This document shows positions 1-64,000 of a stretch of DNA of 64,000 bases, piece after piece (position 1 is the first letter of the stretch; each line of letters begins with the position of its first letter). The DNA is from Macrostomum lignano (taxonomy: Eukaryota). The stretch is taken from assembly GCA_002269645.1 (NCBI GenBank), contig NIVC01001554.1, positions 62,001 to 126,000 on the forward strand, given 5' to 3'. The notes under the pieces are model-generated. The model saw only the letters and a program-made list of their open reading frames with translations. It was not told the DNA's origin and searched no databases. Position numbers and translations under genes: made by a program.

Positions 1-2520
1 GTCAACTACGACTGCCCCAATCACTACGAGGATTATGTGCACCGCTGCGGCAGGTGCGACTGGGAGTTGCTTACTGTATTTAATCTTGTTAGATGTCCTC
101 TTAGACTGATTGACGCCTTTGACCCTCATATCCCTCACGATACCTAAGGGCTGTCACCTTTGACCCTCATCTTCTCCCTCACGATACCTAAGGGCTGTCA
201 CCTTTGACCCTCATCTTCTCCCTCACGATACCTAAGGGCTGTCACCTTTGACCCTCATCTTCTCCCTCACGATACCTAAGGGCTGTCACCTTTGACCCTC
301 ATCTTCTCCCTCACGATACCTAAGGGCTGTCACCTTTGACCCTCATCTTCTCCCTCACGATACCTAAGGGCTGTCACCTTTGACCCTCATCTTCTCCCTC
401 ACGATACCTAAGGGCTGTCACCTTTGACCCTCATCTTCTCCCTCACGATACCTAAGGGCTGTCACCTTTGACCCTCATCTTCTCCCTCACGATACCTAAG
501 GGCTGTCACCTTTGACCCTCATCTTCTCCCTCACGATACCTAAGGGCTGTCACCTTTGACCCTCATCTTCTCCCTCACGATACCTAAGGGCTGTCACCTT
601 TGACCCTCATCTTCTCCCTCACGATACCTAAGGGCTGTCACTTTTGGGTTGACGACTAAACATGGATTTTGGGGAAAGTTTGAGAGTGGGTCAGAGACCA
701 AGCTCTACTGCTACTTTGCTCCCTGAGTCTCCTGATTTCAATGCTAATTATTGAAATATTACACGTAAGCTTCAACTCTACCGCGCAGGACCGGCCGGGC
801 CGGCAACAAGGGCCACGCCGTGACTTTCATCACTCGCGATCAGGAGAAACACGCCGGCGATCTGATCTGGGCGCTTAAATTGGCCCAGGCAAATGTGCCA
901 GCCAATCTGCAGGCTTTATGGGACGCCTACGTGCAGCGAATGGAGGCTGAGGGCAAACCTGTGAGTAGTAGTAGTAGTTAAAGTCTATAGTCGATTTTTA
1001 TTTTATAGGAAACAAAAGTTGCGAGCCAACATCAAAACGCGCAGTTCAATGTGTGCAGACACAGTAGAGAAAGTCAGGACCGCTGTACACCCTGCGTGGG
1101 TGCCTGCGTACTTAATCCGTCTGCTCGCCTCCCCGCTGATAAATCCCTTATTAATACGAATTTCATCACAGTGCGGCTTTAAAGTAAGTGACTTACCGAA
1201 TCACGTCAAATTTACCTCTCGCCCCGCCAGGTGCGCAGCGCCAGCGGCTTCACTCGCCGCTGCAAAGGCTACGCATTTGACGACGAGGAGTCGCGCCTAG
1301 CCAAAGATCGCAAGAAGCTGCAGAAAGCCTCCATGGGTCTGCAGGACTCCGACGACGAGGCCGACAATATCGACGATCACATTGAGGAGCTCTTCGCCCC
1401 GCGACAGCGCGTCAAGAATGTGGCGCCCGGCGCTCCCACTGCCTCATCGACTGCCGCTTCGACCTCAGCGACGCTCACCTCTGCTGCCGCTAGCGGTGTC
1501 GCTTTATCCTCAGCCTCCAACACGGTTGCGGTATCTTCCTTGCAATCTTCTGCTGCACCGTCCACCCCGGCCGCCGCCGCCGCTGCCGCTGCAGCCGCTG
1601 CAATCGCCGCCAACTGGGCCGCTGGTAACGTTGGAGGCGGGGCCGCCCCGGTGGGCTCGGCTGCCTCCGCTGTGCCTGACGTAGCTGCAGCCGCAGCCGC
1701 CGCTGAGCAGCAGCCGCAAAACGAGGAGCTCCAGCGGAAACTGCAGCTGGCCAAGCAGCGGGCCACGCTGGTTAATCTGGGCCGCCAGGAGGACCAGCAG
1801 CAGGCAGCCGCCACAGCCATGCGCGGCTCAGTCAGCCTGAATCCGTCATCGATCTCCGTTAGCAGCAAAACTCTGGCTAACCAGATGGCCGAGCGATTGA
1901 ATGTCCGACTGGGCTACCGGCCAGCCGAGGAGACTCCAGTGGAAGCTGAGGAGACCACTGTGAAACGGTAAGGCCCGGCTGTAGAATTCCAGGTAGAACT
2001 GGATTTTTTAGATGCTTATCGATTTTTTAAGATCTTATAATGTTTCAACTAGCTACTCAGAGTAGAAATAAAAGTTTTTCAACTATTTTTTAAATAAAAT
2101 TACGTTTGTGCTTTTCAATGGTATAACGAACGTTATTGATTATGTATATACTCGTAAAACATTTTATCCTAAAAATCCACCTTGACCCGCAGCTACGAGG
2201 TGGAGCTGGAGATCAACGACTTTCCCCAGAACGTGCGCTGGCGCCTCACCAGCCGGGAGTTCCTTGGCAACCTGTCCGAACTGTGCGACGTCGGCATCTC
2301 CGTACGCGGCGCTTTTATGCCGCAGCGGCCGCCGCCGCCGCCAACTCCCGAAGCAGCCGAGGCGGCAGAGCGGCCGCTCTACCTGCTTGTGGAGTCGCTG
2401 TCGGACATGAACATCCAGAATGCTAAGAAGGAGATCACCCGGGTGGTCAAGGAGGAGCTGCTCCGTCTGCAATCTTCTACGCAGTTGAACCGGCTGCCCG
2501 GTCGCTACAAAGTGCTCTAA
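1..2520 (+). CDS. DDX46: DEAD-box RNA helicase DDX46/Prp5, 3' part (exons <1-53, 789-960, 1231-1967, 2193-2520)
   Basis: Spliced translation VNYDCPNHYEDYVHRCGR/TGRAGNKG (helicase motif VI) ... AEGKP/VRSASGF...KKLQKASMGLQDSDDE ... RYEVELEINDFPQNVRW...GRYKVL*, matching the recalled DDX46 C-terminus; all introns GT-AG with consistent phases. Confidence 0.95.
117..641. repeat. 44-bp intronic minisatellite, ~12 copies
   Basis: Unit GATACCTAAGGGCTGTCACCTTTGACCCTCATCTTCTCCCTCAC recurs at 139, 183 ... 623 in the DDX46 intron 54-788. Confidence 0.95.
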
Positions 2521-2648
2521 GCTGCTTTGCTTCTCTGCCTTGAGAGCGACTGCTTTGTTTGACCCATACACGAATTCAGTAGAAGGGAAACTTTCTTAGA
2601 AAATTATTGACGGCTGGCTTTACGTCTTTTTTTCGAAACAAAAATTGC

Positions 2649-2692
2649 GCAGTGCTCTGATGTGCCAGCGGCCCAGGCTCGATTCCAAATGC
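2649..2692 (+). mobile_element. Fragment of a tRNA-derived SINE-like head (B-box part)
   Basis: GCAGTGCTCTGATGTGCCAGCGGCCCAGGCTCGATTCCAAATGC matches the reverse complement of 25066-25110 with about 6 mismatches and contains B-box-like GGCTCGATTCC. Confidence 0.5.
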
Positions 2693-4930
2693 GTCTAAGA
2701 AACCCAGCCTTCAAATGTTTTTTTTAAGAAACAAAACTTCTACGTTTCTACTTAAGTCGTCAACGGTTTGACCTTGAATGTCCTTGCGCAGCGTTTTCTG
2801 ATGGTTATGGCTTTAAATTTTCCAATATAAATGTGCGCATGGGAAATTTTTAATAAAGCTATCCATTAAGTACTTCGGAATTTTTTCGTTTTTTCTGGTA
2901 CATGATGTGGTATAGAATCGATAATATTTGCATGAGTTAGTTACTCGTAACTAACGAGTATCAGTTTCGCTGGTCAGTTCAAGTCTAAATTATAGTTGTC
3001 ATACAGTATGTCTGTTTCAAAGTAACTGCTACTTGTTTCGTATTGCTACGTATTTGCAATAACAAAAACGGTAATAAAAATTCTGCAATACACACCTAGT
3101 GTTGCACCCATCTGCATTGTGCGTTTTCTGTATCTAAAGATATTTGAAGTTTCTAAATACTGGATTACCTAGAAAACTTCTTTTCGCATATTACAGCGAC
3201 AAAATTTCGGACATGGATGTACGTAATGTTCGTAATATTTTTGGTGGAAAATAATTATTTCGAGACTCGTTATAATTAATAACTCTTTATTCATTCATTC
3301 TACTTGAAAAGGGGAGCGAGCGAACGCATTACAATATGCTTTCTACTTGAAAACTAAAATGCGTATATATAAAGCAACTCCGTTGAGATGCAACTTTTTG
3401 GATAGCTGTGTCAATAAATGAACTGTATTGGGCACTGGTATACCTATAATTATCTTGATGGGTGATAATACTAGGCTTTATCAGTCGAAAATCAGTCCAA
3501 CAAAATAAGATTGCTTGCTATCTTCCGTTCCCGTCGGATCGATGTACATTATACATAGAAAAACATAAATTATGTAGCCGTTAGATGGCTGGAATGGTCA
3601 TGCACCTAATTAATTTACGCTAAATCAATCCTTTAAAGTATCACTCCTTCACGCATGCAAGCCAAACGTTTCATGTCCCGACAAAAAAATCAGCGTTAGT
3701 TTTAAATAAAAGAATTTAAACAAAAAATAATAATTAATAAACAGCTTTCAAGAATATTCATCATACTTTACTGAAAATGCAATGCAGTAGCTTTTTTTTT
3801 CAAAAAACAAACTAAAAATTTTACTTTTACAATTGTTCAAAGGCGCGTCAGTTCCTTTGCCATCATTTTGGTTTAGAAATATGCATCTTTTTGCATTTGC
3901 ATATTTTTTATCGACCAGCAGGACGACAGGAAAGACAAAATCAAAATGCTTTATAAAACGGCAATAATACCTATTTAAAACATTTTAATGCTCTTGTAGG
4001 ATATGAATTCTTTAGAAAAACCTTGTTTTTTGTCTTTGACCATAAGTTTTCTTTCAAAGCAGATTTGTGTTTTTTTTGCATTTTGCGGCTAAACACTGGT
4101 CACTGAATCTGGGGATAGGTTCCATTTATTTAGGACTCTGTCAAAAAACCGAAAGTAGAGGATTTTGATTAAATTTGTTTCTCGTTGATTAAAAAAATTA
4201 TAAAGTATTAAAAATATACTAAAATATTATAAAGTATATATGACAAGTGACTTATCACAGTTTTCATGTGGCATGCTTTTTTCAGTGGTCATACAGGCAA
4301 GCCATGACCATGTTACCATACCTTTTTAGCTAGTGATATGAGCCTTTGATTTTATTATTATTTAATTGCACATATTAAATCACAATTTTCTCGACCCATT
4401 CTTATTCTTAAATAATAAATTTTACAGAAAGTTTTCAACCATAAAGAAAGTAGAAACTATATTAATTTTTAGTGTACAGTTTTATACTGTTTTGCCTAAA
4501 AATGTTAAATTCTATTATCTGGCAGTGCTTTTATAAAAATTAAATAGTATATGGAGTAATTTTGGACTTGAATTACAAACTAAAATTCTAAAAATTCTCA
4601 TCAAGTCAATATTTCAAGTATGTAAAATTTTGGAGTATATGAATATTTGAGTTTTATTGCTTTAGTTTTCCTCTGCACCATGTTTTTTCCCATGTATTCT
4701 AATATACTAATCATACTTCCATTTATAGTGATTAACAGGCAGTAGTATAATTTTTTAATATATTTTATACATTAGATATTGAAATTTGTCATGTCTTAAT
4801 TATACATTAAAAAATTTTAAATATTCAATTAAGTATACAGTTCGAAATCTTGAGTCTGAATGAATAATAGAAATGGGTACATTGTGGCCACCCCAACCTG
4901 ACATTAGATTTAAACTCAACTTTCTTTCAG

Positions 4931-6788
4931 GCAGTCCCTCTGGTTTATGGCGTTGGACCAGGCATTGTCGCCCTGGGATGCCTGCTCTGCCTCACCCTAC
5001 TGTCGGGGCTGATCGCCTCGCGCTTGAAGTCAAGTTCTGCTGGTCGCCAATTTGGTCTTTTAATCGGCGCCGCCGCTCTGTTGGCCTGCGCCGGCTTGCT
5101 CAGCCTTCCACGGCCGGCTGCTCCAGCGGCCGACGCTGCCACGGTCGACTTCATGCTGATTGGCCGGGCCAGCCTGCTGTGCGGCCTGGCTGTGGCCCTG
5201 CTCCTTGCCGGCCTGCAGGAGTTCGTCCTGCTGAACTCGGTTGACGGCGGGCCGGACTTTGTGCACCGGCTTTAACTAGCGGCTGGACCCGCTGGGAGTA
5301 AGACGGTGTATTTGCATGTATGGGAATTTAATTTAATCTCCTAGTTTCTCTTCACGTGTATTAAATTTTTATTTCACTTGTGATTGTACTTTTAACTGAA
5401 ATATTCATTGTATTGTATTGTACTGTGAATATACTTTTGAATGTACTTTTGAATGTACTTTTGATTGCACTGTACTATTGGTTCTACTTTGTATGTACTG
5501 TTGATTGTACTTTTGAATGTACTTTTGATTGCACTGTCAACTGTACTTTTGACTGTGCTGTTTTTTGTACTCTTTATTGTACTTCAGAATATATTGTTTT
5601 TGTACTTTTTAATGTACGAGCTACTTTTAATCGTTTCTAATCCCAATCCCATAAATGCTGGTAATTAATGTGTATCGAACATAAATCCGAATGTTCCTAT
5701 CCATACAAATTTCATTAAAACTCTTAACGTATTCTCGATTTATGATCTTAGTCTGACTGTTTCGTCCCGATGCACTAAAAAACATCCAGCTTGTATCGTG
5801 GACTTTCGCAACTATGTACATGTATTAGCAATTTGAGATTAGTGTCAATCAAACAGCTTCCGGTATTTTAATTGTGCAATTTATGCATCTTTTCTATTCT
5901 TTTCTTTTCAGTCTCCATTTATAGTAAGTATGTCCACGCAGTTTGCACTTAGTATTTTCTACAAATAAATCCTCTGCAATTAAAAATTTTACCCACAATT
6001 ATATTTTCTCAACTTGAATTTAATGATTAATTGATTAATCGGGGAGTTTTAGCTAACAACTATAATAAATTTTTTAATGCTTTCTACGAGTATTAGGTCG
6101 TAGTAGAAAGAGATGAATTATAAGAGACTATACTGTCTTGGCTATAAAACATTTGCTAATTGTCCGATTTGGGAGTGGCTTTTACAAGCTCGAAATTTCA
6201 CATTATAGTTTTAGAATTTGTTTAAGTGACTAACTGGGCGTTGCGACGATGTGAAGTTTCGAGCTTGTGAAAGCTTCGAGCTTGTGAAGTTTCGATCTTG
6301 TGAAGTTTCGAGCTTATGAAAGCTTCGAGCTTAAGAAAGTTTGGAGCTTTTAAAGCCCCCGCCACGTAGAACTTGGCTAAAAGCAGCTTAGTAACTCTAT
6401 ATACAGCTAAGACAACACTTGAATGTGTTTAAATATTGAAGATGATTCGAATTACTCACCCCAGGCCACCGTCGGCTCGGGCCTCATCCTGCTAGCGGTC
6501 CTATGGGGCCTGGCGCTTCTCCTGCTCACCGTGTCCGCCCGGGCGCATTCCGGGCTCCGTTTTATTGGCGTGCCGGTCCTGCTGCTCACCGGCCTGGTCA
6601 CGGCTATTCTGGTCACCATGCCGCGCGGCGACTCGCAACTAGCCGATGCCAGCGCTATGTTCGATGCGATGTACGTGCCAAGGGTTGTGCTGCTGCTGCT
6701 GTTCTCGCTGCTGGCGCTGTCGTCGGGGCTTGTCTACTTCCAGATGGCCGCCGGGTTGCGTCTGGTGCCAGCTGAAACTGCGAGCTGA
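4931..6788 (+). CDS. Unidentified multi-pass membrane protein (partial; exons ~4931-5275/5305, possible 12-nt microexon 5912-5923, 6465-6788)
   Basis: Two GC-rich islands behind good acceptors (TTTCTTTCAG at 4930; ACTCACCCCAG at 6464) encode hydrophobic helices (GIVALGCLLCLTLLSGLIA; GLILLAVLWGLALLLLTV; VVLLLLFSLLALSSGLVYF). An in-frame TAA at 5273-5275 makes the exon joining uncertain; no start exon found. Confidence 0.45.
5400..5625. repeat. Degenerate short AT-rich repeat (GTACTTTTGA-like)
   Basis: Repeated TGTACTTTTGAA / GATTGCACTGT words. Confidence 0.7.
6253..6350. repeat. ~16-bp tandem repeat (AGTTTCGAGCTTGTGA)
   Basis: About 6 imperfect copies read directly. Confidence 0.75.
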
Positions 6789-7647
6789 TTGGCTGGGACA
6801 GATGCGAGTTGCCTGGCTCTGATTGGCTGGGACTAGACTGGTGTGGGGTGCCTGGCTTTGACTGCGATTTGATTGGCTGTGACTGTTACGGGGTGCCTGG
6901 CTTTGATTGGCTGAGACTGTGCTGGTTGATTGGTGATTCGAAAATGACATCTCTTTTAAAAATCATGCTAAGAAGTGTGTCGGGTGTTACCCTCTGATAT
7001 TTTAAGATCTTGCCCGTTTGACTGCTGTGGTTTTGAAATTTACCTACCCAATAACTTGTTATTTTCGTCGTTTTCTGTTTTACAGTGGATGTGCGCACAC
7101 GCACACTACTACTAGTCCATAGGAATTACGTGATTTTCCCGTCCAGAATTGTTTCAGTCTGATCCATTATTGATTTACGCTATTCGCACAAGCCATCAAG
7201 GCTTAAGGTATATTTTACTTACTTTTTTTTAGTGCAATATTTATTGTGCGAAGTTTTTACGGATTTTTTAGTTTTCTATCGCAACAATAAAACAGGCCAA
7301 TTAATGTACTTTAATGTGCAATTTCATTTTGTTGACAATGTGCATAAAAAACAGTGAAACAGGTCGAACTCGCTGTGTATTTTTTCATTTAAATAATTTG
7401 TTTTAATACTTTACGTTTGTGCCTTTCTGGTTTGTTCGTTGTTCTTAGAAGCAAGGTGTACGCAATTAAATTTGTTTAAATTGAGTGAGATCATAAAAAA
7501 ACTATTTAAATAATTTGAGATCGGTGCGCAATGTTGATAAATTTACTCATTTAGAAGTAATTTTACTCGTATATAATAAGTAAAAAATAGGTAGTATAAC
7601 AAAAATTTCATCAATAAGAGTTCCATGCGCTGGCGAACTCCAAAAAT

Positions 7648-10600
7648 TCACTCTGCAGGCTGGTTCTGCTCAATCATATCCTTCACCGACATTGTGAGCA
7701 CCCGGGCGAACTCTGGAAGTTTTTTGTAAACAAAATTAAATATAAAATCTGGCAATATAACGATATAGCCAGCAACCCTGCCCATCAGATCTTCAGTGCC
7801 AGCCCCCCTGTCCACCAGATCTTCAGTGCCAGCCCCCTGTCCACCAGATCTTCAGTGCCAGCCCCCCTGTCCACCAGATCTTCAGTGCCAGCCCCCCTGT
7901 CCACCAGATCTTCAGTGCCAGCCCCCCTGTCCACCAGATCTTCAGTGCCAGCCCCCCTGTCCACCAGATCTTTAGTGCCAGCCCCCCCCTGTCTACCAGA
8001 TCTTCAGTGCCAGCCCCCCTGTCCACCAGATCTTCAGTGTCAGCCCCCCCTGTCCACCAGATCTTCAGTGCCAGCCCCCCTGTCCACCAGATCTTCAGTG
8101 CCAGCCCCCCTGTCCACCAGATCTTTAGTGCCAGCCCCCCCCCCTGTCTACCAGATCTTCAGTGCCAGCCCCCCTGTCCACCAGATCTTCAGTGCCAGCC
8201 TTCCCTTTCCAATGTCCCTAATTCGCACCTTCGATGCTCAGCTGACCGTCGCCGTCCATGTCCACCAGGTTCATGAGTTCTTCGATCTCCTCGTCAGTCA
8301 GAGGCTCCTTGCCCATGGCTGTCAGGCCATCCTTGAGCTCCTGGCGATCAACGTAGCCCGAGCCGTCGGTGTCGAATACCTGTAGAATAAATTTTAAAGC
8401 CTGGATTAGTTTAATTACCGAGTTGAAGTAAAAGGGGTTGTGGCTAGAGCGCCGGACTCACGACTGAAAGTTCGGGGGTTCGATTCTTGCGTCCTTGAGC
8501 AAGACACTTAACTCTGCATTGCTTCAGTTCACCCAGCTGTAAAATGGGTGCCAGAATTAGCTGGGGTAATTGAGGGTGTGTGTGGCGACCCCCAGTCCTT
8601 GGACTGAACAGCCGTACGCAGCCTTCAGATGCGCCTCGCAATAGCTTATATATAGATGTAATGAGGTAGAGGAAGTTACATTCTATACTCGATTTTCTTT
8701 GAAATCAGCTGAAATGCTATATGCTATATAAATGCTATAGAAAGCCCATAGCGCTGAATGGGCTTTTACCATAGACAAACTCGGTCGAAAAAGATACTAA
8801 ATGCAATAGGGTTTCGGCTCGTTTCTAAGAAAATCGAGCTTAACTTCTTTTTCTTCACTCCAACCTCTGCACCACCCGTACTGAAACTTTGATGATAAAG
8901 TGTCCAGCTTAGAGAGAAGATTTTTTATTTTAAGTTTCAAAGAAACTGAATATGGGCTTCTGTGACTGAAGTTTTACAAAAGGATTGCTGAATATACCAA
9001 CAGCTACCGCCATGAGATCTCATGATTCTGTCAAATTGCACTGACATGTAAGTGATCAGATGGATTAAATTTTTGAATACTTTTTTTCAGAAAAATTTTT
9101 CAACTTTCAAGTCGTCCACGATTGATACTTCCTTCCCGCTTGCCCGGACAACTTTTATGAACAGAAAAAAATACAGTAAAGTCCTTGATAACTCACGCTG
9201 AATGCTTTGCGCAGCTTCTCCATCCGGTCGTTCTTCTGCTTCTGCTTCTTCTTAGCCATGGCGCAGAACTCCTTGAAACTAACTGTCCCGTTGCCGTCTG
9301 CAATTGAGCACAAGGCGGAACAATTAATGATAAGAAACTTTGAGTCTAATATGAGCGAACAGGTAGTAAAATTATCCTTAGCTAACCTGTGTCAACTTCT
9401 TCCATCATCTTTTTGATGGAATTCTCCGACACGTCGCAGTCGGCAACCTGCATAACATTTCGCAGCTCAGTCTCGTCGATGCTGCCGCTGTTGTCGGCGT
9501 CGAACAATTGGAAGCAACTGTAGACAACTGGAGCAGCGGGTGGGGCAATGAGGAATCGTGTAACACGTTAGCGGAAGTCGTCTGGGGATCAGCTGCTTGT
9601 GATTTGCTTTGGGTAGCAGTTGAGAGAGTTGTTTCTTGTGCAACTGTCCGAGTAAGCGTTTGTGAAAGCTTCTAAGACGTGTTTATGATATCTTCTAAAG
9701 ACTGTTTGTGAAGGCTTCTAAGAACGATGATATGATGACGTCAGAGAACGTGGTTGTGATGGCTTCTAAGGGATGTGGTTGTGATGGCTTCTAAGGATAT
9801 GGTTGTGATGGCTTCTAAGGGATGTGGTTGTGATGGCTTCTAAGGACGTGGTTGTGATGGCTTCTAAGGGATGTGGTTGTGATGGCTTCTAAGGGATGTG
9901 GTTGTGATGGCTTCTAAGGGATGTGGTTGTGATGGCTTCTAAGGACGTGGTTGTGATGGCTTCTAAGGGATGTGGTTGTGATGGCTTCTAAGGGATGTGG
10001 TTGTGATGGCTTCTAAGGACGTGGTTGTGATGGCTTCTAAGGGATGTGGTTGTGATGGCTTCTAAGGACGTGGTTGTGATGGCTTCTAAGGGATGTGGTT
10101 GTGATGGCTTCTAAGGGATGTGGTTGTGATGGCTTCTAAGGACGTGGTTGTGATGGCTTCTAAGGACGTGGTTGTGATGGCTTCTAAGGATATGGTTGTG
10201 ATGGCTTCTAAGGATATGGTTGTGATGGCTTCTAAGGGATGTGGTTGTGATGGCTTCTAAGGATATGGTTGTGATGGCTTCTAAGGGATGTGGTTGTGAT
10301 GGCTTCTAAGGACGTGGTTGTGATGGCTTCTAAGGGACGTGGTTGTGATGGCTTCTAAGGGATGTGGTTGTGATGGCTTCTAAGGGATGTGGTTGTGATG
10401 GCTTCTAAGGACGTGGTTGTGATGGCTTCTAAGGACGTGGTTGTGATGGCTTCTAAGGATATGGTTGTGATGGCTTCTAAGGACGTGGTTGTGATGGCTT
10501 CTAAGGGATGTGGTTGTGATGGCTTCTAAGGACGTGGTTGTGATGGCTTCTAAGGGATGTGGTTGTGATGGCTTCTAAGGGATGTGGTTGTGATGGCTTC

Positions 10601-13600
10601 TAAGGACGTGGTTGTGATGGCTTCTAAGGACGTGGTTGTGATGGCTTCTAAGGATATGGTTGTGATGGCTTCTAAGGATATGGTTGTGATGGCTTCTAAG
10701 GGATGTGGTTGTGATGGCTTCTAAGGATATGGTTGTGATGGCTTCTAAGGGATGTGGTTGTGATGGCTTCTAAGGATATGGTTGTGATGGCTTCTAAGGG
10801 TATGGTTGTGATTGCTTCTAAGGATATGGTTGTGATGGCTTCTAAGGATATGGTTGTGATGGCTTCTAAGGATATGGTTGTGATGGCTTCTAAGGATGTG
10901 GTTGTGATGGCTTCTAAGGATTTGGTTGTGATGGCTTCTAAGGATATGGTTGTGATGGCTTCTAAGGGATGTGGTTGTGATGGCTTCTAAGGACGTGGTT
11001 GTGATGGCTTCTAAGGGATGTGGTTGTGATGGCTTCTAAGGACGTGGTTGTGATGGCTTCTAAGGGATGTGGTTGTGATGGCTTCTAAGGATATGGTTGT
11101 GATGGCTTCTAAGGGATGTGGTTGTGATGGCTTCTAAGGATATGGTTGTGATGGCTTCTAAGGATATGGTTGTGATGGCTTCTAAGGATATGGTTGTGAT
11201 GGCTTCTAAGGGACGTGGTTGTGATGGCTTCTAAGGGATATGGTTGTGATGGCTTCTAAGGATATGGTTGTGATGGCTTCTAAGGGATGTGGTTGTGATG
11301 GCTTCTAAGGGATGTGGTTGTGATGGCTTCTAAGGATATGGTTGTGATGGCTTCTAAGGATATGGTTGTGATGGCTTCTAAGGGATGTGGTTGTGATGGC
11401 TTCTAAGGACGTGGTTGTGATGGCTTCTAAGGGATGTGGTTGTGATGGCTTCTAAGGATATGGTTGTGATGGCTTCTAAGGATATGGTTGTGATGGCTTC
11501 TAAGGGATGTGGTTGTGATGGCTTCTAAGGGATGTGGTTGTGATGGCTTCTAAGGATATGGTTGTGATGGCTTCTAAGGATATGGTTGTGATGGCTTCTA
11601 AGGGATGTGGTTGTGATGGCTTCTAAGGACGTGGTTGTGATGGCTTCTAAGGATATGGTTGTGATGGCTTCTAAGGATATGGTTGTGATGGCTTCTAAGG
11701 GATGTGGTTGTGATGGCTTCTAAGGGATGTGGTTGTGATGGCTTCTAAGGATATGGTTGTGATGGCTTCTAAGGATATGGTTGTGATGGCTTCTAAGGGA
11801 TGTGGTTGTGATGGCTTCTAAGGACGTGGTTGTGATGGCTTCTAAGGATATGGTTGTGATGGCTTCTAAGGATATGGTTGTGATGGCTTCTAAGGGATGT
11901 GGTTGTGATGGCTTCTAAGGGATGTGGTTGTGATGGCTTCTAAGGATATGGTTGTGATGGCTTCTAAGGATATGGTTGTGATGGCTTCTAAGGGATGTGG
12001 TTGTGATGGCTTCTAAGGGATGTGGTTGTGATGGCTTCTAAGGATATGGTTGTGATGGCTTCTAAGGATATGGTTGTGATGGCTTCTAAGGGATGTGGTT
12101 GTGATGGCTTCTAAGGACGTGGTTGTGATGGCTTCTAAGGGATGTGGTTGTGATGGCTTCTAAGGACGTGGTTGTGATGGCTTCTAAGGGATGTGGTTGT
12201 GATGGCTTCTAAGGATATGGTTGTGATGGCTTCTAAGGGATGTGGTTGTGATGGCTTCTAAGGGATGTGGTTGTGATGGCTTCTAAGGATATGGTTGTGA
12301 TGGCTTCTAAGGATATGGTTGTGATGGCTTCTAAGGGACGTGGTTGTGATGGCTTCTAAGGGATATGGTTGTGATGGCTTCTAAGGATATGGTTGTGATG
12401 GCTTCTAAGGGATGTGGTTGTGATGGCTTCTAAGGGATGTGGTTGTGATGGCTTCTAAGGATATGGTTGTGATGGCTTCTAAGGGTATGGTTGTGATTGC
12501 TTCTAAGGATATGGTTGTGATGGCTTCTAAGGATATGGTTGTGATGGCTTCTAAGGATATGGTTGTGATGGCTTCTAAGGATGTGGTTGTGATGGCTTCT
12601 AAGGATTTGGTTGTGATGGCTTCTAAGGATATGGTTGTGATGGCTTCTAAGGGATGTGGTTGTGATGGCTTCTAAGGACGTGGTTGTGATGGCTTCTAAG
12701 GGATGTGGTTGTGATGGCTTCTAAGGACGTGGTTGTGATGGCTTCTAAGGGATGTGGTTGTGATGGCTTCTAAGGATATGGTTGTGATGGCTTCTAAGGG
12801 ATGTGGTTGTGATGGCTTCTAAGGGATGTGGTTGTGATGGCTTCTAAGGATATGGTTGTGATGGCTTCTAAGGATATGGTTGTGATGGCTTCTAAGGGAC
12901 GTGGTTGTGATGGCTTCTAAGGGATATGGTTGTGATGGCTTCTAAGGATATGGTTGTGATGGCTTCTAAGGGATGTGGTTGTGATGGCTTCTAAGGGATG
13001 TGGTTGTGATGGCTTCTAAGGACGTGGTTGTGATGGCTTCTAAGGACGTGGTTGTGATGGCTTCTAAGGATATGGTTGTGATGGCTTCTAAGGATATGGT
13101 TGTGATGGCTTCTAAGGGATGTGGTTGTGATGGCTTCTAAGGATATGGTTGTGATGGCTTCTAAGGGATGTGGTTGTGATGGCTTCTAAGGACGTGGTTG
13201 TGATGGCTTCTAAGGGACGTGGTTGTGATGGCTTCTAAGGGATGTGGTTGTGATGGCTTCTAAGGGATGTGGTTGTGATGGCTTCTAAGGACGTGGTTGT
13301 GATGGCTTCTAAGGACGTGGTTGTGATGGCTTCTAAGGATATGGTTGTGATGGCTTCTAAGGACGTGGTTGTGATGGCTTCTAAGGATGTGGTTGTGATG
13401 GCTTCTAAGGACGTGGTTGTGATGGCTTCTAAGGGATGTGGTTGTGATGGCTTCTAAGGATGTGGTTGTGATGGCTTCTAAGGACGTGGTTGTGATGGCT
13501 TCTAAGGACGTGGTTGTGATGGCTTCTAAGGATATGGTTGTGATGGCTTCTAAGGATATGGTTGTGATGGCTTCTAAGGGATGTGGTTGTGATGGCTTCT

Positions 13601-16600
13601 AAGGATATGGTTGTGATGGCTTCTAAGGATGTGGTTGTGATGGCTTCTAAGGATATGGTTGTGATGGCTTCTAAGGGTATGGTTGTGATGCTTCTAAGGA
13701 TATGGTTGTGATGGCTTCTAAGGATATGGTTGTGATGGCTTCTAAGGATATGGTTGTGATGGCTTCTAAGGATGTGGTTGTGATGGCTTCTAAGGATTTG
13801 GTTGTGATGGCTTCTAAGGATATGGTTGTGATGGCTTCTAAGGATGTGGTTGTGATGGCTTCTAAGGACGTGGTTGTGATGGCTTCTAAGGATGTGGTTG
13901 TGATGGCTTCTAAGGACGTGGTTGTGATGGCTTCTAAGGGATGTGGTTGTGATGGCTTCTAAGGATATGGTTGTGATGGCTTCTAAGGGATGTGGTTGTG
14001 ATGGCTTCTAAGGGATGTGGTTGTGATGGCTTCTAAGGATATGGTTGTGATGGCTTCTAAGGATATGGTTGTGATGGCTTCTAAGGGACGTGGTTGTGAT
14101 GGCTTCTAAGGGATATGGTTGTGATGGCTTCTAAGGATATGGTTGTGATGGCTTCTAAGGGATGTGGTTGTGATGGCTTCTAAGGGATGTGGTTGTGATG
14201 GCTTCTAAGGATATGGTTGTGATGGCTTCTAAGGATATGGTTGTGATGGCTTCTAAGGGATGTGGTTGTGATGGCTTCTAAGGACGTGGTTGTGATGGCT
14301 TCTAAGGGATGTGGTTGTGATGGCTTCTAAGGATATGGTTGTGATGGCTTCTAAGGATATGGTTGTGATGGCTTCTAAGGGATGTGGTTGTGATGGCTTC
14401 TAAGGGATGTGGTTGTGATGGCTTCTAAGGATATGGTTGTGATGGCTTCTAAGGATATGGTTGTGATGGCTTCTAAGGGATGTGGTTGTGATGGCTTCTA
14501 AGGACGTGGTTGTGATGGCTTCTAAGGATATGGTTGTGATGGCTTCTAAGGATATGGTTGTGATGGCTTCTAAGGGATGTGGTTGTGATGGCTTCTAAGG
14601 ATATGGTTGTGATGGCTTCTAAGGATATGGTTGTGATGGCTTCTAAGGATATGGTTGTGATGGCTTCTAAGGGATGTGGTTGTGATGGCTTCTAAGGACG
14701 TGGTTGTGATGGCTTCTAAGGATATGGTTGTGATGGCTTCTAAGGATATGGTTGTGATGGCTTCTAAGGGATGTGGTTGTGATGGCTTCTAAGGGATGTG
14801 GTTGTGATGGCTTCTAAGGATATGGTTGTGATGGCTTCTAAGGATATGGTTGTGATGGCTTCTAAGGGATGTGGTTGTGATGGCTTCTAAGGGATGTGGT
14901 TGTGATGGCTTCTAAGGATATGGTTGTGATGGCTTCTAAGGATATGGTTGTGATGGCTTCTAAGGGATGTGGTTGTGATGGCTTCTAAGGACGTGGTTGT
15001 GATGGCTTCTAAGGGATGTGGTTGTGATGGCTTCTAAGGACGTGGTTGTGATGGCTTCTAAGGGATGTGGTTGTGATGGCTTCTAAGGATATGGTTGTGA
15101 TGGCTTCTAAGGGATGTGGTTGTGATGGCTTCTAAGGGATGTGGTTGTGATGGCTTCTAAGGATATGGTTGTGATGGCTTCTAAGGATATGGTTGTGATG
15201 GCTTCTAAGGGACGTGGTTGTGATGGCTTCTAAGGATATGGTTGTGATGGCTTCTAAGGATATGGTTGTGATGGCTTCTAAGGGATGTGGTTGTGATGGC
15301 TTCTAAGGGATGTGGTTGTGATGGCTTCTAAGGATATGGTTGTGATGGCTTCTAAGGGTATGGTTGTGATGCTTCTAAGGATATGGTTGTGATGGCTTCT
15401 AAGGATATGGTTGTGATGGCTTCTAAGGATATGGTTGTGATGGCTTCTAAGGATGTGGTTGTGATGGCTTCTAAGGATTGGTTGTGATGGCTTCTAAGGA
15501 TATGGTTGTGATGGCTTCTAAGGGATGTGGTTGTGATGGCTTCTAAGGACGTGGTTGTGATGGCTTCTAAGGGATGTGGTTGTGATGGCTTCTAAGGACG
15601 TGGTTGTGATGGCTTCTAAGGGATGTGGTTGTGATGGCTTCTAAGGATATGGTTGTGATGGCTTCTAAGGATGTGGTTGTGATGGCTTCTAAGGGATGTG
15701 GTTGTGATGGCTTCTAAGGATATGGTTGTGATGGCTTCTAAGGATATGGTTGTGATGGCTTCTAAGGGACGTGGTTGTGATGGCTTCTAAGGGATATGGT
15801 TGTGATGGCTTCTAAGGATATGGTTGTGATGGCTTCTAAGGGATGTGGTTGTGATGGCTTCTAAGGGATGTGGTTGTGATGGCTTCTAAGGATATGGTTG
15901 TGATGGCTTCTAAGGATATGGTTGTGATGGCTTCTAAGGGATGTGGTTGTGATGGCTTCTAAGGACGTGGTTGTGATGGCTTCTAAGGGATATGGTTGTG
16001 ATGGCTTCTAAGGATATGGTTGTGATGGCTTCTAAGGATATGGTTGTGATGGCTTCTAAGGGATGTGGTTGTGGTGGCTTCTAAGGATATGGTTGTGATG
16101 GCTTCTAAGGACGTGGTTGTGGTGTCAGAGGACGTGGTTGTGATGGCTTCTAAGGGACGTGGTTGTGGTGTCAGAGGACGTGGTTGTGATGGCTTCTAAG
16201 GGACGTGGTTGTGGTGTCAGAGGACGTGGTTGTGATGGCTTCTAAGGGACGTGGTTGTGGTGTCAGAGGACGTGGTTGTGATGTCAGAGGACGTGGTTGT
16301 GGTGTCAGAGGACGTGGTTGTGATGGCTTCTAAGGGACGTGGTTGTGGTGTCAGAGGACGTGGTTGTGATGGCTTCTAAGGGACGTGGTTGTGGTGTCAG
16401 AGGACGTGGTTGTGATGGCTTCTAAGGGACGTGGTTGTGGTGTCAGAGGACGTGGTTGTGATGGCTTCTAAGGGACGTGGTTGTGATGTCAGAGGACGTG
16501 GTTGTGGTGTCAGAGGACGTGGTTGTGATGGCTTCTAAGGGACGTGGTTGTGGTGTCAGAGGACGTGGTTGTGATGTCAGAGGACGTGGTTGTGGTGTCA

Positions 16601-18048
16601 GAGGACGTGGTTGTGATGGCTTCTAAGGGACGTGGTTGTGGTGTCAGAGGACGTGGTTGTGATGGCTTCTAAGGGACGTGGTTGTGGTGTCAGAGGACGT
16701 GGTTGTGATGGCTTCTAAGGGACGTGGTTGTGATGTCAGAGGACGTGGTTGTGGTGTCAGAGGACGTGGTTGTGATGGCTTCTAAGGGACGTGGTTGTGG
16801 TGTCAGAGGACGTGGTTGTGATGTCAGAGGACGTGGTTGTGGTGTCAGAGGACGTGGTTGTGATGGCTTCTAAGGGACGTGGTTGTGGTGTCAGAGGACG
16901 TGGTTGTGATGTCAGAGGACGTGGTTGTGGTGTCAGAGGACGTGGTTGTGATGGCTTCTAAGGGACGTGGTTGTGGTGTCAGAGGACGTGGTTGTGATGG
17001 CTTCTAAGGGACGTGGTTGTGATGTCAGAGGACGTGGTTGTGGTGTCAGAGGACGTGGTTGTGATGGCTTCTAAGGGACGTGGTTGTGGTGTCAGAGGAC
17101 GTGGTTGTGATGTCAGAGGACGTGGTTGTGGTGTCAGAGGACGTGGTTGTGATGGCTTCTAAGGGACGTGGTTGTGGTGTCAGAGGACGTGGTTGTGATG
17201 GCTTCTAAGGGACGTGGTTGTGGTGTCAGAGGACGTGGTTGTGATGGCTTCTAAGGGACGTGGTTGTGATGTCAGAGGACGTGGTTGTGGTGTCAGAGGA
17301 CGTGGTTGTGATGGCTTCTAAGGGACGTGGTTGTGGTGTCAGAGGACGTGGTTGTGATGTCAGAGGACGTGGTTGTGGTGTCAGAGGACGTGGTTGTGAT
17401 GGCTTCTAAGGGACGTGGTTGTGGTGTCAGAGGACGTGGTTGTGATGTCAGAGGACGTGGTTGTGGTGTCAGAGGACGTGGTTGTGATGGCTTCTAAGGG
17501 ACGTGGTTGTGGTGTCAGAGGACGTGGTTGTGATGGCTTCTAAGGGACGTGGTTGTGGTGTCAGAGGACGTGGTTGTGATGTCAGAGGACGTGGTTGTGG
17601 TGTCAGAGGACGTGGTTGTGATGGCTTCTAAGGGACGTGGTTGTGGTGTCAGAGGACGTGGTTGTGGTGTCAGAGGACGTGGTTGTGGTGTCAGAGGACG
17701 TGGTTGTGGTGTCAGAGGACGTGGTTGTGGTGTCAGAGGACGTGGTTGTGACGGCGTCATACTTTTTAGTAAATTAATTTAGCACATGCTTGTTAATAAT
17801 GAAATTTGTGAAAATATTTATGGAAATATTTATTTCCATTTCATAGAATTTTACAAGCAAAACAATTCGTTGGAAGCCTCTTTGGTTGTCCACCCACCTC
17901 TGGCCTCGTCCTCGGTGAATCCGCACTCCACAGCTTCGTCAATGCGCTCCTGCGGTATCTGCAGTGATGACGCAGTGGATTACTTCTCATATTTTAATCA
18001 ATTCTTGATAATCCATAACTTGATACTTACATAATCAGACTCAGACAT
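7648..18048 (-). CDS. Calmodulin-like 4-EF-hand protein, 178 aa (exons 18048-18031, 17958-17898, 9527-9387, 9297-9197, 8379-8229, 7712-7648)
   Basis: Exons total 537 nt, all introns GT-AG: MSESDY/IPQERIDEAVECGFTEDEAR/VVYSCFQLFDADNSGSIDETELRNVMQ...EEVDT/DGNGTVSFKEFCAM...LRKAFS/VFDTDGSGYVDRQELKDG...VDMDGDGQLSIE/EFARVLTMSVKDMIEQNQPAE*; four canonical 12-residue EF loops. Confidence 0.9.
7785..8195. repeat. 30-bp intronic minisatellite
   Basis: Unit CCACCAGATCTTCAGTGCCAGCCCCCCTGT with C-run length variation; lies in the last intron of the calmodulin-like gene. Confidence 0.95.
8418..8647 (+). mobile_element. tRNA-derived CORE-type SINE, near full length
   Basis: A-box-like TGGCTAGAGCG (8441), B-box GGTTCGATTC (8477), then TCCTTGAGCAAGACACTTAAC...CTTCAGTTCACCCAGCTGTAAAATGGGT resembling the MIR/CORE domain; second copy at 25274. 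Confidence 0.7.
9750..17750. repeat. 8-kb two-domain satellite in intron 2 of the calmodulin-like gene
   Basis: 9750-16120: 24/25-bp unit TGGTTGTGATGGCTTCTAAGG(G)AYR, roughly 260 copies by length. 16120-17750: mix of that unit with a 21-bp unit GTGGTTGTGRTGTCAGAGGAC. Confidence 0.98.
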
Positions 18049-21000
18049 GGCTGCAGCAGTGCTGTATTTGGCGAGTCACTGGGGGCGAGAGTAATAGGAG
18101 TGCGAACGCGGTCGCCAAGGAGTGAGCGTCAAGCTTTATTGAGTAACTGTGTACTCGAAAGTATGCCAGTCTGTCACCCAGCGTAGCAGTTTGAATTGCT
18201 TCATTTTCTATTTGCTTTAGCCTGCTGCACTCGCTGTGCAACAAATAGCAATGCCCCTGCGGCTGAGTGCTCTCGTGGGGTTGCGCTACTGGCAGGTTTT
18301 TGTGAACGTAATTACAGCCAGAGCCTATAGAGCCCTCTGCTGAGCTCAACTCTAGCTTTAGCCGTTGCCATTGGCAGCAGATGTACGCAAGTTGAGAAAG
18401 AGAAGAGAGAGCTAAAGAGAGGGAGAGAGGTGAGACAAGATAAGAAACGATTCTGCTTTCTGTAGCAATTATTATGTACCATTAGATAGATTTTGATGAT
18501 ATACTTATCCCTATTATATGGCTGGTATATATGTACATGCGAATCAATCCACATTTGACTTTTATTCAGGAGGAAGTAGATTAACTAGAAACTGAACTCT
18601 AAATTGAAACTTTCAGGATCAACAACTTGCTACATGTAATCGTGTTTAGCCGAATAATCGAACAGTAACGTAACGGAAAGACTTACTAATTGCATCATAA
18701 GCATCTAATTAGCTACTATGCTACTAGGCATGAGAATACCTGCGCAAACCCCTGGGCTCTCTGGCGCTGAAGAGAGTATACAGCCGCCAGGCCTCGCCCC
18801 CCCCCCGGCCCCCCAGACTTTGTCCACCTCTGGATGGTGCGGTAGCTGACGCTTGCGACCGAGATCCCTGTGCGGGAGTACACCCGGTATAAACTCCCAC
18901 TAATGAGACAGGTGTCAGAGTAGGTCGCAAAGATGAGGAGGAGTGGACATTTAGCGGGTGCCTATTGGGGAGGATCCTGAAGATCTAGGAGCAATCATGC
19001 AAAGTTTAGGGGAAACTAAACTTGGTCCTATAGGGGGAGATCGGCGGTTCCGGTACTGATTTTACCGGGGAAGGTTCGGTCTCGCGGGAAAACAATACAA
19101 GGGACGGAAACTAGTGAAACGAGTACAGGTCCCGATCGAGGTGTTGAGTCTGAGGGCTCAAAACGGGTTCCTATTTACGCGTATAGCCCTGCTGAGATCA
19201 CTCGTCATGCGATCACGTGAGTCGTTACTTGTCCCTGACCTCCATTACCAAGCAACCCTGATGACGTCACTGTCTAGCCACGCTGCGATTGGACGAGAAA
19301 TTGGGGTGGGGCGCACGGTGGAGAATTTTTTTATGATAGAGAAGTGGGATTTAATTATGGGATTACGTAACCACGGGGAAAGCTAGCTTGGGAAGATAAG
19401 TGGTCATAAAACTGTCACACGCATGAATTATTTCTAACAATAGAAAAGAGGTGGGGTTGGATGATAAGCATTTGAGTCCTCGTGATGACTCATCCCGGCC
19501 GTAATAAGTCATTGCGGGGCCCAATGATCACAGGGAGGGAAAGGAGGTGCGCAAAAGTTAGTGGGGAGGCCCAGGACGCTACTAAATCAAAATTTATTCT
19601 TCGAGTAATGGTTCTTTTTAACTACCTGTAGTTCATAGTATAAATATTTGTCCGAGTAGAAATCGTTTCTTTTGAACCAAACGCTACGACGAAATCAAGT
19701 GTTTCTCGATTCGAGAGGATTTCCTAATAGATTCACATGCAGGCATTTGTCATGGTATATCTATCGAAATTCGCTGCTGATATGCTACATATGTCACATT
19801 AGCTTGAGCCTTAAAAATATCGAACTCTTAAAAGTAGCCAATGTACTTTTGTTTATTTACGAATGAAATAATACCTATAGTTAGGAGGGAGCATGGCCTC
19901 TATAAAAATTGCTTTGTTGGCAAGTTCGAATTTCGGTAGGCACCTACTAGGGTATACTGATAATTTTAAGTGGCGTTTGTATGCAAAACGATGCATCACT
20001 TTCGGCACCTAGTGGTTATACTAATGCATGTGATGGGTTTCGGCTTCTTAGAGAAAAGCCTTTGGGCCTCAGGTCTCAGAAATAAATCAATTAGAGTCCT
20101 GGCCCCCCACTCCTGTCAGATGGTCAGCCCCAAGGCAGCTTGATTTATGGCGAGCAGTCTAGGTCCTATAGCTAAGAGAGGGACAGCGAGAGACGAGCAG
20201 GGAGAATTTTGAAGGTAGAGATCAGCTAATCAGCGGATTAACTAACCCACTACCACCAGCCCGTGCGTTCTGGCTCACCAAACCGGAACTTTCGAAATCG
20301 GGCTTTCGACTAGAAGGGGCTTCAGCACTTACCTGCCAACTAGTGTCTTTTCGCTGTCAATCTCGAAGTCATAGCCGATCATAAGGGACACTGCTGGGAC
20401 TAGATCGCATTGGCCATGCAGGTACAGAGAGAACTTGTGCAGGGGATTCTTGCAGTGGCGAGACTATGGGGTAGCTACATGTACTATACATTGCTAAATA
20501 CGAAGATATGTACTTTTGGCCTTCAACGCGCCAACCAGCCTCTCGTAGCGCTGATGATAGACTAACCCGAACCCAGAGACCGCATGATTCACCACCCGAG
20601 CCACTTGGCGAATCTAGAGTGCATAGGAGCACATCTCTGGCGCCGATTTTGCACTATTGGCAATTTTGCTAACTGATTTGATAGAACTGCCTCGCCATTG
20701 GTTCACTGTGCCGGCGCCTACTAGCTTAGCTACTCATCTGAGCCATCGGCGAACAAAGAAATAATACCGATAAATATAACTGTCAGATTTAACCTTCTCA
20801 CTAAATAACTTCACACTTCAGATTGAAATGGAGTAATCAGACTACTATCAGTATTATTGACTGATTTCTGCCTCAGTAACAGCACTACTGAACAAAATGA
20901 ACAAAAATGTGCGCCTAATCCAGCTACTGAAATAGGGGACTGACAAGGAATCACCCAATCAAGCAATTCTAGGTAGCCTCTCACCCAACCAATCAGAAAC

Positions 21001-21063
21001 TCGACAGCCGGAGGCCAGGTAATCCACAGTGACCGAATCGGCTTAGTGCTTCGCAGCTGTAGG

Positions 21064-21148
21064 CCCGGGATGATGATGTCATAGTCTTTACTGATAGCTA
21101 GCAGCTAGGTGATGATCTTGACCTCGATGATTGATGCAGCTGACCGGG
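21064..21148 (+). ncRNA. Candidate box C/D snoRNA
   Basis: CCCGG stem (21064-68), C box ATGATGA (21070-76), D' CTGA (21091-94), C' GTGATGA (21109-15), D CTGA (21140-43), closing CCGGG (21144-48); 85 nt. No convincing rRNA guide recognised, and the region has other TGATGA words. Confidence 0.45.
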
Positions 21149-21321
21149 GGATTCGCCCTTAATGATGAAGGGGGGTTGTTGCAATCCGGGGATCAAGGGA
21201 CGACGGTCAGGTGTCGGTTAGAACGAGGTTAGGGGCGGTGCCCGGTTAGGCCAAGGTCCGCCGAGCCAGAGGTTTGTCCGCGTTTGTCCGCGGTTGAGTC
21301 CGAGCGGGCCAAAAACATCGG

Positions 21322-21427
21322 TTTATATAGCCGCCAACTGGACCGCAATTTAATTGATAAAATGGAACACCTCGACACTGATTGGCCGAGCCGATTTGTT
21401 ATAACTGACGTCGAATTTTCTGATTGG
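21322..21427 (-). promoter_or_regulatory. Pol II core-promoter-like module (two CCAAT boxes and a TATA box), no downstream ORF
   Basis: Minus strand: CCAAT at 21423-27 and 21381-85, then CTATATAAA at 21330-21322, in the usual order and spacing. Confidence 0.3.
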
Positions 21428-24400
21428 CTGAGCTTGTTGCCACCCAAACTCACGTTACCAAAAGATCCTATCAGTTTCCTCGGGGCCATAAAAATACGCC
21501 AGGTGCGGTCATAATCACTCAAAATCGCTATACATTATGATTTATGACCATGACATACGTAGAAATTACAAAAATTAAAGAAAAAATATACATAAAAAGA
21601 TCTTATTAAGTAGAAAGTGAAAATGGTGAAGAGAAATCGATAATCTCTAATCCCAAAGTACTTTTAGGGGTAAAACGCATAGCTGTCAAAGCTGTCACAC
21701 GCTTGAGTGAACACGAACAATAGGACTGACCTAAAAAATCTGATGGCCTGTCAAAAATGATGAGAAACAAGCTAACCGCCCGCATCCACTCAGACCATCT
21801 GGCGCCAGCCTCAATACTGAGTGAGGCGCAGGTGGCTGATGTCAGACAAGCTCGCAAGCAATGATTTACGACCCAGCTCGAATTTACGAAATTTTAACTT
21901 TCGAAATATTTACGAAAAACAGCGAAAACCGCGCCTATATGTTATTATGACTACAAGTATGGTAAAAATCACATAGCTAAAAAAATCCTACTAGTATGAA
22001 TTCTAGGAAAATTTCATCAAAAGGAGAAAAATGCCCATAGTCTGCTGTGTTAGTAAGCTAACAAGTTTGGAACCCATGTACGAGCGTGATCAGATTTGGA
22101 AAAAGTGCGTTCTCATCACATGTACTACTGCGATGATCGATCGACGGCATTTTTGTCAGATTTGACACGCCACCGCTGCATACCGTATGTATCTGCTCTC
22201 GTATCAACAAACTTTTATCATGGATTAAGGCTCGTTCACTAGCATCATATTACGTCAAAAGTTCAATTTTGTGAGATCACACGGCTTGTACATTGGTTGT
22301 GTGATTTGAAGGCTCATAAATTTGATAGCAGTGTGAATCGGCTTTTAAAAAGGATTACTGGATTCTCCGCATATCTAATAAACAGATGCAAATTTATTTG
22401 ATAAATCTTGCAGTTTTTTTAAGACTAATAATAAAAAATAATTTTGGCGCGGTGCATAACCCGACTGTACGTACGTTTCTTATAATAATTTTGTACGTTA
22501 AATTGGCCGGGTGCCACAGAAATCTAAATGTACATACATGTATAGCAACAGTATCAATTTACAGTACTTCTGTTCTGATGTGCATTTTTTCTGCAGTGCA
22601 CTCAGCTGACACATGCACACCTCGTACTTAAGTTGGAGTCGTGTTGTACTGTTAACAAAGGGGATGGGGTTGGTCTGACAGCAGACGGCTAATATCTGAA
22701 GCCTTGGTTACGATCGATAAATCAGACTTAAAGATACTTGTCGCCGTATTTGCTTTTGCCGAAAAATTGTCAGTGTTAAATTTCTGTTGCAGAATTTGTT
22801 TGTCGCCGAATTTGCGTGCATCTGTTAAATTTGTATTACATAATTCTTAGAACCGTAGACGACGAGGCCAGTTAATAAGTCACTAATTGGTAATTGGGAG
22901 TTTTTCTAGATTCACCACATTGTACCAAAGCACGTAACTGGTTCATGTTAGCTGAGTATGCTAAGTGACTGGTTTCGAAATAGAAATTTCAATTGCTAAA
23001 TTACTTGCTTTTGATAGACATTTATTTGATGGTTTAAAAAATGAAAAATAAAGAAACATTTCTGTCAACTTTTCTATCAACTTTTCTATCAACTTTTGTG
23101 TCAACTTTTCCATCATTCTTTATATTATTCACATGTTTATGTCTATGAAAATGACTTAACAACATCATTAGTATTTTTTAATTTCAAATATATTCAAATG
23201 CACTATCCATTTTCCATTTTTTGCTTTAATATATAGTTATATTCCCATTTTTTGCTTTTAATGCTTTTAAATGTATTCACAGGGGCGTCACCATTCGGGG
23301 GGAGACAGGCAAAAACTATAGGCCCAAGTACATATGCCAACAATGTACCTTAATTGTCCTTCCTCCCAACTCCACCTTGTGAACCATTATGGTAGTCAAT
23401 AATTTTGCTTTAGGGCAACAAAACATAGTCTGCAGTGCCATAATGAGTGCTGACAATACCAATAGCTGAAAGTTAATAGAAAAGTTGATACAAAAAGTTG
23501 ACAGAAAATTTGATCCAAAAATTGACAGAATTGTTAATGGAAAATTTGATAGAATAGTTGATAGAAATGTAAATGGAATAATTGACAGAAAAGTTGATAG
23601 AAAAGTTTGATGAAAAAGTAGGTCCCTAAACAGAATTGTTGACAGAAAAGTTTATGGCTAAAGTTATAGCCTATTCATACTTTTGGAGATGCTCTGTAAT
23701 ACCTGCAACAAGGCATCTTCAACTTCTTGAAAGCTATTAAAGTTTATATCCCAAAGTGCATTATTTAGCCAGAGGAATATAAATTGGTCATAGGTTTGGA
23801 TTAGGACTATAGGGGCTTTACTAAATCATGGTGATAGCATGCTCTTTTACAGGAAAACCCCAAGAGTGGTGCAACATATGGTTAAGCATTGTTCATATAT
23901 AAGCTAATGGAAACTAACCTAGGATAGAAAAATTGCCAAAAATGCAATACATTTTGCAATTAAGCAAAATATGCAATTATGCACTAAAACTTTACAACAA
24001 AATATGTCAAAATTATATCAAAAAGTGCAGATATGCAATAGTAAAATGATATTCTTGCAAATAAAACAAAAATGAATACAGTTTGTTTTTTTTTACCCTA
24101 GAATTGTTGCCTATTTATCTTAGAATTGTTTATCTAGCTTTGCCAAATTGACTTTTGGCCAATTACTTTTAGCAAAAAGGTTTTAGCAAATTGTCTAATA
24201 ATTATATTTGAGCATGTTTAAAATCTATATAATCTAAAAAGAAATTTGGATTCAAATTGAAATTTTATTTAATATGAAGAAGGAAACACAAGGATAAATC
24301 TTGGTATTTTTGGATAAAGAAGTCTTTCTAATAGATTAGTATATTTTGCTATAATATAATTATTGATCTCATTAAAGTATTAGGAAGGCAATGCCTTTCA

Positions 24401-25029
24401 AACATAATTATTAGATAGGGTCTAGGCAATTGCCTACCCTACCCCCTCTCCTAATAGCTTTGCCAAACCTGGCCATTAGGTAAGCAATGATTTAAATATA
24501 TAAAAGTTGTCTATAATGTTTTTTAGATTTGCTTTAATAGGACCTAATAATAGATAAAAATCCATATTTTTTATTTTATATAATGTTAGTTAATATTGGC
24601 ATTGATCCTAATATAAATCATTTTGTATTTAATATCAAAAAACTTATAAATGATTTACATGACTATTTTAAGTCTAAAATAGCATGAACATTGCCATTAG
24701 AAATTATCAAAAGTAAAAAAATGTCATCCTTAATTTATAGCCTTTCTTAGTTAGATATTAAGTTTTTAGATAGCCATATTTACTAAGACTAGGTCTAAGA
24801 AAAGACAAATTTGAAATTTGCTATCATTTATATAGCCTATATGCTCTTTTTGAAAATTTTGGCAGTTTAATATTCTAGGATACATACGCAGTCATATGCA
24901 CAGGCACACATTCACACAGTTACAGGAGTGTATAGTGGCCCTGACTTTATTTATCATTAGGCATGTACACTTCACTGTGCCTTGGAGGTTGGCCCTCAAG
25001 CTGGGCATTAATTGCACAAGCAGAGCCAA

Positions 25030-25131
25030 GCCGAGATTCCAATTTAGCCGCAAGTTAATGTGACTGCACTTGGAATCGAGCCTGCACTGCTGGCACATCA
25101 GAGCGCTGCACTAGACCACTAGGCTATGGCC
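25030..25131 (-). mobile_element. tRNA-like SINE head (second family)
   Basis: Minus strand GGCCATAGCCTAGTGGTCTAGTGCAGCGCTCTGATGTGCCAGCAGTGCAGGCTCGATTCC: A box TAGCCTAGTGG and B box GGCTCGATTCC, but no clean cloverleaf; partial copy at 2649. Confidence 0.5.
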
Positions 25132-25273
25132 TCCTGAGCTTGTGGAGACACTTTGTTCCCCAGTTCAGGCGACAAAAGATGGCATTTCAGTCAATTATTT
25201 TAGCTCAAAGAAAGCTCAAAGCTTCATGCTGATGTCCTCCTTATATTTTGTCATTGTAATTTGCCTCTGGATG

Positions 25274-25454
25274 TGTCCTTGAGCAAGACACTGAACTCTT
25301 TGCATTGCTTCAGTTCACCCAGCTGTAAAATGGGTGCCAGCATTAACTGGGGTAATTGAGGGTGTGTGTGGCGACCCCCCCCCAGTCCTTGGACTGAACA
25401 GCCGTATGCAGCCTTCAGATGCTGCGCGCAATAGCTGATTGTTGCTATTATTAT
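25274..25454 (+). mobile_element. 5'-truncated CORE-type SINE
   Basis: About 160 nt nearly identical to 8490-8645, ending in a TTGCTATTATTAT tail. Confidence 0.75.
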
Positions 25455-25583
25455 CTAAATAATGAAAGCTTGGTATCTTTGCCTAAAAATTTGGATGAAA
25501 ATGACAATTCTTTTGAGCAAATTTCACCCAAGTCTGTCCAGAGTAAATCAACCATTTTAATTGGACTTTCTAGCTTACTAAAA

Positions 25584-28500
25584 ATGTCAACAGAAGCAAT
25601 TGGAGATGTTGGCGACATTCGTCGCGTCCTGATCGCTGTTGATCGCAGCGAGCACAGCGAGCGGGCCATCCGCTGGTATTTGAGCAAGCTGCACCGGCCA
25701 TCCGACCAGCTGGTGTTTGTGAACGTGTCCGAGCCGCCGGAAGTTGCTCTGGGCTTCGGCATGGCCGGACCGGCCGTGGCCGAAGTCTATTCTAAAGCTC
25801 TGGATGAGACTGTGAGTCTGCGGCTTCCATTGTGCGCCATTTGTTGCAAATCAATGTAGAAACCCAACCCTACTGATAGTTGCCTAACTGCCTGATATTC
25901 ACTATAGCCAGATAACCAGCCTTAGCCAGATTTAGCTTCAAAAAAGCACTTTATAAAAATTCTCCTAATTACATTACATTTAGAGTTGTCCTACCCTAGA
26001 ATCGTTGTCTATTTACATTAGAACCGTAGTCTATCTACCTCAGAACCGTTGAATATCTACCCTAGAATCGTTGTCTATCTACCTCAGAATTGTCTATCTA
26101 CCCTAGAGTCGTTGTCTATCTACCCTAGAACCGTTGTCTATCTACCCTAGAACCGTTGTCTATCTACCTCAGAACCGTTGACTATCTATCCTAGAACCGT
26201 TGTCTATCTACCTTAGAACCGTTGTCTATCTACCCCAGAACCGTTGTCTATCTACCTTAGAACCGTTGTCTATCTACCTCAGAACCGTTGACTATCTACC
26301 CTAAAACCGTTGTCTATCTACCTTAGAACCGTTGTCTATCTACCCCAGAACCGTTGTCTATCTACCTCAGAACCGTTGTCTATCTACCTCAGAACCGTTG
26401 AATATCTACCCTAGAATCGTTGTCTATCTACCTCAGAATTGTCTATCTACCCTAGAGTCGTTGTCTATCTACCCTAGAACCGTTGTCTATCTACCCTAGA
26501 ACCGTTGTCTATCTACCTCAGAACCGTTGACTATCTATCCTAGAACCGTTGTCTATCTACCTTAGAACCGTTGTCTATCTACCCCAGAACCGTTGTCTAT
26601 CTACCTTAGAACCGTTGTCTATCTACCTCAGAACCGTTGACTATCTACCCTAGAACCGTTGTCTATCTACCTTAGAACCGTTGTCTATCTACCCCAGAAC
26701 CGTTGTCTATCTACCTCAGAACCGTTGTCTATCTACCCTAGAACCGTTGTCTATCTACCTCAGAACCGTTGTCTATCTACCTCAGAACCGTTGTCTATCT
26801 ACCCTAGAACCGTTGTCTATCTACCTCAGAACTGTTGTCTATCTACCCTAGAACCGTTGTCTATCTACCTCAGAACCGTTGACTATCTATCCTAGAACCG
26901 TTGTCTATCTACCTTAGAACCGTTGTCTATCTACCCCAGAACCGTTGTCTATCTACCTTAGAACCGTTGTCTATCTACCTCAGAACCGTTGACTATCTAC
27001 CCTAGAACCGTTGTCTATCTACCTTAGAACCGTTGTCTATCTACCCCAGAACCGTTGTCTATCTACCCTAGAACCGTTGTCTATCTACCTCAGAACTGTT
27101 GTCTATCTACCATAGAACCGTTGTCTATCTACCCTAGAACCGTTGTCTATCTACCTCAGAACTGTTGTCTATCTACCCTAGAACCGTTGTCTATCTACCT
27201 CAGAACTGTTGTCTATCTACCATAGAACCGTTGTCTATCTACCCTAGAACCGTTGTCTATCTACCTCAGAACCGTTGTCTATCTACCTCAGAACCGTTGT
27301 CTATCTACCCTAGAACCGTTGTCTATCTACCTCAGAACTGTTGTCTATCTACCCTAGAACCGTTGTCTATCTACCTCAGAACTGTTGTCTATCTACCATA
27401 GAACCGTTGTCTATCTACCCTAGAACCGTTGTCTATCTACCTCAGAACCGTTGTCTATCTACCTCAGAACCGTTGTCTATCTACCCTAGAACCGTTGTCT
27501 ATCTACCTCAGAACTGTTGTCTATCTACCATAGAACCGTTGTCCATCTACCCTAGAACCGTTGTCCATCTACCCTAGAACCGTTTTCTATCTACCCTAGA
27601 ACCGTTGTCCATCTACCCTAGAACCGTTTTCTATCTACCCTAGAACCGTTGTCTATCTACCCTAGAACCGTTGTCCATCTACCCTAGAACCGTTGTCTAT
27701 CTACCCTAGAATTGTTGCTTATCTACCCTAGAACCGTTGTCCATCTACCCTAGAACCGTTTTCTATCTACCCTAGAACCGTTGTCTATCTACCCTAGAAC
27801 CGTTGTCCATCTACCCTAGAACCGTTGTCTATCTACCCTAGAATTGTTGCTTATCTACCCTACGCTATCTACTCAATCTAGAATCGCTCCCTAGTGTCTA
27901 ACTACGCAAAGAATCGGCCTTCCTTACCTCATAGTTCATATCAAGTAAGAATTTCCCTTACTGTTAAAATTCCAAATTAGCACTGGAACAGCGCTGGCGA
28001 GACTGTCTCTGTGCACTCTGCATGCGCCCCGTGGGAGCCCAGTAAGCACTTATTTGCAACCCGGCTTAGTTGCACAGCCAGCCGATAGTAAAATTTCCTG
28101 CGATAAAATCTTCGCTCTGAATAATTAATGTTGACGCCAGCTTTCAGACCTACGCCTGGGCCTTGGCCAGCATAGCCCAGTCCGAAGTGTCCCTAGAGAT
28201 GCTGGTGAAGTCGAAGCAATTTATCACCCTAGGCCATCTTGTAGAAACACTCTAGACTATCTTGTAAAATCGCTTTAAGACCGTCCTGTAGAAACGGCAT
28301 AGACATCTCTACAGTGTTTTACATTATTTTTTGGCACCGCCAACTGGTTTCACCTTGCGAATTTTAGCATCCGCCACCCCTGTTCACCTGTCGCTGACAC
28401 CTGGCACCCCTGTTCACCTGTCGCTGACACCTGGCACCCCTGTTCACCTGTCGCTGACACCTGGCACCCCAGTTCACTTATCGCTGACACCCGGCACCCC

Positions 28501-29156
28501 TGTTCACCTGTCGCTGACACCCGTCACCCCTGTTCACCTGTTGCTGAAACCCGGCACCCCTGTTCACCTGTTGCTGACACCCGGTACCCCTGTTCACCTG
28601 TTGCTGAAACCCGGCACCCCTGTTCACCTGTTGCTGACACCCGGTACCCCTGTTCACCTGTTGCTGAAACCCGGCACCCCTGTTCACCTGTTGCTCACAC
28701 CCGGTACCCCTGTTCACCTGTTGCTGAAACCCGGCTCCCCTGTTCACCTGTCGCTGACACCTGTCACCCCTGTTCACCTGTCGCTGACACCTGTCACCCC
28801 TGTTCACCTGTTGCTGACACCCGGTACCCCTGTTCACCTGTTGCTGAAACCCGGCACCCCTGTTCACCCGCCAGGTCGCTCAAGCCAAGCAGCTGGCCGT
28901 AGACATCAAAGAACTTTGCCGCGGCCTGGGCGCCGAGCACGTCCGCTTTCTTGAACGCATCGCCCGCAGTCCCGGCCAGTCCATTGTGGATCTGGCCGAA
29001 GAGGAGAATGTGGAACTCATTATCATGGGCTCGCGCGGCCAGGGCCTGCTTAGGCGTACCTTTTTAGGCTCAGTTAGCGACTACGTGCTGCACCATACTC
29101 ACCGGCCGGTGCTGGTGGTGCCGCCTGCGGCCAACACCGCCGCAGCCGAGAAGTGA
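25584..29156 (+). CDS. Universal stress protein A (UspA)-domain protein, 169 aa (exons 25584-25811, 28875-29156)
   Basis: MSTEAIGDVGDIRRVLIAVDRSEHSERAIRWY...ALDET/VAQAK...PGQSIVDLAEEENVELIIMGSRGQGLLRRTFLGSVSDYVLHHTHRPVLVVP; includes the USP G-x2-G-x9-GS ATP-binding motif; GT-AG phase-0 intron. Confidence 0.92.
25990..27862. repeat. 22-bp intronic minisatellite (~1.9 kb)
   Basis: Unit TAGAACCGTTGTCTATCTACCC with CAG/TAG and CTGTT variants, in the USP intron. Confidence 0.97.
28374..28870. repeat. 30-bp minisatellite abutting the USP exon-2 acceptor
   Basis: Unit CACCCCTGTTCACCTGTYGCTGAMACCYGG; the last copy runs into TGTTCACCCGCCAG. Confidence 0.95.
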
Positions 29157-29543
29157 AAAACACACTCCTCACCCAACTGTTCTTTTGTGTAGGCGTTAAG
29201 TTATAACTTGTCATTATTAATAAATACAGTTTTCACCGATTAGATTCTGCACTCATCTATTGTGTTATATTTTCATTTTATGATTCTTACTTTTCGCGAA
29301 AAAGGGATACGAAAATCGCGAATTTTAATTAGACTTATTTGGAAGTATTATAAATTGTATATTGACTTTAAAATTCGGGGTCCAATCCGGTTAGTTGGTA
29401 AGTACCCCCTGAGTACGTGTAGTTCTAATCTTAATTTATGTACTTTTATTTAGCGGATACCTTTTACCGTTCATTCGCGCGACTCTCTTGTTTAGGCTCT
29501 ATTCTTATCATTTTTTACACCTTTCTGTATAGATGCATTACAC

Positions 29544-29738
29544 CAGGGGTTGGCAAACCTTTAACCTCAAGGGCCCGATGAAGAATCTAGCGCATGACTG
29601 CGGGTCAGAGAGCGGGAGAGAGAAGATAGAAAGAGAGAGGAGAGACGATTGGAGAGGAGAGCTGAGACTAGCTGAGAAGATTAGAGCATGGGCCGGATGA
29701 AGAGGCTTGCCTGGCCGCATGTGGCACGCGGACCCCTG
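29544..29738. mobile_element. Possible hAT-like MITE
   Basis: Begins CAGGGGTTGGCAAACC and ends GGACCCCTG; flanking 8-mers CATTACAC and CTTTAGAC match 6/8. A second GACCCCTG end lies at 29928. Confidence 0.35.
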
Positions 29739-30439
29739 CTTTAGACCATTGTTTCCTCTTACCAAAGACTCTATCCGGCCCTAAGGCATTTTGAAACTTT
29801 ACGAGTACAATAGCGATCCGACCTGCTCAAGGTTTGTGTCATCTCTTTTATTCCCTATCCTTTCCTCTCTAGCCATGAGCTACATTGGCTTTCTGGCCTT
29901 TGAAGTAAAACAGATCTACCGACCCCTGGTTTAATTGGCTGTCAAGGTCAGATGTTGCATAAATTCGATTGTTTAACCCTTGAAACAAATAACAAATTTA
30001 ATAATGCTTTAATCCATCAAATTGCACTATCCAAACTTTTCCTCTCTGCCTTTTGTACTTTAAACGCTGCTGTTGCTGTCTTCCCGATGTCATCAATTTT
30101 CTCTTGCTTTTTTTCTATCCATTGTGATTTAACTCTGCAGTCCTCACAATTAGACGTTTATCTTTCTTATAACTTTGAGGCAACATTTTAATTTTCTTAA
30201 GTTATTTCATTAATTTTATACTGCTATAAATTCATTACGCTGCTTAAAAAGTGCATCTTGACTGAAAGCTGCTTGTGTGCTGTAATCATTTTTAATAATA
30301 ATTAATTTCAATACTACCCTGTTGCAGCAAGCCTACTGTTAGTTACATATTTATTTTCATGCATCCCATGTTATATTAGTATTAGAAGTGAAATGAAAAG
30401 GGACAGTTAAGAAGTAGAAAGGAAAGATGCAAGGCAGAG

Positions 30440-31250
30440 TGCAGGACACACACAGGTGGAGGGAGGACACAGCAGGACAGTGCAAGAGACACAGGTGGAG
30501 GGAGGCCACAGCAGAACAGTGCAAGAGACACAGGTTGGGGGGACACAGCACGACAGTGCAAGAGACACAAGTTGGGGGGACACAGCAAGACAGTGCAAGA
30601 GACACAAGTTGGGGGGACACAGCAAGACAGTGCAAGAGACACAGGTTGGGGGGGCATAGCAGGACAGTGCAAGAGACACAGGTTGGGGGACACAGTAGGA
30701 CAGTGCAAGAGACACAGGTTGGGGGGACAGCAAGACAGTGCAAGAGACACAGGTGGGAGGACAGCAAGACACACAGGTGGGAGGACAGCAAGACACACAG
30801 GTGGGAGGACAGCAAGACACACAGGTGGGAGGACAGCAAGACACACAGGTGGGAGGACAGCAAGACACACAGGTGGGAGGACAGCAAGACACACAGGTGG
30901 GAGGACAGCAAGACACACAGGTGGGAGGACAGCAAGACACACAGGTGGGAGGACAGCAAGACACACAGGTGGGAGGACAGCAAGACACACAGGTGGGAGG
31001 ACAGCAAGACACACAGGTGGGAGGACAGCAAGACACACAGGTGGGAGGACAGCAAGACACACAGGTGGGAGGACAGCAAGACACACAGGTGGGAGGACAG
31101 CAAGACACACAGGTGGGAGGACAGCAAGACACACAGGTGGGAGGACAGCAAGACACACAGGTGGGAGGACAGCAAGACACACAGGTGGGAGGACAGCAAG
31201 ACACACAGGTGGGAGGACAGCAAGACACACAGGTGGGAGGATAGCGACAC
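30440..31250. repeat. Minisatellite upstream of the ENT gene (33-36-bp variants, then ~20 copies of a 24-bp unit)
   Basis: Unit CACACAGGTGGGAGGACAGCAAGA from ~30750; related longer units upstream. Confidence 0.95.
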
Positions 31251-31294
31251 AAAGCAGTTCCCGACATGCTCGCTGCAGGCCGGGGCCGTGCGCG

Positions 31295-34200
31295 ATGCCG
31301 AAACGCCGTCATCAGCCCGAGCAGCCGCTGCCGGTGAACTGCGACGAGGTGGACGACTCCGAGCAGCTGGATTCAGACGAGGCGATCGGCAACACTGACA
31401 ACAATGTAGACGCGAGTGACAACAGCGTCACCACCCCGCTGCTGAATGGAGCCGGCAGCGAGAGTGTGCATCTGTACTACAGCGGATGCGCTGGCGGCGG
31501 CCGCGGCAGTCAGGACTCATTCAACGCCGCTCTGTTTCTATTCTTCTTCCTAGGCATCGGCTCGCTGCTGCCTTGGAATTTTTTCACAACCGCAAAAGGC
31601 TACTTTAACTTCAAGCTGAGAAATGTCAGCGCCGATAGCACCGAGGATGGCGGCGGTACAACTTACCTGCAATTGACGTTTGAGAACTACTTGGCCGTGT
31701 TCTCAAATCTGCCTAATATAGTCTTCACCCTGGCCAACGCTGCTGTTACCAAGCGGATTGGGCAGGCCACCCGCCTGCTGGCCGGCCTCTGTTTGATGAT
31801 TGCCGTGTTTGCCGCCACCGCTGCGTTCGTCTGTGTTGACACCGACGACTGTGAGGCTGGGTTTTAGTATTATTATTATTAGTAATAGTAGTAGTAGCAG
31901 CAGTAGTTGTAGCAGTAGTAGATGTAGTAGTAGCAAGCAGCAGTAGTAGTAGTAGCTTCGCAGTATTAGTGACTTTAAAACGCTATGAGTCACTTTAAAA
32001 TCGCTCATAAATTTCGGTTTCCTGTTAGTATCTAAAAACACCGGTATATGGTTAAACCATGAAGTTCTCTTTATAAATGAGAGGTCATCATTCATCATTG
32101 TTTGATTTCCCATTTTAATCTTTTGCTGCCCACAGACCAAACCGCTTTCTTCTGGTGCACCATGGCCTCCGTGATGGCAGTAAACATCGGAGCCGCCCTC
32201 GTGCAGGGCTCGCTATTCGGTCTGGCTGCCATGTTTCCTCATAAATATGTTACCGCGCTGATGCAGGTGAGCTGACACTCCAGTGCCCCCCACTGACACT
32301 CTAGTGTGCCCCACTGACACTCCTGTTTCCCCCACTGACACTCCAGTGTCCCCCACTGACACTCCAGTGTCCCCCACTGACACTCCAGTGCCCCCACTGA
32401 CACTCCAGTGTCCCCACTGACACTCCAGTGTCCCCACTGACACTCCAGTGTCCCCACTGACACTCCAGTGTCCCCACTGACACTCCAGTGTCCCCCAGTG
32501 ACACTCCAGTGCCCCCCCACTGACACTCCAGTGTCCCTACTGACACTCCAGTGCCCCCACTGACACTCCAGTGTCCCCCCCCCACTCAGGTCACCCTACA
32601 AACCACCCGCAGGGCCAGGCCAGCGGTGGTGTCACAGCCGCCCTGGTGTACATAGCCAGCCTAAGCCTTGGCTCTGGCGCTCTATCAGCGGGCCTCGTGT
32701 ACTTTGTATCAGCCACCTGCGTACTTCTACTGTGCCTGCTGGCCTACCTGGCGCTGCGTAGGCTGCCATTCGTTCGAGAGCAGGTGAACAGATCGCAAAG
32801 TGAGTGCGTCAATGAGTAGAAAGCTCGATCCTAATTATTTTTATCGATATCAAAATAGTTCTCACCATTCACCAGACACCAGCCATAGAAAGCTATCTAT
32901 ATACTCGCATTCTGAAATGTTTAGTAAATCTGTTCGCTTATTATTTGTCTTATACAGATAGACCAATTCGGCTCAGGACCATCAGGGCAACCAGGCCGAC
33001 ACGTAATTGCTGACTGCTAGTTTAACATTTGTTTCAGATTTTCAAATTTCAACGTTGTTTTTCAGTAGCGATAACAAATCGTTTGCTAACTGCTCACCAC
33101 TGTTGCATTCTTCTAATATTGTCGCGGCCCAGGGCCTCGTGAAAATCTAATCTTATCGAGTTTTTGTTGGCTAACATGCATTATTGTGGTTTATGCACTC
33201 GGCACTACTACTGCGTAAATGATTCAGTTCCAGATCCTCACTCTGGGTCGCTGTCGCCCTCCCGGATCCCTATCTGCTAGGCTGACACCCTCCCCGGATC
33301 CTCAGTTGCTAGGCCAACACCCCCGGATCCTCAGTTGCTAGGCCGATACCCCCGGATCCTCAGTTGCTAGGCCGACACTCGCCAAGATCCTCAGTTGCTA
33401 GGCCAACACCCCCGGATCCTCAGTTGCTAGGCCGACACCCCCGGATCCTCAGTTGCTAGGCCGACACTCGCCAAGATCCTCAGTTGCTAGGCCGACACTC
33501 GCCAAGATCCTCAGTTGCTAGGCCAACACCTGCCAAGATCCTCAGTTGCTAGGCCGACACCCCCAGATTCTCAGTTGCTAGGGCGACACCTGCCAAGATC
33601 CTCAGTTGCTAGGCCGACACCCGCCAAGATCCTCAGTTGCTAGGCTGACACCCGCCAAGATCCTCAGTTGCTAGGCTGACACCCGCCAAGATCCTCAGTT
33701 GCTAGGCCGACACCCACCAAGATCCTCAGTTGCTAGGCCAACACCCCCCGAGATCCTCAGTTGCTAGGCCAACACCCCAGGATCCTCAGTTGCTAGGCCG
33801 CCAACACCAGATCATAAAGCTGGGTCACTGCCATTCTCTCAATGGATGAGGAGAATGTCTTCAAGAATGCTTAAGAATGTCTCCAAACCCACATTGCACC
33901 GCAGGCATCTCCTACGACTCCAGCCTGCCATCTGCCGGTAGCAGCCTGTCACTGTCCGGCCAGCCGGCCACCTGGCGCCGGGCGCTGTCCGACTTGGCCT
34001 GGCCGGCCCTGTCCGTATTCATGGTGTTCGCGGTGTCGCTCAGCCTCTACCCGGCCCTGCTCAGCTCGGTCAGCTCAGTTGCCAGGCCTGACTCGCTCTA
34101 TTTTGTCCCGCTGGCCTGCTTCCTGGCATTCAACGCTGCCGACCTGCTGGGCAGGTGTTTTGTCAGCTTCTCATTGCCCAGCTCAAATCGCCTGCTTGCC

Positions 34201-34491
34201 GGCCTGGCCCTGCTCAGGCTGGTCTTTGTTCCCCTATTCCTGGCCTGCAACTACCAGCCCAGGCGGCAGTGGGCGATCCCGCCAGCGTTCACTTCTGACG
34301 CCGCTCTGCCCATCCTTGTCAGCCTGTTCGGCCTTAGCAACGGTTACCTGGGCGCTCTGAGCATGACTCGAGGCGCCGCCGCAGCCGAGATTCAGAATGC
34401 CGAATTGTACGGCGCGTTGATGAGCTTCTTTCTGACCCTGGGACTGGGAACGGGATCTGCGGCTTCGTTTGTGTTCACCACGCTGCTGTGA
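31295..34491 (+). CDS. Equilibrative nucleoside transporter (SLC29/ENT family) (exons 31295-31850, 32136-32266, 32613-32799, optional 32958-33002, 33905-34491)
   Basis: Family motifs [33 protein letters not shown]...[60 protein letters not shown]; GT-AG introns with consistent phase. The start ATG and the 45-nt exon are less certain. Confidence 0.9.
31866..31955. repeat. (TAT)/(TAG)/(CAG) microsatellite in ENT intron 1
   Basis: Direct reading: TATTATTATT AGTAATAGTAGTAGTAGCAGCAGTAG... Confidence 0.85.
32272..32580. repeat. 20/21-bp minisatellite with internal palindrome, filling ENT intron 2
   Basis: Unit CCACTGACACTCCAGTGTCC(C); CACTG/CAGTG arms are inverted. Confidence 0.92.
33275..33805. 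repeat. 29-31-bp intronic minisatellite
   Basis: Core GATCCTCAGTTGCTAGGCCGACAC recurs at 33326, 33355, 33386... Confidence 0.92.
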
Positions 34492-34536
34492 CTGGAGTAC
34501 TGTGGCTGTGTCCTGTGGCGTGTTCTGAGTTATCTT

Positions 34537-35011
34537 TCCTTCAGTGCCGCAACCCCCATTCCTTCAGTGCCGCAACCCCCATTCTTTCAGTGCCGCAACC
34601 CCCATTCCTTCAGTGCCGCAACCCCCATTCCTTCAGTGCCGCAACCCCCATTCTTTCAGTGCCGCAACCCCCATTCCTTCAGTGCCGCAACCCCCATTCC
34701 TTCAGTGCCGCAACCCCCATTCCTTCAGTGCCGCAACCCCCATTCCTTCAGTGCCGCAACCCCCATTCCTTCAGTGCCGCAACCCCCATTCCTTCAGTGC
34801 CGCAACCCCCATTCCTTCAGTGCCGCAACCCCCATTCTTTCAGTGCCGCAACCCCCATTCCTTCAGTGCCGCAACCCCCATTCCTTCAGTGCCGCAACCC
34901 CCATTCCTTCAGTGCCGCAACCCCCATTCCTTCAGTGCCGCAACCCCCATTCCTTCAGTGCCGCAACCCCCATTCCTTCAGTGCCGCAACCCCCATTCCT
35001 TCAGTGCCGCT
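34537..35011. repeat. 23-bp minisatellite just 3' of the ENT stop codon
   Basis: Unit CAGTGCCGCAACCCCCATTCCTT, about 20 copies. Confidence 0.95.
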
Positions 35012-35289
35012 AGTCCATCCAATTCTTTCAAAGCCGTAGTCGACATTCCTACGAGTCGCTACCTCTTGTTATCGCAAGTCAGGAACTCCAAAACAATACT
35101 ATATTGTACTGCATGGCGGATTCACTATACTTCTGTTAGCTTCATATTTACGTGCAATGCATTGCGCTTAATTTTTCGGCATTATACTGTTTATTGAATT
35201 GCAGTACATTAGACCTCGGCTTGATTGACTATTAATTATTAACTAGATGTTTGAGGTAAAACTTTTTGTACTTGTATAGGGGCGCGAGT

Positions 35290-36155
35290 GTCGGTGGCGC
35301 CGGTGACTGTCGGTGGCGCCGGTGGCGCCCGTGACTGTCGGTGGCGCCGGTGTAAGTGTCGGTGGCGCCGGTATGAGTGTCAGTAGCGCCGGTATAAGTG
35401 TCGGTGGCTCCGGTATGAGTGTCAGTAGCGCCGGTATAAGTGTCGGTGGCTCCGGTATGAGTGTCGGTGGTTCCGGTATGAGTGTCAGCGGCTCCGGTAT
35501 AAGTGTCGGTGGCTCCGGTATGAGTGTCGGTGGCTCCGGTATGAGTGTCAGTAGCGCCGGTATAAGTGTCGGTGGCTCCGGTATGAGTGTCATTAGCGCC
35601 TGTATAAGTGTCGGTGGCTCCGGTATGACTGTCGGCGGCTCCGGTATGAGTGTCGGTGGCTCCGGTATGAGTGTCGGTGGCTCCGGTATGAGTGTCGGTG
35701 GCTCCGGTATGAGTGTCATTAGCGCCGGTATGAGTGTCGGTGGCTCCGGTATGAGTGTCATTAGCACCGGTATAAGTGTCGGTGGCTCCGGTATGAGTGT
35801 CATTAGCGCCGGTATAAGTGTCGGTGGCTCCGGTATGAGTGTCATTAGCGCCGGTATGAGTGTCGGTGGCTCCGGTATGAGTGTCATTAGCGCCGGTATA
35901 AGTGTCGGTGGCTCCGGTATGACTGTCGGCGGCTCCGGTATAAGTGTCGGTAGTTCCGGTATGAGTGTCGGCGTCTCCGGTATGAGTGTCGGTGGCGTGG
36001 GTGTGAGTGTCGGTTGCGCTGGTATGAGTGTCGGTAGTTCCGGTATGAGTGTCGGTGGCGCGGGTATAAGTGTCGGTTGCGCTGGTATGAGTGTCGGTAG
36101 TTCCGGTATGAGTGTCGGTGGCGCGGGTGTAAGTGTCGGCTGTGCCGGTATGAGT
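35290..36155. repeat. 21-bp minisatellite
   Basis: Unit GGTATGAGTGTCGGTGGCTCC with several variants. Confidence 0.93.
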
Positions 36156-36904
36156 CAATTGTGCCGTTATGTGTGTCGGTGGCGCCAGCTTCTGATTTCG
36201 ACCTGTGCAGGTCTTTCTGTACGCTATGAGCCGCAGTAGTAGTACAGAATTATCACTGTTATGCATCATTATCTTCTGATTGGTGCCGATTATCTGCTTT
36301 CTTCCTAATCTGTTAATTGTGCTAACTTGACCTCAATTTTTTCACTAATAACTTGTAAAATTCAACTGCGAAATTATAGAGTGGATGCTAATGCTATTTT
36401 TTTAGTATCGCTTGCATTACCAATTCTATTTGATTTTGGGGCAAAACTTTATTGCTCAAGGTACTGTAGAGCAAACTTATAGCTTGGCCTTGAAATCAAG
36501 CTATTTTTTCTAAGCCTACCTGCTAGTCCTGCTAGCTTGCGTGCATACAGACTCTTTTCATAACCTCCTCCTCTTGCTTCATAGACAGGTTATTTTGATA
36601 TGCAGTATTTTAGTTCTTGGTGGACGGCTTAATAAATATGTAAATTTCTTTAACTGCGATTGCTTTTACATTCGCTGTGCTTGTATGTGATACGGTTTGC
36701 TATGTCAGGCTCTGCCAATATTAACTAATATGCCATCTATTATAGCTCAGTCATGTTACTAGTCGTTCCTGATTTGCGACTTATCTAAATAATATAATGT
36801 ATGCTGTGTAACTTCAGCTTTAATTTTATTTTATACTGTCTTCTATCAGTCAAATAAGTCTCGTGTCTTTGTTTTCGCTTTTTGTTGAGCGGTTGAGTAA
36901 CTAT

Positions 36905-38160
36905 AGTGTGTCATTGGTGAATGTGACTGATCAGATTGAAGTGAGTGAGTGATTGGTGAATGTGACTGATCAGATTGAAGTGAGTGATTGGTGAATGTGA
37001 CTGATCAGATTGAAGTCAGTGAGTGATTGGTGAATGCGGCTGATCAGAGTTAGTGAGTGATTGGTGAATGCGGCTGATCAGAGTGATTGATTGGTGAATG
37101 CGGCTGAACAGAGTGAAGTGATTGGTGAATGCGGCTGATCAGAGTGAGTGATTGGTGAATGCGGCTGAACAGAGTGAAGTGATTGGTGAATGCGGCTGAT
37201 CAGAGTGAGTGATTGGTGAATGCGGCTGAACAGAGTGAAGTGATTGGTGAATGCGGCTGATCAGAGTGAGTGATTGGTGAATGCGGCTGATCAGAGTGAG
37301 TAAGTGATTGGTGAATGCGGCTGATCAGAGTGAAGTGATTGGTGAATGCGGCTGATCAGAGTGAGTGAGTGATGAATGCGGCTGATCAGAGTGAGTGATT
37401 GGTGAATGCGGCTGATCAGATTGAAGTGAGTGTGTCATTGGTGAATGCGGCTGATCAGAGTGAAGTGATTGGTGAATGCGGCTGATCAGAGTGAGTGATT
37501 GGTGAATGCGGCTGATCAGAGTGAAGTGATTGGTGAATGCGGCTGATCAGAGTGAGTGATTGGTGAATGCGGCTGATCAGAGTGAGTGAGTGATTGGTGA
37601 ATGTGACTGATCAGAGTGAGTGAGTGATGAATGCGGCTGATCAGAGTGAGTGATTGGTGAATGCGGCTGATCAGAGTGAGTGAGTGATTGGTGAATGCGG
37701 CTGATCAGAGTGAGTGAGTGATTGGTGAATGCGGCTGATCAGAGTGAGTGATTGGTGAATGCGGCTGATCAGAGTGAAGTGATTGGTGAATGTGACTGAT
37801 CAGAGTGAGTGAGTGATTGGTGAGTGCGGCTGATCAGAGTTAGTGAGTGATTGGTGAATGCGGCTGATCAGAGTGAGTGATTGGTGAATGCGGCTGATCA
37901 GAGTGAAGTGATTGGTGAATGCGGCTGATCAGAGTGAGTGAGTGATTGGTGAATGCGGCTGATCAGAGTGAGTGAGTGATTGGTGAATGCGGCTGATCAG
38001 AGTGAGTGAGTGATTGATTGGCGAATGCAGCTGATCAGAGTGAGTGAGTGATTGGTGAATGCGGCTGATCAGAGTGAGTGAGTGAGTGATTGGTGAATGC
38101 GGCTGATCAGAGTGAGTGAGTGATTGATTGGCGAATGCAGCTGATCAGAGTGAGTGATCG
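36905..38160. repeat. 30-38-bp minisatellite with variable GAGT tail
   Basis: Core GATTGGTGAATGCGGCTGATCAGAGTGAGT. Confidence 0.93.
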
Positions 38161-39245
38161 CTAAAGAGTCATCAACTGTTGCAAGTTGGTGAATGAAATT
38201 GCTGCGGTTAAAAAATGAAGTCTTGCTAGAAGTTAGCAAAAGACTATGCAGACAGAACCCAAGCTGAAACAGGCAAGCCGCTAATTAACTAATTAAGAGT
38301 CAGGTGTGAGTGATTAGCTACCTCTCGTGGACCACTTGTCCGTCAGCGTGGCTTCATCAACTCGTCAGCAGCTGCAGAATTGACAGACCGGCAGCCCTGC
38401 GGCAACCCCAGTACAGACACGGTGTGACAGCGGCGCTTGATTCGTTCTCCTCGCCCCTCCCTTCCCCTGCTATACATGTAGCTCTTGGCTAAAACCAAGC
38501 CAGCAGTTTGTTTGCTTCGCCTCCCATTGTGGAGGGGGTTGGCTGACCATGGATTACTGGACAGCGCATCTGGATTGGAAGCTTGGCTGGCTTCTATTTA
38601 GATTGAACTTTTAATATGTACAGCAGTAGTCTACTACGAGCGTACTAACCAGTCTCTAATAATGTCAATGCTTTGTCCGCCGCCCCACCCCATCTTGTGA
38701 CCCGTTATGGAAATCAATAATTTTGCTTCAAGGGTGACAAAATATAGCGCCTGCGGCGCCAAAAATGAGTATCTGCGACGCTAAAATGAGCGCTGACAAC
38801 ACTGATTCTAAGTTACGAACTATAGTTAACTGTAAAATTTTCGGGGAAAAATACTTTTAAGTTCAATCTACAAGATTTAAGATTTAAGTATACGATGAAA
38901 TCTACTTTGTCCATATGGTCGAGTCCCGCCTCCCAGTCAGTTTCCAGTTCCAGATGCTTCATCTAGTAGTCCACGGCTTGGCGAGAATTTCCCCGAGACA
39001 CTCCGTCTGTCCCAACTGTTTAACTATAGACTGGACTAAGGCTCTCTGTGTGTGTGCATTTTTGTTGCCATGACAACCGACCGACAGCTCTTGACAGGAG
39101 AGGGAGGCAGTGGGGTGGGGGGATTTGTGAGAAAAGAACAGGGGATAGGCGGGGCGGTGCAGGCGTGAGATATAGCTCTGTCGGGAATTTGCTATTCTAG
39201 GTGGGAAATCTGATTCTATCTTGATATCCGGGACTCAAAGCTGAT

Positions 39246-44050
<4,805 letters not shown>

Positions 44051-44574
44051 CGCTAGAGCTCAAATTATTTATTTGCACATGTTTAAACATGATGCATTCC
44101 GAACTATTCGACCAAGCTTATAAGTTTCTGCTATAGTATATTCGCATATGACCATACATTTGTTTTCCTTTAAAGAATTTTCTATTCATCTTATATGCGT
44201 AAATGTATATACACCCGGTAATATTTGTTATTTCAACAACTGACCGTGAAAATGTTATGCATCGGATGAATAAAGTACAATACAACACACTGACTGTTGA
44301 GTTTCCCGGGAAATTTTTTAAACTTGGAAATTTGCTATAACTCAAAGTATTCTGTGTCATTTTTCCCTCCGTTACTTTCACCACGATGTACAGAGAAAAC
44401 CACGTAGGTGACCAGGTACCTGCTGATGAGTGACAGATTTGCCGTTCCAACAGGAGTACAAACTGCTGCTTCATCTGAGCCGCAACCTGCCTGATTTCCA
44501 AGCGTCACAGCTTGCAATTAAAGCCATAGCCTAACAGACACCCAGTCCACAGTCCATTCTGCTATCCTCAGTTG

Positions 44575-45855
44575 GTCATAAAGCTATTCTCCGTGGGTCA
44601 TAGAGCTATCCTCCGTGGGTCATAGAGCTATCCTCCGTGGGTCATAGAGCTATCCTCCGTGGGTCATAGAGCTATCCTCCGTGGGTCATAGAGCTATCCT
44701 CCGTGGGTCATAGAGCTATCCTCCGTGGGTCTTAGAGCTATCCTCCGTGGGTCATAGAGCTATCCTCCGTGGGTCATAGAGCTATCCTCCGTAGGTCATA
44801 GAGCTATCCTCCGTGGGTCATAGAGCTATCCTCCGTGGGTCATAGAGCTATCTTCCGTGGGTCATAGAGCTATCCTCCGTGGGTCATAGAGCTATCCTCC
44901 GTGGGTCATAGAGCTAGCCTCAGTAGGTCATAGAGCTATCCTCCGTGGGTCATAGAGCTATCTTCCGTGGGTCATAGAGCTATCCTCCGTGGGTCATAGA
45001 GCTATCCTCCGTGGGTCATAGAGCTATCCTCCGTGGGTCATAGAGCTATCCTCCGTGGGTCATAGAGCTATCCTCCGTAGGTCATAGAGCTATCCTCCGT
45101 AGGTCATAGAGCTATCCTCCGTGGGTCATAGAGCTATCCTCCGTGGGTCATAGAGCTATCCTCCGTAGGTCATAGAGCTATCCTCCGTGGGTCATAGAGC
45201 TATCCTCCGTGGGTCATAGAGCTATCCTCCGTGGGTCATAGAGCTATCTTCCTTGGGTCATAGAGCTATCCTCCGTGGGTCATAGAGCTATCCTCCGTGG
45301 GTCATAGAGCTAGCCTCAGTAGGTCATAGAGCTATCTTCCGTGGGTCATAGAGCTATCCTCCGTGGGTCATAGAGCTATCTTCCGTGGGTCATAGAGCTA
45401 TCCTCCGTGGGTCATAGAGCTATCCTCCGTGGGTCATAGAGCTATCCTCCGTGGGTCATAGAGCTATCCTCCGTGGGTCATAGAGCTATCCTCCGTGGGT
45501 CATAGAGCTATCCTCCGTAGGTCATAGAGCTATCCTCCGTGGGTCATAGAGCTATCCTCCGTGGGTCATAGAGCTATCTTCCGTGGGTCATAGAGCTATC
45601 CTCCGTGGGTCATAGAACTATCCTCCGTGGGTCATAGAGCTATCTTCCGTGGGTCATAGAGCTAGCCTCATTAGGTCATAGAGCTATCCTCCGTGGGTCA
45701 TAGAGCTAGCCTCAGTAGGTCATAGAGCTATCCCCCGTGGGTCATAGAGCTATCCTCCGTGGGTCATAGAGCTATCCTCCGTGGGTCATAGAGCTATCCT
45801 CCGTGGGTAATAGAGCTATCCTCCGTGGGTCATAGAGCTAGCCTCAGTAGGTCAT
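44575..45855. repeat. 22-bp intergenic minisatellite (~58 copies)
   Basis: Unit GGGTCATAGAGCTATCCTCCGT. Confidence 0.97.
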
Positions 45856-46357
45856 TCGGTATCATTTAATATTATCCAGGCAAATCAAGGCTGATTTCCC
45901 CGATTAAAAGTACTAAAACAAGATAGAAAAACACTGGTGCAGTTTTTGGTTTAGCAAGTTGCAGTCATTGCACTGCAGGATTATTATTTAACTAATACGA
46001 AGAAATAATTTAAAAACAACGAATTGCATTATACATTAGACATTTAAAAAGCCAGACGGACACTTAACTACAAGTAACTAGTTAGATTTTACAATATTTT
46101 TTAAAGTTCTTAAAACTGCAGCAATCGCTGTAGAAGACCTATTAAATTAACATCTTCATCCTGTTTTACCGACTCCAGACTGCCTCAGGGCTCGAAATTA
46201 AGTACTTAGTACTGAAGATTGCAGAATAACTTGAAAAACCAAATCCAGTGCGTGTGCATAGCGAGCAAGAGAGAAAAAGGTCACCCTAGGTCCCAGCCAC
46301 GAGCCAGGCCGATAAACAGTTTAGCTTTCCTCTTGCCCGTGTGTGTCTGACTTTGAC

Positions 46358-46545
46358 CTCTCTCCTTACTGCGCTCTCATTGGCTGAGCCAGATTGGGCC
46401 TGGCCCCAAGGCCGAGTTTCGTCCTTTGATCTCTCTCCTTACTGCTCTCTCATTGGCTGAGCCAGATTGCGCCTGGCCCCAAGGTCGAGTTTCATGCTTT
46501 GATCTCTCTCCTTACTGCTCTCTCATTGACTGAGCCAGATTGGGC
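46358..46545. repeat. 73-bp tandem repeat, ~2.7 copies, each with a CCAAT-like word
   Basis: TCTCCTTACT recurs at 46361, 46434 and 46507; units contain CATTGGCTGAGCCAGATTG. Confidence 0.85.
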
Positions 46546-46965
46546 CTCCGCCTCCTAAGCTGAGTTTAATCTATCTTGCGTTCACTTGTGCACATCGAGT
46601 TAACTGCTTGTTCTTTCTTAAACCCATATGCTCCTGAGGCCGCAAACCCTGAGAAAGGAAAGGAAATTTTAGCTGACACATTAAATATTGGTAACAATGC
46701 GCAGACAACTACTTATAAAAGAGTAGACGCTATGCTTTTTTAAAAACTTTAATTGCGAGCGACATATCTAGCAATTCCAGTATCTGTGCTATTAAGCAAT
46801 AAAAACTGTTATTTAAAAAAAATTATAACCCCACTTAAAAACATTTGAAGCTAGTTTGTCTTTGATAACTTTTTCAATGATAAATTTTAAAAAATTAGTT
46901 TACTAGCTATTTAAACAGCTGACGCTATTTCTTCATCTAGATTAGCTCGTATATCAGTTATACCA

Positions 46966-49900
46966 TTAATCAGCATTGGCTTCGCCTTCCGTTTTGCTGT
47001 CTGCCGCGGCGGCGGTGGCGATGGCGGCCCCGGTGTCGGTCTTGGCCGCTGTGCCGTCTCCGTTCTCGGAGGCCTTGCCAGCGGCAGAGGCGGCGGCCGT
47101 CTCGCCCCGGCTGTCCCGCTTCTGCCGCTTGTGCGACCTCGAGTCGCGCCTGCCGTCGCCGGCCTCGTCTTCGCTGTCGCTGAGCTCGTTGTCGCCGGAG
47201 ACGCGCTTGTCTGAGGAGCGGATGCTCACCCGCTGCTCGTCCCGCTTGCCGCGGTCCTGCTCCGCCTCCTCCTGGGCGACGTCCTCGTCAACCGCCATGC
47301 CGTCTTCGGGGATGTCTGGCGGCGTTGGGGAATGGAAACTACTGATTGCAAATGCTCAACTTGCTACTTATTAGTAGCAATATGAAATTATTCAAAGTAA
47401 AATTTAAAATATCAATAGGATTTTAGTGCAACAAATCTCATACTTGCTACTCGTTAGTAGCAATATGCAACTCTAAAGTAAAAACAGGAGAAATCAACCA
47501 CAGGGATAGCTGGCATTCCTTTCACTATAACCCCATATGGAATTCTACTGATGGAGATTCCAATGGCTGGGATTTTATGGCAGGGGATTCTACTTAATTC
47601 ACAGTGTATATCAAATCAAGAGTTTATCTTCTTTATGCACCCCCATCCCAAATTAAAAAGCCATTAGCAAAGAACTGCAGGCAGCGCCAGACACGCACCC
47701 TGCATCTGCACCCCAGGCGAGTTCGGCAGCATTCGCAGATTCTCCAGCAGCCGAGTTTTGATCTTCTCCAGGTACTCGGGCGTGTTCTGGTTGGACATGT
47801 TCGACGGCTGAATGTGCAGCTTGAAGTCCGGCCCGAAGTACTCAAAGTAGTCATTGTAGGGCAGCTCGTTTGGAATCTCCTGGCCCAGGGCGATGGCCGT
47901 CTCGTAGGTCCAGCAGCGGGCCACGTTTCTAGGAATTGGGAATGATTTTGGGATCAGCTGGTCACGTTTCTAGGAATTGGGGGCGATTTTGGGATCAGCT
48001 GGTCACGTTTCTAGGAATTGGGGGCGATTTTGGGATCAGCTGGTCACGTTTCTAGAAATTGGGGAAGATTTTGGAATCAGCTGGTCACGTTTCTAGGAAT
48101 TGGGGGCGATTTGGGGATCAGCTAGTCACGTTTCTAAGAATTGGAGGGATTTTGGGATCAGCTGGTCACGTTTCTAGGAATTGGGGGCGATTTGGGGATC
48201 AGCTGGTGACGTTTCTAAGAATTGGAGGGATTTTGGGATCAGCTGGTCACGTTTCTAGGAATTGGGGAAGATTTTGGAATCAGCTGGTCACGTTTCTAGG
48301 AATTGGGGAAGATTTTGGGATTAGCTGGTGACGTTTCTAGGAATTGGGGGCAATTTTGGGATCAGCTGGTCACGGCAACCAGCGTCCCATATTAATCATC
48401 AAGAAGCATTCCAGATTCCCAGATGAGGCACCCTCATGAAACACCCAGAATCCCAGATTAAGGATGCAGAATAGCAGATGAAGCACCCAGAATCCTAAAT
48501 AAGCACCCAGAATCGTAGATAAGCCCCCCCCCAGCATCCCAGATGAGGCTCCAGCATCCCAGAGGAGGCACCCAACATCCCAGATGAGGCAACCAGCTCA
48601 CCTGATGGTGTAGCCGCCGCCACCCAGCAACAGCAGGGGGGTGTCGAACTTCTTCATGAACTGGACGCAGCGGCCGTGGCCCTTCAGCGACAGGTTGAAG
48701 CAGCCAAGGCGGTCCCCAGCCAGAGAGTCGGCACCGCACTGCAGAACGGTGGCGGAGGGCCTGTAGTGCTCCATGACCTTGGTGATGACGGGGGCAAAGA
48801 TCTGCTCAAATGCCTCATCGTCAATGCCGTCCCTCAGCGGAAAGTTCACAGCGTAGTGCTTGCCCCGGCCGGCCCCGATGTCCTTGAGGTCGCCGGTGCC
48901 GGGAAAGTACTCGCCGTACTTGTGAAACGAGACGGTCATGACGCGGTCGGTGGTGTAGAAGGCCTCCTCGACGCCGTCTCCGTGGTGGATGTCGATGTCG
49001 ACGTACAGAACCCGCTGGTGGTACTTGAGCAGCTCCAGGATTGCCAACACGATGTCGTTGACGTAGCAGAAGCCGGACGCCTCGGACTTCTTGGCGTGGT
49101 GAAGGCCGCCGCCCCAGTTGATGGCAATGTCGGTGGCGCCCTTGTTCAGCTTGACGGCGCCGGCGATGGAGCCGCCCGTGCTGAGCTGGCAGAACTCGTA
49201 CAGGCCGTCGAACACGGGGCAGTCCTCGCCGACGTTGAAACGCTGCATCTGCTTGTTGAACTCGTGCATGTTGTCCGGCCGGATGGAGCGCAGGAACTTG
49301 ATGTAGTCGTCGCTATGGAAACGCGTCATCTCTTCGGCTGTGGCCTTGTGCGGCCGGTAGATCTCCATCTTGCGGTACAGGCCATAGTTGAGCAGCAGGT
49401 TGTGCGTCATCCTGATGCGGTGCGGCTTCATGGGGTGGCCCTGGCCATAGTAGTAGTTGCCGATGTCGCCTGGGCAAGTCAATGGAAGCTGTTATATGCT
49501 ATATTAAATCTTTATACAAATGGGGTTAATAGGGTGACTAGGGTCGGGGAAAATTATAGAGATCAGAGCATATTGGTTGACACAGGGTTTGCCTTTTGTG
49601 AGTGTGACTGTGAATGCTAAAAACACTCAATAACTATTATTTTATACTATGTGACATGTATTGGTTTCCCGACAGACATTCAGACAGACATTCAGAAATC
49701 GTTCAGTAAATGTTTAACAAAATTGTCTATTTATTACGCAAGATACTGTGAATTTATAGAAACTTTTACGCATGTCTCTGCTTTAAAAAGACACCTCAGA
49801 CACACACAAAGACGCTTCACAAGCTGAGATATTCCCTAGCAACTGTTGTTACGACGTTTCCCAATATACCGAATACTGTATATAGTAGTTTTTTGAGAAG

Positions 49901-52900
49901 CCGCTACATCGTCCCACTTTGGTCTTTCTGCATGAAATTTGCACAGCTGTTTTACGCATGTCTCTGCTTTAAAAAGACACCTCAGACACACACAAAGACG
50001 CTTCACAAGCTGAGATATTCCCTAGCAACTGTTGTTACGACGTTTCCCAATATACCGAATACTGTATATAGTAGTTTTTTGAGAAGCCGCTACATTGTCC
50101 CACTTTGGTCTTTCTGCATGAAATTTGCACAGCTGTTTTACGCATGTCTCTGCTTTAAAAAGACACCTCAGACACACACAAAGACGCTTCACAAGCTGAG
50201 ATATTCCCTAGCAACTGTTGTTACGACGTTTCCCAATATACCGAATACTGTATATAGTAGTTTTTTGAGAAGCCACTACATCGTCCCACTTTGGTCTTTC
50301 TGCATGAAATTTGCACAGCTGTTTTACGCATGTCTCTGCTTTAAAAAGACACCTCAGACACACACAAAGACGCTTCACAAGCTGAGATATTCCCTAGCAA
50401 CTGTTGTTACGACGTTTCCCAATATACCGAATACTGTATATAGTAGTTTTTTGAGAAGCCGCTACATCGTCCCACTTTGGTCTTTCTGCATGAAATTTGC
50501 ACAGCTGTTTTACGCATGTCTCTGCTTTAAAAAGACACCTCAGACACACACAAAGACGCTTCACAAGCTGAGATATTCCCTAGCAACTGTTGTTACGACG
50601 TTTCCCAATATACCGAATACTGTATATAGTAGTTTTTTGAGAAGCCGCTACATCGTCCCACTTTGGTCTTTCTGCATGAAATTTGCACAGCTGTTTTACG
50701 CATGTCTCTGCTTTAAAAAGACACCTCAGACACACACAAAGACGCTTCACAAGCTGAGATATTCCCTAGCAACTGTTGTTACGACGTTTCCCAATATACC
50801 GAATACTGTATATAGTAGTTTTTTGAGAAGCCGCTACATCGTCCCACTTTGGTCTTTCTGCATGAAATTTGCACAGCTGTTTTACGCATGTCTCTGCTTT
50901 AAAAAGACACCTCAGACACACACAAAGACGCTTCACAAGCTGAGATATTCCCTAGCAACTGTTGTTACGACGTTTCCCAATATACCGAATACTGTATATA
51001 GTAGTTTTTTGAGAAGCCGCTACATCGTCCCACTTTGGTCTTTCTGCATGAAATTTGCACAGCTGTTTTACGCATGTCTCTGCTTTAAAAAGACACCTCA
51101 GACACACACAAAGACGCTTCACAAGCTGAGATATTCCCTAGCAACGGTTGCCTGAAGGCATGCTCATATCTAACTTGCATTTGGACACCGGCATGGAATG
51201 TACGTTATACTTGTATTTGCCTTCTTCCGATCTGAAGCACTTTACTTTAGGCAGATCTATCAGCAATATTAACACTGTACAGGAGGCAGTTTTTCTTTAT
51301 GTACATTCGTTGTCATTTTGCCATGTACATTACGCAAGAGGCCTATTGAAGAATTAATTATAAAAAATTTTAGACAGTGAAGAAAATTCTGGTCCCGATG
51401 CTTACGCAAAGCCATTTTTGGCTTTTGGCTGTGTTCTTCGACGATCTCACAGTGCACTATCTGGACTCCATACGTCGGAGTGACAGAAGAAAGCAACTGG
51501 CATTGAACTATACTGCCAAATTGAAGTAGGTAAAATGTACACGAGAAGGGGGGCTTTGAAATTTGCAAGGCATATTAACTGAACTTACGTGCCATTTTCT
51601 AATGCACGCGAAGGCGTATTCAGCATGCCAGTGAAGTATGAGACAGACTAGGCCCATGGGCTAAGGTCTGCGATGCTTCACGCCTGCCCCTATCTTCAGC
51701 AGGTCAAGGCTGGTGGGAGGTCTGCACCCTCTATTTGCCTCTGGCAGCCGCAGACCCCCCCCCCACGCTGTCTCGCAAGTCGACCCAGGGTACTCGTCCC
51801 CGCGTGTGTTCAAGGCAGTCCCTAGGGCTGCTGGACAGACTGGGCTCCGGCGCTGGCGACCCTATCCAGTGGCTTCGGCCGAATTTGGGTATGCGGGTCT
51901 GGCTCGCCAACCTGCAGGCCGTGGTACTGCTCAACGTACTCTCTAATGCCTAAGGTGTTGACCGTGCCGATGGGCTGGAAGGCCGGGGAGTAGTCCGGTC
52001 GCAAGCGGTCCCCCTCCTGGTGTCGGGCCAGCCTTGAGGGTGCTATTGGCCTACTGCCCGGTCAGGTGGAGCGGCCGGGTGGGTACCGCGCCCCTTTGAG
52101 GGTAGCCCACCAACCTTTTATCATGGCCTTCGAGCCGTCTATGGATAATCAAGCTAACTCTAGGGACGGGGACCCTTCTAAACCCCAACCTCAGTCCGAA
52201 GGACCGGCCGGCCCTGCTGGCAGATCCCAACCGACTGATTCAACTGTGGCAAAGGAAGGACCGGCTGGCTCTGCTGGCAGATCCGACCAGAGCTACCAAA
52301 CTCAAAATACCCAAAGACCTGCCAGCTCCGCTGGTGGATCTAAGGGAACCGCGAGCTCTGAGCCTAAAGGACCGGCCAAATCTGGCAGATCCGATGAAGC
52401 TCAGCGGGCTCGGCTTGAGCGCAAACGCGCTAAACAACGCGCCAAAAGGCAGGCCAAGAAGGGAGCTGCGGGGGCCAAAGCGGCGGCGTCCACCATGGAT
52501 GCTGAAGCGACTGGAGTCCCAAGGCAACCAGGCGGGCCGGCCGGTGGAAGCTCCAGTAGTTCAGCGGCGGCGCTCCCTGGAGCTGCTGCCGCGGCTGCTG
52601 AGGCCGAAACCACGGCGCAACAAATGGCCACTGCCAACAAGGAGGTTCCTTCGGGAGCTACCTTTGCGGCGAAGGCCAAGGCCAAAATCCCGGGAGTGAT
52701 CATCCAAGGTCGCGACCAGGACTGGACCACTGATCAGCTTCAAAAAGTGTGGAGTGCTGTTGACTCCTATCTGATTGAGCTGACTGTCGAGGAGGGAATC
52801 TCCATCGGCATTGAGCGGATGGTGCTGCGAAGCACATTCGTTCTTATTGCTCCTAGCAGCGAGGAGGACGCTCGGCGGCTGCTCCAGCGGCTACCGACGG

Positions 52901-55900
52901 TCTCCTTGGATGCTGACCTTGGCGGAGCTCTTTTTCTTCGCGAGGGCCAGCGTCCAAAGACGATACCCTATGTGGTTTTCGTCCCTGCTAAGAGCACCGC
53001 AGCTGGACCAGACGTTATTCGCCGGGTCCTACTGCGTCTGAACCCCGACCTCCCTGCTAGTGGACTGGTGTATCACCGTAAAGTCCGCAGGGGGGAGACG
53101 GGCAACTCAATTGTCCTCGGCCTTTCCAGCACTTGGGCGAGTCGGTACCCTAATGGATCCTCTTTCCAGCTGGGTGCCCTCAAGCTCAAGATGCGCCGAG
53201 GAAAGTCTGCCAAAGGGAAGGCTACTGCCAACCCCGGCATCTCCGGCAAGAGCGGGGCGCAGTCTAAGGCCCAAGGAAAGGCGCAAGCCGATCCCAAAGC
53301 CAAAGCTGCATCTCGCCCCTCTGCTAGCAGCAGTTCGGCGACCGCGGTAACGGCTCCGGCCAAGCCCCGGGAACCAAACCTGCCAGTCGGAGAAGGAGTT
53401 GAGGACGAGGCCGGGTCTTCGGAATCCGAGCTCTCCTCGGCCACCTTGGTGGGGTCTGAAGGTAAAGATGCAGGTGAGGAAGCTTCCTCCATCCTGTCAT
53501 CGGAGCCTGAGGACTCTGCTGGGGGGGCCGGTGGGGGTGAGGAGGCCATGGACGTCGACCAACTCCCATCTCCCAGTCAAGCCCCAGCGGCCTGGGACGA
53601 GGACGATCTGTTGTCCAAGTCTCCTTGATGGCCCTGGGCTCTAGCCAGAAATTGCATTTAATACAGTATGACTAAGCTCCACGCTGCCAAAGGAGCGACA
53701 TTCTGTCTGCAAATTAATTTACAGCATTGCGTATCTGCGTCAGTAAATCTGATGAAGATTGCTGAGCTGTACAGGCCAGGCCTCATCCTGATCCAGGAAC
53801 CCTGGATGCGCAACGGTAAGTTGCCCAACATTCCCTCTGGCTACTCTGATTTTTATGTGTGTGGCCCGGGGAACAGCCGCCCTAGAGCGGCTATCCTCGC
53901 TGCTAGCCATCTCCAGGCTTGGCTGAGGACTGATCTCTCTGATGGAGACCTTTGTGTCATCCAATCTAATCATTTCTCTCCGCGTACGTGTCTTGTTGCC
54001 TCGGTTTATATCCCAGGCGACAGAGACCCTGCTCCTGAGAGTTTACTGCGCCTCGCGCAGTACTGCGAGTCCCAGAACGCTGAGCTGTGCTTAGGGGGCG
54101 ACCTCAACGCGCACCACAAGCACTGGGGCAGCAAAGATACCAACACTAGAGGAGAGGAGCTTCTGGCCCTCATCTCTAACACAAACCTCATGCTCTGCAA
54201 CCGCGGCAGCACTCCTACCTTTAATAATGGCAGATGGACCGAGGTCCTCGACGCCACACTCGTTACCCCAAGACTCTTTGACAGAGTTGAGGAGTGGAGA
54301 GTCTGGTCTGAGGAGCCCTCCCTGTCTGACCACTGCTTTATCGCCTTTAATATCGCGGACACTAAAACCCAGTCTCCGATCACTTGGAGACGCAAATCCG
54401 CAACACTGATTGGGCGGCCTACAAGGCTGCCCTTGATCTGCACCTGCAGGAACTCACGGACTTACGTCCGATTGAGACCTGCGAGGATGTGGATCATATG
54501 GCTGAGACGCTGACAGGTTGCATTATTGAAGCCTACGAAGCGGCTTGTCCTGCTCGCGCCTACAAAGGCAAGACCTCGGCGCCGTGGTGGAACCCGGAGC
54601 TGGGGAAACTCAGGCGGAAGGCCAAAAGCCTTCATCGCCGTGCCATGAAGACCGGAAACCCGGAGGACATGGAGCTTTTCCGGCAAGCCTCCCGCAATTT
54701 CAAATCTGAAGTGCGCAAGGCCAAGGAATGTAAGTGGCGCCAATTCTGCAATGAATTGGATCAAGACAGACCTACTTCTAGGCTTGTCAAGGCCCTTACA
54801 ATGGACAAAATGTCCAAATTAGCCATGATCAAAAAAGATGATGGCTCTCTTACTAAAGACCCTGAAGAAGTGCTTCAGCATATGCTTAGCACATTCTTCC
54901 CGAGGGTACCTACTGCTAGACCGGAGCCCAACCATTCGATGGATGGAGCCACCCTAGCGGCGGGCATTGTCACTGAAGACCTAATCGCTCGTGCGGTCAG
55001 AACCTTCAAACCCTTCAAATCTCCTGGACCTGATGGTATCTACCCTGTTCTCCTTCGTGAAGCAGCCAAGATACCCTCGTTCCTGAGACTCACCCGCAAT
55101 CTCATGCGGGCCTCTATCCAGCTGGGATACGTTCCCAAATGCTGGACTGAAGCTCGGGTAGTCTTTATTCCCAAACCTGGGAAGGGTGACTACCAAAGCG
55201 TCAAGGCCTTCCGGCCTATTAGCTTAACGTCAGCAATGCTTAAGCTCACTGAGAGGCTTATTCTCTGGCGGCTGCTGTCCTGCGAGCTGACAGCGATGCC
55301 CCTCAGCAATAATCAGCACGCCTTCCGCACCGGGAGGTCGACTGACAGCGCCCTGCATGCGATTGTCGAGAAGATTGAAAGGGCGGTACTGGGTGACGGT
55401 TACGCTCTGGCTCTCTTTCTTGACATTGTTGGCGCCTTCGACAACGTTATCTTTGAAGCGTTTCAGAGGGCCCTTCAAAATCGCAAAGCTCATGCTACCC
55501 TCATACGGTGGATCATGTACATGATCTCCAACCGTACGGTCACTGCCCAACTTCTTGGGCAAACTGCCTCCACCAGAGTCTGTAAGGGTGGACCCCAAGG
55601 CGGAGTCCTCACCCCGACGCTCTGGAACCTGGTCATGGACGCTCTTTTGAGTGACTCCCGACCCGACCCCGTCTTCAAAGTCGGGTATGCTGATGACGTC
55701 ACGGCCATTGTGGCAGGACCGTCTCCCAGCACGCTCAGGGATCTGATGCAGAGCTTTATCCGCAAAGCAGAATCCTGGGCCAATGACAATGGTCTGGAAC
55801 TCTCTGAGCCCAAAACCGTTGCCATTATGTTTACCAGCAGACTACGCTGGAACATACGTCCTCTGCAGCTCTACGGCAGAGATATTGCCTTCGCGCACCA

Positions 55901-58900
55901 GACCAGATGTCTCGGGGTCACACTTGACCACCGGCTCAACTGGTCCTTCCACGTGAAAGCAAAAGCCAAGCGTGCCTCAGCCATCCTGGCCCAGCTCCGA
56001 CGAGCACTTGGCACTTCTTGGGGTCTATCCCCAAAGCGGCTTTGGTGGATCTATACTTCCGTAGTTAGACCTGCCATTACGTACGCCTCTGTTGTCTGGG
56101 TTAGCGCTACCCAGGTCAAAAGCCATGCAGACCTGCTCAACACGATCCAAGGCAGAGCGTGTAGGCTCATCTGCAACGCCACCAGGTCCACGCCCTTTGC
56201 TGGCATGGGGGCCTTCCTTAATCTTCCGCCTCTTGACCTCTTCATCAGGGGTGAGGCGGCTAGAACGACGCGGCGTCTAATTGATGCCGGCGTCAAATTC
56301 ATTTACATGAGAGCACCTGCTAAGCGGAACCTTGTCCCGCATAGCGATCTGTGCCTCAACTTTCTCAACGAGTGTCAGGCCAATCGCGTCTTCACCGATG
56401 GCATTGCCTCAACGCTCAACCTGAGACAGCGCTACTCCGTAGCTATCGACTCGCGCGATAACATCAATGACCATTGGAACCCTGGTGAGCTTCATTGCTA
56501 CACCGACGGTTCTAAGCAGTCAGCCAACACCGGCTTTGGTGTTGGAATCTTTCTGAACGGGAGGGTCATCGCTACCCACGCTCAATACACTGGGGTCAAC
56601 TCCAGTGTTTTCCAAAATGAAGTTCTGGCCATCAGCTCCTGCACTGCAGAGCTTCTCGCCACTGGCGTTACTGGTAAGAACATCATTTTCCATTCGGACA
56701 GCCAAGCTGCCTTGCACGCCATCAGTGGCTGCAGCACCAACTCTGCTACAGTCCTTGACTGTATCAAACTCCTCAATGTGTTGGGTTCCGCCAACAAAAT
56801 TACCCTTAAGTGGGTTCCGGGGCATGTGGGGATCCGAGGAAATGAGTTGGCTGACACCCTTGCAAAAGTTGGTGCCTCCGGCTCCTCTCTCGGCCCCGAA
56901 CCTCTTGTCCCGATTCCTGGCTGTGTCATCGACTCACGCATCAAAGCGTGGATCAGGACTCAGCACCGCTCGACTTGGGCGAACCGCACGAACTGCAGGC
57001 AATCCAGAGGCGCTGTCCCTCAGCCCTCTCACCAGCTCCGGAAGCTCCTCTTGCGCCTCTCGCGCAGAGACATCCGGGCTGCCACCATGACCCTCTCTGG
57101 TCACGGCTGCTTCTCCAGGCACCAGTACCTGCAGGGCAACGCCACCAACGCCACCTGTAGTTTCTGCAACTCAGGTGACGAAACCGCTGAGCATTTCGTC
57201 AGCATCTGTCCCGCCTTCACGCGGGCCAGACTCACTTACCTCGGGCCACACACATCTATTACTGAAGCGTGCAAACCCGAAAACTTTAATCAGCTCATGC
57301 GCTACCTTCGGGCCACCCGCAGGGCTGAACTCTCCTTTCCAGAGAGCACCATAGCTGCTGGCGACACTGGGGGACCTCCCTGGGCGGCGCCAACCCTCCG
57401 TCCATAGCGACGCGTCGGCCGTTCAGGGACTAGCGGAATGGGCGCCCGCGCCTTCCCGCTGTGTCCCCTCCGGGACAGCCCTGCAGCTAAGTCAAAGTAA
57501 GTCAAAGCCATTTTCTAATTTTAGTGAGCTCCTTGCTTCTTCAGCTGCTTCTACGTTTCTCCCTGAGCAGATGGAGCACCTTAGTGGTAGAAAGTTTAGA
57601 AGTGTAGTAAGAATGTGCACCCAGCAAAAAGATACGTTTTCATGTGGCGTTCTGACCTGCTTATTTGGCCGCAATTTGTTTCTTGATAAGTGCCTACTAG
57701 CTTAGCTACTCATCTGAGCCATCGGCGAACAAAGAAATAAAACCGACAAAGATAACTGTTAGATTTAACCTTCTCCTTAGTTTACTTCACACTTCAGATT
57801 GAATTGGAGTCTTAGACTACTAGCAGTATTATTGAATGATGATGTTGAATAAAGAAAGGGACAATGCAGTTATCGCGGATCAAGTCTGACGTGATATTTA
57901 TGGGGTGTTTTATGTTTCGTTGCACGAAATGTTTTGATGCTTATTTTCTGTAGTTTGATTCTCAGTTGCTGACGGGATTACCCCATCGTCTGAGTCGATA
58001 ACATTAATTCTGTTCGATTTTACTAATGTGCACTGTTTAGCAAAGTGATCACTTTTCCGACGTTTGGCGCCTGTCTTTGGCGTTTGCACGTTCTGCAGTT
58101 GTTCGGTGGGCGATTTCGCTTACCCTTGTCGGAGTTGTCAATTGCGAATCGGTTTGAGACTCATTTGCTTCTGCGGTAGGCAGATCAATTTCTTAAAGTG
58201 ATACCTGATACTCTCCAGTCATAATTTAGTCGCAAACTTTCTTTGCCATTTTGAGAGTCAGGTCTTACTTTATTCTGGTAGTCGTTCGACAAATTTGCTA
58301 TCTCGATAAAAGATAAAAGAGAATAAAAATGCCCTTAGCCTGCTGTCAGTAGGCTAGTAAGTTTAGAGCCCATGTGCCAGCGCGGGATTTGGGAAAAAGT
58401 GCGTCCTCATCAAAATGTCGTAAAAACATTTGCTAGGGAATATCTCAGCTTGTGAAGCGTCTTTGTGTGTGTCTGAGGTGTCTTTTTAAAGCAGAGACAT
58501 GCGTAAAACAGCTGTGCAAATTTCATGCAGAAAGACCAAAGTGGGACGATGTAGCGGCTTCTCAAAAAACTACTATATACAGTATTCGGTATATTGGGAA
58601 ACGTCGTAACAACAGTTGCTAGGGAATATCTCAGCTTGTGAAGCGTCTTTGTGTGTGTCTGAGGTGTCTTTTTAAAGCAGAGACATGCGTAAAACAGCTG
58701 TGCAAATTTCATGCAGAAAGACCAAAGTGGGACGATGTAGTGGCTTCTCAAAAAACTACTATATACAGTATTCGGTATATTGGGAAACGTCGTAACAACA
58801 GTTGCTAGGGAATATCTCAGCTTGTGAAGCGTCTTTGTGTGTGTCTGAGGTGTCTTTTTAAAGCAGAGACATGCGTAAAACAGCTGTGCAAATTTCATGC

Positions 58901-60668
58901 AGAAAGACCAAAGTGGGACGATGTAGCGGCTTCTCAAAAAACTACTATATACAGTATTCGGTATATTGGGAAACGTCGTAACAACAGTTGCTAGGGAATA
59001 TCTCAGCTTGTGAAGCGTCTTTGTGTGTGTCTGAGGTGTCTTTTTAAAGCAGAGACATGCGTAAAACAGCTGTGCAAATTTCATGCAGAAAGACCAAAGT
59101 GGGACGATGTAGTGGCTTCTCAAAAAACTACTATATACAGTATTCGGTATATTGGGAAACGTCGTAACAACAGTTGCTAGGGAATATCTCAGCTTGTGAA
59201 GCGTCTTTGTGTGTGTCTGAGGTGTCTTTTTAAAGCAGAGACATGCGTAAAACAGCTGTGCAAATTTCATGCAGAAAGACCAAAGTGGGACGATGTAGTG
59301 GCTTCTCAAAAAACTACTATATACAGTATTCGGTATATTGGGAAACGTCGTAACAACAGTTGCTAGGGAATATCTCAGCTTGTGAAGCGTCTTTGTGTGT
59401 GTCTGAGGTGTCTTTTTAAAGCAGAGACATGCGTAAAACAGCTGTGCAAATTTCATGCAGAAAGACCAAAGTGGGACGATGTAGCGGCTTCTCAAAAACT
59501 ACTATATACAGTATTCGGTATATTGGGAAACGTCGTAACAACAGTTGCTAGGGAATGTCTCAGCTTGTGAAGCGTCTTTGTGTGTGTCTGAGGTGTCTTT
59601 TTAAAGCAGAGACATGCGTAAAAGTTTCTATAAATTCACAGTATCTTGCGTAATAAATAGACAATTTTGTTAAACATTTACTGAACGATTTCTGAATGTC
59701 TGTCTGAATGTCTGTCGGGAAACCAATACATCTATGTGATTATTGTTTTGTAAGCTTTATATTCACATAATAGATTATAACAGTAATAAAATATACATGT
59801 GCATATTCCTCTTCTATTAGTTTTATATTTTCATAGCAAAGCTTTTCAAAAGTTCTGACTGATTTTCAAATAGAGAATTAAATTTTATCATTGTCACTAA
59901 CTAACTTTATAGCATAATTCTTTAGCTTCCCCTGCTTTATTATTTTAGCCTATGCCCTCCAAACAGTTAAATTGTGCCACAATGTCAATTGGACCATGTA
60001 CCAATTCTTAATAATAAATAAAATTTTAATAGCAACAGCAAGAAATGCTTATGTTAGCATAGAAGCCCTGGAATACTTGCAGGCCTTAAGTGCTAATGAT
60101 ATTTTTTTAGCAACAAAGCAAAGTATTTATAGACTTTAACAATAATAAGTAAACCTTTGGCAGAACTATTTTTGTTAGATTTTTTTAGCTTTATATATGC
60201 TAAGCATTAAGAAACTAAGAACTTGGTTCTATTAAATATTCTAGATATGTAAAAAATATCATACAAGACTTAGGCCTAAAAGTAATGATATAGGCCTAAT
60301 AGAACCTTGGAAAATTAGGCTACCCTTGGAATTTTTTTCTGAACTCTCAGCACAGCATATGCTTGGCAATTTTTAGAATTTATTCCAATGAGGTCTTGAC
60401 TCTTGTGCTCTAAGAAAAATCAATACTTTTGCTTGCATTGAAAAATCCTATACACTTCAGACTTGTAGGCCTATGCTATGAGTCTGAGTATGACCAGGCC
60501 TAGGGCTGGGCATACATGTAGTAGTCAGATATGTTATATGTATAGAAATATATGTTTAATGTTAGTATTATTAGAATTTATAACATTCCCTTTCTTACAA
60601 GCATACTTAGACTTACCATCGTAATAATAGCAAACTCTTTTCTTGGTTCCAGTCAAAGAGCTGGTCAT
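46966..60668 (-). CDS. HDAC1: Class I histone deacetylase HDAC1/2 (Rpd3), 499 aa (exons 60668-60617, 49469-48602, 47928-47699, 47315-46966)
   Basis: [43 protein letters not shown]...[19 protein letters not shown]...[15 protein letters not shown]...[16 protein letters not shown]...[18 protein letters not shown]...; exons total 1500 nt, all introns GT-AG. Intron 1 (49470-60616) is 11.1 kb. Confidence 0.97.
47922..48373. repeat. 41-bp minisatellite containing the HDAC exon-3 splice acceptor in its unit
   Basis: Unit CACGTTTCTAGGAATTGGGGGCGATTTTGGGATCAGCTGGT, ~11 copies; on the gene strand most copies read ...CCCAATTCCTAG/AAACGTG. Confidence 0.93.
49764..51144 (+). repeat. 186-bp tandem array in the left foldback arm (~7.4 units)
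   Basis: GAGAAGCC recurs at 49895, 50081...; period 186 bp. Confidence 0.97.
51604..51845 (+). ncRNA. HDV-like self-cleaving ribozyme at the LINE 5' end
   Basis: P1 GCACGCG (51604-10) pairs with CGCGTGT (51801-07), with a G1-U wobble; P2 CCCA(G) (51784-88) with (C)TGGG (51840-44); P3 GGG (51788-90) with CCC (51798-800); L3 TACTCGT; P1.1 AC (51792-93) with GT (51808-09); P4 hairpin 51810-51835; candidate catalytic C51836. Confidence 0.8.
52123..53628 (+). CDS. LINE ORF1 (nucleic-acid-binding/chaperone), 501 aa from the first ATG
   Basis: Intact ORF upstream of the APE-RT ORF; disordered basic termini around a globular core (…[20 protein letters not shown]…SIVLGLS…[11 protein letters not shown]) resembling DUF4780-type ORF1 as recalled; no CCHC knuckle. 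Confidence 0.8.
   Translation: MAFEPSMDNQANSRDGDPSKPQPQSEGPAGPAGRSQPTDSTVAKEGPAGSAGRSDQSYQTQNTQRPASSAGGSKGTASSEPKGPAKSGRSDEAQRARLERKRAKQRAKRQAKKGAAGAKAAASTMDAEATGVPRQPGGPAGGSSSSSAAALPGAAAAAAEAETTAQQMATANKEVPSGATFAAKAKAKIPGVIIQGRDQDWTTDQLQKVWSAVDSYLIELTVEEGISIGIERMVLRSTFVLIAPSSEEDARRLLQRLPTVSLDADLGGALFLREGQRPKTIPYVVFVPAKSTAAGPDVIRRVLLRLNPDLPASGLVYHRKVRRGETGNSIVLGLSSTWASRYPNGSSFQLGALKLKMRRGKSAKGKATANPGISGKSGAQSKAQGKAQADPKAKAASRPSASSSSATAVTAPAKPREPNLPVGEGVEDEAGSSESELSSATLVGSEGKDAGEEASSILSSEPEDSAGGAGGGEEAMDVDQLPSPSQAPAAWDEDDLLSKSP
53668..57407 (+). CDS. LINE ORF2 (APE endonuclease-reverse transcriptase-RNase H-zinc knuckle), one -1 frameshift at ~54394-54396
   Basis: APE: [33 protein letters not shown]: [37 protein letters not shown]. 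RNase H: [34 protein letters not shown]. Knuckle: CSFC...[10 protein letters not shown]. Adding one A at 54394-96 gives a single ~1246-aa ORF. Confidence 0.93.
58430..59625 (-). repeat. 186-bp tandem array in the right foldback arm (~6.4 units, inverted)
   Basis: Reverse complement of the 49764-51144 array; one unit shorter. Confidence 0.97.
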
Positions 60669-61340
60669 TCTGAGATTAAGATTCTGGTAATAATGTTGAA
60701 CGAAACAATATTACAGAAATTTGGCCCTGATAATTTAACTTCAGTGGTATAATAAGAGATGGTGATTCAGAAAAAGTCAATTAGTCAGCATCAGCAGAGC
60801 AAAACTCAAAAGCAAAGCTAAATTAACAACTGCAACTCGTTTGATCTTTGTTCGCTAGATAAATAGTAAATAAAAAATAGCGGCTGGGAAAAGTGTACTC
60901 GTAATTTAGTTCATGTTTCTTTTAAAATATCGTCACTGACGAGAACTTTTCATTCAACATGCACCAGATTAAAGAAAAGATCGGTAGTCAGAAGATTCAT
61001 ATATGCCTGAATCGGCTGAGGCCTCTGTTATAACTTTAAATGTATAAGGCAAGGACGACTAGTTGTTCTTGGGAATGTGCACATATAGGTACAATGTATG
61101 TTTTAAATGCATGTGTACATAAAATTCTATGGTTTTTGACGCATTAATCAATGGTTTTATATTCACTCTTAAAAAGGGAGGAATGTGTGAATATAAATCA
61201 CGGATCGGAGTTTTTCATATTGTGCCAAAAAAAATGAAAGTTTCTACCTCGTGCATGACCGTAATATTCGCGGTGCGAAGGGAGTCCATAAGAATTGCCC
61301 GCAGACAAATTGCCCGCCGTGATTTGCCCGGTCTTCAATT

Positions 61341-62400
61341 CCTGCTGCTGCTGAGCCTCCAAAGCGGCTTCCGCTCGGACAGGTCCACTACCGAGCAGGT
61401 TGCCACCATCCGCTCTGTCATCGAGGCCTGCAAGACCCGCCAGCGCTCCGTGTCAATTATCTTCGCCGACTTTCGCAAGGCGTTTGACTCGGTGTCCAGG
61501 CCTGCGATCGCGTGGCTTCTATCTCATTATGGCGTACCTGCTGCGCTGCTGAGCGCGGTGATAGACCTCTACCGCAACTCCAGGGCTTTGTCATGTCGAG
61601 CGACGGCCCCACAGAAGAGTTCGGCACCAGCTCAGGCGTCCTTCATGGCGACGCGCTGGCTCTTCTGCTCTTCCTCGTAGTTGTGGACTACGTGCTTCGT
61701 CGGTCCCTCCGCGAGGATGACAGCTACTTCTTGCTGGTCCCACGCCGAAGCTCCAGACACCCTGCTGTTTCGCTTCTCGCTCTCGCGTATGCTGACAACA
61801 TCGCTCTGCTCTGCCGCGATCCAGCTGCTGCCCAGCGCGCTCTCACAAGGCTTTGCAATGAGGGTGCCCGTGTTGGGCTGCGGCGATTGTCTCCGACAGG
61901 AGGAACCAGGCCTGGCGCGCCGCGCACTTCCTCAGGAACATTTTCATTCAGCTGCCAGAGAGGACCTGAAGGTGCGCCTGTTCCTCGCGGCCTTCTGTAC
62001 GGCATGGAGGCTGTGCCGCTGACCGAGACGCGAGAGCGGGCCTTGGACGCGCTTTACCGATCGCTGCTGCGCTACGCGCTGGGCGTGCACTACCCGGAGC
62101 GCCTACCGACCAACGCTCTGATGGCCCACGCCGGAGCTCCGCCCCTGAGCGCTACCCTGCGCCGGCGCCGCCAGATGCTCCAGACCCTGGGTCGCGGTGC
62201 GCCCGTCCCTCTGGCCCTGGCCATGCTGCACCGGCCGACCGAGCAATTGCGCCACGGCCAGGCCCGCACTGCCACTCTAACGGACTGCCTCATCGCAGAC
62301 TTGCAGGCGCTTAAGCTGACCCCTCAGGCTGCTGCTGCCTGCCCCTCCCGCCTGTTCTGCGAGCGCGTGCGCGCGAGGCGCCTCCCCACTGCGTCTTAAT
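61341..62400 (+). pseudogene. Degenerate 5'-truncated non-LTR RT fragment (RTE-like)
   Basis: QSGFR..RST, FADFRKAFDSV, SGVLHGDAL (QG changed to HG), AYADNI (YADD changed to YADN), LLYGMEA...LLRYALGV; frameshift near 61585 and internal deletions. Confidence 0.85.
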
Positions 62401-63116
62401 ATATGTAATGACCATACTGCATACATATGTATATTCCGCGCAAAGCCAGGCCGAGTAGCCCGAGTAGTTGCAGACTAATTAAAAATGTATTTTTGGTAGA
62501 CATAAATGTATTGGTTACTGATCAGATTTAATTATTAATTAAACTCAATTCATGTACATGTACATGTAAATGTTATATTTAATCGCATAAAAATATACAT
62601 GCACCTGAGATGCTGCACATGCAATAAATCATCAACATCCAGGATGTAAATGTACATGTAAATTTAGACTGCATGCATATACGCATGTACATGCATGTAT
62701 AAGATATTCTATGGGTTTGAGGTCGGTATGTGATTAAATCCTGAGAGCCATTTAAACTACTTTAATTTTGCGGGATGTATTCAGATAAATCCCGGAGCCA
62801 TACCTATGTCTATGGCTCATGTCTATGGTTGAAGTTCGGGATGGGTGTGTGGGGGCGAAGCCCCTGTTGGGAGTGTGGGGGATTTTTACCATAGACAAAA
62901 TTTCATCAAGAAATTTCTCGAGTCACGAAGGAAGAGAAGAGAGAAGCTGCTCGCTTATTTAGATACATACAATAATTCTTGTAATATGTCCGGGAAAGTG
63001 ATCGATTAAATCCGGCAAAATAAAATCTATGTCAATAACCTCCCTGAAAGTGAGCTTTAAAGTGGTTTAAGATTATGTAATCCACTTTGCCTGTGCGTAA
63101 TAGCGTAACTCTGCTA

Positions 63117-63560
63117 CCATAGACAAACCAACGAGATGGATAGACATAGATAGCGGAGATAACTCATTATCTCCGGCGGAGATACGGCGTTATACTCGTA
63201 TTCAGGTTACATACCGCGGATTACGTAAATAATAAACGCCGTTTAATTCACATTCTGTGGTTAGAATGTCTGAGGCTGCGTTTAATGGTCTCGAGGCGAG
63301 CGTAGCGAGCCGAGGACCATTGATTGCAGCCGAGGATATTCTAACCATAGACTATGATGAATTAAACGGCGTTTATCATATATTAAATTCGATTGCTCCT
63401 GATTTCGAGGAGATTATATGATATAATATCCTAGTTTTTGTTAAAAATTACCACAGACAACACATTCCCGGCTCAGAATAGTACAATTTTTTAACGATTA
63501 AATAAGCAATCGTATTTTATATACAAAGAATCGCCTGATACGAGGAGATACTGTCTATGG
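63117..63560. mobile_element. Palindromic MITE-like element with CCATAGACA termini
   Basis: CCATAGACA (63117-25) and TGTCTATGG (63552-60); internal 19-bp perfect inverted repeat 63232-50/63358-76 enclosing a further hairpin; similar terminal word at 8769, 62807-62828 and 62889. Confidence 0.45.
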
Positions 63561-64000
63561 CTCATCTCCTCGTATCAGGCGATTCTTTTTTATGTTCATG
63601 ACTGATTCATAAAAAGCCACAATCATAACGATTAAACAGTTTATAATTAAACAATCAAAAGTATAATTTTAAATCTACAGCTACAGCCTGCAAGCATGAA
63701 TGCAGTGATGCAAGGTCTATTTTTTCCGTCAATTCCGTCAGCGCATCACGATCAGGTCTTATAATTGTTGAGTTCTCATTAGTTTTAGCCATTAAATGTA
63801 TGATTCATTATTATTTAATTGCGTGGCCGTATACGAGTATTTAATGCACGTGTAATTTTTTAATACAAACTTAATTGCAGCAGATTCGAACGCACGACGA
63901 CAATTTTAGTATGGCATGGCAACACGCACGTTGCAACTCGAGCATATTATCGGAATGACGTACTGCACGCTGGACTGACTTATTACGCCCTCTTATTGTG

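Follow-up and report, generated by a model that had tools for sequence, protein, structure and literature searches.

The window analysed here is a 64-kb stretch of Macrostomum lignano contig NIVC01001554.1 (assembly GCA_002269645.1), whose own coordinates are used throughout, and it harbours a LINE at 51604-57506 whose limits are set by a 13-bp target site duplication (TSD), such that G51604 is base 1 of the element (Table 1). We found no further copies of the element inside the 64 kb. Parts of M. lignano gene models match its ORF1 at 99% identity, and the ORF1 of a related element, L001, does so at 34%, whereas ORF2 shares 57-58% identity with its L001 counterpart and in the window copy carries one frameshift near 54393, seen as a frame switch in the tblastn alignment of P0002. 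The domain set of ORF2, with AP endonuclease (APE), reverse transcriptase (RT), RNase H and a C-terminal Cys/His motif, is compatible with LOA and equally so with I, Ingi/L1Tc, Nimb, Tad1 and R1, and the element comes from a flatworm and not from an insect. A separate open reading frame at 49893-51155 was rejected as a gene because its frame runs through a 186-bp satellite.

Table 1. Coordinates of the LINE features and of the elements of its predicted 5'-terminal ribozyme.
Feature	Position in window	Strand	Description
Left TSD copy	51591-51603	+	13 bp, GCCATTTTCTAAT; identical to 57507-57519, match ends at 13 bp
P1, 5' strand	51604-51610	+	GCACGCG; pairs with 51801-51807; predicted cleavage directly 5' of G51604
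J1/2 insert	51611-51783	+	173 nt; closing stem and three hairpins; candidate P1.2-type peripheral domain
P2, 5' strand	51784-51787	+	CCCA; pairs with 51841-51844
P3	51788-51790 with 51798-51800	+	GGG/CCC
L3	51791-51797	+	UACUCGU; positions 2-3 (A51792, C51793) in P1.1
P1, 3' strand	51801-51807	+	CGCGUGU; directly 3' of P3
P1.1, 3' strand	51808-51809	+	G51808, U51809
J1/4	51810-51813	+	UCAA
P4 hairpin	51814-51832	+	GGCAG-U-CC CUAG GG CUGCU; read from sequence
J4/2	51833-51840	+	GGACAGAC; candidate catalytic C51836
P2, 3' strand	51841-51844	+	UGGG; ribozyme end
ORF1	52123-53628	+	501 aa from first ATG; without Pfam domain
ORF2	53668-57407	+	AP endonuclease, reverse transcriptase, RNase H, C-terminal Cys/His motif (Pfam)
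3' UTR	57408-57506	+	Terminus AAGTCAAAGTAAGTCAAA; conserved blocks common to the L001 3' end
Right TSD copy	57507-57519	+	

At the 5' end of the element, residues 51604-51844 contain every component of an HDV-like fold in HDV order, P1-(J1/2)-P2-P3-L3-P3'-P1'-P1.1-P4-J4/2-P2', arranged as a nested double pseudoknot. An earlier note on this DNA had described this fold and placed the start of P1 at G51604, the very first base of the element, and both the coordinates and that placement are borne out by the helices and the 13-bp TSD. As is usual in HDV-like ribozymes, the first nucleotide after the predicted cleavage site is a G engaged in a G-U pair. P1 comprises 7 bp, the G51604-U51807 wobble and six Watson-Crick pairs, and its 3' strand comes directly after P3, the layout by which HDV-like ribozymes define where they cut (PMC3774820). 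P2 counts 4 bp and is thus shorter than the helix of usually at least 5 bp found in R2 ribozymes (PMC3774820); a possible fifth pair, G51788-C51840, competes with P3, where G51788 is the partner of C51800. P1.1 is formed by two pairs between L3 and J1/4, A51792-U51809 and C51793-G51808. In HDV-like ribozymes the catalytic cytosine of J4/2 usually precedes purines that dock on P3. Here J4/2 has the context GGACAGA, which deviates from the GGCUAA-type consensus, retains its second A and features one A more before the cytosine than four relatives discussed below (L001, L008, L018 and L027), with whose cytosine C51836 aligns. The window, these four relatives and the Rfam HDV consensus have in common an L3 of the form U..(U/C)CG(U); its 5' U and its C-G, which includes the reverse-wobble G, are conserved in HDV-like ribozymes, and their importance is described in PMC3774820. 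The CAA of J1/4 is also present in L001 and in the same consensus.

The J1/2 insert has an identical architecture in the window and in L001 as folded by RNAfold, and RNAalifold assigns the two sequences 34 consensus pairs within it, 7 of them compensatory. A block reading AGGCCCAWGGGCUAAGGUCU, together with its hairpin, is the best-conserved part of the whole region, and the J1/2 motif returned 0 matches in viral and prokaryotic sequence collections. By analogy, the domain resembles the known P1.2 "pinch" domains, which activate large HDV-like ribozymes (PMC4908430), and the large J1/2 loops of R2. The minimum free energy (MFE) structure of 51604-51847 differs from the HDV fold, at -98.7 vs. 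-93.4 kcal/mol, where the latter value is for the nested part of the fold and does not count the P2 and P1.1 pseudoknots. For L001, RNAfold alone yields an MFE structure composed of P1, the J1/2 domain, P3 and P4.

L001 is the sole close relative with DNA for a 5' comparison, and all covariation described here is accordingly that between two sequences. Its base 1 is a G homologous to G51604, from which a 6-bp P1 opens with a G1-C pair (bases 1-6, GCCUGC, with 189-194, GCAGGC); P2 (CUCAGA/UCUGAG, 6-7 bp) lies in the same place as in the window, followed by P3 (GGG/CCC), an L3 of UCUCCGU and a P1.1 of CU/AG, i.e., C-G and U-A. Double substitutions that preserve pairing number two in P1, three in P2, two in P1.1 (both of its pairs) and three in P4, or 10 in total. 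At the P4 site L001 carries an unrelated 9-bp hairpin, and its J4/2, CUGC, lacks both consensus A's. The earlier note had held that its proposal would fall if other full-length copies did not conserve P1, P3 and P1.1 pairing: in L001 all three are kept, and of the eight pairs that make up P1 and P1.1, five differ from the window and none is lost.

Near-canonical HDV-like cores are also found upstream of ORF1 in distant metagenomic LINEs, most clearly in L008 and L027, whose helices, like those of L001, succeed one another in the order seen in the window. L008 combines a P1.1 of CC/GG with a J4/2 of GCCAA, a 160-nt J1/2 and a 6-bp P2; L027 has a compact core with a 4-bp, bulged P2; and L018 likewise contains such a core, with an ambiguous P2 assignment. 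The first pair of P1 is G-U and P1.1 is CC/GG in all three. In L001 and these three relatives J4/2 reads GC(U/C)(A/G)(A/G/C), to which the window aligns save for its one extra A. A structural alignment of the five sequences was made by hand because MAFFT, whether or not the sequences were padded, did not bring the helices into register; 106 of its 111 cells pair, as counted by script, and sliding the partner strand lowers this share to 35-45%, a comparison that is partly circular in that the distant helices were found via a complementarity search. No TSD of at least 8 bp was found for L008, L018 or L027, and their P1 starts are therefore not tied to element ends. No HDV-like core was seen in five other relatives with 5' regions (L082, L083 and L085-L087); a candidate core in L015 was not counted, as it has no convincing P2 and P4; and the contig of a further relative, P0005, is 5'-truncated. 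As to closer relatives, a profile search with ORF1 retrieved M. lignano gene-model fragments only, a search with its core domain gave no match and an exact look-up of ORF1 gave no record.

Covariance models do not detect the fold. The Rfam HDV-class models (HDV_ribozyme RF00094, CPEB3, drz-Agam-1/2-2 and HDV-F-prausnitzii RF02682) gave no match in the whole window at gathering score, none at E<=10 in 51500-51950 or in the core at 51770-51855, and none in the L001 core even at E<=10, so that the Infernal search with HDV and CPEB3 models proposed earlier leaves both sequences undetected, drz models included. The scan at gathering score also covered 20 related loci. Matches below threshold were obtained for L008, where the top two were HDV_ribozyme (19.8 of the 50 bits for gathering) and HDV-F-prausnitzii, and for L027, where the best were HDV-F-prausnitzii (25.7 of 44 bits) and drz-agam-1 (20.4 bits). 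The Rfam HDV-class models cannot span a J1/2 of 170 nt.

Judging from sequence and predicted structure, we consider it likely that the first 241-244 nt of the LINE RNA (51604-51847) form a self-cleaving ribozyme of the HDV-like type whose J1/2 is large and structured. The case for it is built on position, with P1 opening on base 1 of the element, on conservation in L001 and on the HDV-like cores of the more distant relatives. The region is a probable 5'-processing ribozyme and a further example of a known LINE device.

It is possible, if on balance unlikely, that an HDV-like ribozyme is, or once was, active in the family and that the ribozyme of the copy in the window is disabled, for instance by the extra A of J4/2 or by the short P2. 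The ORF2 frameshift fits such a loss, and on its account the copy may or may not be catalytically competent; each of the four relatives has a J4/2 one base shorter, and inactive ribozymes are on record for dead R2 copies, e.g., in the sow bug (PMC3774820). The perfect 13-bp TSD and the otherwise open ORFs, on the other hand, argue for a young insertion, and with the family known here from one copy, private bases are not distinguishable.

More improbable is a conserved but noncatalytic structured 5' UTR that serves as an internal promoter, in translation as an IRES or as a platform for the ORF1 or ORF2 proteins, with the 5'-terminal helix closing the domain, transcription initiating at base 1 and the HDV likeness being a relic or a coincidence. 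That the J1/2 domain with its AGGCCCAWGGGCUAAGGUCU block surpasses the rest of the region in conservation speaks for such a UTR, as do the weak P2, the noncanonical J4/2 and the failure of the Rfam HDV models on both the window and L001. Furthermore, some LINE 5' ends do act as promoters, among them the first 77 nt of L1Tc (PMC3383444); there, however, promoter and ribozyme share the same 77 nt, and a promoter role would therefore not exclude a ribozyme. The explanation also leaves unaccounted for the covariation of P2 and P1.1, which are pseudoknots outside the closed domain, the agreement of the L3 U..CG and J1/4 CAA with the HDV consensus and the canonical HDV-like cores found at the same place in distant relatives.

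Finally, a GC- and hairpin-rich 5' UTR could satisfy a permissive HDV descriptor by chance. A loose descriptor matches at 15 distinct P1 starts on the plus and 5 on the minus strand of the window, a relaxed one gives 42 matches on plus vs. 44 on minus in the window and loci taken together, and loose descriptors in general match about every 3-5 kb, the minus strand being hit as often as the plus. Such scans are nonspecific and were rejected as evidence; because matches are as frequent on the minus strand, the fold by itself is no better than chance, and the folding z-score of 51604-51847 is just -1.15. A chance match is nonetheless very improbable and already disfavoured, since a 7-mer capable of forming the window P1 occurs at 2.1e-4 of positions and sits on the only one fixed by the TSD, the corresponding L001 P1, with a frequency of 1.8e-3 per position, likewise falls on base 1, compensatory changes extend over four helices and the nested part of the fold is reproduced by the L001 MFE structure.

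Among known systems, the putative ribozyme of the window resembles those of R2 elements, which share the nested double pseudoknot, a cleavage site set by a 6-7-nt P1 that anneals to 7 nt just 3' of P3/L3, variable P4 and J4/2, conserved C and G in L3 (PMC3774820) and a role, here predicted, in releasing the element RNA from a co-transcript. R2 differs in its specificity for 28S rDNA, its one ORF and its restriction-like endonuclease, and its cut is often made upstream, within the 28S sequence; the window element has two ORFs (APE-RT-RNase H), belongs to a dispersed type with a 13-bp TSD and is predicted to be cut exactly at base 1, and its P2 of 4-5 bp is shorter. It is also close to Trypanosoma cruzi L1Tc, a dispersed LINE with APE, RT, RNase H, a C-terminal nucleic-acid-binding motif and TSDs of about 12 bp, whose L1TcRz ribozyme occupies the first 77 nt from element position +1 and is proposed to release the RNA from long co-transcripts (PMC3185411, PMC3383444, PMC6765202). 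L1TcRz, however, is compact and overlaps an internal promoter, whereas the flatworm counterpart would span about 244 nt owing to its 173-nt J1/2. A structured J1/2 that brings the far ends of P1 and P2 next to each other is a feature of the drz-Agam-2 family and other large HDV-like ribozymes with a P1.2 (RTE; PMC4908430) and of the LOA-clade element baggins (PMC6765202), where the ribozymes likewise head LINEs that have no promoter. In those the domain is a single helix and P1.1 has two G-C pairs, in contrast to the three-hairpin multiloop of 160-173 nt and the A-U and C-G pairs seen here, and no Rfam drz model matches in the window.

If the RNA is indeed a ribozyme, we propose that the element is transcribed within a longer read-through or host-driven transcript, in which the ribozyme would fold co-transcriptionally and the closed J1/2 domain would bring the distal P1 and P2 ends together, with C51836 in J4/2 then catalysing cleavage 5' of G51604. 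HDV-like ribozymes cut themselves at one site in the presence of Mg2+ and leave a 2',3'-cyclic phosphate and a 5'-OH. The freed RNA would accordingly carry a 5'-OH and start at base 1 of the element, and a full-length copy made from it by TPRT would therefore reproduce both the ribozyme and the precise 5' junction. For R2 and L1Tc the ribozyme fold has been proposed to aid the translation of an RNA that has no cap, and the retained fold may have this effect here as well.

That LINE RNA can be freed from a co-transcript by an HDV-like ribozyme is already well established, and the suggestion in the earlier note of an undescribed ribozyme variant goes too far: long J1/2 segments, P1 helices of 6-7 bp, variable P4 and J4/2 and structured P1.2 domains within J1/2 have all been described before, with P1-P1' distances of 23 to over 700 nt and J1/2 lengths of 216-498 nt in silkmoths (PMC3774820, PMC4908430). 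A stronger version, which we regard as doubtful, is that the Macrostomum lineage, represented by the window and L001, possesses a distinct and still-active HDV-like subclass in which a non-G-C P1.1 drifts by compensation, J4/2 is without the canonical C-N-A-A, P2 is minimal and an obligatory, conserved three-hairpin J1/2 both activates the ribozyme by holding P1 and P2 close and serves the LINE in a further way, e.g., as a promoter, in translation or in protein binding, all of it missed by current covariance models. Should this hold, HDV-like ribozymes in lophotrochozoan LINEs would be under-counted. Should the ribozyme prove active, it would add an APE/RNase H LINE from a free-living flatworm to the elements with HDV-like 5'-end processing, and since M. 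lignano is a transgenic laboratory model, the role of the ribozyme in retrotransposition and translation could be tested in vivo. The case also shows that HDV-like ribozymes with a long J1/2 and drifted P1.1 and J4/2 are missed by Rfam-type models and can be retrieved by a search anchored on 5' ends that a TSD defines.

The LINE lies between two copies of a perfect 13-bp direct repeat, GCCATTTTCTAAT, verified by reading the sequence at both ends (51591-51603 and 57507-57519), and the element bounded by these target-site duplication (TSD) copies spans 5,903 bp, 51604-57506. Protein searches matched fragments of its ORF2 and ORF1 at 96-99% identity to parts of M. lignano gene models (P0007, P0008, P0121 and P0123), which assigns the window to the flatworm Macrostomum lignano and so rules out an insect host. 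A single frameshift near 54393 splits ORF2 between its endonuclease and reverse transcriptase (RT) parts, where tblastn of P0002, the ORF2 protein of the close relative L001, passes from frame 1 to frame 3. The earlier note had called the element LOA-like, and the ORF2 domain set fits LOA and, equally, I, Ingi/L1Tc, Nimb, Tad1 or R1.

Features of the window element and its predicted ribozyme (+ strand), with the counterparts in L001
Feature	Window position	Window	L001
5' UTR		519 nt	
ORF1	52123-53628	no Pfam domain	
ORF2		AP endonuclease (Exo_endo_phos_2), reverse transcriptase (RVT_1) and RNase H domains (Pfam); C-terminal Cys/His motif	
3' UTR		short; terminates in AAGTCAAAGTAAGTCAAA	
P1	51604-51610 / 51801-51807	GCACGCG/CGCGUGU; G51604-U51807 at base	GCCUGC/GCAGGC
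J1/2	51611-51783	173 nt	163 nt
P2	51784-87 / 51841-44	CCCA/UGGG	CUCAGA/UCUGAG
P3	51788-90 / 51798-800	GGG/CCC	GGG/CCC
L3		UACUCGU	UCUCCGU
P1.1	A51792-U51809, C51793-G51808	AC/GU	CU/AG
J1/4		UCAA	GCAAUG
P4	51814-51832	GGCAG-U-CC CUAG GG CUGCU	9-bp stem, unrelated sequence
J4/2	includes C51836	GGACAGAC	UAGCUGC

Each part of the HDV-like fold that the earlier note had placed at the first base of the element was found on reading the sequence, and a descriptor scanner returned exactly that arrangement. In topology, P1 rule, P1.1, L3 nucleotides and covariation the fold agrees with the class, less clearly so in the context of J4/2, with its extra A before C51836, and in the length of P2, only 4 bp. 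The window falls short of the Rfam score for the HDV class: the covariance-model check that the note had suggested went against it, as Rfam 15 gave no HDV-class match in the whole window at gathering score, nor at E<=10 in 51500-51950 or in the core alone. The methodological lesson is that long-J1/2 forms escape covariance models and are revealed by TSD-anchored 5' ends.

It is important to note that the fold by itself is no better than chance. With a loose descriptor that allows J1/2 up to 300 nt and P4 up to 150 nt, the window has 15 P1 starts on the + strand vs. 5 on the - strand, and a relaxed one gives 42 + vs. 44 - matches in the window plus loci. Segment 51604-51847 has a folding z-score of just -1.15 and another structure as its nested MFE (-98.7 kcal/mol vs. 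-93.4 for those HDV helices that can be nested), a gap that P2 (-4.1) plus P1.1, both outside the program's count, would roughly make up. What raises the window fold above chance is position and conservation: a 7-mer able to form its P1 begins at just 2.1e-4 of window positions, and the sole P1-capable start in question is G51604, the base set independently by the TSD.

Conservation is seen first in L001. The ORF2 search yielded two proteins at 57-58% identity, of which P0002 is encoded on this 6,492-nt Logan contig. It shares with the window element the ORF1-ORF2 layout and a conserved 3' end, with ORF1 identity at only 34%. L001 starts at the base homologous to G51604 and has the same ribozyme layout, and changes on both sides that still pair number two in P1 (plus one pair that is G-U in the window and G-C in L001), three in P2, 2/2 in P1.1 and three in P4. 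Since the window model dictates where P1 and P1.1 must lie in L001 (at base 1 and immediately past P3'), their pairing is a passed prediction and not a search result; a suitable P1 6-mer is found at 1.8e-3 of L001 positions. Unguided RNAfold of L001 1-238 gives as MFE P1, the closed J1/2 domain, P3 and P4 (z = -2.5). Full-length copies that fail to keep the pairing had been named as grounds for refutation, and the outcome in L001 is favorable on the basis of this one relative; window, protein and contig searches yielded no further close copies. The contig (1-6492, ERR14788467) begins exactly at P1 G1 and, past the 3' end of the LINE, runs on for ~520 nt into an ORF in antisense; should the run be RNA-seq, such a start would attest in vivo to a 5' end at the predicted cleavage site. 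The 3' UTRs (57408-57506 in the window, 5849-5975 in L001) share the conserved blocks TAGCGGAATGGGCG and CCCTGCAGCTAAGTCAAAGT, and the 3' UTR is probably the RT recognition element; among the distant relatives the ends differ, with (GGTAA)n in L027 and poly(A) in L008.

The J1/2 insert is a structured domain, not a loose linker. The window and L001 inserts fold alike, into a closed domain of three hairpins enclosed by a stem that starts 3-4 nt past P1 and ends 7 nt ahead of P2; folding of their alignment gives 34 consensus pairs, of which 7 are compensatory, and the block AGGCCCAWGGGCUAAGGUCU is nearly invariant. By analogy this matches published large-J1/2 ribozymes: such domains are known in large natural HDV-like ribozymes, where a P1.2 helix makes cleavage faster, by about three orders of magnitude at most, via "pinching" of P1 and P2 (PMC4908430), and in R2 the P1-P1' distance ranges from 23 to over 700 nt, with silkmoth J1/2 loops of 216-498 nt (PMC3774820).

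Farther afield, 80 metagenomic loci encode ORF2 relatives at about 30-36% identity, and HDV-like cores precede ORF1 in three of them, all under Rfam gathering scores. L008 (P1 45-51, GGUGAUC, with 232-238; L3 UCCACGUU; P1.1 CC/GG; J4/2 GCCAA) has a strongly structured 160-nt J1/2 (z = -3.6) and two Rfam matches only, HDV_ribozyme (19.8 bits, E 1.3) and HDV-F-prausnitzii; L027 (P1 848-854, short J1/2) aligns end to end with HDV-F-prausnitzii (25.7 bits, E 0.5) and drz-agam-1 (20.4 bits); L018 has P1, P3, L3 UCCUCGU, P1.1 CC/GG and an ambiguous P2. No tie of these three P1 starts to element ends was found. Five other relatives with 5' sequence (L082, L083, L085-L087) showed no core, and the device is therefore patchy within the group. 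Pfam DUF4780 occurs in ORF1 of several more distant relatives, L082 (323-2167), L083 (1619-3400) and L086 (819-2420), elements in which no HDV-like core was seen, and in neither the window nor the L001 ORF1.

A structural alignment of the five core-bearing sequences, built by hand, has 106/111 cells paired vs. 35-45% with the partner strand slid 1-3 columns, a figure partly circular in that complementarity was the means of finding the distant helices; every paired column bar the outermost of P2 has at least two pair types. Set against the printed Rfam consensus, U..CG in L3 is common to window and relatives and CAA in J1/4 to window and L001, while J4/2 reads G-C-(U/C)-(A/G)-(A/G/C) in the four relatives, with one extra A ahead of the C in the window. 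Such unpaired motifs speak for homology to the HDV class. The motif CGGCGCY is present in four of the five core-bearing elements, immediately downstream of the P2 3' strand or overlapping it (window 51848-51854, L001 241-247, L008 287-293, L018 356-362), though L008 and L018 ORF2 are only about 30-36% identical to that of L001; no pairing partner was identified for it. TAAT directly precedes the P1 G in the window (51600-51603, within the TSD) and in L008 (41-44), which may be target-site preference or coincidence.

Together, these data make a ribozyme at the level of the family fairly likely; given that, the chances that the frameshifted window copy is still active are about evenly balanced. 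The element limits, the helices with their covariation, and the relatives are shown directly; we infer read-through transcription, catalysis and any translational role as follows: the LINE would be transcribed inside a longer transcript, the J1/2 domain would help the ribozyme fold, and scission 5' of G51604, promoted by C51836, would free a 5'-OH RNA that begins at base 1 and retains the ribozyme, which may help the uncapped RNA to be translated, a role suggested for R2 and L1Tc (PMC6765202); full-length TPRT would then restore the precise 5' junction found here. The predicted ribozyme would work as do those at the 5' ends of R2, L1Tc, baggins and RTE elements (PMC3774820, PMC3185411, PMC6765202), and would be a further example of a device already known from other LINEs. 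The suggestion of an undescribed variant is overstated, the long J1/2, a P1.1 other than two G-C pairs and a variable J4/2 being within documented flexibility. Our literature search found no paper connecting Macrostomum with an HDV-like ribozyme; one is predicted in the R2 of the planarian Schmidtea (PMC3774820), and schistosome LINEs use twister variants (PMC8501958).

Two arrays of a 186-bp satellite, inverted and 99.4% identical (49656-51150 and 58413-59731), flank the LINE, which therefore lies within the ~1.36-kb spacer of a large, foldback-like inverted repeat; "ORFs" of 420 and 361 aa in the arrays are mere read-through of repeats. Elsewhere, an 8-kb tandem array (9660-17759) of a 24/49-bp unit, GTGGTTGTGATGGCTTC(A/T)AAGGAT, has extreme GC skew (+0.6), and numerous other minisatellite arrays with 20-44-bp units occur over 100-48400 (e.g., 25991-27862 and 44561-45855). 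Two overlapping + strand ORFs with weak RVT_1 matches (61129-62399) look like pieces of a second, degraded retroelement.
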